Shown here one piece after another: positions 1 through 64,000 of a stretch of 64,000 nt of DNA. This DNA comes from an uncultured bacterium (lineage in GTDB: Bacteria; Krumholzibacteriota; Krumholzibacteriia; LZORAL124-64-63). The stretch's first letter is position 1. Every line of letters starts with the position of its first letter. A program made the translations under genes and the position numbers. The stretch covers positions 800,001 to 864,000 of the forward strand of contig CAVSGO010000007.1 in the NCBI GenBank assembly GCA_963727525.1. Direction: 5' to 3'. Under the pieces are notes generated by a model that made no database searches, had not been told where the DNA came from, and saw only the letters and a list, made by a program, of their open reading frames with translations.

Positions 1-2
1 CA

Positions 3-875
3 AAGCCGGGCACGGTGCCCACAGGCGTGACCTTCCTTTACGCGTTCGAGAACGAGCGCGGCGCGGTGTACTACCCGTTCGAGGGCCTGGCCGGTGCCGA
101 CTACGGCGACGATGGAACCCTGGTCATCTGCGACGAGAAGCGCAGCAAGGTCTACGGGCTCGATCCCCGGACACAGGAGTGGTACGAGTTCGCCACGGCG
201 TCCGGTGCCAACTACCGCCCTGTGGATGTGCGAATCGACGGCTTCAAGGTGCTCGTGCTCGACATCGGTGGTCGCAGTCTCGATCGCTACGATCTCGACG
301 GCGCGTACCAGGACCGGCTCGTGAATTTCCGCACGCTCGATCCCGCCTACGACACCACGCCCAGCGCCTTCGACGTCGACGTCGACGGTCGGTTGGTGGT
401 CGCCGACGGCGGCGATAACCAGATCGTCATGCTCGATGCGTTCCTCAACCTGCAGATGCGCGTGGGTGGCCCGGGACCGAACACGGACCAGTTCCACGAG
501 CCGAGCGGCGTGGCATTCCTGCCCGACGGCGGCTTCCTGGTGAGCGACCGGGGCAACCGACGCTTGCAGCGGTTCAACCGGCTCGGCTTCTACGAGGACG
601 TGATAGGCGGGGAATTCAATGTCGACAATCCCTTCGTCACGCCGCAGGGCGTCGACGTGGACCGCTGGGGCAACGCCTTCGTGGCCGATCCGGTGGCGGG
701 TCTGGTGCACGTGATCGATGCCTCGGGCCAACCGCTCTTCATCATCGGACCGGACCTGAATCTCCTCGCCGCCTTGCAGGCGCCGATGGATGTCGCGGTG
801 GGGCCCCAGGACCTGCTGGCCGTCACTGACCGCACGCGCGGCGCCGTCCTGGTCTTCCAGCTCCTCTACGACTGA
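3..875 (+). CDS. NHL-repeat beta-propeller protein (5' truncated by window edge)
   Basis: Repeated NHL-like motifs (FHEPSGVAFLPDGGFLVSDRGNRRLQRF; FVTPQGVDVDRWGNAFVAD); frame is open from base 3. Confidence 0.8.
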   Translation, partial: KPGTVPTGVTFLYAFENERGAVYYPFEGLAGADYGDDGTLVICDEKRSKVYGLDPRTQEWYEFATASGANYRPVDVRIDGFKVLVLDIGGRSLDRYDLDGAYQDRLVNFRTLDPAYDTTPSAFDVDVDGRLVVADGGDNQIVMLDAFLNLQMRVGGPGPNTDQFHEPSGVAFLPDGGFLVSDRGNRRLQRFNRLGFYEDVIGGEFNVDNPFVTPQGVDVDRWGNAFVADPVAGLVHVIDASGQPLFIIGPDLNLLAALQAPMDVAVGPQDLLAVTDRTRGAVLVFQLLYD

Positions 876-3800
876 GGCGGCTGCACCGCGGGAGGTGTCC
901 GGTGAGCCGTGTCGTCCTCCTCGGGCTCACATTCCTCGCCCTGGTGGCACCGAAAGGCGCCGGGGCAGCGAGTGATGCCGCGCCGTCGGACGACGCCCTC
1001 ATTCCCGAGCTCGAGTTCTTCGTCTTGCCGGAGGGGAGCCAGGCCCTGGCCCTGGCACACGGGTACGTGGATCCCGCGAGCTTCCGGCTCACCGTCGGTG
1101 GTCGTCTGTGGGAGGCGGACCACGATTTCCGGTTGCGGTCGCGAGCCGGACTCGTCGTGCCGCTCCGTCACTGGGCGGCGCCCGGCGCGGGGCCGGTGGT
1201 GGTGAAGGCCGCCTACCGGTATCTGCCCGTGGCCTTCGCGCCACGCCTGGACCTGCGGCCACTCGCGCAGGCGCCCGTGCCCGCCACGTCCGGCGCGCGG
1301 GCGACCCCGGAAGCCACGGCGACGGGCCCGGGCAGCTACGGCACGCTCACCGTTCGCGGCAGCAAGTCGGTGCAGGTGTCCTCGGGTAACCGGCGTGATT
1401 TGACAGTGGACCAGAACTTGCGCCTGAGCATCGCTGGCCAGCTCACGCGCGACATCAGCGTGCGGGCGGCGCTCTCGGACGACAACCTCCCGGTGGTTCC
1501 CGAGGGCAATACCACCGAGCTACGCGACATCGACAAGGTGCTCGTGGAGCTGACCGCCCCGCACTGGCGAGCCACCCTCGGTGACTTCGTGGCGCTGCGT
1601 GGCGGCACGGTGTTCGGCAACTATCGACGCAAGCTGCAGGGTTTCTCGATCGCGGCGGAGGGCGTGGACGTGCTGGCGGGTTCGCCGCGCGGGCGTTATC
1701 GCACGGTCGAGATCCGCGGGCAGGAAGCGAACCAGGGCCCGTACTACCTGGGCGCCGGCGACAGTGGTACGAATCTCTACATCGTCGCGGGTTCCGAGCG
1801 CGTGACCCTCGATGGTGCCGAACTCACGCGGGGCGCCGACCGCGATTACGTGATCGACTACGTGCGCGGTACCGTCACGTTCACGTACCGGCGGATGATC
1901 ACTGCCGAGTCGCTGATCGTGGTGGAATACGAGGAAGGCGAGGGGCCGTACGCACGCACAGTGGTCGGGGCAGGCGCCGGCGCCAGTGCCCGGGTGCCGT
2001 TCCTGGGCGGAAGCCTCGCGTCGCTCACGGTGCGCCTGACCCGCGAGAAGGACGATCCCCAGCGTTTGCGCACGGGCACGCTCGACGCCGAAGACGAGAA
2101 TGTGCTGGCGGCGGCCGGCGACGATCCTCTCGCGGCCCTGGCCTCGGGCGTGACGTCGGTGGATCCGGGAACGGGCGATTACACGGCGCAGGAGCAGGGC
2201 AGCGACACGATCTACGTCTACACCCCAGGCGGCGATCTCACGGTGGCCTTCGCGTACGTGGGCGCCGGCTTCGGCGACTACGATCTGCAGTCGCTCACGG
2301 AAGCGGGCACGCGGGTCTACGTCTACCGCGGGCCGGGACTGGGCGCGTACCGGGTGGGACGCCTGCTGCCGCTGCCGGAGTCGCACAGCCTGGTGACCAT
2401 CGCCGGCGCGCTCGGCGACACCAGCGGCGCGGGCGTGGACGTGGAATGGGACATCTCCAAGCTCGACCGCAACGTCCTGTCCACCAGCGACAGTGGCGAC
2501 GATCATGGCGAGGCGGGCCGCGTGCGTCTGCGCAGCGGCGCCGTAGGCCTCGCCGGAGGGACGCTGGCCGCAAGCGCGTCGCACACCGACCGGGGCGGAT
2601 TCTTTCAGCCGCTGCTCTCGGACCGCACGATCTTCGATTATGAACGCTGGGGCCTGGCCGACCGCGCGCGGCGTGCGAACTTCCTCGCCCAGCGCGATAA
2701 GGTGACGGACGTTGCGACCCACTGGGCCGCCGGCGATGCCGGCCGCCGGCTCGCCCTCGGCGGCACCTGGGCGCACCTGGCGCATGGGCCCGACCTCACG
2801 GCGCGGCGCTGGCAAGCCTCCGGCGACGCGGAACTCGGCCGGGCACAGTGGCGCGGCACCATGCGGCGCGCCACGGCGCGCGACCGGGTCGATCCTCTTG
2901 AAGTGACGCGGCGCGACCAGGACCACCAGGTGGTGTGGCAAGGCCGCGCGGTCGTGCCACGCGTCAGCTACCGCCGGCAGGAATGGACCGATGCAGCGAT
3001 CGCCGGCCCCCGCGCTGCGGGATACCGCCTGCGTGAGTACGGCGGCGCCCTGGCGGGCCCCGCGGCCGGTACGTGGTCCTGGGACTTGGGGTTCGACCAC
3101 GGCCTCGCCGATTCGCTGCGCACCGGCGCGTGGCAGGGCGTGCGCGACAGCCGTACCTGGCACGCCCGCGCCGGCACGCCGCGCGTGGGCGGGGTGCGCC
3201 TCGTGGGTGAGGGAACGGTGCGCGAGGTGCACCTGCCCGGCGGCGGCACGGAGACCACGCGTCTGGCCAAGGCCGACCTCGCCGGACTGTGGCCCACCCT
3301 GGGTAGTGACTGGAGCCTGAGCTACAGCGTCGACAACAGCCGCGCCGAGGTGCTGCGGCGCGAGATCGTGTTCGTGGGTACGCATCAGGGCAGCTATGAT
3401 GCCGTGGGCGACTTCGTGGGCTTCGAGCAGGGCGACTACAACCTCGTACTCGCCGGCACCGACAGCCTCGTGGCGACCACGGCAGTCAAGGCCGATCTCG
3501 CCTGGCGTCAGGACTTCAGTGGCCTCGGCCACGACCGCGCGTGGGGTGCCTGGACCAGCGTCACGCGCGCCGCGGTGGAAGGCCGCAGTCGCACGGACGA
3601 CGTCGGCAGCCTGCTCGCGCTCAACCCCCGCGTGCTCTTCGACCCGGACACCGTGGTGCTGGCGCGCGTACAGCTCAACCAGGAGTTCGACTTCCTGCGC
3701 CATCTGCGCGACTGGGACCTGCGTGTGCTCTGGGATCACGACGAGTCGCGCGATCGGCAATATGCCGCGAGCCAGGAAGACCGCCTGCTGCGCCGGCAGC

Positions 3801-4271
3801 ACGGCACGTTGAGCTGGAACGCCACGCGGCAGGTCACGCTGCGGCTGCAGGGCGAGCGCGAGGCCGATCGGCGTACCACCGACGCCGTCGCGAACGAGGC
3901 GCGCCAGAGCTACGACGCGCACACGCGCCACGTCGATCTCGAAGCGGTTCTGCGACCACGTGCCGGCGACCGCGTGGCGTTCGGTGTGGAGGCGCTGACG
4001 CGCGACGACAGCTTCTCAGGCGTGTCGCAGACGGAGTACGCCGTGAATCCGAGCTTGCGGTGGCGTCCTCGCAACGATTGGACGCTGCAGTGCGACCTCC
4101 GTGTGGCCGAGGTCACGAGCGACGAGCCGGCGGGCGCGCGCCGTCCCTATTTCTTTCCCCGGCCCGGACGCAATGTCGATGCCAGCGCGCGCCTGGCCTG
4201 GAATCCGAACGACCATCTGACCTTCGCGCTCGCCTACTTCGGGCGCAAGCAGGGAGACCTGGAGTGGCAGC

Positions 4272-10882
<6,611 letters not shown>

Positions 10883-10892
10883 GGAGAGACCA

Positions 10893-12173
10893 ATGACGCG
10901 TGTCGACCTGCTCGTGGACTCGATCGGACAGCTCTGCACCGTCTCACGCCCCACCGACGGCGACGGTCCGCGGCGCGGCGCGGCGCTCGCGGATGTCGGA
11001 GCCATCGACGACGGCGCGCTCGCCATCGCCGATGGGCGGGTGGTGGCGGCGGGCCCGCGCCACGCGGTACGCCAGAGGCTCTGGCCGCACGGGGGGCCCG
11101 GGCCGGAGGTGACGGTGGTGGATGCCGCGGGTCGCTGTGTGGTACCGGGCTTCGTCGACCCGCATACCCATGCGGTCTTCGGCCGCACCCGCCAGGACGA
11201 GTATGAACGTCGGGTGCGCGGCGAGACCTACCTGCAGATCGCGGCGGCGGGTGGTGGGATCAACGCCTCGGTGCGCGATCTGCGCGAGCGTTCGGAGGAC
11301 GATCTCGTGGCACTGGCCGTCCCGCGGTTGCGGGAGATGGTGGCGCATGGCACCACAACTGTCGAAATAAAAAGCGGTTACGGGCTCAACTTGAATGATG
11401 AGCTGAAGAGCCTGCGCGCGGCGCGCCGGGCCGCTGACGCGGCCGGGATCGGCGCCGTGCTCACCTGCCTGGCCGCCCACGAGGTGCCGCCGGAGTACCG
11501 CGACCGTCGCGGCGACTACGTGCGCGTGGTGTGCGCGGAGGTGCTGCCGGCGGTGGTGGAGTCGGGCCTCGCCGACCGCTGCGACGTGTTCTGCGAGCCG
11601 TCGGTGTTCCCGCTGGCCGAGACGGAAACCATCCTCACCCGGGCTCGCGAGTTGGGGCTGCGGCTCACGGTGCACGCGGACGAACTGGAACCGATGGGTG
11701 GTGCGGCGCTGGCGGCGCGGCTCGGCGCGGATAGCGCCGACCATCTCATCGTCATCGACGCGGCCGGTCAAGCGGCGCTGGCAGGTTCGCGGACCGTGGC
11801 CACGCTGTTGCCGGGCACTGTCTTCACCCTCGGATTGCGCGCCTACGCGCCGGCGCGCGCCATGATCGACGCCGGCTGCGCCGTGGCGTTGGCCACGGAT
11901 TTCAACCCCGGCAGCAGCCCCATCCTGTCCGTCCCGCTGATCCAGGCGATCGCCTGCAGTCAGATGCGACTGCTGCCGGGGGAGGCGCTGGTGGGCACCA
12001 CGCTCAACGCGGCCTGGGCCCTGGGCCTGGCCGATCGCGTGGGATCGCTGGCGCCGGGCAAGGCCGCCGACTTCCTCATCCTCGACGGCGACGATCACCG
12101 TCTGGTGCCTTACCAGGCGGGGCATAATCCGGTGGCCGCGGTGTATCGCGCCGGCCGTCGCATCGCCGGTTGA
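10893..12173 (+). CDS. hutI: Imidazolonepropionase
   Basis: PGFVDPHTH, GTTTVEIKSGYGL, DVFCE, HADE, ATDFNPGSSP; GAGGAG RBS. Confidence 0.95.
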   Translation: MTRVDLLVDSIGQLCTVSRPTDGDGPRRGAALADVGAIDDGALAIADGRVVAAGPRHAVRQRLWPHGGPGPEVTVVDAAGRCVVPGFVDPHTHAVFGRTRQDEYERRVRGETYLQIAAAGGGINASVRDLRERSEDDLVALAVPRLREMVAHGTTTVEIKSGYGLNLNDELKSLRAARRAADAAGIGAVLTCLAAHEVPPEYRDRRGDYVRVVCAEVLPAVVESGLADRCDVFCEPSVFPLAETETILTRARELGLRLTVHADELEPMGGAALAARLGADSADHLIVIDAAGQAALAGSRTVATLLPGTVFTLGLRAYAPARAMIDAGCAVALATDFNPGSSPILSVPLIQAIACSQMRLLPGEALVGTTLNAAWALGLADRVGSLAPGKAADFLILDGDDHRLVPYQAGHNPVAAVYRAGRRIAG

Positions 12174-12197
12174 GCGCGGCTCCCCCAAAAAAAGCGC

Positions 12198-12224
12198 TCA
12201 ACCTGCGCTCATGCTGAACGAACT
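12198..12224 (+). promoter_or_regulatory. Sigma-28-like promoter candidate (TCAA-N15-AACGAACT)
   Basis: Same spacing as the motif before pilB, pilR and pilM; weaker -10. Confidence 0.4.
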
Positions 12225-12251
12225 ATGGGGACGCCAGGCCGGACCGCGGCC

Positions 12252-13850
12252 ATGAGTGGCCAAAGCATCATCGCCTCGTCGGGGAGCGACTCCTTGTCGT
12301 CCAAGCTCAGCAACCTGAAGCAGGAAGCCTACCAGGCAGCGAAGCGGCGCAACTGGGTCGAGGCCATCTCGATCTACGAGCGTCTGCTCGACCTCGACAA
12401 GAATAATCCCGCGCTCCTCAACGAGCTCGGCGATATCTGCCTGAAGAACCAGGACCCGCCGAAGGCCGTGCGCCAGTTCCTCAATGCAGCGGCGAAGTAC
12501 AAGCAGAACGGGCTGCTCAACAACGCAGTCGCGGTGTACAAGAAGGTGCTGCGGCACGAGCCCGACAACATCAATGCCCACTGGTTCCTCGCGGAGATCC
12601 GCTCGAGCCAGGGGCTGGTCATGGAGGGCGAGGTCCACGCGGAACGCTTCCTTGCGGCCGCGGACGTGGTGGCGGGGGAGATCAAGGAGATCTTCCTGAA
12701 GCGCTGCGTGCAATTGCTCGCCCTCTACCCGGGCAGCCGCGCGATCCTCGAACGCATGCAGGGCGTCTTTCGCGTCTGGAACCTGCCGCTCGAGGAGGCG
12801 CGCACGGCCTGCCTGCTCGCGGTCGTCCTGCGGGGAGAAGGGGAGGCCAAGGCCGGTGCCGCCCTCGTGCAGCGCGCCCTGGAGTTCTGTCCCGAAGTGG
12901 CGAATTACATCGAGTACACGCGCTGGCAGACGGCCAGCGGCACCACGACCAATCCGGCGAACTTCGCCGATGTCAACACCGTGGAACTCGGAGCGGCCGA
13001 CGAACCCGTCGCGGCGCCTGAGCCGGTCGTACCCGAGGTACCGGTACGGCCCGAACCGACGACGATGAGCTGGGACATCGGCGCGGAACTGGAGCTGGAG
13101 CCGGAGCCTGTGCCGCCCCCGGCGACTCCGTCCGCGCTGCCGGTGGACGCTTTCGAGCAATTCCTCGCGGGCACGAGCGATACCGACGACGCCGTGACCA
13201 CGAACGCGCCCGGCCAGGACGCCGTTGGCGCCTTCGGCCGCGATTCCGACGACGGCCTGCCCCGAGACGACGACGGCTGCTTCGCCATCGACACCGACGA
13301 CACCGGGACGGAGACGAGCTTCGCCGATCTCATCGACGCGGCCACGGCCAGCATCGGCACGCCGGCGAAGTCTGCGGATCCACTGCAGAAGATCCTCGAC
13401 GATGTGGGGCCGGACAGCGGTGGCGACGCGGGTCAGGTCGACACCATCACCAGCGAGATCGGCCAGCACGTGGGTGGCGAAGGCGAGCAGGATGCCGAGG
13501 CGCTGTATCAGCAGGGGCTGGTCTACCTCGAGCTGGGCCTGCACGCCCAGGCGGCCGAGAGCTTCGCGGCGGCGTCGGGCAGCGCGCAGTACGCCCTGCG
13601 GGCGTGCGAGATGCTCGGCGTATCCCTCGAGCGCGACGGTCGCGACAGGGAGGCGCTCACCGCCTTCGAGCAGGGCCTGGCCGTAACGGGCGTCGAGCCC
13701 CGGTCGATCCTCGGCCTTCACTACCACGCGGCGCAGCTCCACGAGCGCCTCGGCAACGCCGTTCGCGCCCGGGCCCACTACGAGGAGATCCACGCGATCG
13801 ATCCCACCTTCCTCGACGTCGCCCAGCGCATCCAGCAGCTCGTGCCGTAG
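12252..13850 (+). CDS. Tetratricopeptide-repeat protein with long acidic linker
   Basis: N- and C-terminal TPR helices separated by an Asp/Glu/Pro-rich low-complexity region; start at 12252 or 12225. Confidence 0.8.
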   Translation: MSGQSIIASSGSDSLSSKLSNLKQEAYQAAKRRNWVEAISIYERLLDLDKNNPALLNELGDICLKNQDPPKAVRQFLNAAAKYKQNGLLNNAVAVYKKVLRHEPDNINAHWFLAEIRSSQGLVMEGEVHAERFLAAADVVAGEIKEIFLKRCVQLLALYPGSRAILERMQGVFRVWNLPLEEARTACLLAVVLRGEGEAKAGAALVQRALEFCPEVANYIEYTRWQTASGTTTNPANFADVNTVELGAADEPVAAPEPVVPEVPVRPEPTTMSWDIGAELELEPEPVPPPATPSALPVDAFEQFLAGTSDTDDAVTTNAPGQDAVGAFGRDSDDGLPRDDDGCFAIDTDDTGTETSFADLIDAATASIGTPAKSADPLQKILDDVGPDSGGDAGQVDTITSEIGQHVGGEGEQDAEALYQQGLVYLELGLHAQAAESFAAASGSAQYALRACEMLGVSLERDGRDREALTAFEQGLAVTGVEPRSILGLHYHAAQLHERLGNAVRARAHYEEIHAIDPTFLDVAQRIQQLVP

Positions 13851-13878
13851 CACGCTTCGCCGGTGTTTGCCGTAGCGC

Positions 13879-13907
13879 TTGCCACCGCCCCCACCTTTGC
13901 CTACGAT
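13879..13907 (+). promoter_or_regulatory. Sigma-70 promoter (TTGCCA-N17-TACGAT), probably leaderless
   Basis: -10 ends 7 nt before ATG 13914; no SD. Confidence 0.6.
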
Positions 13908-13913
13908 CCGGTC

Positions 13914-16496
13914 ATGTCAGACACGCCCAGGCAATCGTCCTCGTTTTCCGGGGTCCGGCAGGCCGTCTTGCTGGGCCTTTTTACGGGTACGGGGTGCGGG
14001 CTCGGCGTCCTGCTGTCCGGGGTTCCCAACGTGGAACTGATCACCCTCACGTCGGTTCTCGCCGGCGTTGCGCTCGGTCCGGTCGGCGGGCTCGTCGCCG
14101 GCGCGCTGGCCGAGGCGGCGTACTCGCTCGCCAGTCCCTATGGCGTTGCCCTGCCGGTGCTGTTCGTGGCGCAGGTGGTCGGCATGGGCCTGGCCGGGCT
14201 CGTGGGCGGGCTGACGGCGCCACCGCTGCTGCGTTTGCTCGCGCAGCGCCGACGGCTCGTGACCGGCGTCCTGGCGGCGACCCTGGGAGCAGCGACGACC
14301 GTGGTCTTCGACCTCCTCACCAACCTGGCAATCGGTCTCGCCACCGACATCGACTTGCGCGTCGCTCTCGCGGGCGGCATCGTGTTCGCGTTGCTGCACG
14401 TCGGCGCGAACTCGCTCGTCTTCGGCGCGCTCTGGCCCCTGCTCGCGCCGCGGGTGCGGCGGTTGCGCGCGCCCAGTCTGCGCGTCCAGGTGGTGGCCTG
14501 GCTCGCACTCGGGGTGTTCGCTTGCGCGGCGCCGGGGCGGGCGCAGCTCGCGCCGGTGCTGGCCGACTCCGACACGGCGATCGCCGTCGTGGATACCGCG
14601 GCCGCGATCGCGGCGATGGACACGCTCGGCGCCGTCGCCGATACGACGAGGACCTTCGCGGGCGTCGACACGACGACGGCCGTGCCCGACACCGCGGCCA
14701 TCCTCGTCACCACGCCGCCCGCGGTGCGCACGGTGCGCGGCTGGCGCCGCCCGTTGTGGGAGCCGTTCTACTCGTCACTGCGCGAGGACCTCGCGCGGCG
14801 GTCGCAGTGGCTGGCCGTCGCCGACGGCGGCTTCGGCGCGCGGGTCTTCCTCGCCGGCGAACCCGGCACGTCATTTTTCCCCACGGTGCTGCGGGACGGT
14901 TTGCCGGTGCTCGTGGGGCATCGCTTCCTCGACGACGTCGAGAGCGTGCCCATCACCGGCACGCGGCTCGGCGCCACGACCTTCGGCCTCGACGGCTGGG
15001 GCGGTACCGACGGCGTCGTGAGGCGCAACGAAGCCGACCTGCGCCCCGATGCAGCCTTCACCGATACGCGCTGGCACGCAGGTTCGCAGCAAGATCTCTT
15101 CCGCAGCGTCCACCTGCTGACGGCCGTGGCGCCGTGGCGCGTGGGGCTGGATATCGAGGAGCACCTGAACGACGAGGCCTACGATTTCCGTACGCCTGGC
15201 GAGACCCGCTATTCCGGACTTGCTGATGCGGAGGTGGCCGGCTTCCCGGGGCGGGCGAAGTTCCGCAGCGGGCGCGGCGTGCTACGGCGCTATCTCGACT
15301 TGCAGACCAGCCTCACCGTCTCGGTCGAGGATGTGCGCAAGCTGAAGAACGCGTTGCCGGCCTTCGATGCGACCGAGCAGGATCTCTGGCGCCACACCTT
15401 CGCGGTCGACTGGCGTGAGCCGGGGTTGCGGGCGGCCGCGTACACCATCGACGAAGCAGTCGACTGGAATCGCCCTGCCAGCAGCGGCAACCCGCCGCCC
15501 GCGCGCAAGCTCGAGGGCGGGCGTGAGGGAATCCTGCTCACGCTCGGCGACGGTCTGTTGAGATTCACCGCTGAGCGCTGGACCCTCGCGGATACCGGCG
15601 CCGACACGAGCTGGGCGCCCGACGACGCGGGACCGGTGGACGGCAGCGGTGCGTCGACCAACCTCGGCGCGGCACGCGCATGGACCGTGGGCCCGGCGCG
15701 GCTGGCGGCGACGGCGGCGGCGCGCTGGGACGACGGCGCCGGCTGGGCGCCGGAAGCCGCGGTGCACGTCGCGTCGGCGGACTCGCTGCCGTGGTGGACG
15801 GTGTCGCTCGAGCGCGGCGGTCGGGCGCCGCGCAGTGACGAACGGTTGACGGCCTGGCGTTTCGCGGCGCCGGAGCGCATCGACACGGTGGTGCTGCCAG
15901 GACACGGTCTCGCGCGGGAACGCACGTGGCGCGGGGTGGCGGCGCTGCAGCGGCGCGTGGCTGGCCTCGATGTTGCCTTGTCGGCCGCCTATCGCCGTCT
16001 CGAAGACGGCATCGGCTGGCGGGCGCAGGACGGCACCCGCACCGGACGCTGGGCCAACGGGCTCGACCTGCGGTCGCACACGATACGCGCCGGTCTCAGC
16101 CGAGAGGGTCGCTTCCTCGGCTGGGTCCGCGTGCAGGCTGACGCGGCCTGGCGCGGCTGGACCCGGGACGGCGACGTGCGCATCGCACTACCGCCGCGCC
16201 AGGACTGGCAGGTGGGCGTGCTGTGGGAGAATCACTTCTTCGACGAGGACGGCATCCTGCAGGTGGGATGGTTCCTCGACCATCGCGGCGAGATGGACGA
16301 CCCGTGGTATCTCGCGCGCCGGATCGTGCTGCCGGCAACGACGCAGCAGGACCTCGTCCTCGGCTTCCGGCTCGTAGGCACCAACCTCGGCATCGCCTTG
16401 CTCAATCTCACCGACCAGCGTGTGCTCACGAGCGCGGGCTCGCTCACGGATGGACGCCAGATGCGCTGGCGCCTGCACTGGACCTTCCTCTTCTAG
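13914..16496 (+). CDS. Fusion: ECF transporter S-component (CbrT-like) + internal signal peptide + TonB-plug-like/outer-membrane beta-barrel
   Basis: N-terminal ~180 aa multi-TM region with VPNVELIT, FVAQ, FDLLTN, HVGAN; then basic patch + hydrophobic stretch + PGRA/Q; plug-like PTVLRDGLPV; beta-strand C-half ending WRLHWTFLF. Confidence 0.7.
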   Translation: MSDTPRQSSSFSGVRQAVLLGLFTGTGCGLGVLLSGVPNVELITLTSVLAGVALGPVGGLVAGALAEAAYSLASPYGVALPVLFVAQVVGMGLAGLVGGLTAPPLLRLLAQRRRLVTGVLAATLGAATTVVFDLLTNLAIGLATDIDLRVALAGGIVFALLHVGANSLVFGALWPLLAPRVRRLRAPSLRVQVVAWLALGVFACAAPGRAQLAPVLADSDTAIAVVDTAAAIAAMDTLGAVADTTRTFAGVDTTTAVPDTAAILVTTPPAVRTVRGWRRPLWEPFYSSLREDLARRSQWLAVADGGFGARVFLAGEPGTSFFPTVLRDGLPVLVGHRFLDDVESVPITGTRLGATTFGLDGWGGTDGVVRRNEADLRPDAAFTDTRWHAGSQQDLFRSVHLLTAVAPWRVGLDIEEHLNDEAYDFRTPGETRYSGLADAEVAGFPGRAKFRSGRGVLRRYLDLQTSLTVSVEDVRKLKNALPAFDATEQDLWRHTFAVDWREPGLRAAAYTIDEAVDWNRPASSGNPPPARKLEGGREGILLTLGDGLLRFTAERWTLADTGADTSWAPDDAGPVDGSGASTNLGAARAWTVGPARLAATAAARWDDGAGWAPEAAVHVASADSLPWWTVSLERGGRAPRSDERLTAWRFAAPERIDTVVLPGHGLARERTWRGVAALQRRVAGLDVALSAAYRRLEDGIGWRAQDGTRTGRWANGLDLRSHTIRAGLSREGRFLGWVRVQADAAWRGWTRDGDVRIALPPRQDWQVGVLWENHFFDEDGILQVGWFLDHRGEMDDPWYLARRIVLPATTQQDLVLGFRLVGTNLGIALLNLTDQRVLTSAGSLTDGRQMRWRLHWTFLF

Positions 16497-16530
16497 CTTG
16501 CCCCTGGCACGCCGCCACGTGGGGACGGTC

Positions 16531-16974
16531 ATGACGCGGCGTGAGGCCGCAGCCCTGCTCGTGGCAGCCGCGCTCATCCTCGCCGGGCGCGGGCTGCGGC
16601 ACTGGCTGCTCGTGGGGCCCGACGGAGCCTGGCGAGATCCCGAATGGCTCGCTACGGCCCTGCCGCCGCTGGAGTCGGAGTCACCCGACCCCGAGCCCGC
16701 GCGTGCTGTCCTCATGGGCCCCCTGGCCGTCAACACCTGCCCTGCGGAGTCCCTCGTCGCCTTACCGGGCGTCGGACCCGTGCTCGCCGGGCGCATCGCA
16801 ACCGCCCGCGAGCAGGGCGTGCGTTTTGCAAACCTCGACGACCTCCAGCAGATCAAGGGCATTGGCCCGCGCCTCGCCGCGAAACTCGCGCCCTGGGTCG
16901 TATTCGGCCCGTTCGCGGCCACCGACACGTGCCGGGCGCAGCCTGCAATGCCACCCCCCGCCCGGGTCCCGTGA
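16531..16974 (+). CDS. comEA: ComEA-family helix-hairpin-helix DNA-binding protein
   Basis: N-terminal TM; VNTCPAESLVALPGVGPVLAGRI...F..LDDLQQIKGIG tandem HhH. Confidence 0.85.
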   Translation: MTRREAAALLVAAALILAGRGLRHWLLVGPDGAWRDPEWLATALPPLESESPDPEPARAVLMGPLAVNTCPAESLVALPGVGPVLAGRIATAREQGVRFANLDDLQQIKGIGPRLAAKLAPWVVFGPFAATDTCRAQPAMPPPARVP

Positions 16975-16991
16975 TTGCTGGGATTCTGCCC

Positions 16992-17019
16992 TCAAGGCCA
17001 CGGCGTATTGCGACGATAT
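16992..17019 (+). promoter_or_regulatory. Sigma-28-like promoter candidate (TCAA-N16-GACGATAT) before pilB
   Basis: Resembles the TCAAG-N14-GCCGATA FliA-type consensus, with one extra spacer base. Confidence 0.5.
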
Positions 17020-17094
17020 GAGGCCTGATCGGGTTGCCGTAGGAACGGTCAGCCACGACCACGCCTCATGTGTCCCGGAGTGGAGTACCCGCCC

Positions 17095-18792
17095 ATGAAC
17101 ACTGGCACCGCCGTGAACGTCAGGGACAAGATCGCCAATCGCCTGCTCGAGGCCGGGCTCGTCGACCAGGCCCAGCTCGCGCAGGCGATCGAGCAGCAGA
17201 AGAAGGACGGCGGCACGCTCGGCCAGATCCTCGTGCGCATCGGCGCCGTGGACGAGGCGAGGTACACGGAGTTCCTCGGCAAGGTCTATAATCTGCCGGT
17301 GGTCGATCTCGACAAGCTGCCTGTGGCCGACGACTGCATTGCGCTCATTCCCGCCGACGTGGCCGCGAAGTTCCAGGTGCTGCCGGTGCGGCGTCAGGGC
17401 CGCGTGCTCACCGTCGCCATGGCGAATCCGAGCAACATCTTCGCGATCGACGACATCAAGTTCATCACCAGCCTCGACGTGCGACCGGTGGTGGCGAGCG
17501 AGTTGGCTCTCAAGAAGGCCATCGACAAGTACTACCAGCCCACCGATTCGCTGTCTTCGATCATGGAAGGCATCGAGGACGATATCGAGATCGTCGAGGA
17601 GAGCGACGAGGACGATCTCGGCAACAACGACGCGCAGAACGCGCCGGTGGTGAAGCTCGTCAACACGCTGCTCGCCGAAGCGGTGAAGATTGGCGCCAGC
17701 GATATCCACATCGAACCGTATGAGCGCAGCATGCGCGTGCGCTACCGCATCGACGGCGTGTTGCAGGAAGTGATGGAGCCGCCGATCAAGCTGAAGAACG
17801 CCATCATCAGCCGCCTGAAGATCATGTCCGAGCTGGACATCGCCGAGCGCCGCATCCCGCAGGATGGCCGCATCAAGATCAAGATCGGCGACAAGAAGGT
17901 GGACCTGCGTGTCTCCACCTTGCCCTGCATCTTCGGCGAGAAGGTCGTGATGCGTATCCTCGACAAGGGGAACCTCACCCTCGACCTCGCCAGCTTCGGC
18001 ATGGAAGACAAGGCGCTGCGCGACGTCAACGAGGCGATCGCCAAGCCCTACGGCATGGTGCTCGTCACGGGCCCCACAGGCTCCGGCAAGACGACCACCC
18101 TGTACTCCTGCCTCTCGCGCGTGAACAACATCGACGTCAACATCATGACGGCCGAGGACCCCGTGGAATACAACCTTGACGGCATCAACCAGGTGCAGGT
18201 GCGCGACGAGGTGGGGCTCACCTTCGCCGCCGCGCTCAAGGCCTTCCTGCGGCAGGACCCGAACATCGTGATGGTCGGCGAGATCCGCGATCTCGAGACG
18301 GGCTCCATCGCGGTGAAGGCGGCGCTTACCGGTCACCTCGTGTTTTCGACGCTGCACACCAACGACGCGCCGGCCACCGTGAACCGTATGGTCGACATGG
18401 GCATCGAGCCGTTCCTCGTGGCGTCGTCAACCAACATCATCATGGCCCAGCGCCTCGTGCGCCGGATCTGCAAGGGTTGTCGGGAAGAAGATGCGGTGCC
18501 CCCGGAGGCGCTGTCGGACATCGGCCTCGCCCCGGGCACCAAGGTCTTTAAGGGCAAGGGCTGCGAGAAGTGCAAGGGCTCGGGCTACTCGGGTCGGCAA
18601 GGGCTCTACGAAGTGATGCCCATCACCTCGCGTTTGCGCGAGCTGATCCTCGACCGAGCCTCGACCGCCGAGCTGCGCAAGCAGGCCATCGCGGACGGCA
18701 TGCTCACGCTCCGTCAGGATGGGCTGAAGAAGATCGAACGAGGTATCACGACCATCGCAGAGGTCCTGCGCGAGACCACGGTGCAGGACTAG
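17095..18792 (+). CDS. pilB: Type IVa pilus assembly ATPase
   Basis: MshEN-like N-terminus, ASDIHIEP, GPTGSGKTT, LRQDP, GEIRD, tetracysteine motif. Confidence 0.95.
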   Translation: MNTGTAVNVRDKIANRLLEAGLVDQAQLAQAIEQQKKDGGTLGQILVRIGAVDEARYTEFLGKVYNLPVVDLDKLPVADDCIALIPADVAAKFQVLPVRRQGRVLTVAMANPSNIFAIDDIKFITSLDVRPVVASELALKKAIDKYYQPTDSLSSIMEGIEDDIEIVEESDEDDLGNNDAQNAPVVKLVNTLLAEAVKIGASDIHIEPYERSMRVRYRIDGVLQEVMEPPIKLKNAIISRLKIMSELDIAERRIPQDGRIKIKIGDKKVDLRVSTLPCIFGEKVVMRILDKGNLTLDLASFGMEDKALRDVNEAIAKPYGMVLVTGPTGSGKTTTLYSCLSRVNNIDVNIMTAEDPVEYNLDGINQVQVRDEVGLTFAAALKAFLRQDPNIVMVGEIRDLETGSIAVKAALTGHLVFSTLHTNDAPATVNRMVDMGIEPFLVASSTNIIMAQRLVRRICKGCREEDAVPPEALSDIGLAPGTKVFKGKGCEKCKGSGYSGRQGLYEVMPITSRLRELILDRASTAELRKQAIADGMLTLRQDGLKKIERGITTIAEVLRETTVQD

Positions 18793-18802
18793 GAGGCCAC
18801 AC

Positions 18803-19879
18803 GTGACCGGAATGCGCGAACTTCTCGAGGACATGGTCGCCCGCGGCGCGAGCGACCTGCACCTCACGGCCGGACTCCCCCCGCAGTACCGCGTGGACGG
18901 AAGCATCGAGTCGAGCGACTACGCTGTGCTCACGGGGGAGGACACGCGGCGGCTCGCCTATAGCATCCTCAACGAGGAGCAGAAGAAACGCTTCGAGAAC
19001 GACCGCGAGCTCGACCTCTCCTTCGGTGTGCAGGGGATCAGCCGCTTCCGCGCGAACGTCTTCATCCAGCGCGGAGTGACGAGCATGGCCATCCGGCAGA
19101 TCCCTTACGAGATACACAGCTTCGAGGCACTCGGGCTGCCGCAGGTGTGCCGTGACCTGATCAATCGCAGCCAGGGACTCATCCTGGTGACCGGCCCCAC
19201 CGGTAGCGGCAAGTCGACCACACTGGCCACCATGGTCGACACGATCAACCGTAGCCGCAGCGGCCACATCATCACCATCGAGGACCCGATCGAGTACGTG
19301 CACCAGCACAAGAAGTGCATCGTCAACCAGCGCGAGGTCAACAACGACACCAAGACCTTCGGGGGCGCGCTCAAGTACGTGTTGCGCCAGGATCCCGACG
19401 TCATCCTCATCGGTGAGATGCGCGACCGCGAGACGATCGCGGCGGCCCTCACCATCGCGGAGACGGGCCACCTCGCCCTCGCCACGCTGCACACGAACAG
19501 CACGTTCGAGTCGGTGAACCGTATCATCGACGTATTCCCGGCCGAGCAGCAGAACCAGGTGCGTTCGCAGCTAAGCTTCTGTCTCTCGGGGGTCATCACT
19601 CAGCAGCTCATCCCGCGGGCGAAGGGTTCGGGGCGCGTCCTGTCGCTTGAGATCATGATCTGCACTCCAGCCGTGAAGGCCATGATCCGCGACAACAAGA
19701 CGCATCAGATCTACGGCATCATCCAGGCCGGTCAGAAGTACGGCATGCAGACGATGAATCAGTCGCTCTATCAGGCGTACGAGAATCGCTGGATCTCGCG
19801 CGAAGAGGCCCTCGGACGCAGCATGGACCAATCGGAACTGCTGCAGATGATGGGCGAACCCGCGAAGGTCGGCGTCTAG
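18803..19879 (+). CDS. pilT: Type IV pilus retraction ATPase
   Basis: ASDLHL, GPTGSGKSTT, TIEDPIEY, LRQDPDVILIGEMRD, AIRNLIRE-like AVKAMIRD. Confidence 0.95.
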   Translation: MTGMRELLEDMVARGASDLHLTAGLPPQYRVDGSIESSDYAVLTGEDTRRLAYSILNEEQKKRFENDRELDLSFGVQGISRFRANVFIQRGVTSMAIRQIPYEIHSFEALGLPQVCRDLINRSQGLILVTGPTGSGKSTTLATMVDTINRSRSGHIITIEDPIEYVHQHKKCIVNQREVNNDTKTFGGALKYVLRQDPDVILIGEMRDRETIAAALTIAETGHLALATLHTNSTFESVNRIIDVFPAEQQNQVRSQLSFCLSGVITQQLIPRAKGSGRVLSLEIMICTPAVKAMIRDNKTHQIYGIIQAGQKYGMQTMNQSLYQAYENRWISREEALGRSMDQSELLQMMGEPAKVGV

Positions 19880-19894
19880 TCGGGAGGTCGAGGT

Positions 19895-21112
19895 TTGGCT
19901 GCAACCACCACATACATCTGGAAGGGCCGCAGCGCCAAGGGCGAGGAGCTCAAGGGCGAGTACGTGGCCGAGGATCGGCGCCATGTCGGCGAGTACCTGC
20001 GCAAGCGCCGCATCGTCATCCAGTCGATCCGCAAGAAGCCGAAGGACATCACGCTGTCCTTTTTGCAGAAGAAGGGCGTGTCGGTCAAGGACCTCAGCGT
20101 CTTCACGCGCCAGTTCGCGACCATGGTCAACGCCGGACTGCCGCTCGTGCAGTGTCTCGACGTGCTGGCGCGCCAGCAGACGAAGCCGCACATGAAGGCC
20201 GTCGTCTCCCAGGTCATGATGGACGTGGAGGGTGGGGCCACGCTGGCCGAGGGGCTAGCGAAGGCGCCGAACGTGTTCTCCGAGCTGTATGTCAACATGA
20301 TCGCGGCCGGTGAGACGGGTGGTATCCTCGATACGATCCTGCAACGCCTGGCCGTATTCATGGAGAAAGCCGACGCCCTGCAGCGCAAGATCAAGGGCGC
20401 GATGACCTACCCGGCGATCGTGCTCTTCGTGGCCACGGGCGCCTGCATCTTCATGCTCATCGGCGTGATCCCGATCTTCGCCAAGATGTTCTCCGACTTC
20501 GGCGGCGAGCTGCCGGCACCCACACGCGTGGTCATGGGCATGTCCAACTTCCTGCGCCAGAACTGGTACATTCTGGTGGCCGTGGCGGTCGCGTGCGTCT
20601 TCGCCTACAAGCGCGTGCGCGCGAATCCGCGCGGGCAGTACATCACCGACAAGCTCTTCCTGCGCATCCCGATCATCGGCAACGTCCTGCGCAAGGGTTC
20701 CGTGAGCCGCTTCACGCGCACCCTCGGCACGCTCATCGGTTCGGGCGTGCCCATTCTGCAGGGCCTCGAGATCACCTCCAAGACCTCGGGCAACCGTGTG
20801 CTGCAGGAGGCCATCGAGAACGTGAGCCGCAGCATCAGCCAGGGCGAGACCATCGCGGACCCACTCAAGCGCAGCGGTGTGTTCCCGCCCATGGTGGTGC
20901 AGATGATCGGCATCGGCGAGCAGACCGGCGCCCTCGACGAGATGCTCTCGAAAGTCGCCGACTTCTACGACGACGAGGTGGACGCCGCGGTCGAGGCGCT
21001 CACGGCCGCGATCGAGCCCATCATGATCGTCGTCATGGGTACCATGGTCGGCGGCATGCTGGTCGCCATGTACCTGCCCATGTTCAAGATGGCCAGCGTG
21101 GTCGGAGGCTAA
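19895..21112 (+). CDS. pilC: Type IV pilus platform protein (GspF/PilC)
   Basis: FTRQFATMVNAGLPL, GETGGILD, GEQTGALDEML, AMYLPMF; TTG start after GGAGG. Confidence 0.95.
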   Translation: MAATTTYIWKGRSAKGEELKGEYVAEDRRHVGEYLRKRRIVIQSIRKKPKDITLSFLQKKGVSVKDLSVFTRQFATMVNAGLPLVQCLDVLARQQTKPHMKAVVSQVMMDVEGGATLAEGLAKAPNVFSELYVNMIAAGETGGILDTILQRLAVFMEKADALQRKIKGAMTYPAIVLFVATGACIFMLIGVIPIFAKMFSDFGGELPAPTRVVMGMSNFLRQNWYILVAVAVACVFAYKRVRANPRGQYITDKLFLRIPIIGNVLRKGSVSRFTRTLGTLIGSGVPILQGLEITSKTSGNRVLQEAIENVSRSISQGETIADPLKRSGVFPPMVVQMIGIGEQTGALDEMLSKVADFYDDEVDAAVEALTAAIEPIMIVVMGTMVGGMLVAMYLPMFKMASVVGG

Positions 21113-21113
21113 C

Positions 21114-22769
21114 GTGTTCGACCTCGACGCACGGCGGACCCAGGACCAGACCACGTCGCTCACGGCGTGGCGCGCCCTGCTCGCAATGTTCCTCACAGCC
21201 GCCGGGTTTGTGATCTACGCGCTGAATAGCGACCAGGTGGGCGCGGTCGCGGTGCTGGTATCCCTGATGCCCGTGGCGTTCGGCTTCGCCCTCGAGCCGC
21301 TGGGCGCGCGCGTGGGCTGGCTGCCGCGGCGTCGTCATGCAGTGCAGATCTCCCTCGACGTGCTCGGCATTGCGAGCCTCAGCCTGGTGACGGGTTCGGC
21401 GGTGACGGCGATCCCGGTCTTCTTCTGTGTGCCCATCGTGCTGTCCGCCGGCTGGCTCGGACGCACGGAAGCCGTGGCGGCCGCGGCCTGGGCCGCCCTC
21501 TTCGCCGTGCTCGTGCCGCTGGTGGGGCGTCATCCCGACGCCGCGGCATCGGCGCTGTTCGTGGCCACGGTGCAGGCTGCGGTGTTCCTGGCCATCGGCC
21601 TCGTGGCCGGCGGCCTCGCCGATCGTCTGCAAGCGCGGCGTCGACGTCAGGCGCGCGCAGAGATGTCGATGGCGCGCACCCGCAGCGAGGTGCGCAACAT
21701 CCTCGACAACCTCGGCAGTGGACTCATCACGGTCGATCCCGAGCACCGGATCACGCGCCTCAATCCGGCCGCGCAGCGGATGCTCGGCCTGCCCGGCGAC
21801 GAACCCATCGGCCACGCGCTGAGCGACGTGCTCGGCGACAGCCGCCAGGAACTGGTGGCGTGCATCGATGCGGCGCTCGAGAGCGGTCGGCCGCGCAAGC
21901 GTGCGGAAGTGGAGATCGCTGTCGGCGGTGTGGTCGTTCCGCTAGGCCTGAGCGTCGATTTCCTCGATGACGGCTCGGGGAGCGTGGGCGGTGCGGTGGC
22001 GGTGTTCACCGACCTCACCGAGGTGCGGCGGATGCAGGAACACCTGCGTCGGGCCGATCGGCTCGCCGGTGTCGGCGAGCTCGCGGCGAGCATCGCCCAC
22101 GAGATCCGCAACCCTTTGGCCAGCATCCGCGGCAGCGTGGAGATCCTGGCCGGCGAGCTGGACCTGGAAGGGCATCAGGCGCAGTTGCTGAAGCTCATCC
22201 TCAAGGAGAGCGGCCGCGTCAACAAGATCATCGAGGACTTCCTGAACTTCGCCCGCCTGCGGCCCGCCCAGGCCCGAGCGCTGCCCCTGCCCAGCTTCCT
22301 CGCCGACATCGCCCTGCTCGTGCGCCAGCACGTCACCGCGAGCGACGGCGCGGTGGACGTGCAGTGTACGGTCGACCCGCCCCACCTCGCCGTGCTCGCC
22401 GACCCGGAGCAGCTCATCCAGGTGCTGCTGAACCTGGCGATCAACGGCTGCGAGGCGATGCAGTACCGCGGCGTCCTGAACGTGACGGCTCGCAGCAATG
22501 GCGACTGGTGCATCATCGAGGTGACCGACGAGGGCCCGGGCCTCGACCCGGAGGTCCGTTCGCAGGTCTTCACCCCGTTCGTGACGACGAAGAAGCACGG
22601 CACCGGCCTGGGACTGCCCATGGTCGCGCGCATCGTGCACGGCCACGGCGGTACCGTCGAGGCCAACAACCGCCCGCAGGGCGGCGCCATCTTCACCTTG
22701 CGTCTGCCGCTCGCCCCGGAAGCCGCGCAAACCACGCCGGAGACCCAACCGGCGACGATCTCGCAATGA
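21114..22769 (+). CDS. pilS: Membrane sensor histidine kinase (PilS-like)
   Basis: Multiple TMs, PAS, AHEIRNPL H-box, DEGPG, GTGLGL; position in pil locus. Confidence 0.85.
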   Translation: MFDLDARRTQDQTTSLTAWRALLAMFLTAAGFVIYALNSDQVGAVAVLVSLMPVAFGFALEPLGARVGWLPRRRHAVQISLDVLGIASLSLVTGSAVTAIPVFFCVPIVLSAGWLGRTEAVAAAAWAALFAVLVPLVGRHPDAAASALFVATVQAAVFLAIGLVAGGLADRLQARRRRQARAEMSMARTRSEVRNILDNLGSGLITVDPEHRITRLNPAAQRMLGLPGDEPIGHALSDVLGDSRQELVACIDAALESGRPRKRAEVEIAVGGVVVPLGLSVDFLDDGSGSVGGAVAVFTDLTEVRRMQEHLRRADRLAGVGELAASIAHEIRNPLASIRGSVEILAGELDLEGHQAQLLKLILKESGRVNKIIEDFLNFARLRPAQARALPLPSFLADIALLVRQHVTASDGAVDVQCTVDPPHLAVLADPEQLIQVLLNLAINGCEAMQYRGVLNVTARSNGDWCIIEVTDEGPGLDPEVRSQVFTPFVTTKKHGTGLGLPMVARIVHGHGGTVEANNRPQGGAIFTLRLPLAPEAAQTTPETQPATISQ

Positions 22770-22783
22770 TCGCGGAAGGCCCG

Positions 22784-22810
22784 TCAAGCAGCGCCGCCGC
22801 GTGTCGATAA
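22784..22810 (+). promoter_or_regulatory. Sigma-28-like promoter (TCAA-N15-GTCGATAA) before pilR
   Basis: 7/8 match to GCCGATAA with canonical 15-nt spacing. Confidence 0.6.
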
Positions 22811-22856
22811 CGGGGCACGCCCCAGAGTCTCGCCGATTGCGTAGAGGAGTTTCACG

Positions 22857-24344
22857 ATGTCACAGGGCCGCATCCTGGTCGTCGATGACGAAGAATCCAT
22901 GTGCCAGTACCTGTCGATCCTCCTGAGCAAGGAGGGTTACGAGGTCGCCACCGCCACCTCCGGCGTGGCCGCGCTCCAGCACCTCGAGGGCAACGCGTGC
23001 GACGTGGTCATGACCGATATCCAGATGCCCAAGATGGACGGGATCCAGCTCCTGAAGGGCGTTCGGGCGATCGAACCGGGCATGCCCGTGGTCATCATGA
23101 CCGCTTACGCCACGGAGCAGACGGCGATCGACGCGGTGAACCTGGGCGCCTTCTCGTACCTGCAGAAGCATTGCAAGAATGACGACATCAAGATGGTCGT
23201 CCGCAACGCGCTGCAGCTGCGTCGCGCGGAGTCGGAGAACAAGCTGCTACGCCGCGAGCTGAAGGGCAAGAAGAGCCGCCAGCGCATCATCGGCCAGAGC
23301 ATGCGCATGCGCGCGGTCTTCAAGATGATCGACAAGATCGCTGGTACGCCGGCCACCGTGCTCATCAACGGCGACAGCGGCACCGGCAAGGAACTCGTGG
23401 CGCGGGCGATCCACGACCGCAGCCGCCGCGCGGGCGGGGCCTTCGTGGCGATCAACTGCGGGGCGATCCCGGAAACCCTGCTCGAGAGCCAGCTCTTCGG
23501 CCACGTGCGCGGCTCGTTCACCGGGGCCGACCGGGACCACGACGGCTTCTGCCAGCAGGCCAACGGCGGCACCATCTTCCTGGACGAGATCGGCGAGATG
23601 CCCCAGAGCACCCAGGTCAAGCTGCTGCGCATGCTCCAGGAGCGCGAGGTGATCCCCGTGGGTAGCTCCACGCCGGTGAAGGTGGACCTGCGGGTGATCG
23701 CGGCCACCAACCGCGATCTCGAGGCCGGCGTCGCGGCAGGCAACTTCCGCACCGATCTCTACTTCCGCCTCAACGTGATCCCTCTCGAACTGCCGCCCCT
23801 GCGCGACCGTACCGAGGACATCCCGCTGCTCGTCGACCACTTCCTGCGTCGCTGCTGCCCCGACGACTACAAGGGCAATCTCAGCACGATGATGGACGAC
23901 GACACGATGCGTGCCCTGCAGAACTACGAGTGGCCGGGCAATGTGCGCGAGCTGGAGAACGTGATCGAACGCGTCAGCATCATGCGCGACGGCCCCCGGG
24001 TCACCCTGCGCGACCTACCCGCCATGATCGCTCAGCCCGGCGCAGAGATGGAACCCTCCCACACTCTGGTGGGCGGCATGGTCACCCTGGAGGAGCTGGA
24101 GAAGGCCCACATCCTCAAGGTGCTCGAGGCCGTGGGCGGTCACAAGAAGCGCGCGGCCGAGGTGCTGGCGATCAACCCCTCGACCCTCTATCGCAAGCTC
24201 CTGCGCTATGGCGTGAACGACATGACAGACGAGGATCGCGCCGAGTTCGGATGCGACGAAACGGACGCCATGGTGGCCGCGGTGGAGGCCTTGCGCGCCG
24301 TGGAGTCGGAGGAGTCGGAAGAAAATTCCCTGGTCGGCCATTAA
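22857..24344 (+). CDS. pilR: Sigma-54-dependent response regulator (PilR-like)
   Basis: REC domain, GDSGTGKE, GSFTGA, FLDEIGE, WPGNVRELEN, Fis-type HTH. Confidence 0.88.
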   Translation: MSQGRILVVDDEESMCQYLSILLSKEGYEVATATSGVAALQHLEGNACDVVMTDIQMPKMDGIQLLKGVRAIEPGMPVVIMTAYATEQTAIDAVNLGAFSYLQKHCKNDDIKMVVRNALQLRRAESENKLLRRELKGKKSRQRIIGQSMRMRAVFKMIDKIAGTPATVLINGDSGTGKELVARAIHDRSRRAGGAFVAINCGAIPETLLESQLFGHVRGSFTGADRDHDGFCQQANGGTIFLDEIGEMPQSTQVKLLRMLQEREVIPVGSSTPVKVDLRVIAATNRDLEAGVAAGNFRTDLYFRLNVIPLELPPLRDRTEDIPLLVDHFLRRCCPDDYKGNLSTMMDDDTMRALQNYEWPGNVRELENVIERVSIMRDGPRVTLRDLPAMIAQPGAEMEPSHTLVGGMVTLEELEKAHILKVLEAVGGHKKRAAEVLAINPSTLYRKLLRYGVNDMTDEDRAEFGCDETDAMVAAVEALRAVESEESEENSLVGH

Positions 24345-24476
24345 CTGGCACGGGTTGCCGGGAATCCGGCATCCTGCACGCGCGAATCGCTGATAATGCA
24401 CGGCAAGAGAACGCGCGTGAATATATAAGTTGCTGTGGAGCATTGCGTTGCCGCGGAAGGCGGGCCCGCCGAAACC

Positions 24477-24492
24477 TGGCACGGCCATTGCA
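24477..24492 (+). promoter_or_regulatory. Sigma-54 promoter of pilA (TGGCACG-GCCA-TTGCA)
   Basis: Exact -24/-12 consensus, downstream of pilR. Confidence 0.85.
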
Positions 24493-24573
24493 AACACACC
24501 ACCGGCATCAGCGGACACCCGGGGGCACGGGGCCCTCAACCCTGGTCGCAATGACCGGAACAAGGAGGAAGGC

Positions 24574-24975
24574 ATGAATCGCAAGGGCTTTACGTTGATT
24601 GAGCTCATGATCGTGGTCGTCATCATCGGCATCCTGGCCGCCATCGCGATCCCCAACTTCATCGCCATGCAGGACCGCGCCAAGGAAGCCAAGGTCAAGA
24701 GCGCCGCGCACACCACGCAGCTCGCGGCCGAGGACTGGGCCGTGCGGAACGATGGCATCTACGGCGTCATCGGTGACCTGACCGCGCTGTTCCCCGGCGG
24801 CGTGCTGCTCGACAACGCGTTCACCGGCAACGCGACCGAGCCTTCGGCTGCCGTGGCCGCGGCTGCTGGCCAGATCGGCTACGCGCCGACGGTCCAGGGC
24901 GGCGTGAACGTGGGCTACACGATCACCGGCTTCGGCAAGATTGCCACGGTGATCACGCTGTCCAGCGGCTCCTAG
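24574..24975 (+). CDS. pilA: Type IVa major pilin
   Basis: MNRKG/FTLIELMIVVVIIGILAAIAIPNF class III signal; AAGGAGG RBS. Confidence 0.93.
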   Translation: MNRKGFTLIELMIVVVIIGILAAIAIPNFIAMQDRAKEAKVKSAAHTTQLAAEDWAVRNDGIYGVIGDLTALFPGGVLLDNAFTGNATEPSAAVAAAAGQIGYAPTVQGGVNVGYTITGFGKIATVITLSSGS

Positions 24976-24996
24976 TCGATTCGCAGTCCAGCACCC

Positions 24997-25032
24997 GAGA
25001 CGGACCCCCTCCCACGGGGTCCGTCTCTCTTG
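24997..25032 (+). terminator. Stem-loop terminator after pilA
   Basis: 12-bp perfect stem GAGACGGACCCC/GGGGTCCGTCTC followed by TCTT. Confidence 0.7.
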
Positions 25033-25035
25033 GTG

Positions 25036-25051
25036 TGGCACGTCTGTTGCC
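25036..25051 (+). promoter_or_regulatory. Sigma-54 promoter candidate before the ABC genes (TGGCACG-TCTG-TTGCC)
   Basis: Correct GG-N10-GC spacing, directly after the pilA terminator. Confidence 0.65.
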
Positions 25052-25102
25052 ACGGTAGGAGCGGAACGCCGGATACCGACGACATTCAGCCGCGAGGACG
25101 TC

Positions 25103-26092
25103 ATGATCGACACCACGGTGACCAGAAACCAGGCAGAGCCGACCGCCGCGGTCGCGCCCCGGACGGCCTCGGCCCTGGTCGTCAACGACCTTCACAAGAC
25201 CTATCGCCAGGGCTTCTGGGGGCGGCGGGCGAAGCCGGCGGTGGCCGGCGTGAGCTTCGCCGTGCCGCGCGGCTCGGTCTTCGCCCTGCTGGGGCACAAC
25301 GGGGCGGGCAAGACGACGACGATGAAGGCCCTGCTGGGGCTCATTCGCCCCGACCGCGGCACGCTGACGATCGAGGGTGTGGATGCGAACCGTCCGGCGT
25401 CGCGTGCACGGGTGGGCTACCTGCCCGAGTCGCCGCACTTTCCCGAGAATCTCAGCGTGCGCGAGTTGCTCGACTACTATGGTCGGTTGTACACGATGCC
25501 CGCCGCGCAGCGCCGCGCGCGTATCGATGCGTGCCTCGCGCAGGTGCAGATGAGCGAGTTCGCGGGCCGGCGCGTGGGCGCGTGTTCCAAGGGCATGCGC
25601 CAGCGCGTCGGGCTCGCCCAGGCCCTGCTCAACGAACCCGCGGTGCTGATCCTCGACGAGCCGCAATCGGGCCTCGATCCGCTCGGGCGCAAGCAGGTGC
25701 GTGAGATCCTGCTCGCGCAGAAACGCGCCGGCGTCACCATCCTCTTCTCTTCCCACATCGTGCCCGATGTGGAGGCGGTGGCCGACCAGGTGGCCATGCT
25801 GCACCATGGTCGGCTCACCGAGATTCGCGACCTGGCCCATACCGGCGCAGCCACGCGCTATCGTGCGCGTATTCGCCGTCCGGCCGCCGGCAGCGAAGCC
25901 GCGCGGCTGCTGGCGGGGTGCACCGTCGACGAGCTCGACGCCCAGCGCTGCGACGTCACGGTTGCCGACGCTGGCGAACTGGGCAACCTGCTCGTCGCCT
26001 GCGCCGCCGACGCCGTCGAGGTACTCCACGTGGCCAGCGTGGACACCGATCTCGAGAGCGACTTCCTCGCGAAGCTGGGGGTGGGGTCATGA
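25103..26092 (+). CDS. ABC transporter ATP-binding protein (Myxococcus PilH-like)
   Basis: GHNGAGKTT, CSKGMRQR signature, ILDEP, SSH. Confidence 0.88.
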   Translation: MIDTTVTRNQAEPTAAVAPRTASALVVNDLHKTYRQGFWGRRAKPAVAGVSFAVPRGSVFALLGHNGAGKTTTMKALLGLIRPDRGTLTIEGVDANRPASRARVGYLPESPHFPENLSVRELLDYYGRLYTMPAAQRRARIDACLAQVQMSEFAGRRVGACSKGMRQRVGLAQALLNEPAVLILDEPQSGLDPLGRKQVREILLAQKRAGVTILFSSHIVPDVEAVADQVAMLHHGRLTEIRDLAHTGAATRYRARIRRPAAGSEAARLLAGCTVDELDAQRCDVTVADAGELGNLLVACAADAVEVLHVASVDTDLESDFLAKLGVGS

Positions 26093-26868
26093 TGACGGAA
26101 TCCCTGGCACGTGTGGCTGCCGTGGCCGACGGCACCTTCCGCGAGGCGGTGCGCGACCGGCTCTTTGCCCTCGTCGGGTTCTTCGGGCTGCTGCTCGTGG
26201 CCGCCACCACGGTGCTTGCGCCGCTCACCGTGGGCGCGCAGGCCAAGATCGTGGCCGACGTCGGCCTGGCCGGCATGGCGCTCTTCGGACTGCTCGTCGT
26301 GGTGCTCGTGGGCAGCAATCTCGTGCGCAAGGAGATCGACCGCCGCACCCTCGTCACCGTGCTCACCAAGCCGGTGGCGCGCACCGAGTACCTGCTGGGC
26401 AAGTACGCGGGGCTCGCGCTCACGGTGCTGGTCATGCTCGCGCTGATGGGCCTGATCTATCTGGGCGCGGTGGCGCTCACGCCGGCCACCCTGAGCGGGA
26501 CGCTGGCGAGTGCGATGGTGCTGGTCTTCCTCGAGCTGCTGGTGCTGACGGCGGCGGCGCTCACGTTCTCCCTGCTCGTCTCGCCGGCCCTGGCCGCCGT
26601 GTTCTCGCTCGCGTTCTACGCGATCGGTCACCTGAGCACGTCGTTGCTGGCCTTCGGCGAGATGGGTGGTCCCGGGTTGCGCCGCACCGTGTGCCGCGCC
26701 GTATTCGCGGTGCTGCCCAACCTCGAGTTCTTCAATCGCCGCGCGGACGTGGTGCACGGCGACCCCGTCGGTCTGGGTTATCTCGGGCTGGCCGCGCTCT
26801 ACGCCGGCGTGTACGTGATGCTCTTCCTGCTCCTGGCCCGCGCGCTCTTTGCGCGCAAGGAACTGTGA
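26089..26868 (+). CDS. ABC-2 permease (Myxococcus PilI-like)
   Basis: TFREAVRDR, KEIDRRTL..VLTKPVAR..YLLGKY, multiple TMs; ATGA overlap. Confidence 0.85.
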   Translation: MMTESLARVAAVADGTFREAVRDRLFALVGFFGLLLVAATTVLAPLTVGAQAKIVADVGLAGMALFGLLVVVLVGSNLVRKEIDRRTLVTVLTKPVARTEYLLGKYAGLALTVLVMLALMGLIYLGAVALTPATLSGTLASAMVLVFLELLVLTAAALTFSLLVSPALAAVFSLAFYAIGHLSTSLLAFGEMGGPGLRRTVCRAVFAVLPNLEFFNRRADVVHGDPVGLGYLGLAALYAGVYVMLFLLLARALFARKEL

Positions 26869-27569
26869 TGCGCGCGTTGTGGGGCGTGGTGGCACTCGCG
26901 CTCGTCGCGTCGGCGCCGCTGCTGCAGCACCAACTCGCCGCGCAACCGCGATCCGAACGTGCGCAGGAGCGTCTGTACTATCCCGACGGCGCGCATCTGC
27001 ACGCGGCGTCGCTCGGCTTCAGCGCGCCGGCAGCCGACTACCTCTGGCTGCAGACCACGCAGTACTACGGCGCCTATCGCTGCGGCGAGCACGACCTGCA
27101 GTATTTCGACGGCCTGGTCGCCGCCGTCACGCAACTCGACCCGCGCTTCGTCGACGCCTACGTCTTCTACTCCCTGGTCCTCTGCATGGACACCGGCGAG
27201 TACGACCACGCCGTCGACCAGCTCAAGCGCGGTATCCTCGCCAATCCCGGCGACTGGCAGTTGCCCTTCAACGTGGGCTTCATCTACTACGTCTTCGAGC
27301 ATCGGTACGACGAGGCCTCGATGTGGTTCGAGCACGCGGCCAGCCTCGACGGTGCCAGCGACTTCTGCCGCCGCTTCGCCGCGTTCGCCAAGCGGCGCAG
27401 CGGCGATCGTCGGGGCTCGTTGTTGCTGTGGCAGGAACTGCGTCGCACCACCGATAGTCCGGACATGCGGGCCCTCGCCGACACGATGATCGGCAAGCTG
27501 CAAGGCGAAATGCAGAACGACGGGTTGCCGCAGCACGCACCGTCGAATCCCGCGAAAGCAGGTCTGTGA
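26868..27569 (+). CDS. Pilus-associated TPR-like protein (Myxococcus PilG-like)
   Basis: N-terminal hydrophobic helix, ADYLWLQ..QYYG, LDPRF, W.LPF..GF.YY motifs; TGATG coupling. Confidence 0.7.
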   Translation: MRALWGVVALALVASAPLLQHQLAAQPRSERAQERLYYPDGAHLHAASLGFSAPAADYLWLQTTQYYGAYRCGEHDLQYFDGLVAAVTQLDPRFVDAYVFYSLVLCMDTGEYDHAVDQLKRGILANPGDWQLPFNVGFIYYVFEHRYDEASMWFEHAASLDGASDFCRRFAAFAKRRSGDRRGSLLLWQELRRTTDSPDMRALADTMIGKLQGEMQNDGLPQHAPSNPAKAGL

Positions 27570-28330
27570 TGACCCTCGTGATCGTCCTTGCCGCACTTCT
27601 CGGGGCCTGCCTGGGCAGCTTCGGGAACGTGCTCATCTACCGTTTGCCCCGCAACGAGAGCCCGGCCCGCGGCCGCTCGCGCTGCCCCGCGTGCGGGGAG
27701 ACCATCGCTTGGTACGACAACGTTCCCGTGCTGAGCTGGGTCCTGCTGCGCGGCCATTGTCGCCGCTGCCACACCGGCATCAGCGTACGCTATCCGCTGG
27801 TCGAACTGGCCGGGGCGGCCTTCGCCACCTTGGCCGTCGCCCTGCTCGGACTGACCTGGGCGGCCCTCGCGGCTTTCATCTTCCTCTACCTGCTGGGCGC
27901 GATCGCCCTGATCGACTGGCAGCACATGATCATCCCGCACACCCTCTCGGTGGCGGGCATGGCCTGCGGCCTCGCCCTCGCGCCTCGCACCGGCCTCGGG
28001 ATCGGGCATGCGTTGCTCGGGATGGGGGTGGGCGCGGCCGTGGTGCTGGCCCTGTCGTACGGCTACAAGCTGGTGCGCGGACAGGTAGGCATGGGTGACG
28101 GCGATGCCATGCTCATGGCCATGGTGGGCGCGTTCCTCGGACCCTGGGGCGTGGTGGGGGTGCTGGGGGGCGGCGCGCTGCTGGGCACGCTCTACGCCGT
28201 GGTGCGCGGCGGCGGACGCCTGGCCGGCGAGGCCAAGCTTCCCTTCGGCACTTTTCTCGCGGCGGCGGCGGCGGTGGTCTTCTGGGCCGGACCCGCGATC
28301 TGGCACTGGTATTCCGGCCTGTTCGCGTGA
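27569..28330 (+). CDS. pilD: Prepilin peptidase/N-methyltransferase
   Basis: GSFGNVLIYRLP, RSRCPAC...CRRC, IDW, GMGDGD, PFG. Confidence 0.93.
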   Translation: MTLVIVLAALLGACLGSFGNVLIYRLPRNESPARGRSRCPACGETIAWYDNVPVLSWVLLRGHCRRCHTGISVRYPLVELAGAAFATLAVALLGLTWAALAAFIFLYLLGAIALIDWQHMIIPHTLSVAGMACGLALAPRTGLGIGHALLGMGVGAAVVLALSYGYKLVRGQVGMGDGDAMLMAMVGAFLGPWGVVGVLGGGALLGTLYAVVRGGGRLAGEAKLPFGTFLAAAAAVVFWAGPAIWHWYSGLFA

Positions 28331-28418
28331 TGCGGCAGCTTCTGCCGCCGCGCGTGCACGATGCACAGGCGGTGGGTCTCGATGGCGCCTTCTGCCCACC
28401 ATCTCCCGGCGATAACGC

Positions 28419-28445
28419 TCAAGTGCCCTTGATTCCGGACGATTC
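28419..28445 (+). promoter_or_regulatory. Sigma-28-like promoter candidate (TCAA-N15-GACGATTC) before pilM
   Basis: Same motif and spacing as before pilR. Confidence 0.5.
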
Positions 28446-28451
28446 AACTTC

Positions 28452-28467
28452 TGGCATGCATGTTGCC
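28452..28467 (+). promoter_or_regulatory. Sigma-54 promoter candidate before pilM (TGGCATG-CATG-TTGCC)
   Basis: Correct -24/-12 spacing. Confidence 0.65.
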
Positions 28468-28533
28468 CCGTGATGCGGGCGGCGCCCGATCCGGGCGTGA
28501 TGGGATCGATCACCAGTCTAGAGGACGGCAGCG

Positions 28534-29700
28534 ATGTTCGGATTCCTCAAGCCAAAACCCAAGGCCCTCATCGGCCTGGATATCGGCTCCAACGTGGTCA
28601 AGTGCATCCGGCTGGATCTCACCAAGCCGCGGCCCGTGGTCACGCATTTCGCCATGGAAGATCTGCCGCCCGAGGCGATCGTCGATGGCGAGATCATGGA
28701 TCGCGACCTCGTGATCCAGGCCGTCACGGCCTGCGCCGCCAAGGCGAACCTGCCCAAGGAGCCTGTGGCCACCGCAGTGTCCGGGCGCGCCGTGATCGTG
28801 AAGAAGATCGTGATGGACAAGATGAGCGAGGACGACGCGCGCGAGGCCATCTACTGGGAGGCCGAGCAGCACGTGCCCTTCGACATCGACGACATCACGC
28901 TCGATTTCCAGATCCTCAACGGCGACATCGGTGCGGGCCAGATGGAGATCCTGCTCGTCGCCGCCAAGAAGGACATGGTGCAGAGCCACGCCGAATTGAT
29001 CCGCGACGCCGGTTTCGTGCCGCGGGTGATCGACGTGGCGTCGTTCGCCAACCAGAACGCCTGGGAGTTCCTGCACGACCTGGCCACCGAGCCGGCGGCC
29101 GCGGGCGAACCGGGCGGCCCGGCCATCGCCGGAGACGCGGACGAACTGGTCGAGCCCGCCGACGAGGGGGACCTGCCGGACGAAGAAGAGACCGCGGGCG
29201 AGTTCGTAGCCCTCCTGGATGTGGGCGGTGGCGTCACCAACGTGCACATCGTCAAGGACGGCGCGCCCTACTTCACGCGCGACCTGCCCATCGGCACGAG
29301 CCACTTCATCGAGGAGTTCCAGAAGCAGCTCGGCCTCACCTACGACACGGCCCAGCGCGTGGCTCGCGGGCACACCGACGAGGTCGATGCCCAGCTTGTT
29401 ACCGATATCGTCCGCTCCGTGGGCGCGGACATCTTTCAGGGCCTGGAGCCCTCGCTCTCCTATCTGAAAACCTCCGGCGAGGCCGAGGGTATCGACCGCA
29501 TCGTCCTCAGCGGCGGTGGTGCCAAGTTGCCTGGCCTGCTCGAATATCTCGGCGAGTGCTACCACGCTGCGGCCGAGATCGCCGACCCCATCAGCAACCT
29601 CGATTTCGATCCGGCCGTGTTCGGCGAGGTCGATCCCGAGGAGCTGAGTCCCATGCTCACGGTCAGCGTGGGCCTGGCGCTGCGAAAGGCGGTGGATTAG
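28534..29700 (+). CDS. pilM: Type IV pilus assembly protein PilM
   Basis: IGLDIGS, EAEQHVPF, LLDVGG, LSGGGAKL, GLALR. Confidence 0.93.
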   Translation: MFGFLKPKPKALIGLDIGSNVVKCIRLDLTKPRPVVTHFAMEDLPPEAIVDGEIMDRDLVIQAVTACAAKANLPKEPVATAVSGRAVIVKKIVMDKMSEDDAREAIYWEAEQHVPFDIDDITLDFQILNGDIGAGQMEILLVAAKKDMVQSHAELIRDAGFVPRVIDVASFANQNAWEFLHDLATEPAAAGEPGGPAIAGDADELVEPADEGDLPDEEETAGEFVALLDVGGGVTNVHIVKDGAPYFTRDLPIGTSHFIEEFQKQLGLTYDTAQRVARGHTDEVDAQLVTDIVRSVGADIFQGLEPSLSYLKTSGEAEGIDRIVLSGGGAKLPGLLEYLGECYHAAAEIADPISNLDFDPAVFGEVDPEELSPMLTVSVGLALRKAVD

Positions 29701-30279
29701 ATGATCCGCATCAACCTGCTGCCGCGCGACGAGGTCCCCGCGAACCGCAGTCTGAAGATACCGAGCCTCAGCACCTTCGCACCGCTCGTGCTGATCGCGA
29801 TCGCGGTGGGCGCGATGACCGTGATGTCGGTCTATCAGAACCAGAAGATCGGCTCGCTCCAGCAAGCCATCGCCGCCGACGAGGCGGAGAGCCGTCGCCT
29901 GGCGCCGGAGATCGCCAAGATCAAGCGCCTTGACGAGCAGCGTCAGAGCCTCAACCAGCGTCTCGACGTGATCACCGCTCTCGACCGCGATCGCTACTTC
30001 CGGGTGCACCTGCTCGACGAGCTGAACCGCGCGCTGCCCAGCAACATGTGGCTGATCCGATGCGAGAACACGAGTGGCGACAGCTACTCCATCGAGGGTG
30101 TGACCTTCTCGAATTTCCTGATCAGCGACCTGCTGCAGAATCTCGCGCGCTCGCCCTATTTCGACGGCGTGAGCCTGCAGATCGCCGAACGCGGCACGAT
30201 CGAGGACGTCGACGTGGTCAAGTTCAAGCTAGCGACGCGGGGCGTGCGCACGCCGCCCACCGCGACGTTCGGAGGCTGA
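29701..30279 (+). CDS. pilN: Type IV pilus assembly protein PilN
   Basis: MIRINLLP motif, TM, coiled coil. Confidence 0.92.
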   Translation: MIRINLLPRDEVPANRSLKIPSLSTFAPLVLIAIAVGAMTVMSVYQNQKIGSLQQAIAADEAESRRLAPEIAKIKRLDEQRQSLNQRLDVITALDRDRYFRVHLLDELNRALPSNMWLIRCENTSGDSYSIEGVTFSNFLISDLLQNLARSPYFDGVSLQIAERGTIEDVDVVKFKLATRGVRTPPTATFGG

Positions 30280-30282
30280 GTC

Positions 30283-30951
30283 GTGGATATCGACATCAAG
30301 GACCCCAAGCTTCTACGCTGGGCCGGGGCCGTGCTGGTCGTCCTCGTGGTGGTGCCGCTGTTTTTCATGTCGAGCGCCTACCCGATCACGTACGCCGCGC
30401 GGCAGACGAAGGTGCATGAGCTGGAGGCGCGGCACGAGGCGCTGGGCCGTGACCTCGAGAAGGCGCATCTGCTGGTGCGCAACCTCGCGCGCGTGGAGCA
30501 CGAATACGAGATCCTGCACGACCAGTGGGACGTGGCCAGCACGTTGCTGCCCGAGCAGAACGAGATGCCCAACCTGCTGCGCAAGGTGACGGCGGCGGGC
30601 AAGCAGTCGGGCATCGACTTCAAGCTGTTCCGGCCGGAACCGCTGGTTCCGCACCAGTTCTACACCGACAACCCGGTGGCGATCAAGGTCGTGGGCGGTT
30701 ACCACCAGACCGGCGTCTTCCTGAGCCGTCTGGCCAACCTGAACCGCATCGTCAACGTGGAGAACCTGAAGATGGTGGGCGCCACCGGCGACAAGGTCGG
30801 CGCGAACACTGTCGAGACCGAATTGACCCTGACGGCTTACACCCTGGGCGGCACCGGCGTCCCTGTGACCGATGGTCAGGGACGTCAGCTGGCCAGCGCG
30901 TCCGCCACCCCGGCACCGGCAACGGCGAAGACGTCGGCCGTAAAGAACTAG
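30283..30951 (+). CDS. pilO: Type IV pilus assembly protein PilO
   Basis: TM, LLPEQNEMPNLL, GGYHQ..FL, RIVNV. Confidence 0.9.
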   Translation: MDIDIKDPKLLRWAGAVLVVLVVVPLFFMSSAYPITYAARQTKVHELEARHEALGRDLEKAHLLVRNLARVEHEYEILHDQWDVASTLLPEQNEMPNLLRKVTAAGKQSGIDFKLFRPEPLVPHQFYTDNPVAIKVVGGYHQTGVFLSRLANLNRIVNVENLKMVGATGDKVGANTVETELTLTAYTLGGTGVPVTDGQGRQLASASATPAPATAKTSAVKN

Positions 30952-30961
30952 GAGACCGACC

Positions 30962-31438
30962 ATGCTCCGCATGATGCTGCGCTTCGTCATCGCACTCGTC
31001 GCCGCCATGGCGCTGGGCATGACCGTCTTCGCGGTCGACAACGCCAAGGCGCAAACCGACGAGTCGACCGGCGCGTCGCCCTCGCAGGAGGCGCGCGAGC
31101 GGATCAACGAGATCCGGGCCAACGAGTTTTTCTACCAGTCGTACGGCAAGGTCGACCCGTTCAAGCAGCTCGTCAACGGCAAATACGAGCAGGCTTCGGG
31201 CGCCGCCGAACTGGTCGATCTCAACAGCGCCAAGCTGGTGGGCGTGATGTGGGGCGAGGCCGATAGCTTTGCCCTCGTGGAGGACGGCGCAGGCTTCGGT
31301 TACATCCTGCGCGTCGGCGATCGTGTTCGCAACGGCCGCGTCGTGAGCATCCGGAAAGACGCCTTGACGGCCAGTATCACCCTGTACGGGATCACCAATT
31401 CGGTGGTCCTCAAACTCGACAAAGCGGAGGACAAGTGA
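30962..31438 (+). CDS. pilP: PilP-like protein
   Basis: DPF motif, KLVGVMW...ALVED..G.GYILRVGD; located between pilO and pilQ. Confidence 0.75.
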   Translation: MLRMMLRFVIALVAAMALGMTVFAVDNAKAQTDESTGASPSQEARERINEIRANEFFYQSYGKVDPFKQLVNGKYEQASGAAELVDLNSAKLVGVMWGEADSFALVEDGAGFGYILRVGDRVRNGRVVSIRKDALTASITLYGITNSVVLKLDKAEDK

Positions 31439-32793
31439 TGTTCGGACGGATCCGCACCACGCTGATTCTGGCGGCTGCCATGGTGGCCATGTTGCCGGCC
31501 CTGGCGACGGCGCAGGACGCGATGAACGCCACGCCGAATCCGGCAGACCAGGTCGGCCCGCGCGTGTCGCTGGACGTCCAGGACGCCGAGATCGGTACGG
31601 TCCTGCGCTCGCTGGCCAGTTACTCGGGCACCAATATCGTGGCCTCGCCGCGCGTGACGGGCAAGGTCACGGTGAAGCTGGAGGAGGTGCCTTGGCGCGA
31701 GGCGCTCACGGTGATCCTGCGTGCGCACAGCTTCGACTACGTCGAGGAGAACGGTGTGCTGCGCGTGGACACGGCCGATCAACTCCGCCAGGAGCGCGTC
31801 GCCGAGAAGATGGCGGAGAAGCAGGTCGATGACCTCGCCAAACTCACGCTGGGCATGGCCAATCTGCGCTATGCCAACGCGAAGGAAGTGAAGGACGCGC
31901 TGAAGGAGATGCTCACCGACCGCGGGAACATCGACATCGACGTTCGCACGAATTCGCTGCTCATCAACGACATCGCCGATCGCGTGGCGGTCATCCAGGC
32001 CATGGCGGAGAAGCTCGATACAGAGACGCCGCAGGTGGAGATCAACGCGCGCCTGGTCGACCTGGATACTCGCGCCACGCGCGATCTGGGCATCAGCTGG
32101 TCCGCGAACAACCTCCAGCCGGATGGCCAGAACGTCGTGGGCAACTTCTCGGTGGACAACACGCTCCAGGAGACGTCGGGCGACTTCCGCGTGGGCACGG
32201 TGCAGAACTTCGGCGACCTCATGCTACGGCTGCAGGCCCTCGAGAACGACAACAAGGCCCACCTGATCTCCAACCCGGTGATCACCACGACAGACAACCG
32301 CGAGGCCAGCATCCTCGTCGGCCAGAAAATCCCGCTGATCGTGGCCGACCAGGCGGGCAACGCCATCACGCAACTCACGACCATCGGTATCATGCTCAAG
32401 GTCACGCCGCACATCAACAACGAGAACCGCATCACCCTCGATGTGCATAATGAGGTGAGCGATCTCTCGAGCCAGGCCACGGTCCAGGGCGGCGTCATCA
32501 TCAACACCAGCGAGTCGGATACCCGGGTCATGGTGGAGAACGGCCAGACGGCGATCATCGCCGGGCTGATCCGTAACGTCGAGAGCAACCTGTACAGCGG
32601 CGTGCCAGTGCTGCAGGATATCCCGCTGCTCGGCCGTCTGTTCCGACACGAGACGCGGACGAAGAACGCGCGCGAGCTCGTCATCTTCGTCACGCCGCGC
32701 ATCGCGACCGACGAGTACATGCACCGCGGCACCCTCTCCGTGGACGGCACCATCCAGCGCACCGGCGACACGTTTACCTACGGCGACGAGTAG
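31438..32793 (+). CDS. pilQ: Type IV pilus secretin
   Basis: SLDVQDAEI, PQVEINARLV, VPVLQDIPLLGRLF, ELVIFVTPRI. Confidence 0.92.
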   Translation: MFGRIRTTLILAAAMVAMLPALATAQDAMNATPNPADQVGPRVSLDVQDAEIGTVLRSLASYSGTNIVASPRVTGKVTVKLEEVPWREALTVILRAHSFDYVEENGVLRVDTADQLRQERVAEKMAEKQVDDLAKLTLGMANLRYANAKEVKDALKEMLTDRGNIDIDVRTNSLLINDIADRVAVIQAMAEKLDTETPQVEINARLVDLDTRATRDLGISWSANNLQPDGQNVVGNFSVDNTLQETSGDFRVGTVQNFGDLMLRLQALENDNKAHLISNPVITTTDNREASILVGQKIPLIVADQAGNAITQLTTIGIMLKVTPHINNENRITLDVHNEVSDLSSQATVQGGVIINTSESDTRVMVENGQTAIIAGLIRNVESNLYSGVPVLQDIPLLGRLFRHETRTKNARELVIFVTPRIATDEYMHRGTLSVDGTIQRTGDTFTYGDE

Positions 32794-32828
32794 GTCCCGG
32801 ACAGCCGTGCCATCCGATCGCGCATCGT

Positions 32829-32858
32829 CCCGGGCCGGAGCCACCGCTCCGGCCCGGG
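32829..32858 (+). terminator. GC-rich hairpin after pilQ
   Basis: 13-bp stem CCCGGGCCGGAGC/GCTCCGGCCCGGG, loop CACC; no U-tract. Confidence 0.5.
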
Positions 32859-32907
32859 CGTCTGCCGGGATACGGGTGCCACCGATAGCAGCCGCCGATA
32901 CCAGCAC

Positions 32908-32936
32908 TTGCCCACGATGTCCCGGTGGCCTACAAT
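32908..32936 (+). promoter_or_regulatory. Sigma-70 promoter (TTGCCC-N17-TACAAT), probably leaderless for aroK
   Basis: -10 ends 7 nt before ATG 32943. Confidence 0.65.
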
Positions 32937-32942
32937 CGACGT

Positions 32943-33476
32943 ATGTGGATCTCTTTCATGGGGTTTCTCGCCGCCGGCAAGACCACCGTGGCTGCGAGCC
33001 TGGCGGCCGCGACCGGGCGGCGCGGCGTGGATGTGGACACGGTCGTGACCCGGCTCGCCGGGGCCTCGCTGCCGGAGATCTTCGCGCGTGGTGGGCCTGT
33101 CGAGATCCGGGATCGCGAGCACCGCGCGCTCCTCGACCTGCCGGCGGACGTGCCGCTGGTGGTGGCAACGGGGGCGGGCTGCGTGGAGTGGCCCGACACG
33201 CTCGAGCTCCTGCGCGAGAGGGGTCTCGTCGTGTGGCTCGATGCGCCCTGGACGACCACGCGACGTCGCCTGCAGGATCCGGAGGGACGCCATCGGGCCG
33301 AGGTGGGCCGGCTGGGCTGGGCTGGGCTCGCCGCCCTGGACGAGCGGCGCCGGCCCATGTATGCACGGGCCGCGCACCTGCGCTTGCTCACGGATCGACG
33401 TGATCCCACGGCCCTCGGCCGCATGGTGCTGGCGCGCGCGTTGCCCTGGCGAGCGAACCGCGGGGTGGCGGTGTGA
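32943..33476 (+). CDS. aroK: Shikimate kinase
   Basis: GFLAAGKTT, DVD, IF..GG....RDRE, VVATGAG, RRPMY. Confidence 0.85.
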   Translation: MWISFMGFLAAGKTTVAASLAAATGRRGVDVDTVVTRLAGASLPEIFARGGPVEIRDREHRALLDLPADVPLVVATGAGCVEWPDTLELLRERGLVVWLDAPWTTTRRRLQDPEGRHRAEVGRLGWAGLAALDERRRPMYARAAHLRLLTDRRDPTALGRMVLARALPWRANRGVAV

Positions 33477-34045
33477 GGATCGTCGCTGGACGCTGGCGTG
33501 GTCGCTCGCTCGTCGCGCCGGCGGGGCTGTCCGTGCGCCCGACCACGGACCGCGTGCGCGAGGCGCTCTTCGGCATCCTCGGCGCCGATGTGGTCGACGC
33601 CGAGGTGGCGGATCTCTGCTGCGGCAGCGGTGCCAACGGTCTGGAAGCCTTGAGCCGCGGTGCGGCAAGCGTCACGTTCGTGGACTCGGCGGCGGCCTCC
33701 CTGCGCGTGGTGCGCGAGAACCTGGCGCGGCTGGCCGTGACCCCGGCGCAGGCACGTGTGGCGCAGGCCGACGCGGTTACCTGGCTCCAGCGGCGACTGG
33801 CAGGCGCGCAGCCGCTCGTCATCGTCGCCGATCCGCCCTACGATGGGACCCTGGCCACGGACCTGCTGGCCACGCTGGCGAGCCGGCCAGGGCCCGTGGT
33901 CGTGGCGGTCGTCGAACACCCGTCCGATCGACCGCCGGCCTTGCCGGAGGGCGGCGCCTGGACGATCCAGACGCGGCGCTATGGCCGCAGCAGCCTCACG
34001 ATCCTGCGCCGGGAGGCGCCGGCAGCTCCGGGAGAGCCGTCATGA
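33473..34045 (+). CDS. rsmD: 16S rRNA (guanine966-N2) methyltransferase
   Basis: MRIVAG..RGR, RPTTDRVREALF, DL..GSG, EALSRGA, DPPY. Confidence 0.92.
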   Translation: MRIVAGRWRGRSLVAPAGLSVRPTTDRVREALFGILGADVVDAEVADLCCGSGANGLEALSRGAASVTFVDSAAASLRVVRENLARLAVTPAQARVAQADAVTWLQRRLAGAQPLVIVADPPYDGTLATDLLATLASRPGPVVVAVVEHPSDRPPALPEGGAWTIQTRRYGRSSLTILRREAPAAPGEPS

Positions 34046-34527
34046 GCGCTCGGTTGGTCCTGTATCCGGGTTCGTTCGACCCATTCACGCTCGGGCACCT
34101 CGACATCGTCGCCCGCGCGGCGCGCCTCTTCGACCGCGTGCTCGTGGTGGTGGCCGCCGATGCGAAAGCGGCCTGGCTGCCTCTCGAGCAGCGAGTGGAA
34201 CTGGTGCGTGCGTCCCTTGCCGGCCGCGACGGGTGCGACGTGGCGTCGTTTTCCGGGTTGCTCGTGGAGGAGGCGCGCCGACGCGGCGCGTGTGCGGTGG
34301 TGCGCGGGATCCGCAGCGCCGGCGATTATGAGCACGAGTGGTCGCTGGCCAACGTCAACGCGCGCCTGGCTGCGGATTTCGAGACGGTGTGCCTGCTCTC
34401 ACGCCCCGACCTGGCTGCGGTGAGCAGTTCGCTGGTGCGCGAGGTCGCTCGCCACGGCGGCGCGCTTTCCGCGCTCGTGCCCGCTCCGGTGGCCGCGGCG
34501 CTGGACCGCGCGCGCCGAACGTCGTAG
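34042..34527 (+). CDS. coaD: Phosphopantetheine adenylyltransferase
   Basis: YPGSFDPFTLGHLD, VRGIR, VSSSLVRE. Confidence 0.95.
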   Translation: MSARLVLYPGSFDPFTLGHLDIVARAARLFDRVLVVVAADAKAAWLPLEQRVELVRASLAGRDGCDVASFSGLLVEEARRRGACAVVRGIRSAGDYEHEWSLANVNARLAADFETVCLLSRPDLAAVSSSLVREVARHGGALSALVPAPVAAALDRARRTS

Positions 34528-34631
34528 TTTCGCGTGGTCGGCCGGGCCTTCCGGCCGGCGTCTTGCACGGCGTACCGCCAGGCGGTGGTGCGCCGTCGTC
34601 CTGACTCCACCCGTGTCCCGGTGAGTGTGCC

Positions 34632-35672
34632 GTGTTCCTCGACGTTGTCACCATCCAGGTTCTGGCAGGAAAGGGCGGCGACGGTTGCGTTTCCACCCGA
34701 CGGGAAAAGTACGTGCCGCGCGGCGGCCCCGACGGCGGCAACGGCGGCCGCGGTGGCGACGTCTGGCTCGAGGCCAACAGCCAGAGCACCACCCTGCTCG
34801 ACTTCCGCTACCGGCGCCGCTACGAGGCCGCCGCGGGCAAGCCGGGCAGCGGTCAGCGCATGACGGGGGCCGATGGCGAACCGGTGGTCATTCCGGTTCC
34901 GTGCGGTACGAGCGTCTTTTCGCGGAACGACGCGCCCGACGAGGACGCCGCTGGCGAGGAGATCCTCATGGGCGACCTCACCGATCCGGGCCAGCGCATC
35001 CTGGTGGCCCGTGGCGGCCGCGGCGGCAAGGGCAACTGGGAGTTCCGCAGCGCGCGCAACCAGACACCGATGAAGGCCACGCCGGGACGACCGGGCGATC
35101 AGCGCGAAATCCGTCTGGAGCTGAAGCTCATCGCCGACATCGGTCTCGTCGGAGCGCCGAATGCGGGCAAGAGCACGCTGCTCTCGGTGCTGACCGCGGC
35201 GCGTCCCAAGATCGCCGACTACCCGTTCACGACGCTGGTGCCGAACCTCGGCATCGTCGACCTCGGCCAATTCACGAGCTGCACCCTGGCCGACATCCCC
35301 GGCCTCATCGAGGGTGCGAGCGAGGGCAAGGGTCTCGGGCACGAGTTCCTGCGGCACATCGAACGCACGCGCGCGCTGCTGTACATGGTCGACGTGGCGC
35401 AGCCCGACGCCGGAGCCGCTCTCGACGGCCTGCGCGCCGAGCTCGAGGCGTACGGCCGGCGCCTGACCGACCTGCCCTTCGTCGTGGTGCTCACCAAGGC
35501 CGACCTCCTGCCGGCCGACGACCGCACCGAGGCCGTCGTCGCCGCCGCGCGCGCCTGGTGCGCGACGCACGGCGGGCGCGACACGTTGCTCATCTCGGCC
35601 GTGGCCGGCCTCGGCATGGACCCCCTGCGCCACGCCCTGCGACGTCTCTACGAGGGCGTGCGAGAGACCTGA
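34632..35672 (+). CDS. obgE: GTPase Obg/CgtA
   Basis: Gly-rich Obg domain, GAPNAGKST, DYPFTT, DIPG, TKAD. Confidence 0.96.
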   Translation: MFLDVVTIQVLAGKGGDGCVSTRREKYVPRGGPDGGNGGRGGDVWLEANSQSTTLLDFRYRRRYEAAAGKPGSGQRMTGADGEPVVIPVPCGTSVFSRNDAPDEDAAGEEILMGDLTDPGQRILVARGGRGGKGNWEFRSARNQTPMKATPGRPGDQREIRLELKLIADIGLVGAPNAGKSTLLSVLTAARPKIADYPFTTLVPNLGIVDLGQFTSCTLADIPGLIEGASEGKGLGHEFLRHIERTRALLYMVDVAQPDAGAALDGLRAELEAYGRRLTDLPFVVVLTKADLLPADDRTEAVVAAARAWCATHGGRDTLLISAVAGLGMDPLRHALRRLYEGVRET

Positions 35673-35706
35673 TCCCCGTCACCTTCCTCCCGGAAGGGAG
35701 CGGGCC

Positions 35707-36600
35707 ATGCCCGCTGCCACCTGGACCCGTATCGATTCGTATCATCCCTGCTGGCCCGGCGGCTGGACGAGAATGGACGATCCGCCCGGCGCTGTCTTCG
35801 TCACGGGCGATCCCACGGCCCTGACCGGCCCCTGTCTGGCCATCGTCGGCACCCGCCGGGCCACACCCCGCGGCCTCGCCGTCGCGCATGGGCTCGCGCG
35901 GGACCTCGCCGCGGCTGGATGGACCATCGTCAGCGGGCTCGCCCGTGGCATCGATGGGGCGGCCCACCGCGGCGCCCTGGCGGCCAGCGGCCGCACGGTC
36001 GCGATCATGGCCACCGGCCCCGATCGCACCTACCCGGCCGAGCACCGCCACCTGCGGGCGGACATCGAGCGCGCCGGGGGCTGCGCCGTGAGCGAGGGCG
36101 AGCCCCGGGCCAGTGTCCAGCGCTGGCTCTTCCCCCGCCGCAACCGCCTCATCGCGGGGCTCGCGCGCGGCGTGATCGTGGTGGAGGCGCCCCGCCGCAG
36201 CGGCGCGCTGATCACGGCGCGCCAGGCCGTCGACGCCGGCGGCGAGGTCATGGCCGTGCCCGGTCCGGTCGACCGTCCCGAGAGCCGCGGTTGCCATGAC
36301 CTCATCCGTCTCGGCGCGGCCCTCGTCTGCGACGCCGCGGAGGTGGAAGACACGGTGGGACGCGCTGATCCCGCGGCACCGGTGACGGCCACGCTGATGC
36401 CCGGCTTGCCACCTGTCGACAGCCCCGCGCGCTGGATCTACGACCGGCTCGATCTCGACGGCGTGGTCATCGGCGAGCTGCTCGCGCGCTGGCCGGGAAC
36501 GCGCGCCATGTGGACGCAGGGACTGCTCGCCCTCGAGGTGGCGGGCCTGATCCGACGGTTGCCAGGGGGGAGGCTCGCCCGTAGTATCTGGCACGCGTGA
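35707..36600 (+). CDS. dprA: DNA-processing protein DprA (short N-terminus)
   Basis: AIVGTR, IVSGLARGIDG.AH, FPRRNRLIAGL, VVEA..RSGALITA, C-terminal winged helix. Confidence 0.92.
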   Translation: MPAATWTRIDSYHPCWPGGWTRMDDPPGAVFVTGDPTALTGPCLAIVGTRRATPRGLAVAHGLARDLAAAGWTIVSGLARGIDGAAHRGALAASGRTVAIMATGPDRTYPAEHRHLRADIERAGGCAVSEGEPRASVQRWLFPRRNRLIAGLARGVIVVEAPRRSGALITARQAVDAGGEVMAVPGPVDRPESRGCHDLIRLGAALVCDAAEVEDTVGRADPAAPVTATLMPGLPPVDSPARWIYDRLDLDGVVIGELLARWPGTRAMWTQGLLALEVAGLIRRLPGGRLARSIWHA

Positions 36601-37544
36601 CGAGTCGATACGACGCCTCCCCCGGAGTTCCCGTGCCCGGTTTGCGCAAGACCATCCGCCGCGCGCGCGATTTCGCGGCGCTCGGCAGCCTTTACCTGCT
36701 GACGCGGCCCCTGTCGTTCCGCGCCTTGCAGCGCGTGGGCCGGGGGCTGGGGGTGCTCTGCTACCACGTGATCCCGGTGCGCAAGGCGGTGGTGCTGGCC
36801 AACCTCGAGGCGGCTTTCGGCGACACCCTCGACTCGCGAGCAATCCGCGACCTGGCGCGGCGTTTCTATGCCTGCCTCGGCACCACGTTGCTCGAGTTCT
36901 ACGGACTGGGCCGTTTGCGACCCGAGCGCCTGCGGACCCTGGTGGACATCGAGGGGCGAGAGCACCTCGACGCGGCGCTCGCCGGCGGCAAGGGCGCCCT
37001 GCTCGTCTCCGGCCACTTCGGCAACTGGGAGCTGCTCGCGTCGGCCATCGTCGCCCTGGGCTACCCCACGCGGTTCGTCACCAAGTCGCAGTCGAATCCG
37101 CTGGTGGACCGCATGCAGGCGCGCATCCGCGGCCAGGCGGGCGTCGGCATGATCCGCACCGACGGCTCCCTCGTCGACATCATCCGCGTACTGCGGCGCG
37201 GCGAGTTCATCGGCATCCTGGGCGATCAGGACGCCGGACTGTCGGGCCAGTTCGTGAACTTCCTCGGCCGGCCCGCCAGCGTATTCCGTGGCACAGCCCG
37301 CTTCGCGTATCGCCTGCAGTGCCCCATCGTCACCGGCGGCATCGTACGCCAGCCGGACGGGCGCCACCGCGTGGTGCTCGGCGCGCCCATCCACGTGGAC
37401 CCGGCGTGGGACGAGGAAACGGCCATCCGCGAGCTCACGGAAAAGCATACGCAACGTTTGGAAGCCCTCGTCCGTAGGTGGCCCGACCATTATTTCTGGG
37501 TGCACCGCCGCTGGAAAACCCAGCCTCCGAAGGAGACGCCGTGA
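36597..37544 (+). CDS. Lipid A lauroyl/acyltransferase (LpxL/HtrB family)
   Basis: HFGNWE, DQ, FLG, P..YFWVHRRWK. Confidence 0.88.
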   Translation: MTSRYDASPGVPVPGLRKTIRRARDFAALGSLYLLTRPLSFRALQRVGRGLGVLCYHVIPVRKAVVLANLEAAFGDTLDSRAIRDLARRFYACLGTTLLEFYGLGRLRPERLRTLVDIEGREHLDAALAGGKGALLVSGHFGNWELLASAIVALGYPTRFVTKSQSNPLVDRMQARIRGQAGVGMIRTDGSLVDIIRVLRRGEFIGILGDQDAGLSGQFVNFLGRPASVFRGTARFAYRLQCPIVTGGIVRQPDGRHRVVLGAPIHVDPAWDEETAIRELTEKHTQRLEALVRRWPDHYFWVHRRWKTQPPKETP

Positions 37545-38473
37545 TCGAGGTCCAGGATCTGGTCAAGCGCTTCGGCGCGCTCACCGCGGTCGATAGCATC
37601 AGCTTCGCCGTCGGCCGGGGCGAGCTCTTCGGTCTGCTCGGCCCCAACGGAGCCGGCAAGACCACGACCATCGCCATGCTCTCCACCCTGCTGCCCGCCG
37701 ATGGCGGCCGCGCGATCGTCGCCGGCCTCGACGTCGCGAAGGATCCCGCGGGTGTGCGCCGGCGCATCGGCGTGGTGCCGCAGGAGATCGCGCTCTACGA
37801 GGATCTGAACGCTCGCGAGAACCTGCACTTCTGGGGGCGCCTCTATGGACTCGCGGGCGCCGACCTCGATCGCCACGTCGAGGCCATGCTCGAGCGGGTC
37901 GATCTGCGCGAGCACGCCCGCCAGCGGGTGTCCACCTTCTCCGGCGGCATGAAGCGTCGCCTCAACCTCGCGGCCGGCCTCATGCACAACCCGGAGGTGC
38001 TCTTTCTCGACGAGCCCACGGTCGGCATCGACGCGCAGGCCCGCAGTCGCATTCTGGAGTTGATCCAGGACATGAAGGCCAACGGTCTGACTGTGGTCTA
38101 TACCACACATTACCTCGAGGAGGCGGAGCACCTCTGTGACCGCATTGGCGTGATCGATCAGGGGCGTCTGGTGGCGCTGGGGGACAAGGAGGATCTCATC
38201 AGCCAGATTGGTGACGAGGATACGATCCGGCTCCAGCTTCCCGACGCTGTCGGCGACGCGCTGCAGGCCGCGGCAAGGACGTGGGCCGGGGTGACGGCGG
38301 TAGACACTCATGCGGGACGCGCGGAGATGCGCGTCGGAGACGGCGCGCGCGTCTTGCCCGTGCTGCAAGCGTGGCTCGACGCTCGCGGCCTGCCTCTGGC
38401 CGGGCTGGAGGTGGAGCGCCCCAACCTCGAGTCGCTCTACCTGAATCTCACCGGCCGGGCTCTGAGGGAGTAG
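37541..38473 (+). CDS. ABC exporter ATP-binding protein
   Basis: GPNGAGKTT, FSGGMKRR, LDEPTVG, TTHYLEEAE; AGGAG RBS, GTG start. Confidence 0.92.
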   Translation: MIEVQDLVKRFGALTAVDSISFAVGRGELFGLLGPNGAGKTTTIAMLSTLLPADGGRAIVAGLDVAKDPAGVRRRIGVVPQEIALYEDLNARENLHFWGRLYGLAGADLDRHVEAMLERVDLREHARQRVSTFSGGMKRRLNLAAGLMHNPEVLFLDEPTVGIDAQARSRILELIQDMKANGLTVVYTTHYLEEAEHLCDRIGVIDQGRLVALGDKEDLISQIGDEDTIRLQLPDAVGDALQAAARTWAGVTAVDTHAGRAEMRVGDGARVLPVLQAWLDARGLPLAGLEVERPNLESLYLNLTGRALRE

Positions 38474-38474
38474 C

Positions 38475-39797
38475 ATGAACGTCGGCGTCCTCGTGACCAA
38501 GGACCTGCGCCGGCAATGGCGCGACCGCAAGTCGATCGTGATCCAGCTCGTCGTGCCGGTGCTGCTGACGGTCGTGATGGGCCTCAGCTTCGGCGGGGGC
38601 ATTTTCGGCGATCAGGGCATCAGCGCCGTGCCCATGGCCCTGGTCGGCACCGACGTGCCGCAGGGTGTGCGCGACCGCCTCACCACTGCGCTCGAACAGA
38701 CGAAGTTCTTCAAGGTCACCTGGACCGACAGCGCCCAGGCCGCGCAGAAGGTCGCCAACGGCGAGCTACAGGCCGCGCTCGTGCTGCCCGACAGCCTGCT
38801 GCACCGCTTCCTCGCGGGGCGCGACCTGGAGTTGAAGCTCTGGAAGGACCCCAACAGCGAGATCAAGGCCGGTATCGTCGAGACCATCCTCACCGAGGGG
38901 TTGCGCTCGCTGCAGTCGGGCGAGGCGGCATACTTCGCCCTGTGGCCGGAGACGGCGACCAGAGAGCCGAATCTCGACACCACGCCCCTCGGACGCTTCC
39001 TCGACGGCGATCCGGCCCCACTCTGGCGCGAACTGCGCGCTCGCGATACGGAGGAACACGAGGAGCTGCTCACCTCCTTCGACCGCGCCTTCGCCTTTGC
39101 CGGCGCCATGAGGGAGCCGCGGATCCACCTCGATGTCTTCAATCGTAGCGACTGGCGTACCGCATCCCGCGAGGCGGCGAGTCGCAACATGTTCGACTAC
39201 TTCCTGCCCTCGATCGCGGTGTTCTTCATGATGTGGGGCGTGGCGGCGATCGCCCGCGACTACCAGCGCGAACGCGACGCGCGCACGCTGGCGCGGGTGC
39301 TGCTGGGGCCGGTCACGTCGGCGGAGGTGCTGCTCGGCAAGTGGGCCACCGCGGTGATCGGCGGTGCCGTGCAGCTCAGCCTGCTCTTCGCGCTCGGTGC
39401 TGCCCTCTTCGGCATGCGCCTCGGCCCGGACCCCTTCGTGCTACTGATCGCCATCGTCTTCAGCTGCGCGGCGACGGCGAGCGTCTACATGGTGCTGGCC
39501 TTGCTGGCGCGCACCGAGAAGGCCCTCGATGCGCTGACGACGATCTTCACGCTCGTCAGCGGCATGCTGGGCGGCAACTTCTTCCCCACCGACTTCATGC
39601 CGCCCGCGCTGCACGTGGTGGGCAAGATCACGTTCAACTACTGGGCGAACAGTGCCTTCAGCGAGATCATCGTGCATGACCGCGGCCTCGCCGCGGTGGC
39701 CGTTGAACTCGGCGTGCTGCTGGCGATCACGGCCGTGGGTCTGCTCGTGAGTCTGACGCTGCTGACCGCGGCGCGCCGACGGGGGGTGGCGGCATGA
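38475..39797 (+). CDS. ABC-2 exporter permease
   Basis: 1+5 TM topology with large extracytoplasmic loop; ERDARTL, LLGK, LGGNFFP. Confidence 0.85.
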   Translation: MNVGVLVTKDLRRQWRDRKSIVIQLVVPVLLTVVMGLSFGGGIFGDQGISAVPMALVGTDVPQGVRDRLTTALEQTKFFKVTWTDSAQAAQKVANGELQAALVLPDSLLHRFLAGRDLELKLWKDPNSEIKAGIVETILTEGLRSLQSGEAAYFALWPETATREPNLDTTPLGRFLDGDPAPLWRELRARDTEEHEELLTSFDRAFAFAGAMREPRIHLDVFNRSDWRTASREAASRNMFDYFLPSIAVFFMMWGVAAIARDYQRERDARTLARVLLGPVTSAEVLLGKWATAVIGGAVQLSLLFALGAALFGMRLGPDPFVLLIAIVFSCAATASVYMVLALLARTEKALDALTTIFTLVSGMLGGNFFPTDFMPPALHVVGKITFNYWANSAFSEIIVHDRGLAAVAVELGVLLAITAVGLLVSLTLLTAARRRGVAA

Positions 39798-41008
39798 ACC
39801 CGCGTTTCGTGGCGGTGATCGTCGCCTTGCGCCTGCGGCGCATCCTCGCCGACCGGGCGAACATCATCTGGCTGCTCGTGATGCCGCTGATCTTCGCCTT
39901 CCTCATGGGGATGCTGATGGGCGACTGGAGCGCTGCGCGCCCGCGGCCGCTCGTCGTGGTGGCGGCACCGGATAGCAGTGCCTCCCTGGCCACGCTCATG
40001 GCACCACTGCTGGCGAGCGGGGCGTTCCGTGTCACGCGGATCGATTCCGTCTTCACGGCCGACGACGCCCGCGCTCTCGTCGACGATACGTGGGCGTCCG
40101 CGGTGCTGCTCGTGAATCCGGGTTTCGGCGACAGTCTCGCCGCCGGCCTCGCGCCGCATCTGCGCTTTTACCAGGACGGCGGTCGCACGAGCGCCCAGAG
40201 GGCGCGCCAGGCCTTGGCCACAGCGGTGTCCCGACTCGAGGCCGAGGTCAGCGCGCGGACGCTCGTGGCTGCCGATCCAGCACAGGTTGCGCGCGGCGAA
40301 GCCATGGCCTTCGACGACTCGGTCTTCTCCGACGCCCTCGCCCATCCGCGCCTACGTCTGGCGGTGTCGTCGCTCGGTCGCAGCCGCTACGAGGACCTCG
40401 CGCTCACCGACGCGCGTCAGCACTCGGGACCGGCCTACACGCTCATGTTCACGCTCATGTTTCTGCTGATGTCGGCCAAGGATCTCGTGGCCGAGCGTAA
40501 GCAGCGTACGCTCGACCGCCTGCGCTTGAGTCACATCAGCGCGGCCGATCTCACGGTAGGCTATTTCCTCGGCGGCTTCCTGATCGGGGTGCTGCAGATG
40601 GGCGTGCTCCTGACGCTGAACAGCCTGCTCTTCGGCATCGACTACGGCAACTCCCCCATCACCCTCGCACTCATGGCCGTGCTGTTCACGGCGACGGCGG
40701 CGGCGATGGGGTTGCTCCTGGGAAGCCTCGCGCGCACACCGGCGCAAGCGGACGCACTGGGGATGGTCCTTGGCATGTCGTTGCCGGCCCTCGGCGGTCT
40801 GTGGTGGCCGCTTGAGATCACGCCGAAGTTCATGCAGAGCCTCGGCCATGCGCTGCCGACTGGCCAGGCCATCACGATCCTCCACGGACTGATCGGCCGC
40901 GGCACCGGCCTCGCGGAGGCGGTGCCGTACCTGGCCGGACTGCTGGCCTGGACGCTGGCGATACTTGTCGCGGCGGTCCTGGCATTCCAGCGGAGGGCCG
41001 CCACCTAG
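39794..41008 (+). CDS. ABC-2 exporter permease (second)
   Basis: ERKQRTLDRL, LGGLWWPLEITP. Confidence 0.85.
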   Translation: MNPRFVAVIVALRLRRILADRANIIWLLVMPLIFAFLMGMLMGDWSAARPRPLVVVAAPDSSASLATLMAPLLASGAFRVTRIDSVFTADDARALVDDTWASAVLLVNPGFGDSLAAGLAPHLRFYQDGGRTSAQRARQALATAVSRLEAEVSARTLVAADPAQVARGEAMAFDDSVFSDALAHPRLRLAVSSLGRSRYEDLALTDARQHSGPAYTLMFTLMFLLMSAKDLVAERKQRTLDRLRLSHISAADLTVGYFLGGFLIGVLQMGVLLTLNSLLFGIDYGNSPITLALMAVLFTATAAAMGLLLGSLARTPAQADALGMVLGMSLPALGGLWWPLEITPKFMQSLGHALPTGQAITILHGLIGRGTGLAEAVPYLAGLLAWTLAILVAAVLAFQRRAAT

Positions 41009-41011
41009 GGA

Positions 41012-41311
41012 CTATTCCGGCTGGAAGCCGATGGAACCGTGCTGCTCCTGGGGGCCGGGCAGGCGGATCTCGCCATGGGTCTTCTCGAAGCGCTCGATAT
41101 TTTCGCCGAGCGAGCGCTGCAAGGCCTTGGCGCCCGCGGGCGTCATGATGACCCGCGCGTGCACCTTTGCCTTGGGCACACCCGGCAGCAAGCGCGCGAA
41201 GTCGAGCACGAACTCGCTGGGGCTGTGGGTGATGATCGTCAGGTTGGCGAACACGCCATCGGCCGCCCCGGTACTCAGGTCCACCGTGATCTGCTGTTTT
41301 TGCTGGTTCAT
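41012..41311 (-). CDS. DUF3467-family protein
   Basis: ANL.IITHSPSEFVLDF, ARVIMTP..AK, ENIERFE..HGEI. Confidence 0.85.
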   Translation of the reverse strand: MNQQKQQITVDLSTGAADGVFANLTIITHSPSEFVLDFARLLPGVPKAKVHARVIMTPAGAKALQRSLGENIERFEKTHGEIRLPGPQEQHGSIGFQPE

Positions 41312-41351
41312 GCCCGTCCTTCCGGAGACCCCTGCGTCCGGGGCCACCGCG

Positions 41352-41381
41352 TTGACACGGCCGACGCCGCGATGCTAGGTT
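41352..41381 (+). promoter_or_regulatory. Sigma-70 promoter (TTGACA-N18-TAGGTT, extended TG)
   Basis: Perfect -35; upstream of rfaE1. Confidence 0.6.
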
Positions 41382-41427
41382 GCGGCGCCGGATCTGGCCC
41401 GTCCACCGCGTCGAAAGATTGGAACCG

Positions 41428-42411
41428 ATGCACGATAAGTTCAAGGAGATCCTCGGCCGCTGCCAGGGCTTGCGCCTCGCCGTGGTCGGCGACGGCATGG
41501 TCGACCGCTTCCTTTTCGGTCAGTGCGACCGCATCAGTCCCGAGGCACCGGTCCCCGTGGTGCGGCTGGAACGCGAGGTGCTCAAGCTCGGCGGCGCGGC
41601 CAACGTGGCGGCGAACATCCGCGCGCTCGGAGCCCGGGTGTGTCTGGTCAGCGTGTGCGGCGACGACGACACCGCGGCCGGCCTGCGCGGCCTCCTCGCG
41701 GAGCGGGGGATCGAGTCCGACGGCCTCGTAGCGCTTTCCGACCGCCCCACGACCGTGAAGACCCGCATCATCGCGCAGCACCAGCAGATCGTCCGCGCCG
41801 ACCGCGAGAACCCGACCCCGGTGGTCGGCGCCGGGGCGGACGCGCTCATTGCGCGCCTCGAGGCGCTTGGCCCCTTCGACGGCTACGTGCTCAGCGATTA
41901 CGGCAAGGGCGTGCTCACCGACGCCACCCTCGCTGCCGTGATCACCCGCGCCCAGTCGGAGGGTCGGGTGGTCGTGGTCGATCCCAAGCAGGGTGACTAC
42001 GCTCAGTACCGGGGCGCCACGTCGCTCACGCCGAATCAGCGCGAGGCCGCGGCCGCCTGTGCGATGACCATCCACGACGACGCCTCGCTCACGCGGGCCG
42101 GCCAGCTGCTGCTGGAACGGACGGCGGCCGAGAGCGTGCTGATCACGCGGGGCGAGCACGGCATGGCGCTCTTCCTGCGCGACGGGGCGGAGCATCATCT
42201 CGCCACGGAGGCGACCGAGGTCTTCGATGTCACCGGCGCGGGCGACACCGTCATCGCCGCCTTCACCACGGCAATCGTTGCGGGCGCCGACGCGGTCACC
42301 GCGGCCTCCCTGGCCAACCACGCGGCGGGCGTCGCCGTGCGGGAGCTCGGCACCGCCGCCGTCACGGCCGTACAGATCCTCGCGCTCGCGGGAAGGGACC
42401 GGCATGCGTGA
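41428..42411 (+). CDS. rfaE1: D-glycero-beta-D-manno-heptose-7-phosphate kinase
   Basis: RISPEAPVPV, GGAANVA, SDYGKG, VFDVTGAGDT. Confidence 0.93.
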   Translation: MHDKFKEILGRCQGLRLAVVGDGMVDRFLFGQCDRISPEAPVPVVRLEREVLKLGGAANVAANIRALGARVCLVSVCGDDDTAAGLRGLLAERGIESDGLVALSDRPTTVKTRIIAQHQQIVRADRENPTPVVGAGADALIARLEALGPFDGYVLSDYGKGVLTDATLAAVITRAQSEGRVVVVDPKQGDYAQYRGATSLTPNQREAAAACAMTIHDDASLTRAGQLLLERTAAESVLITRGEHGMALFLRDGAEHHLATEATEVFDVTGAGDTVIAAFTTAIVAGADAVTAASLANHAAGVAVRELGTAAVTAVQILALAGRDRHA

Positions 42412-42898
42412 CGTCGACCTGGGGCTCATCCTCGCGCCTGATGAGCTGGCGGCTTGGGCGCAGGCGCACCATGACATCGGCCGCACCATTGCGTTCACCA
42501 ACGGCTGCTTCGATCTCCTGCACGCCGGCCATCTGTGGAGCCTGGCCGAGGCCGCCCGCCAGGCCGACCACCTGCTCGTGGCCGTCAACAGCGACAGCTC
42601 CACCCGTCAGCTCAAGGGGCCCACCCGCCCGCTCGTCGACGAGGTCTCCCGAGCGGCCCTCGTGGCCGCCTTGCGACCGGTATCCGCGGTGACCATATTT
42701 GCCGAACCAACGCCGCTCGACACCATCTTGACGGTGCGGCCGGACGTACTCGTGAAGGGGTCCGAGTACGCGGAGAGCGAGATCGTCGGCGCCCGGGAGA
42801 TCACAGCCTGGGGCGGCGCGATCTTCCGGGTGCCCATGCGCGCCGGTTGGTCGACCTCTGCCATCATCTCTGCGATCAGGCAGAAGGAGAAACCATGA
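42404..42898 (+). CDS. rfaE2: Heptose-1-phosphate adenylyltransferase
   Basis: FTNGCFDLLHAGH, NSDSS...LKG..RP, PDVLVKG. Confidence 0.93.
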   Translation: MRDVDLGLILAPDELAAWAQAHHDIGRTIAFTNGCFDLLHAGHLWSLAEAARQADHLLVAVNSDSSTRQLKGPTRPLVDEVSRAALVAALRPVSAVTIFAEPTPLDTILTVRPDVLVKGSEYAESEIVGAREITAWGGAIFRVPMRAGWSTSAIISAIRQKEKP

Positions 42899-44214
42899 GC
42901 AGGCAACGCGTGATCATCCTCGGCGCCGCCGGGCGCGACTTCCACAATTTCAACTGCCGCTACCGGGGCAACCAGGAATACGAGGTGGTCGCCTTCACGG
43001 CCACCCAGATTCCCGACATCGACGGCCGCCGCTATCCCGCCGCTCTCGCCGGCGAACTTTATCCGCAGGGCATTCCGATCGAGGACGAGAGCCGTCTCGA
43101 AGATCTCATCGTCGAGTTGAAGGCCGACGTTTGCGTCATGGCCTACAGCGACCGTTCCTACGATCAGACGATGAGCCTGGGCAGCCGTGTCAACGCTGCG
43201 GGCTGCGACTTCCTGTTCATGGGCGAGCGCGACACCCAGGTCAAGAGTACCAAGCCGGTGATCAGCGTCTGCGCCGTGCGCACCGGCTGCGGCAAGAGCC
43301 AGACCAGCCGCGCCATCTGCCGCATCCTGCGCGCCGCGGGCAAGAAGGTCGTGGCGATCCGCCATCCGATGCCGTACGGAGATCTCGTAGCTCAGCGCGT
43401 GCAACGCTTCGCCACGGTCGAGGATCTCGCCAAGCACAAGTGCACCATCGAGGAGATGGAAGAGTACGAGCCACACATTGCGGCCGGTGGTGTGATCTAC
43501 GCGGGTGTCGACTACGAGGCCATCCTGCGCGAAGCCGAGAAGGAAGCCGACATCATCCTGTGGGACGGCGGCAACAACGACACGCCGTTCTACAAGAGCG
43601 ACCTGCACATCGTGGTGGCCGATCCCCACCGCGCGGGGCACGAGTTGACGTACTACCCCAGCGAGACGAACATCCGCCTGGCCGACGTCGTGATCATCAA
43701 CAAGGAAGTCGAGGCCGAATTCGAGGACATCCAGACCGTGCGCGACAACGTGGCCATGGTGAATCCGGATGCCATCATCATCGACGCGGCGAGCCCGCTC
43801 ACGGTCGAGGGCGATCCCGCCCTCGTACGCGGCAAACGCGTGCTCGTGGTCGAGGACGGCCCCACGCTCACGCATGGCCAGATGACCTACGGCGCCGGCG
43901 TCGTGGCGGCCATGCGCCTGGGCGCCGAGGAACTGGTCGATCCGCGCCCATGGGCCGTCGGGCGCCTCGCGGAGACCTTCGAGCGCTATCCGGAGATCGG
44001 CACGCTGTTGCCGGCCATGGGCTACGGTGACGAGCAGGTGGCCGACCTGGAAAAGACGATCAATGCCGTCGATTGCGACACCGTCGTCATCGGCACACCG
44101 ATCGATCTGAATCGGGTCGTCAAGATCAAGAAACCGACCGTCCGGATCGGTTACGAACTGCAGGAGATCGGCCAGCCCGACCTGCGTTCCGTGCTCGCGC
44201 GCTTTCTCCACTAG
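42895..44214 (+). CDS. COG2403 P-loop enzyme (cyclic 2,3-diphosphoglycerate synthase-like / arginine synthetase ArcE-like)
   Basis: GAAGRDFHNFN, AFTATQIP, RTGCGKSQT, RHPMPYG, WDGGNND, VEDGPTLTHG. Confidence 0.8.
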   Translation: MSRQRVIILGAAGRDFHNFNCRYRGNQEYEVVAFTATQIPDIDGRRYPAALAGELYPQGIPIEDESRLEDLIVELKADVCVMAYSDRSYDQTMSLGSRVNAAGCDFLFMGERDTQVKSTKPVISVCAVRTGCGKSQTSRAICRILRAAGKKVVAIRHPMPYGDLVAQRVQRFATVEDLAKHKCTIEEMEEYEPHIAAGGVIYAGVDYEAILREAEKEADIILWDGGNNDTPFYKSDLHIVVADPHRAGHELTYYPSETNIRLADVVIINKEVEAEFEDIQTVRDNVAMVNPDAIIIDAASPLTVEGDPALVRGKRVLVVEDGPTLTHGQMTYGAGVVAAMRLGAEELVDPRPWAVGRLAETFERYPEIGTLLPAMGYGDEQVADLEKTINAVDCDTVVIGTPIDLNRVVKIKKPTVRIGYELQEIGQPDLRSVLARFLH

Positions 44215-44247
44215 ATTCTGGCAAAAGCCATAAAAAACACTACCATT

Positions 44248-44280
44248 GAGTCCGGCCCGCAGGGGCCGGACTCGCTTTCT
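44248..44280 (+). terminator. Hairpin terminator overlapping a sucC promoter candidate
   Basis: 11-bp stem GAGTCCGGCCC/GGGCCGGACTC followed by GCTTTCT; CTGGCA-N17-TACCAT at 44218-44246. Confidence 0.55.
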
Positions 44281-44309
44281 CGGTGGGAGCAACCGGACGG
44301 GAGGACGTG

Positions 44310-45458
44310 GTGAACATCCACGAGTACCAGGCACGCGAGATCTTTGCGGCGGCCGGCTTGCCGGTGCCGCCCGGTAAGGTGGCCACGACCGCGGCCGAGG
44401 CGCAGGCCCACGCGCAGGAACTGGGTCTGCCCGTGATGGTCAAGGCGCAGGTGCTGACCGGCGGCCGCGGCAAGGCGGGCGGTGTGAAGTTCTGTGCGTC
44501 ACACGAGGACGTCACGAAGAACGCCACGGCCATCCTCGGCATGGACATCAAGGGGCATACGGTGCGCAAGGTCCTGGTGACCCCGGCCGTCGACATCGCC
44601 TCGGAATACTATCTCGGCATGCTGGTCGACCGCCGCGTTGGCCGCGTGCTGCTCATGGCCAGCGCCGAGGGCGGCGTCGAGATCGAACAGGTCGCCAGGG
44701 ACGCCCCCGAGGCCATCCTCAAGTACGAGATCGACCCGCGCTATGGTCTGCTCGATCACGAGGCCATGAGTGTCGCGCTCGCGCTCACGAAGAGCGACAT
44801 CGCCAAGGCGCGCCAGATCGCGGCCACGCTCAAGAAGCTGTACGCCGCGTTCATGTCGGCCGACGCCAGCCTGGCCGAGGTCAACCCGTTCATCTTCACG
44901 CCCGACGGCAAGGGCCTGGCGATCGATGCCAAGGTCAACCTCGATGACAACGCGATGTTCCGGCACCCCGATTACGAGGGCAAGCGCGACGTGGAGGCCG
45001 AGGATCCGAGCGAGCGGCTCGCACGCGAGGCGGGTCTCAGCTTCGTCAAGCTGTCCGGCAGCGTCGGCTGCCTCGTCAACGGCGCCGGCCTGGCCATGGC
45101 CACGATGGACCTGGTGAAGTACTACGGCGGTGCGCCGGCCAACTTCCTCGACATCGGCGGCAGTTCCAATCCGGGCAAGGTGGTCAACGCGCTGCGTATC
45201 ATCCTTTCCGATACCGAGGTCAAGGCGATCCTCTTCAACATCTTCGGCGGCATCACCCGCTGCGACGACGTGGCCCGCGGCATCATCGAGGCCACCAATG
45301 CCCTCAACATCCGGGTGCCCATCGTCGTGCGCCTCACTGGGACCAACGAGGCCGAGGCCCGCGAGCTGCTGGCGTCGACGCAGCTCGTGCCGGCGGCCGA
45401 CATGGACGAAGCCGTCAAGAAGGCGATCGAGCTGGCCGGCGCGGACACGAGCGCCTGA
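44310..45458 (+). CDS. sucC: Succinyl-CoA synthetase beta subunit
   Basis: NIHEYQA, GGRGKAGGV, NGAGLAMATMD, NIFGGI.RCD. Confidence 0.97.
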   Translation: MNIHEYQAREIFAAAGLPVPPGKVATTAAEAQAHAQELGLPVMVKAQVLTGGRGKAGGVKFCASHEDVTKNATAILGMDIKGHTVRKVLVTPAVDIASEYYLGMLVDRRVGRVLLMASAEGGVEIEQVARDAPEAILKYEIDPRYGLLDHEAMSVALALTKSDIAKARQIAATLKKLYAAFMSADASLAEVNPFIFTPDGKGLAIDAKVNLDDNAMFRHPDYEGKRDVEAEDPSERLAREAGLSFVKLSGSVGCLVNGAGLAMATMDLVKYYGGAPANFLDIGGSSNPGKVVNALRIILSDTEVKAILFNIFGGITRCDDVARGIIEATNALNIRVPIVVRLTGTNEAEARELLASTQLVPAADMDEAVKKAIELAGADTSA

Positions 45459-45498
45459 GAACCCGTGACGACCGACCACGGTCGAGGAGGACGTAGCG

Positions 45499-46374
45499 AT
45501 GGCGATCTTCGTGGACAGCGACACCCGGGTGCTCGTGCAAGGCATCACCGGTCGTGATGGCAGTTTCCACGCGCAGCAGATGCTTGAGTACGGGACAGCG
45601 CTCGTGGCCGGGGTCACGCCCGGGAAGGGTGGACAGACCTTCGCCGACACGGTGCCCGTCTTCGACACCGTGAAGGATGCGGTCGAGGCCACGGATGCGA
45701 ACACGTCGGTGATCTTCGTTCCACCGCCGTTCGCGGCGGGAGCGGTGCTCGAGGCGGCCGACGCCGGCATCGAGCTGGTGGTGTGCATCACCGAGGGGGT
45801 GCCCACCCTCGACATGGTCAAGGTCATGCCGTACCTGCACGAGCGCGGCACGCGCCTCATCGGTCCCAACTGCCCGGGCATGCTGGCGCCGGGCATCGCC
45901 AAGCTGGGCATCATGCCGGCGAGCATCGTGAAGGAAGGGCACGTCGGCGTGGTCTCGCGCAGCGGCACGCTCACCTACGAGGTCGTGTGGCAGCTCACAT
46001 CCGCCGGGCTGGGGCAGAGCACCTGCCTGGGCATCGGTGGCGACCCGGTCATCGGCACCACGTTCATGGACGCGGTGCGGGCCTTCGCCGACGACCCCGA
46101 GACCCATGCCCTGGTCCTGATCGGCGAGATCGGCGGTGACGCCGAGGAGCAGGCGGCGGCCTACATCCAGGACCACGTGGAAATGCCGGTCGTGGCGTTC
46201 ATCGCCGGCCAGACGGCTCCTCCCGGCAAGCGCATGGGCCATGCCGGCGCCATCGTCTCCGGCGGCACCGGCCTGGCGGCCGACAAGAAGAAGGCACTCG
46301 AGGCGGCCGGTATCCCGGTGGCAGAGCGAGCCATTGATATCGTGCCCAAGCTCGAGGGCATCTGGAAGAAGTAG
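45499..46374 (+). CDS. sucD: Succinyl-CoA synthetase alpha subunit
   Basis: [26 protein letters not shown]. Confidence 0.97.
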
Positions 46375-46404
46375 AGACTAAGCCCAACGGGGAGCGAGAG
46401 ATCC

Positions 46405-46812
46405 GTGCAGCAGACGTACTTCATGATCAAGCCCGAGATCGTAGCGGCTCAGCCCCAGCAGATCGGGGCCATTCTCCAGGCGGTATGCGAGGCGGGTTTC
46501 CGCATCGTCGATATGGCCCTGCGGCGGCTGCCGGCCGATCTGGTCGCCGATTTCTACGGCGAGCACCGCGGCAAGCCGTTCTACGACGATCTCGTGGGTT
46601 ACATCACCTCCGGTCCCGTCGTCGCCGTACGCCTCGAGGCTGATGCCGCGGTGGCGCGGTTGCGTGAGGTGATCGGCGCCACCGACCCGGCGAACGCCGT
46701 TCCGGGGACGATCCGGGCTCGTTTCGGGGCATCGCTCCAGAACAACGCGGTGCATGCGTCGGCCAATCCGACCGATGCGGCCCGCGAACTGGCGCTGATC
46801 TTCGGGGACTGA
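46405..46812 (+). CDS. ndk: Nucleoside-diphosphate kinase
   Basis: MIKP, EH.GKPFY, PGTIR, NAVHAS. Confidence 0.95.
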   Translation: MQQTYFMIKPEIVAAQPQQIGAILQAVCEAGFRIVDMALRRLPADLVADFYGEHRGKPFYDDLVGYITSGPVVAVRLEADAAVARLREVIGATDPANAVPGTIRARFGASLQNNAVHASANPTDAARELALIFGD

Positions 46813-46830
46813 TGGCGCCAGCGGCCCATC

Positions 46831-46859
46831 TTGACAGTAACTGATTAGCGACTTAGAGT
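46831..46859 (+). promoter_or_regulatory. Sigma-70 promoter (TTGACA-N17-TAGAGT) of the yceD-rpmF-plsX-fab operon
   Basis: Near-consensus; ATG only 10 nt after the -10 end. Confidence 0.75.
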
Positions 46860-46868
46860 TGCCCGCTC

Positions 46869-47354
46869 ATGAGACTGGATCTCGACAGAACCCCCAACGG
46901 TGCTTCTGACCTTCCCCTGGCGGGAGATCTGGGGCTGGACTTCGGCGCCGGCGGGCCGAATGCCGTGCACATCGACGGCACGTTGCGGGTGGACAACCTC
47001 GAGAGCCGGCTCGTGGTACGCGGAGAGGTGAATGCGACGGGCGACGCCGAATGCGGACGTTGCCTGAACACGTTTTCCCTGTCCTTTCCGGTGCCGGTGG
47101 AGATCGTGGTCCTCAGGGATACGGACACCGGCGAGGACGACGAGGGCGAGACGCTGGTCATCCACCAGCGTCGCGGCGAGGTCGACCTGACCGACGCCGT
47201 ACGCGAGGCGGCAGTCCTGGCGGTGCCGCAATTGCGGGTCTGTTGCGAGGACTGCCGGGGCCTGTGCCCGACGTGCGGGGCGGATCTGAACCGCACGACG
47301 TGCGAATGTGACAACGAGGACGCCGATCCGCGCTGGGACGGCCTGCCCGAGTAG
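46869..47354 (+). CDS. yceD: DUF177/YceD family protein
   Basis: C.RCL, C.EDC.GLC..CG.DLN, DPRW; precedes rpmF. Confidence 0.9.
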   Translation: MRLDLDRTPNGASDLPLAGDLGLDFGAGGPNAVHIDGTLRVDNLESRLVVRGEVNATGDAECGRCLNTFSLSFPVPVEIVVLRDTDTGEDDEGETLVIHQRRGEVDLTDAVREAAVLAVPQLRVCCEDCRGLCPTCGADLNRTTCECDNEDADPRWDGLPE

Positions 47355-47402
47355 GCGACCGTGCGCGACCGGGGTCACGCAACGATTCAGGAGATCCGAG
47401 CG

Positions 47403-47582
47403 ATGGCTGTTCCCAAGCACCGCAACACGAGATCCCGCGGCGGCAAGCGGCGGGCCCACTGGCACCTGCGCAAGCCCGATCCCAACAAGTGTCCGCATTG
47501 CGGCGCTCCGCGCCTGCCGCACCGGGTGTGCAGGGCCTGCGGATACTATGGGGAGCGGGAAGTGATGGTCGTCGAGGCCTGA
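47403..47582 (+). CDS. rpmF: 50S ribosomal protein L32
   Basis: MAVPK, CPHCG...PHRVC..CG.Y. Confidence 0.95.
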   Translation: MAVPKHRNTRSRGGKRRAHWHLRKPDPNKCPHCGAPRLPHRVCRACGYYGEREVMVVEA

Positions 47583-47592
47583 GGCAACGACC

Positions 47593-48614
47593 GTGACGCC
47601 CAGCGCGGAGCATCCCCTCATCGCCGTCGACGCGATGGGAGGCGACTTCGGACCCGAGGTCGTGATCCCTGGCGTCGTGGAAGCGGTACGTGCCGACGGG
47701 CGCTGCCGCGTCGCGCTGTATGGCGATGCGACGCGCATCGAGGCCGCGATCGCCGAGGCTGACGCGGGCGATCTGCCGCTCTCCGTCGTGCCGTGCACCC
47801 AGGACATCGGCATGGACGAGTCGCCGGCCGCCGCGATCCGAGGCAAACCCGACTCGCCGATCGCGCGCGCGATGCGGGACCATCGCGAGGGAGAGGTGGC
47901 TGCGGTGATCTCGGCCGGCAGCACCGGCGCCATGGTCGCCGCTAGCCTGCTGCTCCTGGGCCGCCTGCCCACTGCCGATCGTCCCGCGATCGCGACGTTC
48001 ATCCCGACGCTCCAGGGCGAGGCCCTGCTCGTCGATGCCGGCGCGAACGTCCAGTGCACGCCCGATCTCCTGCTGAGCTTCGCCCGCATGGGCGAGGTCT
48101 ATTGCCGGCTACTCCAGAACCGCACCCGACCGCGGGTGGGTCTGCTGAACATCGGCGCCGAGCCGGGTAAGGGCAGCGACCTCACCATCGCCACCCACGC
48201 CCTGCTTGCTGGCGCGCCGCTGGATTTCGTCGGCAACGTGGAGAGCAACGAGCTGCTGCTCGGGCGCTGCGATGTCCTCGTCACCGACGGCTTCACGGGC
48301 AATGTCGTGCTCAAACAGGTCGAGGGGATCGCCCAGTTCCTGGGGGGCTCGCGCACCTCGAGGGCATCAGCGATACCGAGAAGAGCAGCCTCCGGACGCT
48401 ACTTGGGCTGATCCAGCGCCGATTCACCTACGAGGTCTATGGCGGAGCGCCGCTGCTCGGCGTGGCCGGCATCGCCGTGATCTGCCACGGCCGCAGCACG
48501 TCGACAGCCTTCCGACACGCCGTGCGTGTGACGCTGCGGCAGGTCCAGGTCGACCTGCCGACGCAGCTCGAACGCGCCCTGGCCTCGCCAGGCTCAGCCA
48601 AGGGGGATGCGTGA
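47593..48614 (+). CDS. plsX: Phosphate acyltransferase PlsX, frameshifted at a G6 run (48342-48347)
   Basis: AVDAMGGD, SAGSTGA, LLNIG.E..KG, TDGFTGNV in the first frame; YGGAPLLGV....ICHGRS continues in the -1 frame to TGA 48612-48614. Confidence 0.88.
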
Positions 48615-49597
48615 CCATCAAGGTACCCATGATCTTTCCCGGCCAAGCGTCGCAGCAGGTGGGGATGGCCGCCGATCTGCTCGCGAGCGCCGGACCCGGG
48701 GCCGACCTCCTGCGCCAGATCGACACGACCCTCGGCTTCTCGCTCACGACCCTGATGACCCACGGTCCGGCCGAGCAACTCACCGAGACCCGCAACGCGC
48801 AACCCGCCATCCTCGCGCACTCGGTCGCCGTCGCTCTCGAGCTGGCGGCGCGCGGCATCGCCCCGTCGGTGGTCGCGGGCCACAGCCTGGGCGAGTTCAG
48901 CGCCGCGGCCGCGGCCGGGGCGATCGATCCTCTCGCGGCCGTACGCCTCGTGCGTCGGCGCGGCGAGTTGATGTGGAACGCCGGCGAGGCGCGGCCGGGC
49001 ACGATGGCCGCGGTCATGGGTCTGGCGGCCGACGCCGTGGCCCGCATCTGCGCCGAGGTGAGCGCCGATGCGGGCGTCGTGGTGATGGCCAACCACAACT
49101 CGCCGAGCCAGGTGGCGATCTCGGGCGAACCGGCGGCCGTGGCGGCGGCGGGTGAGGTACTCAAGGCCGCGGGCGCCCGGCGCGTGATCCCACTCAATGT
49201 GAGCGGCGCTTTCCATTCGCCGTTGCTCGCCGACGCGGCAGTGATGTTCGCGCAGGATCTCGCGGCGATCTCGTTCCAGGACCCGCTGGTGCCGCTGGTG
49301 GCCAACGTTTCCGCCGAGCCCGTCACGGCCGGCGCGGCGCTGCGCGAAGGCTTCGCCGCCCAGCTCACGGCGCCGGTGCGCTGGCACGAGATCATGGATC
49401 GGCTGTGCGCTGGGCCCGACCAGCCGCGCGCCGTGCTCGAGGTGGGGCCCGGCCAGGTGCTGTCCAATCTGGCGCGACGCACCTATCCTGGGGTGGCGTT
49501 CCTCGCGGTCGGCTCGGCCGCGGATCTCGAAACCGTGGGCGAACGGCTCGCGAGCCTGCTCGCCGACGGAAAGGCCACGGAGGCCGATCATGCCTGA
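48611..49597 (+). CDS. fabD: Malonyl-CoA:ACP transacylase
   Basis: FPGQ.SQ, AQPAI, GHSLGE, VSGAFHS, EVGPG; GTGA overlap with restored plsX. Confidence 0.95.
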   Translation: MTIKVPMIFPGQASQQVGMAADLLASAGPGADLLRQIDTTLGFSLTTLMTHGPAEQLTETRNAQPAILAHSVAVALELAARGIAPSVVAGHSLGEFSAAAAAGAIDPLAAVRLVRRRGELMWNAGEARPGTMAAVMGLAADAVARICAEVSADAGVVVMANHNSPSQVAISGEPAAVAAAGEVLKAAGARRVIPLNVSGAFHSPLLADAAVMFAQDLAAISFQDPLVPLVANVSAEPVTAGAALREGFAAQLTAPVRWHEIMDRLCAGPDQPRAVLEVGPGQVLSNLARRTYPGVAFLAVGSAADLETVGERLASLLADGKATEADHA

Positions 49598-50318
49598 GGG
49601 CGCCGTCATCGTCACTGGAGCGAATCGCGGTATCGGTCTGGCGATCGCACAGATGCTCGCACGGGCAGGCTATGCGCTCGCGCTCGTGGGGCGCGACACG
49701 GCGCGGCTCGCCGAGGTGGCCGCGTCACTGCCCGGCGATCACGCTCGCGTGTACAAGGCGGATATCGCCGAATTCGCGCAGGTGGAGGCCGCCGTCGCGC
49801 AGATGCAGAGCGACTTCCCGGCGTTGCACGGCCTGGTCAACAACGCCGGCATGACGAAGGACGGCCTCGTTCTGCGCATGTCGCCGCAGGACTGGCAGCG
49901 TGTCATCGAGGTCAATCTGAACGGGACCTTCTACTTTACACGCTGCGTGGCGCCGATTATGATGCGCCAGCGAAGTGGCCGGATCGTGAACGTCAGTTCC
50001 GTGATCGGGATGACGGGCAACGCGGGCCAGGCCAACTACGCTGCCAGCAAGGCGGGCATCATTGCCCTGACCAAGTCGGTGGCGCGGGAGCTGGGCGGGC
50101 GCGGCGTGACCTGCAACGCCATCGCGCCGGGGTTCATCACCACGGACATGACCGCCGTCCTTTCCGAGAAGGTGCAGGCGGACATGTTACAACGCATCCC
50201 TCTGAAGCGGTTCGGCACCGGGGAAGACGTGGCCGGACTCGTGAAGTTTCTCTTGTCGGAGGAAGCCGCATACATCACCGGGCAAACCCTGGTCGTGGAC
50301 GGCGGCATGGTCACGTGA
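49590..50318 (+). CDS. fabG: 3-oxoacyl-ACP reductase
   Basis: [17 protein letters not shown]. Confidence 0.95.
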
Positions 50319-50349
50319 ACGCAGACTGACGTCAAGGAGGGCCATCGAG

Positions 50350-50589
50350 ATGGCTTCGATTCAGGAGAAGGTGTACGAGATCATCGAGCGCAAGCTGTCC
50401 GTGAATCCCGAGCAGATCACCCCCGAGGCTTCCTTCACCGAGGACCTGGGGGCCGATTCGCTCGACACGGTGGAGCTGGTCATGGATCTCGAGGAACAGT
50501 TCGGCATCACGATCCCGGAAGAGGATCAGGAGAAACTGCGCACGGTGCAGGACGCGATCGATTATCTCGAGGAGCACGCCGAGGGTTAG
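50350..50589 (+). CDS. acpP: Acyl carrier protein
   Basis: [14 protein letters not shown]. Confidence 0.97.
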
Positions 50590-50632
50590 CTCCCGCACCC
50601 GGTGTCCGGCCGCACGGCCAGGGCTTCGGTCA

Positions 50633-50680
50633 CGACCCCGGTCTCACGCCGAACGCTCCGGCAAGGCCGGGGTCGCTTTC
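50633..50680 (+). terminator. Hairpin after acpP
   Basis: CGACCCCGG...CCGGGGTCG stem followed by CTTTC. Confidence 0.5.
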
Positions 50681-50692
50681 GATCGCCAGCTG

Positions 50693-50736
50693 CAAGAGCG
50701 CCAGATACAAGAGCGCCAGATACAAGAGCGCCAGAT
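50693..50736. repeat. 15-bp tandem repeat (CAAGAGCGCCAGATA) x3
   Basis: Two exact copies, a third matching 14/15, and a degenerate partial copy upstream; intergenic acpP-fabF. Confidence 0.9.
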
Positions 50737-50772
50737 GATACGGACCGGCACGGGACAGCGGTGAGGAGGTCA

Positions 50773-52014
50773 ATGGTGAACTTGAAGAAGGTCGTGGTGA
50801 CCGGTCTCGGCATGGTGACGGCGGTCGGTCGCGATCGCGACGCCACGTGGGCGTCCGTCCGGGCCGGCAAGGGCGGCGTCAGTCCGATCACTAGTTTCGA
50901 TACCGAGGGGTACCGCACGACGTTCGCGGCCGAGATCAAGGATTTTGATCCCAACGTGGTGATGGACCCTAAGGAGTCACGCAAGGCCGACCGCTATGCG
51001 CAGCTGGCCATCGCAGCCGCCGAGCAGGCCGTAGCCCAGGCCCAGTGCGGGTCGCCAAGCGATCCGTTCCGTGCCGGCGTGATCATCGCGTCCGGCATCG
51101 GAGGCATGCTCACGTTCGAGGAGCAACACACGAAGTTGATGCAGCGGGGACCACGCGGCGTGTCGCCACTCTTCATCCCGATGATGATCGCCGACATGGC
51201 GTCGGGTCTGGTCTCCATCCGGTACGGGTTCCGCGGTCCGAACTTCTCGACCGTGTCCGCCTGCGCCTCGGCCGGACACGCGATCGCCACCGCCTACGAT
51301 CATATTCGCCTGGGCAACGCCGACGTCATGATCACGGGTGGCGCCGAGGCGGCCATCTGCCCGATGGCGCTCTCCGGATTCGGAAACATGAAGGCCCTGT
51401 CCGCCCGGAACGACGAGCCCGAGAAGGCGAGTCGTCCCTTCGACGCCGAACGTGATGGATTCGTGCTCGGAGAGGGCGCGGGGATCATGGTGATCGAGGG
51501 CGAGGAGCATGCGCAGGCGCGCGGGGCGACCATCCTCGGTGAGATCGTCGGGTACGGCGCCACGGCCGACGCCTATCACATGACCCAGCCCGACAACGAT
51601 GGTGAGGGTGCCCAGGCGAGTATGAGTCTCGCGCTGAAGAGCGCGGGCATCACGCCCGAGCAGGTTGGCTATATCAACGCTCACGGCACGTCGACCTATT
51701 TCAACGACAAGATCGAGAGCCTGGCCATCCGCAAGGTGTTCGGCGACCATGCCGACCGGCTAGCGGTCAGCTCCACGAAGTCGATGGTGGGCCACCTGTT
51801 GGGGGCCGCCGGAGGAGTGGAGGGCGGCGTGACGGTCCTCGCGCTGCACGAGGGCATCCTGCCACCGACCATCAACCTCGACCATCCGGATCCCGAGTGC
51901 GATCTCGACTACTGCCCGAATCACGCGGTGGAACGCCGCGTGGAATTCGCGCTGTCGAACTCGTTCGGGTTCGGCGGTCACAACGTGTCCCTGTGCTTCA
52001 AGGCGCGGGTCTGA
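50773..52014 (+). CDS. fabF: 3-oxoacyl-ACP synthase II
   Basis: VVVTGLG, SACAS, NAHGTST, KSMVGHLLGAAG, SNSFGFGG; GAGGAGG RBS. Confidence 0.96.
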   Translation: MVNLKKVVVTGLGMVTAVGRDRDATWASVRAGKGGVSPITSFDTEGYRTTFAAEIKDFDPNVVMDPKESRKADRYAQLAIAAAEQAVAQAQCGSPSDPFRAGVIIASGIGGMLTFEEQHTKLMQRGPRGVSPLFIPMMIADMASGLVSIRYGFRGPNFSTVSACASAGHAIATAYDHIRLGNADVMITGGAEAAICPMALSGFGNMKALSARNDEPEKASRPFDAERDGFVLGEGAGIMVIEGEEHAQARGATILGEIVGYGATADAYHMTQPDNDGEGAQASMSLALKSAGITPEQVGYINAHGTSTYFNDKIESLAIRKVFGDHADRLAVSSTKSMVGHLLGAAGGVEGGVTVLALHEGILPPTINLDHPDPECDLDYCPNHAVERRVEFALSNSFGFGGHNVSLCFKARV

Positions 52015-52024
52015 TCGCGCGGCC

Positions 52025-52849
52025 ATGACGCTGCGCTCATTCTGGCTACGTCTCACGGGCGGCGGTGCGGACGCGACACCCGACACCGCCGCACCGGTGG
52101 CCCAGGATCCGGAAAACCTCGAGCGCCTCGAGGTCAAGCTCGGTCACACCTTCGAGGATCCTTCGCTGCTCGCCAACGCTCTGGTGCACCGCTCCCATAT
52201 CCACGTCAGTCAGGCCGCCCGCATCGAATCGAACGAGCGTCTCGAGTTCCTGGGCGATGCTGTGCTCGGCGTCGTCGTGAATGCGTACCTCTATGAGCGC
52301 TTCCCGGAGGCGAGCGAGGGTGACCTGACGAAGATGAAATCGCTCCTCGTGTGCGGGAGCCGTCTGAGCGAGGTCGCGGCGCAACTCGACCTCGGCAGCC
52401 ATGTCCAGATGTCTCGCGCCGAGGCCGCCACGGGGGGGCGCCATCGTTCGAGCATCCTGGCCGACACCACCGAGGCTCTGATCGGCGCCATCTATCTCGA
52501 CGGAGGACTCGAAGCGGCGGAGGCGATGATCAACCGTTGCTTGCTGGTGCAGTGCGACCAGGTGCTGGCCCGGCGCGGTCTCGACAACTACAAGAGCCGC
52601 CTGCAGGAGATGGTCCAGGCTCGCTACAAGAGTCCGCCCCGCTACCGCGTGCTTTCCGCCGAGGGGCCGGATCACGCGCGCGTGTTTACCGTGTGTGTCA
52701 CCTTCAACGGCACCGCCCTCGGTCAGGGGGAAGGGCCGAACAAGAAGACCGCCGAGCAGGTTGCCGCGCATTCCGCTCTGGAACGACTGACGCGCGAACC
52801 CGACCTGCTGGCGGAGTTGGGTGGCGACGGGCGCGGTCCCGCCGAGTGA
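52025..52849 (+). CDS. rnc: Ribonuclease III
   Basis: NERLEFLGDAVL, EALIGAIYLD, dsRBD. Confidence 0.96.
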   Translation: MTLRSFWLRLTGGGADATPDTAAPVAQDPENLERLEVKLGHTFEDPSLLANALVHRSHIHVSQAARIESNERLEFLGDAVLGVVVNAYLYERFPEASEGDLTKMKSLLVCGSRLSEVAAQLDLGSHVQMSRAEAATGGRHRSSILADTTEALIGAIYLDGGLEAAEAMINRCLLVQCDQVLARRGLDNYKSRLQEMVQARYKSPPRYRVLSAEGPDHARVFTVCVTFNGTALGQGEGPNKKTAEQVAAHSALERLTREPDLLAELGGDGRGPAE

Positions 52850-52874
52850 CGCATCGCCGTGGAGAGTCATCCCC

Positions 52875-54686
52875 ATGCAGATTCGCCGGCACATCGTCGG
52901 TTACGGTTTGCTTGTCGTCACTGTGAGCGCGTGCGCCCAGTCGGCGCCGCCCGCGACCCCGCCCGATTTGCCGCCGCCCGCCGATCGCGTGCAGAGGCTC
53001 GGCGGCGAGGTCGGACGCGATATGGGTTTGCCCCTCGGGGCGGGCCCGGCTTACCAGATCGGACGCACGCTCGCCCAGCAGGGTGATCCCCAGGCGGCGC
53101 TGCCGTACCTGAACCAAGCGTTCCGCATGGCGCCCGATGTCGAACGCATCGGCGCGACCTATCTCGACGTTCTCGTCGCCACCGGCTACGAGAGCGACGC
53201 CCTCAACGTCGTATCGGGCCTCGTCCGCCTGCATCCCGGCGACATGGCCTACCGTCGCCGCCACGCGGCTCTGCTGGCGCGCGCGGGGCAGTACCGTCAG
53301 GCTCTCGATGAGGTCCAGCAGGTGCAAGCCGCACAGGTCGACGACGTCGATCTGGTGAAACTCGAGTGCGAGCTGCGCGAACGGCTCGGCGAGGTCGACC
53401 GGGCGCTCACTGTCGCGGCGGCCGCCGAGGACCGGTTCCCCGACGCGCGCCAGGAGCTCGTGGTGCTGCAGGCGGCCATCCTGAGGCGTGCCGACCGGCG
53501 CGACGACCTCGAGGTTCTGCTGCGCTCTCGCCTGGGCACCATGCCGACCTCCGTACCGATCCGCCAGGCTCTGTTGCGCGCCCTCGTGGAACGCAAGGAT
53601 CTGGCTGCCGCGCTGGTCGTGGCCGAGGAGGGGGACGCGTTGCCCTCGTCCGGGGACGCGGAGACCAAAGCGGGTTTCCAGATCCAGCTCGCCGATATGC
53701 TCGTCCGTGACGGCCGCTATCCCGAGGCCGTCGACGTGCTCAACGACCTGCGCAGCCGCGGCCAGGCCGACCAGGATGCCCAGCTCTGGCTCACACGGCT
53801 GCTCGTCGGCCTGGGACGCAACGAGCAAGCCAAGGATATTCTGGGCGCCATCCTCGAGCGCTGGCCCCGGGCGGGCGAGGCTCACTACCTGCGTGGCAAG
53901 GTCGCCCTCGGCGAGGGGGATGCCGGCACGGCGCTCGCGAGTCTGCGGCAAGCCGTGTCCCTGGCACCCGATCGCGTCGATTTCCGCCTGGCGCTACTGC
54001 AAGGCCTGCTCACGACCCGCCGCGACGCGCTCGCGGCCACAGCGCCCACGCCCGCGCAGCAGGCCGTGCGCGAAGAGCTGTCCAAGCAGGCTGAGAAGGC
54101 TGCGTTCCAGGTGCATCCGCGCGATGCCGCGGGGCATCTCATTCTCGGCTATGCTTACGAGGCGCTCGACGAACTCGAGAAAGCAGCTCGCCAGTTCGAG
54201 GCCGCCGGCGAGGTGAACGACGTGCGTGTTCAGGCGATGCTCGAGCTGAGCCTTTGCTACGAGCGGATGGGCGAGACGAGCCGGGCGGGCAAGACGCTCG
54301 AGAACCTGCGGCAAGAGTTTCCGGATCAGCCCGAGGTGGCGAACACCCTCGGGTATTTTCTGGCCGAGCGCGGGACGGATCTCGGGCGCGCCGAGGATCT
54401 CGTACGCCAGGCCCTGAAGGACGATCCGGTGAACGGGGCGTACCTCGATTCGCTGGGCTGGGTCCTCTACAAGCGAGGCGACCATGCGGCCGCCTTCGAC
54501 CAGCTCGTCGAGGCGGCGAATCAGCGTCCGGAAGATCCCGTCATCCTCGAGCATCTCGGACTGACGCTCCGCGCGCTCGGCCGTTCGGCCGAGGCGCTCA
54601 ACGTCCTGCGTCGGTGCCTCGCCGCTGGCGGCGAGACCGCACGCATCGCCCCCGTGATCAAGGAGCTGGAATCCGATGAGCAATAA
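52875..54686 (+). CDS. TPR-repeat putative lipoprotein
   Basis: Lipobox-like VSAC; many TPRs; N.LGY.LA, YLDSLGWV.Y, EHLG motifs. Confidence 0.8.
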   Translation: MQIRRHIVGYGLLVVTVSACAQSAPPATPPDLPPPADRVQRLGGEVGRDMGLPLGAGPAYQIGRTLAQQGDPQAALPYLNQAFRMAPDVERIGATYLDVLVATGYESDALNVVSGLVRLHPGDMAYRRRHAALLARAGQYRQALDEVQQVQAAQVDDVDLVKLECELRERLGEVDRALTVAAAAEDRFPDARQELVVLQAAILRRADRRDDLEVLLRSRLGTMPTSVPIRQALLRALVERKDLAAALVVAEEGDALPSSGDAETKAGFQIQLADMLVRDGRYPEAVDVLNDLRSRGQADQDAQLWLTRLLVGLGRNEQAKDILGAILERWPRAGEAHYLRGKVALGEGDAGTALASLRQAVSLAPDRVDFRLALLQGLLTTRRDALAATAPTPAQQAVREELSKQAEKAAFQVHPRDAAGHLILGYAYEALDELEKAARQFEAAGEVNDVRVQAMLELSLCYERMGETSRAGKTLENLRQEFPDQPEVANTLGYFLAERGTDLGRAEDLVRQALKDDPVNGAYLDSLGWVLYKRGDHAAAFDQLVEAANQRPEDPVILEHLGLTLRALGRSAEALNVLRRCLAAGGETARIAPVIKELESDEQ

Positions 54687-55431
54687 ACGGTCGAGTCCCT
54701 GTCTCGCGATCGTGATGGTCGGCCTCGCCGTCGCGGTCTGGCCTGCCGGCAGCCGCGCTGCCGGCGAACAGGCGACGCTCGGCCTGGCCGAGTGGCATAT
54801 CGAGAGCGCCCTGGCCCCGGCATCCGGTCGTGCTCTCTGGTTCATCGACCGCGCCGGTTCCTGGCGCTGCGATGTCGGCGTGGGCGAGGGGGCCGCGGTG
54901 ACGGTCTCCGATCTGCGCGATCGCCGAGGGCGGGGCTGGACCCTGGCCGCGCCCTGGGATGGCGCCATGCTGCTCGAGGCCTGGGGCGAGCCTTGGCGCG
55001 AAGGGGGCAAGGCCGTGACCGCCGTGATGGCGGGCATCCTCGGACGCTGGACCGATACCGGAGATGGCCCGGCGACCACGGAACGCCGCTACGGCGCCTG
55101 GACCCGGCCGCGACCGCGCCGTCACCTGACCGTCGTCGTGGATACGGACGATCTGCCGGATGCCTGGCGTCCGCCCGACGCGCGTGACATCGCCGGCAAG
55201 GGCACGCGCCGCGCCATGGTCTCCCGCGGCCACGGACGTGGCGGACAGGGGCTGCGCATCGCCATCGAGGCGCGTCCCCAGGGTGGCCTGAGCCTGACGA
55301 CCGCCCGCTATCCGGGCGCTCTCGTCCTGAACACTCCCGCTCTCCAGCGAGTGACATCGTTGCCGCCAGAAGCGTTCCTCCCGGTCTGGTCGGTCGCGGA
55401 GCTGGGGCTCGCCGCTGGATTGTCCGAATAG
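54676..55431 (+). CDS. Hypothetical exported protein
   Basis: Signal peptide; overlaps end of the TPR gene; no recognised motif. Confidence 0.55.
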   Translation: MSNKRSSPCLAIVMVGLAVAVWPAGSRAAGEQATLGLAEWHIESALAPASGRALWFIDRAGSWRCDVGVGEGAAVTVSDLRDRRGRGWTLAAPWDGAMLLEAWGEPWREGGKAVTAVMAGILGRWTDTGDGPATTERRYGAWTRPRPRRHLTVVVDTDDLPDAWRPPDARDIAGKGTRRAMVSRGHGRGGQGLRIAIEARPQGGLSLTTARYPGALVLNTPALQRVTSLPPEAFLPVWSVAELGLAAGLSE

Positions 55432-55434
55432 GAC

Positions 55435-55460
55435 GGAACTCGGTGGCGTCCCCGGGTGTT
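55435..55460 (+). promoter_or_regulatory. ECF sigma promoter candidate (GGAAC-N18-GTT)
   Basis: Directly upstream of the ECF sigma gene; typical autoregulatory position. Confidence 0.45.
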
Positions 55461-55498
55461 CCAACGGGCGCTGGCAGTTCCGCGTGCAGGAGGGTGAT

Positions 55499-56194
55499 GT
55501 GAATTTCTCCCGTGACGAGCAGTTCAACCGGCCGACGGCCGTGGGCGCGAACCTGGGACCCACCCGCGACGAGGACCTCATCGTCCTCGTCCAGAAGGGC
55601 AACCGGCGCGCGTTCGATGAGATCGTGGCACGGTACAAGGGCCGGCTCTACTCCTTCATCCTGCGGATGGTGAAAGACGGGAACCTGGCCGAGGAATTGA
55701 CGCAGGAGACGCTGATCCGCGTCTACCTGCACGCCGATAAGTACCGCGAGATCGCGAAGTTCTCGACCTGGGTATTCACGATCGCGACCAATCTTGTGCG
55801 CAACAAGATGCGGCAGCGCTCGCGGATGCCGCGGTTCCTCAGCCTCGATCCGGCGCCGGAGAACGACGATGACATGCCCCTGGATCCGCCCGACCACACG
55901 GCCGACCCTTCGCGTGCTGTGGAGGGAGAGGAACTGGGGAAACTCATCGCCGAGGCCACGGCGCGGATTCCGGAGAAGTACCGGATCCCGTTCCTCCTGC
56001 GCGAGGTCGATCAGCTCTCCTACGAGGAGATCCAGCAAGTCACCGGACTGAAGCTTGGCACCGTGCGCTCGCGCATCAATCGTGCGCGCAATCGGTTCCG
56101 GCAGAACATCAAGCCGCTCCTGAAGAATGAGAGCTTGCTCGCCGAACTCGAACGGATCGAGGCCCGAGCGGCCGCCGACGATCAAGACGACTGA
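55499..56194 (+). CDS. ECF RNA polymerase sigma factor
   Basis: AEELTQETL, FSTWVFTIATN, LSYEEI...GTVRSRINRAR; AGGAGG RBS. Confidence 0.93.
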   Translation: MNFSRDEQFNRPTAVGANLGPTRDEDLIVLVQKGNRRAFDEIVARYKGRLYSFILRMVKDGNLAEELTQETLIRVYLHADKYREIAKFSTWVFTIATNLVRNKMRQRSRMPRFLSLDPAPENDDDMPLDPPDHTADPSRAVEGEELGKLIAEATARIPEKYRIPFLLREVDQLSYEEIQQVTGLKLGTVRSRINRARNRFRQNIKPLLKNESLLAELERIEARAAADDQDD

Positions 56195-56209
56195 TCGCAG
56201 AGACGCAAG

Positions 56210-56971
56210 ATGCGCAAGGAAATGGAGGCGCAAGAGATCATGACGTGCAACCGGATGCGGGAATGGATCAGCCTTGAATGCGACGGACACCTGGAGCCCG
56301 AGCGGGTTCCGCGGCTGCTCGCGCATCTCGAGGCCTGCGAGGAGTGCCGCACCTATCGGAGCGATCTTCAGCTCGGACAGCGACTCCTGCGTGCCACCCA
56401 GGCTGAACCCGCCGAAGGTTTCGCCTGGCGGCTGCAACTTCGCCTGAACAACGCCCTCAAGGACGCGGCTCGTGAGGCCGCCGCACCCTGGCCTGTGCCT
56501 TCGTACTCATGGCGGCGCTGGCTCGGACCTTTCGCGGTGGCGTCGAGCGTGGGCCTGGCGGCGGTGCTGGCCGTGGCCCTGTTCACCATGCCGGCCACGG
56601 GCGTGCGCGGCCCCATCGCGACCGGCGAACAGGTCGCCGTCGACGGACTCGCGCGCGTGCCCCTCGCCGGCCAGGGGGCCACGGAATTCTTCGACCGCAG
56701 CCGGCGGCCGCTCACGCCGGCGGCGAGCACGAGTCGGGTCTTTGGCGCCTATGGCAATCCGTACCAGCAGACGGTCTCGCTCGAGCGCGGGGGCGGCCTG
56801 TCCGCGAACGGCTGGAACGGTCTGCCCAGTGGCGACCTCGTACGGCTCCAGCGACTGCAGCAGGAGAACGATATCCTGCGCCACCGCGCGACGCAGGCCG
56901 AGCTGCGGTCCCAGCGGCTGCAGGCCCGACTTGACAGTCTCTCGTTCCGTCCCCTAGATAACCAGCAGTAG
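56210..56971 (+). CDS. Zinc-binding (HxxxCxxC) anti-sigma factor
   Basis: HLEACEEC, single TM, C-terminal coiled coil; follows the ECF sigma; start may be 56240. Confidence 0.85.
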   Translation: MRKEMEAQEIMTCNRMREWISLECDGHLEPERVPRLLAHLEACEECRTYRSDLQLGQRLLRATQAEPAEGFAWRLQLRLNNALKDAAREAAAPWPVPSYSWRRWLGPFAVASSVGLAAVLAVALFTMPATGVRGPIATGEQVAVDGLARVPLAGQGATEFFDRSRRPLTPAASTSRVFGAYGNPYQQTVSLERGGGLSANGWNGLPSGDLVRLQRLQQENDILRHRATQAELRSQRLQARLDSLSFRPLDNQQ

Positions 56972-57018
56972 GGAATCGACGATCCGTCGAGGCCCCGCGC
57001 TGAGAGGGGAGAGTGCCG

Positions 57019-58068
57019 ATGACGGGACGGGCCATACCTACAGTCTTATCGCTGACGATCATCCTCACCGTGGTGGGGTGTGTCGGGAATGAGGGCGCCA
57101 TTCTCATGGCGCCCGGTTCCTACGGCGATATCGCGATCGTCGCCTCCAGTGACGAGCTCGCGGGCGCACTCCGCTCCTTCACCAACGAACTCAACCGGGA
57201 ATACTCGTTCGTCATCGCCCGCGAGATGCAATTCAACATCGACGTGTTCGAACCGGCGCGCTGGGAACTCTGCAAGGGCTACAAGAACGTCATCCTGGTC
57301 GCCGTGCTTCCGGACGGCGGTCCGGTCGTCAAGGCCCTGAAGAAGCACGTGAGTTCCGACGAGTACCAGAAGCTGGCCACCAGCGCGGCGTCGATGCTCT
57401 ATCTCGAGGAACCGTTCGCGAACTACCAGTTCGCCGTCGTCGTGGCCGGTCGCGACCGGAACAGCGTCCTGAGCCTGCTGCACCAGCATGCCGACGATCT
57501 GCGCCAGGTGATCGAGAACAAGGCGGCCGCGCGAATCATGCGGCGCTATCGCGTCGACGGGCTCGACTCGAACATCATGACCTCCCTCTGGAACAAGGAT
57601 CATTTCTTCCTCGAGGTACCGAACGTCTACCACCTGAACCAGGATCGCCCGGATGGTTTTTCAGCGGTGGAACTCATGCAGAATGGCCCCTCACGCGGCC
57701 TGACCGTATCCTGGCGCGAGGTGGACGACCCTGTTGCCGTCCTCGCCGATACGACGGCGCTGCTCACGATGCGCGAGGCGATGGGGCGCGAGCTGCACGA
57801 CGAGGAACTGGTGCCCGAAACCTTCGTCTGGACGGAGGACACGATCGGTGACATGCGGGCGGTGAAGCTGGAGGGGGCCTGGAGCAGCACGGACAAGAAT
57901 TTCTTCGGGGGCGGGCCGTTCTGGTCGTGGTTCGTTGCCGATCCGGGAACGCGGAGACTCTTCTGCCTCGACGCACTCTGCTATGCGCCGGGCCTCGACA
58001 AGATGGACATGTTCCGGCGCATGCGCGCCATCCTCGAGACGTTCTCGCTCAAACGGCCGCAGCCCTGA
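57019..58068 (+). CDS. DUF4837-like lipoprotein
   Basis: Lipobox VVGC; G.W...GGGPF.S, YAPG.DK motifs. Confidence 0.65.
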   Translation: MTGRAIPTVLSLTIILTVVGCVGNEGAILMAPGSYGDIAIVASSDELAGALRSFTNELNREYSFVIAREMQFNIDVFEPARWELCKGYKNVILVAVLPDGGPVVKALKKHVSSDEYQKLATSAASMLYLEEPFANYQFAVVVAGRDRNSVLSLLHQHADDLRQVIENKAAARIMRRYRVDGLDSNIMTSLWNKDHFFLEVPNVYHLNQDRPDGFSAVELMQNGPSRGLTVSWREVDDPVAVLADTTALLTMREAMGRELHDEELVPETFVWTEDTIGDMRAVKLEGAWSSTDKNFFGGGPFWSWFVADPGTRRLFCLDALCYAPGLDKMDMFRRMRAILETFSLKRPQP

Positions 58069-58096
58069 TCGGTGCGGGCGACGGAAGGACCGCCGC

Positions 58097-58885
58097 GTGC
58101 GCGTACATTCCCCCCGTACCGTGATGATTCCCGCGGTTCTGTGCTTGCTGACTGGTGTCCCGGTCGCCATGGCAGCCCGGAACGACGCCGGACAGGTCGA
58201 TACCGGGCGCCACCGGCCGCAGGCGGTTGCGGTTGCCGACACCGGCCGCGCCGGCCAACCCTCGCGAGTGGAGGCCGCCATCGGCGTGGGCATGCTCACC
58301 AGCGGCGATCTGCTGCGGGTCCGGACGGCGGCGGGTTCCGGCATCCCCTGGGCACCACCCGGGGGCTCGTCATTCGTGTCGGATGAGTACCTGCTCACGA
58401 TCGATGAGGACGTAGCGTTCTCGCTCATGGTCAAGTACGATCTTACCCGATGGCTGGCCGTGCGTGCCGACGGCAGCACGGCGCGCGTCTCCGTCACGGC
58501 GAAAGCCCACAGCGGCGAGGTCGTGAATCTTCACCAGTGGGACACCGTCACGCTCAGCATGCTGGGGCTCGCCATCGAGGGCAAGCTGGTGCAACAGCCT
58601 AGCTATCCCTACCTGCTCGCGGGCGTCGCCTATGTGTCGCTGAGCGGCCATGGGGGCGAGGGTTTCGACCAGTCGCGCCTCGCGTTGCGGTTCGGTGCCG
58701 GCTACCACCACGATCTCGGGCAGCGGCTCGGCCTGCGCGTCGAAGCCCGCAATACGTTGCAACAGTTCAAGTTCTCGGACTACGTGCCACCAGTCGACGG
58801 CGCCATCCTGCCGAATTACACGATCGAGGAACGGGGACCGCAGCAACTCTGGGAGCTGCTGCTCGGGCTCACGGGCCGATTCTGA
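58097..58885 (+). CDS. Small outer-membrane beta-barrel protein
   Basis: Signal peptide, PYLLAGV, FGAGY, GLRVEAR, C-terminal GLTGRF; start uncertain (58097 or 58124). Confidence 0.65.
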   Translation: MRVHSPRTVMIPAVLCLLTGVPVAMAARNDAGQVDTGRHRPQAVAVADTGRAGQPSRVEAAIGVGMLTSGDLLRVRTAAGSGIPWAPPGGSSFVSDEYLLTIDEDVAFSLMVKYDLTRWLAVRADGSTARVSVTAKAHSGEVVNLHQWDTVTLSMLGLAIEGKLVQQPSYPYLLAGVAYVSLSGHGGEGFDQSRLALRFGAGYHHDLGQRLGLRVEARNTLQQFKFSDYVPPVDGAILPNYTIEERGPQQLWELLLGLTGRF

Positions 58886-58918
58886 CCGCCGGAAACGCCG
58901 ATTCTGTGGGGGATTTCC

Positions 58919-58947
58919 TTGGCGGGGCCCCGCGGCGGCGCTATATT
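58919..58947 (+). promoter_or_regulatory. Sigma-70 promoter (TTGGCG-N17-TATATT) for parA
   Basis: Correct spacing in the intergenic region. Confidence 0.55.
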
Positions 58948-59015
58948 CCGTGGGTTATGCCGACGACTCGCGATCGACGCGAGGACCGCACGACCAGCCC
59001 CAGAGGATCCCATAC

Positions 59016-59912
59016 ATGAGCAACGTTATCGCCGTGGTGAACCACAAGGGTGGGAGCGGGAAGTCCACGACTGCCATCAATCTGGCCGCCGGGCTCACCC
59101 GCTACAGCGACGTCACGTCCTCGTGCCTCCTAATCGACATGGATCCCCATGGCTGCGCCACCAGCACGCTGCTGGGCAAGCTGGATGGCGAGCCCCCCGC
59201 GCGGAGCGTCTTCGATGTGCTGCGCCGCGCCATCACGCCGCACGACGGGATTGCGAGCACTGTCTACGACGAGAACATCGACGTGCTGCCATCGAACCCG
59301 TCGCTCGAGAGCATGGCCAAGACGCAGATCACCGATCGCCTGGCCAAGGTCGTGCAGGCTCTCACGACGAGCTATGGCTGGATCATCATCGATACGCCGC
59401 CGAACCTCGGGGTGCTCACGCAGAATGCGCTCGTCGCGGCCGACTACGTCCTGATCCCGACGCCGTGCACGGGCCTGGCGGTGCCGGCGCTGCGCCAGCT
59501 CAAGCAGCTGATCGAGCGGATCAAGGAGCGTCAGAATGTCTGGTTGCAGATGCTCGGCGTGCTGATCACGCTGAAGGACGGGCGTACGCCCCTACAGAAG
59601 GGTGTTCGGCGGGAGCTGGGCAACATCTTCGACAAGAACGACATCTTCCGCACGATCATCACGAACAACATCAAGATCGAGGAAGCCCCGGCAAACTTCC
59701 AGAGCATCTTCGCGTACGATTCCGGTTGTCTCGGCGCGTCCCTCTATCGCGACTGGATCAAGAAGGAATTCCTGAAGAAGCACCAGAAGCTGGAAAAGAT
59801 GCGGATGGAGCAGCGCGAGGCGGCGGCCGCCGTGCAGGCGGCGGCGGTGGCCGAGGCCGCGAGCGCGAAAGAGGAAGAGGAAGAAGAGGCCGAGTCGGCG
59901 GACGAGGAATAG
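59016..59912 (+). CDS. ParA/Soj-family ATPase (no adjacent parB)
   Basis: KGGSGKSTT deviant Walker A, IDMDP, IIDTPP; acidic C-terminal tail. Confidence 0.9.
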   Translation: MSNVIAVVNHKGGSGKSTTAINLAAGLTRYSDVTSSCLLIDMDPHGCATSTLLGKLDGEPPARSVFDVLRRAITPHDGIASTVYDENIDVLPSNPSLESMAKTQITDRLAKVVQALTTSYGWIIIDTPPNLGVLTQNALVAADYVLIPTPCTGLAVPALRQLKQLIERIKERQNVWLQMLGVLITLKDGRTPLQKGVRRELGNIFDKNDIFRTIITNNIKIEEAPANFQSIFAYDSGCLGASLYRDWIKKEFLKKHQKLEKMRMEQREAAAAVQAAAVAEAASAKEEEEEEAESADEE

Positions 59913-59919
59913 TCGCCCG

Positions 59920-60561
59920 TCAGCCTCGGTCGGCCACGTAAGGGTTGCTTGCGCGCTCGCGCCCCACCGTCGTGTCCGGTCCGTGGCCAGGGTGCAGATC
60001 TGTGGCATCCGGGAGCGTATAGATACGCGACCGGATGCTTTTTTCCAGGGTCGCGAAGTCCCCGCCGGGCAAGTCCGTGCGCCCGACGGATCCGGCGAAG
60101 ACGCAATCTCCGACGATCGCATGCCCATCCCACGCGAACATCACATGCCCTGGCGCGTGCCCCGGGACGTGGGCCACGGCAATGGCGTCGTCGCCGAAGG
60201 GGAGGGCCAGGCCGTCCACCAGATCGGGCGCGTAGCGCGGCACCGCGGTCGACGGCAGATCATAGAAGGCCTGGTGTTCGGGCATGTGATCGATGAAGTC
60301 CACGTCCGCGGCGTGGCAGCGCAGAGGCAGGTCGAGACGGTCCTGCACGGCGGCCGCGGCGCCGACGTGGTCGAAGTGTCCATGGGTGGCCAGGAGATAG
60401 CGCACGCGGCAACCGCTGGCGTCGACGGCCTGCAGGAGCCGGTCCGCCTCGTCGCCGGGATCGATCAGCGCCGCCTCGCCACCGGCGGTACCGGTGGTCA
60501 GGAGCCAGGCGTTCATCTGCAACGGTCCGACGGTGAGGCAGGTCAGGGTCCAGGTGGCCAT
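59920..60561 (-). CDS. MBL-fold metallo-hydrolase (glyoxalase II-like)
   Basis: THGHFDH, PGHAPG, GD.VF.GSVGRTDLPGG, PGHG. Confidence 0.92.
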   Translation of the reverse strand: MATWTLTCLTVGPLQMNAWLLTTGTAGGEAALIDPGDEADRLLQAVDASGCRVRYLLATHGHFDHVGAAAAVQDRLDLPLRCHAADVDFIDHMPEHQAFYDLPSTAVPRYAPDLVDGLALPFGDDAIAVAHVPGHAPGHVMFAWDGHAIVGDCVFAGSVGRTDLPGGDFATLEKSIRSRIYTLPDATDLHPGHGPDTTVGRERASNPYVADRG

Positions 60562-60626
60562 GGCATCTCCTGAACGACGCGGCCGGGGTGCGGGAGCACC
60601 CCGGCCGGTGGTGGCGTCAGACGCCG

Positions 60627-61943
60627 TCAATCGTCGTAGTACTCCCGGCCGAGGTGCGTGATCAGCTCCTCGCCCATCATCCAGCGCAGGGTGTTCTTCA
60701 GCTTCTTGTGCTGGATGAAGAGGTCATGCTCCGGATAGAGCCCGGTGGGCACCACGGGGCTCTTGAAGAAGAAGCTGAGCCACTCCTGGATGCCCCCGAG
60801 GCCCGCCCGTTTGGCCAGGTCGAGGAACAGCGCGAGGTCGAGCACCAGCGGCGCGGCGAGGATCGAATCGCGGCACAGGAAATCGACCTTGATCTGCATC
60901 GGCATACCACACCAGCCGAAGATGTCGATGTTGTCCCAGCCTTCCTTGTTGTCCCCGCGCGGCGGATAGTAGTTGATGCGGACCTTGTGGTACAGGTTTC
61001 CGTAAAGGTCCGGATACAGCTCCGGCTGCAGAATCGAGCCCAGCACGCTGAGCTTCGACTCTTCCTTCGTCTTGAACGACCCGGGGTCGTCGAGCACCTC
61101 GCCATCGCGATTGCCGAGGATGTTGGTCGAGAACCAGCCGTTGATCCCCAGCATCCTGGCCTTGAATCCAGGGGCCAGGATGGTCTTCATGAGGGTCTGT
61201 CCGGTCTTGAAGTCCTTGCCACAGGTGGGACTGCCCGTCTGCTTGGCGAGTTCCTCGAGGGCGGGGACGTCACCGCTCAGGTTGGGGGCGCCGTTGGCGT
61301 AGGGGATGCCCTTCTTGATCGCGGCATAGGCGTAGATCATGCTCGGCGGAATATCCTGGTGGTCCTCTCGCAGCCCCTTCTCGAACGCCGCCATCGACTG
61401 ATGGACCTCGGAACGCTTGATGTAGATCTCGGTGGATCCGCACCAGACCATGACGAGGCGATCGCAACCGTTGGCGGCCTTGAAGTCGTCCATGTCCTGC
61501 ATCAGGGCTTCGGCCAGGGCCATCTTGTTCGCGCCCTTCTTGACGTGCTCGCCGTTGAGCTTCTTGACGTAGTACTGGTCGAATACGGCGGGCATGGGCC
61601 GGATCCCATCGATGGCCGGCTTCAGCTCGTCCAGGAGGGTCCGGTCGAGCACACCGGCCTTGACCGCAGCCTCGTAGACGGAGTCGTTGAAGATGTCCCA
61701 GCCGCCGAAGACGATGTCGTCGAGATTGGCCAGAGGCACGAAATTGCGGATCAGAGGCTGGCGGCCCTCGGTCCGTTTGCCCAGCCGGATGTGCCCGAGC
61801 TGGGTGACGCTTCCCGTCGGGAGGCGCAGACCCCGGCGCACGGCCTCCAAGCCGGAGATGAACGTGGACGACACGGCGCCCATGCCCGGGGTCAGGATTC
61901 CGAGCTTCCCGGCCGCGGGCTTGATGTCCAGCTTTTCGCCCAT
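60627..61943 (-). CDS. ino1: Myo-inositol-1-phosphate synthase
   Basis: GGWDI, WCGSTE, GKDFKTGQT, NILGNRDG, RDSILAAPLVLDL. Confidence 0.92.
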   Translation of the reverse strand: MGEKLDIKPAAGKLGILTPGMGAVSSTFISGLEAVRRGLRLPTGSVTQLGHIRLGKRTEGRQPLIRNFVPLANLDDIVFGGWDIFNDSVYEAAVKAGVLDRTLLDELKPAIDGIRPMPAVFDQYYVKKLNGEHVKKGANKMALAEALMQDMDDFKAANGCDRLVMVWCGSTEIYIKRSEVHQSMAAFEKGLREDHQDIPPSMIYAYAAIKKGIPYANGAPNLSGDVPALEELAKQTGSPTCGKDFKTGQTLMKTILAPGFKARMLGINGWFSTNILGNRDGEVLDDPGSFKTKEESKLSVLGSILQPELYPDLYGNLYHKVRINYYPPRGDNKEGWDNIDIFGWCGMPMQIKVDFLCRDSILAAPLVLDLALFLDLAKRAGLGGIQEWLSFFFKSPVVPTGLYPEHDLFIQHKKLKNTLRWMMGEELITHLGREYYDD

Positions 61944-61998
61944 AATCCTAAGCTCCTCTCACCAGTTGGTCGGTTGCCCTCATGGCAGTGCCCGCCCC

Positions 61999-62027
61999 AG
62001 GATAGGACGCATGGAGAGGGAAGGCAA
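61999..62027 (-). promoter_or_regulatory. Sigma-70 promoter for ino1 (TTGCCT-N17-TATCCT)
   Basis: Minus-strand match; lies between 11-bp inverted repeats at 61949-61959 and 62034-62044. Confidence 0.6.
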
Positions 62028-62303
62028 AAGAAAAGAGGAGCTTACGGAACCTAAGCAAAACCACGAAATTCGCATATCCGGGGGTGGACATCTGACGTAA
62101 CGATATGCTAAACTGTGTGCGCTTTGCGTCGGGTCGCTTGATGGCACTGCGGCGTGCGCAGTCCCCAGCCGGGGGCGCTTGCGCAAAGCCTGGTTCGCGG
62201 CGCGAGCCGGTTGACTCGAAGAAAGGAATGCATGGGCCCAGGGTAACGCGTCGGACAACTTGCTGCGAACACAATCGAGCATGCCTCGGGAGTGGGACAT
62301 AAT

Positions 62304-63038
62304 ATGAAGGACGATGCGGCTGCCCTGTCGGTGCACACGCAGAGTTTTGCTCCGTCATCTGCTGCCTTTTTCATCCCCGTCGACACCCGGCGTTTCCGTG
62401 GCCTCACCGGTGTGGCCAAACGCGGATTCGACATTGTTTGCGCGTTGATCGGGCTCATAGTAGGCCTGCCGTTCGGGCTCGTGTTTGCGTTGCTCATCAA
62501 ACGCTCGAGTTCGGGGCCGGTGTTTTTTGTCCAGGAGCGCCTGGGCAAGGACGGGCGTCCGTTCCCATTCTACAAGTTCCGCTCCATGCGCCACGACAGC
62601 GACGACGCGATCCATCGCCAGTTCGCGGCCATGTTCATCGCGGGCGACGCCGACGGTTGCAAGACCAAGAACGGCGGCAAGACGAGTTTCAAGCTGGAGG
62701 AAGATCCCCGTATCACGGGGATCGGGGGCTGGTTGCGCCGGACCTCTCTGGACGAGTTGCCGCAACTCTGGAATATCTTGCGCGGCGACATGTCCATGGT
62801 CGGGCCACGTCCGCCGATCGCGTACGAGATCGAGAATTACCAGCCATGGCATCTCGAGCGCCTCAAGGTCACGCCGGGGCTGACGGGCATGTGGCAGGTC
62901 ATGGGCCGCAGCAGCGTCTCGTTCGACGAGATGGTGCACCTCGACCTGTACTACATCAACAACTGGTCCCTGGTGCTGGATCTCCAGATCATGGCGAGAA
63001 CCATCCCGGTGGTACTGCGCGGGACCGGAGGTTTTTGA
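62304..63038 (+). CDS. Polyprenyl glycosylphosphotransferase (priming sugar transferase)
   Basis: KR.FD, F.QER.G, KFRSM, DPRIT..G..LR.TSLDELPQL.N.L.GDMS.VGPRP, PGLTG.WQV. Confidence 0.93.
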   Translation: MKDDAAALSVHTQSFAPSSAAFFIPVDTRRFRGLTGVAKRGFDIVCALIGLIVGLPFGLVFALLIKRSSSGPVFFVQERLGKDGRPFPFYKFRSMRHDSDDAIHRQFAAMFIAGDADGCKTKNGGKTSFKLEEDPRITGIGGWLRRTSLDELPQLWNILRGDMSMVGPRPPIAYEIENYQPWHLERLKVTPGLTGMWQVMGRSSVSFDEMVHLDLYYINNWSLVLDLQIMARTIPVVLRGTGGF

Positions 63039-63052
63039 GAGCATCACGCTTC

Positions 63053-63079
63053 TCAAGGTGGCCTGATTTCTTCCGAAAC
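63053..63079 (+). promoter_or_regulatory. Sigma-28-like promoter candidate (TCAA-N15-TCCGAAAC)
   Basis: Same motif family as the pil-locus sites. Confidence 0.4.
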
Positions 63080-63163
63080 GTACCGTGGTGAAGCAAGAAC
63101 GCAGGGGGGCCTGCGTCTCGGGTCGGCATGCCGGCCCGCGTCGCGACGGAAAGGACGAGCGTC

Positions 63164-64000
63164 ATGATTCGAATGGGCGTCATTGGTTGCGGTTACTGGG
63201 GACCGAACCTCATCCGCAATTTCTCAAACAATCCCGACGTCGACCTCGCCGCCATTGCCGACATCGACGAGGCGCGCCTGGCGCACGTGGGGCGCCTGTA
63301 TCCGAACGCGAAGCGTCTGCGTGATCATCGCGATCTGGTGAACGACCCCACGATCGACGCTGTCGTGGTGGCCACGCCGGTATCGACGCATTTCCCGCTG
63401 GGCAAGGAAGTCCTGCTGGCAGGGAAGCACCTCTTCCTCGAAAAACCGATGGCGACGACGCCGGCCGAATGCCGCGAGCTGAACGACCTGGCCGCTGCCG
63501 CGGATCTGCAGATCATGATCGGCCACACGTTCCTCTTCACCCCGGCCGTACAGAAGATCCGGGCGCTCATGCAGTCGGGGCAGCTGGGCGACGTCTACTA
63601 CGTGTCGATCACCCGGGTGAACCTGGGCATCTTCCAGAAGGACGTCAACGTGGTCTGGGACCTGGCGCCGCACGACGTCGCCATGCTCAATCACCTCTTC
63701 GACGCGAAGCCGGAGGTCGTCAGCGCCACGGGCCGCTGCTACGTGCAGCGCGACAAGGGCATCGAGGACGTCGCGTTCCTCACCCTCGAGTATCCGGGAC
63801 GTCAGATCGCACACATCCACGTGAGCTGGCTCGACCCGAACAAGATCCGCCGCTGCACGTTCGTGGGCAGCCGGCAGATGCTGGTGTACGACGACGTGTC
63901 CCCGACCGAGAAGATCCGCGTCTACGATAAGGGTGTTGAGGTCCAGCCTCATTATGATACCTTCGGCGAGTTCCAGCTCACGCTGCGGTCGGGGGACATT
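63164..64000 (+). CDS. Gfo/Idh/MocA-family oxidoreductase (3' truncated; absent from the ORF track)
   Basis: MIRMGVIGCGYWGPNLIRNF, ATP..THF, EKPM, RVNLG, WDLAPHD; runs off the window. Confidence 0.9.
   Translation, partial: MIRMGVIGCGYWGPNLIRNFSNNPDVDLAAIADIDEARLAHVGRLYPNAKRLRDHRDLVNDPTIDAVVVATPVSTHFPLGKEVLLAGKHLFLEKPMATTPAECRELNDLAAAADLQIMIGHTFLFTPAVQKIRALMQSGQLGDVYYVSITRVNLGIFQKDVNVVWDLAPHDVAMLNHLFDAKPEVVSATGRCYVQRDKGIEDVAFLTLEYPGRQIAHIHVSWLDPNKIRRCTFVGSRQMLVYDDVSPTEKIRVYDKGVEVQPHYDTFGEFQLTLRSGDI

Follow-up and report, generated by a model that had tools for sequence, protein, structure and literature searches.

The window analysed here, a stretch of 64,000 nucleotides from an uncultured bacterium, carries on its forward strand a frame that, in the ORF list of the window, is open without interruption from 13863 to 16496. 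Translation from the ATG at 13914 gives an 860-residue product, and this start is backed by an alignment of the family (alignment A1), in which the relatives begin 12 to 14 residues ahead of the conserved VRQ.VLLGLF. No Shine-Dalgarno-like run was seen in the sequence upstream of this start. The product joins a predicted ECF S-component at its N-terminus to a predicted plugged β-barrel at its C-terminus, with a signal-like helix and a linker between them (Table 1). It ends in ...WRLHWTFLF, and the final Phe was found where an initial annotation of this DNA had reported it, as were VPNVELIT (aa 37–44) and PTVLRDGLPV (aa 323–332). In many of the relatives in alignment A1, the C-terminal residue is Q, R, H or K and not aromatic.

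Table 1. Features of the fused gene; positions refer to the window.
Feature	Position	Strand	Residues	Basis or remark
Whole fused gene	13914..16496	+	860 aa + stop	Predicted S-component/outer-membrane barrel precursor
ECF S-component domain, six-helix bundle	13914..14459	+	1–182	AF2 model, Foldseek and profile A3
Arg-rich, predicted cytoplasmic n-region PRVRRLRAPSLR	14448..14483	+	179–190	Coordinates checked in the translation
Hydrophobic h-region (seventh helix)	14484..14531	+	191–206 (16 residues)	Corresponds to the signal peptide at the N-terminus of separately encoded barrels
c-region P-G-R-A and predicted signal peptidase I site A210/Q211	14532..14546	+		Family conservation
Disordered linker, rich in D-S/D-T dipeptides	14544..14741	+	211–276	Low pLDDT, D[ST] density
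Plug-like domain	14742..15056	+	277–381	AF2 and Foldseek; starts with the invariant W..PLW.PF and holds PTVLRDGLPV
β-Barrel, ~22 strands	15057..16493	+	382–860	AF2 strand list and Foldseek

The fused frame is conserved. A search of 5.8 billion proteins returned 63 matches; some 60 of these cover the full length, with 35–54% identity, and the labels include Candidatus Krumholzibacteriia and candidate division KSB1. A search of a representative library gave 395 matches, and a match is present in 166 of the 208 genomes of the phylum. In a profile search of genomes, at least 45 related ones matched the profile over its full length in a single frame without a stop, and two others matched it in two pieces inside one frame, so that the single uninterrupted ORF claimed at the outset is borne out. 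An assembly or sequencing error that united two genes would be in keeping with one relative (G082), whose halves lie in adjacent frames with the shift within the signal-like helix, but the at least 45 genomes with the unbroken frame were assembled independently and many metagenome proteins share it. As many independent fused frames exist, the frameshift question is answered, and we consider the chance of such an error negligible. In agreement with the initial annotation, our literature searches did not find a description of a fusion of an S-component to an outer-membrane barrel, with the reservation that homologue lists in the BtuM and CbrT supplements may hold fused forms. The single-gene arrangement is thus apparently undescribed, and the kinds of component that it unites are already known.

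The S-component fold proposed for the N-terminal half is supported by its AF2 model (pLDDT 89.7), whose best Foldseek matches are the S-components FolT, ThiT, BioY, RibU and PanT. Their probabilities were ~1.0 and their TM-scores by target length 0.58–0.73, but the E-values were only 0.02–0.2. The Atlas neighbours of the domain carry an S-component label with a score of 0.93. In the window protein, both PF12822 (20.2 bits, cut-off 30.7) and TIGR04518 (14.2 bits, cut-off 60) stayed under their cut-offs; three relatives lie above the curated S-component cut-off (P0106, 39.8; P0111, 40.4; P0115, 43.2). The nearest NCBIfam model for 50 relatives of the domain was the folate type in 19 and RibU in 6, an ambiguous result. 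When a profile of the N-domain family (profile A3) was compared with the solved structures, the 182-residue membrane chain of 6FNP was the sole S-component matched, over its whole length and with an E-value of 8e-13; BtuM was not matched. The entry 6FNP is ECF-CbrT, the vitamin B12 ECF transporter of Lactobacillus delbrueckii (PMC5997447), and the chain was taken as CbrT from its length. The conserved polar residues of the domain, which form invariant columns of alignment A1, are E41, Q87, T136-N137, H162 and R180.

For the C-terminal half, the full AF2 model (pLDDT 84, pTM 0.78) shows pLDDT values mostly above 90 from residue 281 on and ~22–23 strands. Foldseek returned at least 211 PDB matches at E ≤ 0.001 for this half, every one of those listed being a TonB-dependent transporter. 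The plug and amphipathic β region recognised earlier therefore model as a plugged barrel, and the plug and barrel of the TonB-dependent-transporter fold are supported. The best structural match was BtuB (1nqg; E 1.3e-22, TM 0.77 by target length, 14% identity), aligned over ~595 columns including the plug. By query length, TM is ~0.5 for many receptors, and the first rank of BtuB, which is not clearly separated from the other receptors, may merely reflect its small size.

At the level of sequence, the Pfam models Plug (PF07715) and TonB_dep_Rec (PF00593) gave no match in the window protein even at E ≤ 1, nor did they match three stand-alone relatives, and the profile of the full-length alignment found only a chance-level match among PDB sequences (5wuf, E 0.77). 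Pfam Plug matched relative P0117 and four of seven relatives with adjacent genes, and the barrel model matched one. The linker of the window protein holds a TonB-box-like AILVTT (aa 262–267, nt 14697–14714), which resembles the boxes of the canonical receptors of this genome (DTVVVSA, EVVVTA). This motif is specific to the window protein; no conserved TonB box was found in alignment A1, and in some relatives just 18–31 residues separate the predicted cut from the plug. The genome has 13 TonB_C matches over the cut-off. We infer an outer-membrane location and TonB dependence for the barrel.

Between the two folds, residues 179–210 are arranged like the n-, h- and c-regions of a Sec signal peptide, and small residues occupy positions −3 and −1. 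The basic patch PRVRRLRAPSLR, the hydrophobic stretch and the GRA/Q motif all lie where they had first been reported, with the codon for Q211 at 14544, directly after GRA. Among 60 relatives, the residues ahead of the hydrophobic core carry a median net charge of +3.5, and never less than +1. The helix ends in small-x-small followed by Q, E or D in 57 of them, 54 of which have Ala at −1. The pattern [AVSTGCLI]x[AGS]Q fits the junction in 39/60 relatives, compared with 10.9% of other 30-residue windows. To see whether the ‘Q-rule’ of Bacteroidetes could account for the conserved Q at +1, this genome was scanned crudely, with a poor pattern; of 276 signal-like N-termini, 17 had Q behind A-x-A (6.2% versus a background of 3.7%). 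According to PMC5837995, the rule is not valid across the whole FCB group. The pLDDT of the full model is below 50 over aa 188–271, and the density of D[ST] dipeptides is 0.054 per residue in the linker versus 0.007 in the barrel. In the relatives, the linker is 18–99 residues long (median 56).

The junction helix corresponds to a real N-terminal signal peptide of barrels that stand alone or are encoded by an adjacent gene. An ordinary N-terminal signal peptide is found just ahead of W.PF in stand-alone barrel proteins (n = 8) and likewise at barrel-only genomic loci (n = 13). At seven sister-family loci, the S-component gene directly adjoins or overlaps the gene for a barrel protein of 596–697 residues with its own signal peptide, so both fused and split orthologues exist among the relatives, a comparison that had been suggested as a check; these loci share the flanking genes hutU, hutI, TPR, pilB and pilT with the fused locus. 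In a further relative (G164), an internal deletion has removed all but the first residues of the S-domain, and the same helix, which follows them, is now an N-terminal signal. The fusion would have arisen from two abutting genes, the S-component followed by the barrel, that are still separate at the same locus in the sister families. Since barrels of those families have this segment as their N-terminal signal peptide, signal-peptidase cleavage is the best reading of the junction. The earlier claim of an internal signal peptide is strengthened by the Sec layout, by the conserved A-x-A/Q and by this correspondence, and the cut itself, by signal peptidase I at A210/Q211, is a prediction from the sequence.

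Alternatively, there might be no cleavage: the seventh helix would be a permanent anchor and the linker would tether the barrel to the carrier, giving one polypeptide in both membranes. This would account for a linker that is present in the fused forms and mostly missing from barrel-only relatives, that joins the N-terminus of the plug, the end where TonB normally acts, and that accompanies a barrel family in whose alignment a conserved TonB box was not found. However, a plain anchor needs no A-x-A/Q, and such a site is kept at the end of the helix in 57 of 60 relatives. The shortest linkers (18–36 residues) would stretch to at most ~13 nm, less than the width of the periplasm, which is ~20 nm or more, and the same barrel occurs without the S-domain in 23 genomes and is encoded by a gene of its own in the sister families. 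We therefore hold a permanent anchor to be unlikely. A special form of this idea, in which some members stay uncleaved and toppling of the S-component, paid for by ECF ATP use, pulls the plug through the linker and opens the outer-membrane barrel, is highly improbable in our judgement; if true, it would mean outer-membrane transport energised by ATP rather than by TonB and the proton gradient, and one polypeptide embedded in both membranes.

In another reading, translation would begin a second time shortly before the helix, for instance at the GTG at 14454, and this internal start would supply most of the barrel, the long frame being the leftover of a gene overlap. In-frame GTGs are present at 14454 and 14490, and no Shine-Dalgarno-like run was seen at either, as the initial annotation had observed. 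That observation is correct and uninformative: a missing run at the internal GTGs says nothing, because the start at 13914 also lacks one. A scan for such codons, which parsed 20 of 30 loci and dropped 10 that did not fit the anchors, showed that 18 of 20 fused orthologues have an in-frame ATG, GTG or TTG among the 22 codons that precede the hydrophobic core, and a start codon stood here in the ancestral arrangement. However, the positions of the candidate codons are not conserved, most are plain Val or Leu codons, and ATG occurs in only 6 of the 20. At least 45 genomes from many genera have remained without the stop codon, and ribosomes that translate the S-domain would cross the junction anyway, so that a full-length precursor would still need handling. 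An internal start as the main source of the barrel is, on balance, quite unlikely.

The S-component half raises the question of its partners. No EcfT gene was found in the window, as reported earlier; the accompanying statement on ECF ATPases needs qualifying, since two generic ABC ATPase matches lie in the window (~25181–25822 and ~37544–38251), both far under the EcfA cut-off. The only CbiQ match of the genome is encoded ~475 kb from the fused gene on the same contig, and this EcfT-like protein is matched weakly (31.9 bits versus a cut-off of 25). An EcfT-like gene is present in 58 of the 62 family genomes that have the S-domain and in none of the 23 barrel-only genomes. A model of the complex between the S-domain and the EcfT-like protein scored 0.73, compared with 0.00 for the best of three controls; 58 of 80 solved complexes attain that mark, as do 2 of 110 mismatched pairs. 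The runs agreed in at least 81% of contacts, with a partner pLDDT of at least 81, and S residues 11–37 lie at the modelled interface, the feature tested being contact with helix 1 of the S-component. The model supports binding of the S-domain to the EcfT-like protein, with the reservation that a pass may only mirror solved complexes, because S–T complexes are among the structures that have been solved. Among the 63 ABC ATPase matches of the genome, no EcfA-type ATPase exceeded the TIGR04520 cut-off (best 162.9 versus 315 bits), and no ABC ATPase adjoins the EcfT-like gene. The proposal that one gene provides both membrane steps, with a solitary carrier like BtuM, is thus overstated, because the carrier tracks the EcfT-like gene and the complex model supports binding.

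The barrel-only genomes differ from the others in a second respect. A strong full-length FecCD permease is found in 22 of these 23 genomes, compared with 3 of the 62 genomes with the S-domain. In one barrel-only FecCD operon, the best NCBIfam match of the permease was BtuC and the second-best match of the binding protein was BtuF, all under the curated cut-offs. A BtuFCD-like importer thus appears to displace the S-domain/EcfT-like pair in barrel-only genomes. As the S-domain was lost in only two independent events in the tree, these phyletic patterns are suggestive and do not amount to statistical proof.

The same patterns bear on whether the protein transports nutrients at all. The plugged barrel could be something else, for example a structural or secretion part of the neighbouring type IV pilus, with the S-domain as a sensor or anchor. 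Across the whole class, the locus lies between hutU/hutI/TPR and comEA-like/pilB/pilT/pilC, the subfamily is without Pfam receptor matches or a conserved TonB box, and S-component folds also act as sensors, according to PMC11109136. However, Pfam Plug is present in four of seven sister-family orthologues at the same locus, and three of these seven barrel genes (L076, L079 and L082) have canonical TonB boxes. The S-domain tracks an EcfT-like transport partner, and its loss coincides with a type II ABC importer, which fits transport and not a pilus function. We judge a role other than nutrient transport to be very unlikely.

Which nutrient would be carried can be stated with less assurance. Vitamin B12 had been suggested, and the profile match to CbrT and the displacement by a BtuFCD-like importer speak for it. 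Against it stand the riboswitch data: with Rfam, no cobalamin riboswitch was found in the window, at 20 fused orthologous loci or at 8 sister loci, and none was found near the FecCD operons at nine loci. The single cobalamin riboswitch of the window's genome fronts a different, canonical receptor, which also speaks against B12. In favour of it, this genome has that riboswitch-led receptor operon and a PduO adenosyltransferase, and no FecCD over the cut-off was found in it. A corrinoid is our best guess for the substrate, held tentatively and at somewhat less than even odds, and haem or another chelate is possible.

Taken together, we propose, with a probability of roughly 0.65, that the gene encodes a precursor with an inner-membrane S-component and an outer-membrane barrel released by signal peptidase, which together with an EcfT-like partner serves the uptake of a cofactor-like nutrient across two membranes. 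The six-helix S-component (aa 1–182) would stay in the inner membrane. The Arg-rich segment and the 16-residue helix up to G-R-A/Q211 would act as an internal Sec signal peptide that starts the export of the C-terminal ~650 residues, and signal peptidase I would cut after it. The released part, with a flexible tail rich in D-S/T, the plug and the ~22-strand barrel, would assemble in the outer membrane into a small transporter of the TonB-dependent-transporter fold. The S-component would work with the divergent EcfT-like protein encoded ~475 kb away and with ATPases, and the parts would jointly form a route for a scarce nutrient of this kind.

A precursor of comparable design is FbcH, the cytochrome b/c1 precursor of Bradyrhizobium japonicum, in which a polytopic inner-membrane protein precedes an internal signal peptide; the second, exported protein is set free by cleavage, and both products stay at the inner membrane. 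Unlike in FbcH, the second product here would go to the outer membrane. With CbrT, the N-terminal domain shares the profile match to the presumed CbrT chain of 6FNP and an apparent need for an EcfT partner. However, CbrT is a small, unfused protein from a single-membrane bacterium and lacks an outer-membrane partner, whereas the domain here is fused to a barrel precursor, the EcfT-like protein with which it would work has diverged strongly, and no EcfA ATPase over the cut-off was found in this genome. In Thiobacillus denitrificans, BtuM is a carrier of S-component fold whose gene position ties it to BtuB, a TonB-dependent receptor that handles the same vitamin (PMC6072759). The BtuM/BtuB pairing resembles the present one in uniting an inner-membrane carrier of this fold with a TonB-dependent outer-membrane receptor, and differs from it in that the genes are separate there and in one frame here, and in that BtuM works without an ECF module whereas the present domain is accompanied by an EcfT-like gene. 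With BtuB of E. coli, its best structural match, the modelled C-terminal half has the plug-in-barrel fold in common. In contrast to BtuB and other TonB-dependent transporters, the family studied here has no Pfam Plug or barrel match in the window protein, no conserved TonB box and no riboswitch at the examined loci; its signal peptide is internal, and the genome has a separate, canonical receptor led by a riboswitch.

The inner- and outer-membrane parts of transport systems are normally encoded by separate genes, and ECF transporters are best known from single-membrane bacteria. If one conserved frame supplies both membranes by way of an internal signal peptide, it would represent a kind of polyprotein that is rare in bacteria, and its precursor would offer a clean natural test of how Sec, signal peptidase and BAM deal with substrates of this type. 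As a ‘Rosetta stone’, the fusion ties a large, unannotated and Pfam-invisible family of small plugged barrels to ECF-type import, and it draws attention to a highly divergent EcfT. It suggests a route by which diderm bacteria could couple ECF transporters to an outer-membrane receptor, and the apparent swap between the S-domain/EcfT-like pair and a BtuFCD-like importer provides a concrete substrate hypothesis for an uncultured phylum.

The initial annotation had placed an S-component and a TonB-type barrel in one uninterrupted frame, and this was borne out: translation from the annotated ATG yields 860 residues (P0001), in which all of the landmarks named there were located, including the terminal Phe. 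Since the G+C content of the window is about 70%, long frames by themselves carry little weight. A search of 5.8 billion proteins returned 63 matches to P0001, about 60 of them full length and with identities of 35-54%, and a representative protein library yielded 395 matches. Using a profile built from 40 full-length relatives (A1, 853 positions), matches were found in 166 of the 208 genomes of the phylum and in 86 of the 90 genomes of the family. The match extends from A1 position 7 or lower to position 850 or higher in one stop-free frame in 45 genomes, including the window's own, and an assembly error was therefore rejected as the source of the fusion. It is split into two pieces in the same frame in genomes G115 and G157, and genome G082 (locus L049) carries a frame shift within the junction helix.

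The sole Pfam match, to the S-component family PF12822, stays below its cut-off (20.2 vs 30.7 bits); the C-half has none, and NCBIfam brought no improvement. AlphaFold2 with A1 modeled the whole of P0001 with a pLDDT of 84 and a pTM of 0.78. When this model was compared with PDB structures by Foldseek, at least 211 matches reached E ≤ 0.001, all TonB-dependent transporters among the matches listed, headed by E. coli BtuB (1nqg; E 1.3e-22, TM 0.77 by target length, 595 aligned columns, 14% identity). As many receptors have a TM near 0.5 when scaled by query length, the first rank of BtuB may be explained by its small size alone. A separate model of residues 1-209, based on an S-domain alignment holding 49 stand-alone relatives (A3), reached a pLDDT of 89.7, and its best structural matches were the S-components FolT, ThiT, BioY, RibU, and PanT (TM by target 0.58-0.73, probability about 1.0, E 0.02-0.2). 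When profile A3 was compared with the sequences of solved proteins, the sole match was the 182-residue membrane chain of 6FNP (E 8e-13, full length). According to PMC5997447, 6FNP is the Lactobacillus delbrueckii B12 transporter ECF-CbrT; judging from its length, the matched chain is presumably CbrT.

Coordinates of the fused gene, its landmarks, and related features
Feature	Location	Strand	Remarks
Uninterrupted frame	window 13863..16496	+	ATG at 13914
VPNVELIT	P0001 aa 37-44		
Basic patch	P0001 aa 179-190		
Hydrophobic run	P0001 aa 191-206		
G-R-A/Q	Q211		Q211 codon at window 14544
AILVTT	P0001 aa 262-267		TonB-box-like
PTVLRDGLPV	P0001 aa 323-332		
Predicted long helices	P0001 aa 9-182		AlphaFold2 model
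Predicted disordered stretch	P0001 aa 188-271		AlphaFold2 model
Small helix/strand domain, then ~22-23 long strands up to the final residue	after P0001 aa 271		AlphaFold2 model
1134-aa frame	window 902-4306	+	no Pfam match
Omp85/POTRA protein	window 4272-6170	+	
Genes flanking the fused gene	window 10812-13850, 16420-21112		conserved order
ComEA-like helix-hairpin-helix protein	window 16420-16974	+	listed frame overlaps 3' end of fused gene
Very divergent CbiQ/EcfT-like gene (L010)	contig 7, ~1337525-1338260	-	between asd and truA; 31.9 bits; only one in genome
Sole cobalamin riboswitch of genome (L057)	contig 7, 266054-271000		fronts canonical TonB-dependent receptor, FlgD_ig protein, PduO-type adenosyltransferase
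FecCD operon of G119	L085 5117-8213		barrel-only genome

The junction, i.e., the segment following the last S-component helix, could be placed by anchors in 60 of the 63 relatives (P0018, P0023, and P0057 were left out). Its n-region carries a median net charge of +3.5 (minimum +1) and precedes a hydrophobic core, and in 57 of the 60 relatives a small-x-small site is followed by Q, E, or D, with Ala at position -1 in 54 and Q at position +1 in 37 of these 57. The junctions of 39/60 relatives fit [AVSTGCLI]x[AGS]Q, as compared with 10.9% of the other 30-residue windows of the same proteins. The linker after the site is poorly conserved and 18-99 residues long (median 56), D-S/D-T dipeptides are frequent in it (0.054 per residue vs 0.007 in the barrel), and directly after it the plug opens with an invariant W..PLW.PF motif. 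By eye, the 902-residue relative P0160 and its cluster from candidate division KSB1, publicly labeled 'TonB-dependent receptor', appear to have an additional domain that follows the signal-like helix and precedes the plug, resembling the arrangement in some Bacteroidota-type receptors.

The representative search also yielded both parts as stand-alone proteins, namely barrels of 577-639 residues, eight of which have an ordinary Sec signal peptide a few residues ahead of W.PF, and S-components of about 170-215 residues. Comparison of fused and split orthologues, proposed in the initial annotation, revealed both forms, with split gene pairs in sister families. At seven of eight loci from other families of the class, an S-component gene (176-211 aa) adjoins or overlaps a same-strand gene of 596-697 aa, while at the eighth (G173) the two are fused. 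The seven downstream genes carry their own signal peptide; Pfam Plug is matched in four of them, one with a receptor-barrel match too, and canonical TonB boxes are found in three. The sister loci share the flanks of the window: upstream lie genes for urocanase, an imidazolonepropionase-like amidohydrolase, and a TPR protein, and downstream those for PilB and PilT. The abutting pair and the same flanks show that the loci are orthologous and that the window gene is an old gene pair in fused form, and the seventh helix of P0001 is the counterpart of the N-terminal signal peptide of the barrel.

Within the window's family, 23 genomes (seven genera and one further genome, by hand tally) have the barrel without the S-domain. 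Among 15 inspected loci, 13 have a barrel-only gene that bears its own signal peptide, and no S-domain lies within 5 kb of it; the other two belong to the frame-shifted G082 and to G164 (L055), where an internal deletion removed nearly the whole S-domain and the first residues are fused directly to the hydrophobic helix. In a quick FastTree tree of the barrel part (56 rows, long-branched outgroup), the barrel-only forms make up one clade nested among fused forms, with G164 placed separately, which means that the S-domain was lost twice.

The window's genome has 13 TonB_C and 10 Plug matches, and its Plug-bearing receptors have signal peptides and TonB boxes of ordinary look. Since the TonB-box-like motif of P0001 is unconserved among its relatives, and the N-terminal tail is almost nil in some relatives and most barrel-only forms, the subfamily may or may not be TonB-dependent.

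The EcfT-like protein of the window's genome was matched in 61 of 91 family genomes. By hand tally, 58 of the 62 genomes in which an S-domain is visible have its gene (the exceptions G110, G123, G154, and G155 are 75, 60, 82, and 88% complete), and no barrel-only genome does (0/23). It is missing from G164, all seven congeners of which have both S-domain and EcfT-like gene. A complex model of this protein (alignment A4) with the S-domain scored 0.73, a mark reached by 58/80 solved complexes and 2/110 mismatched pairs, while the best of three controls scored 0.00; contact agreement between runs was at least 81% and partner pLDDT at least 81. The model supports binding of the EcfT-like protein to the S-domain, and the predicted interface joins S-domain residues 11-37 to the partner's two Arg-rich helices as in solved ECF complexes, a likeness to which the pass may be owed. 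Relatives of the EcfT-like protein keep two Arg-rich helices, A..R..A.RLRR and RRAE.LPLAL.GR. No ATPase genes lie beside the EcfT-like gene, and no EcfA-type ATPase exceeded the cut-off in the genome (best 162.9 vs 315 bits).

A corrinoid is a tentative substrate, to which we give somewhat less than even odds. The CbrT match of profile A3 speaks for it, as does the automatic IMG label 'outer membrane cobalamin receptor' of a distant fused relative. Also in its favor, FecCD permease and S-domain have complementary distributions: 21 barrel-only genomes have a strong, near full-length permease (260-313 bits) and one more has a fragment (22/23), as compared with only three of the 62 S-domain genomes (G108, G115, G161), the rest having only weak partial matches. 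This swap, however, comprises two loss events only, which counts against a corrinoid. The FecCD operon of G119 is headed by a nitroreductase-family gene, followed by a Peripla_BP_2 binding protein (268 aa), an ATPase, and the permease, in a BtuF/BtuD/BtuC-like arrangement with an M1 peptidase bearing a FlgD_ig tail alongside. BtuC is the best NCBIfam match of this permease and BtuF the second-best of the binding protein, all below curated cut-offs. The riboswitch operon of the window's genome contains no inner-membrane transporter (its FlgD_ig protein, 462 aa, has no other domain match). Its canonical receptor and PduO-type adenosyltransferase, together with the lack of FecCD above cut-off and of another PF12822-like S-component in this genome, again favor a corrinoid. 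Against it stand this separate riboswitch-led receptor and the absence of cobalamin riboswitches from the window, 20 fused loci, 8 sister loci, and the vicinity of 9 FecCD operons. Likewise, the nearest NCBIfam model of S-domain relatives was folate-type in 19/50 and RibU in 6/50.

Families of the class share one gene order (e.g., L076, L082): urocanase, imidazolonepropionase-like amidohydrolase, TPR protein, (PHP protein), S-component, barrel, (ComEA-like or small protein), PilB, PilT, PilC. The TPR protein has weak matches to SgmX and other assembly factors of type IV pili. Given its overlap with the fused gene, the ComEA-like gene probably starts later than listed, near MTRRE. Elsewhere in the window, the 1134-aa frame runs into the Omp85/POTRA protein; the two may form a pair for barrel assembly, of the TamB/TamA-like or another kind.

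Public records of relatives come from Candidatus Krumholzibacteriia, candidate division KSB1, and one Bacteroidota MAG, under the labels 'hypothetical protein', 'ECF transporter S component', and 'TonB-dependent receptor'. No description of an S-component fused to a TonB-type receptor was found by full-text search of main articles on S-components/ECF transporters and TonB-dependent receptors, and a word search of PMC11109136, which surveyed architectures with the S-component fold in 2024, found none of 'barrel', 'outer membrane', 'TonB', and 'plug'. The BtuM paper reports btuM as co-located with btuB but not fused, in contrast to the single frame found here. The fused architecture is real and conserved, and it is an unusual one. 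Its best-supported reading is that of a polyprotein, with a probability of about 0.65-0.7 that the precursor is cleaved at the junction, and the carrier appears to be part of an ECF-type system rather than stand-alone.
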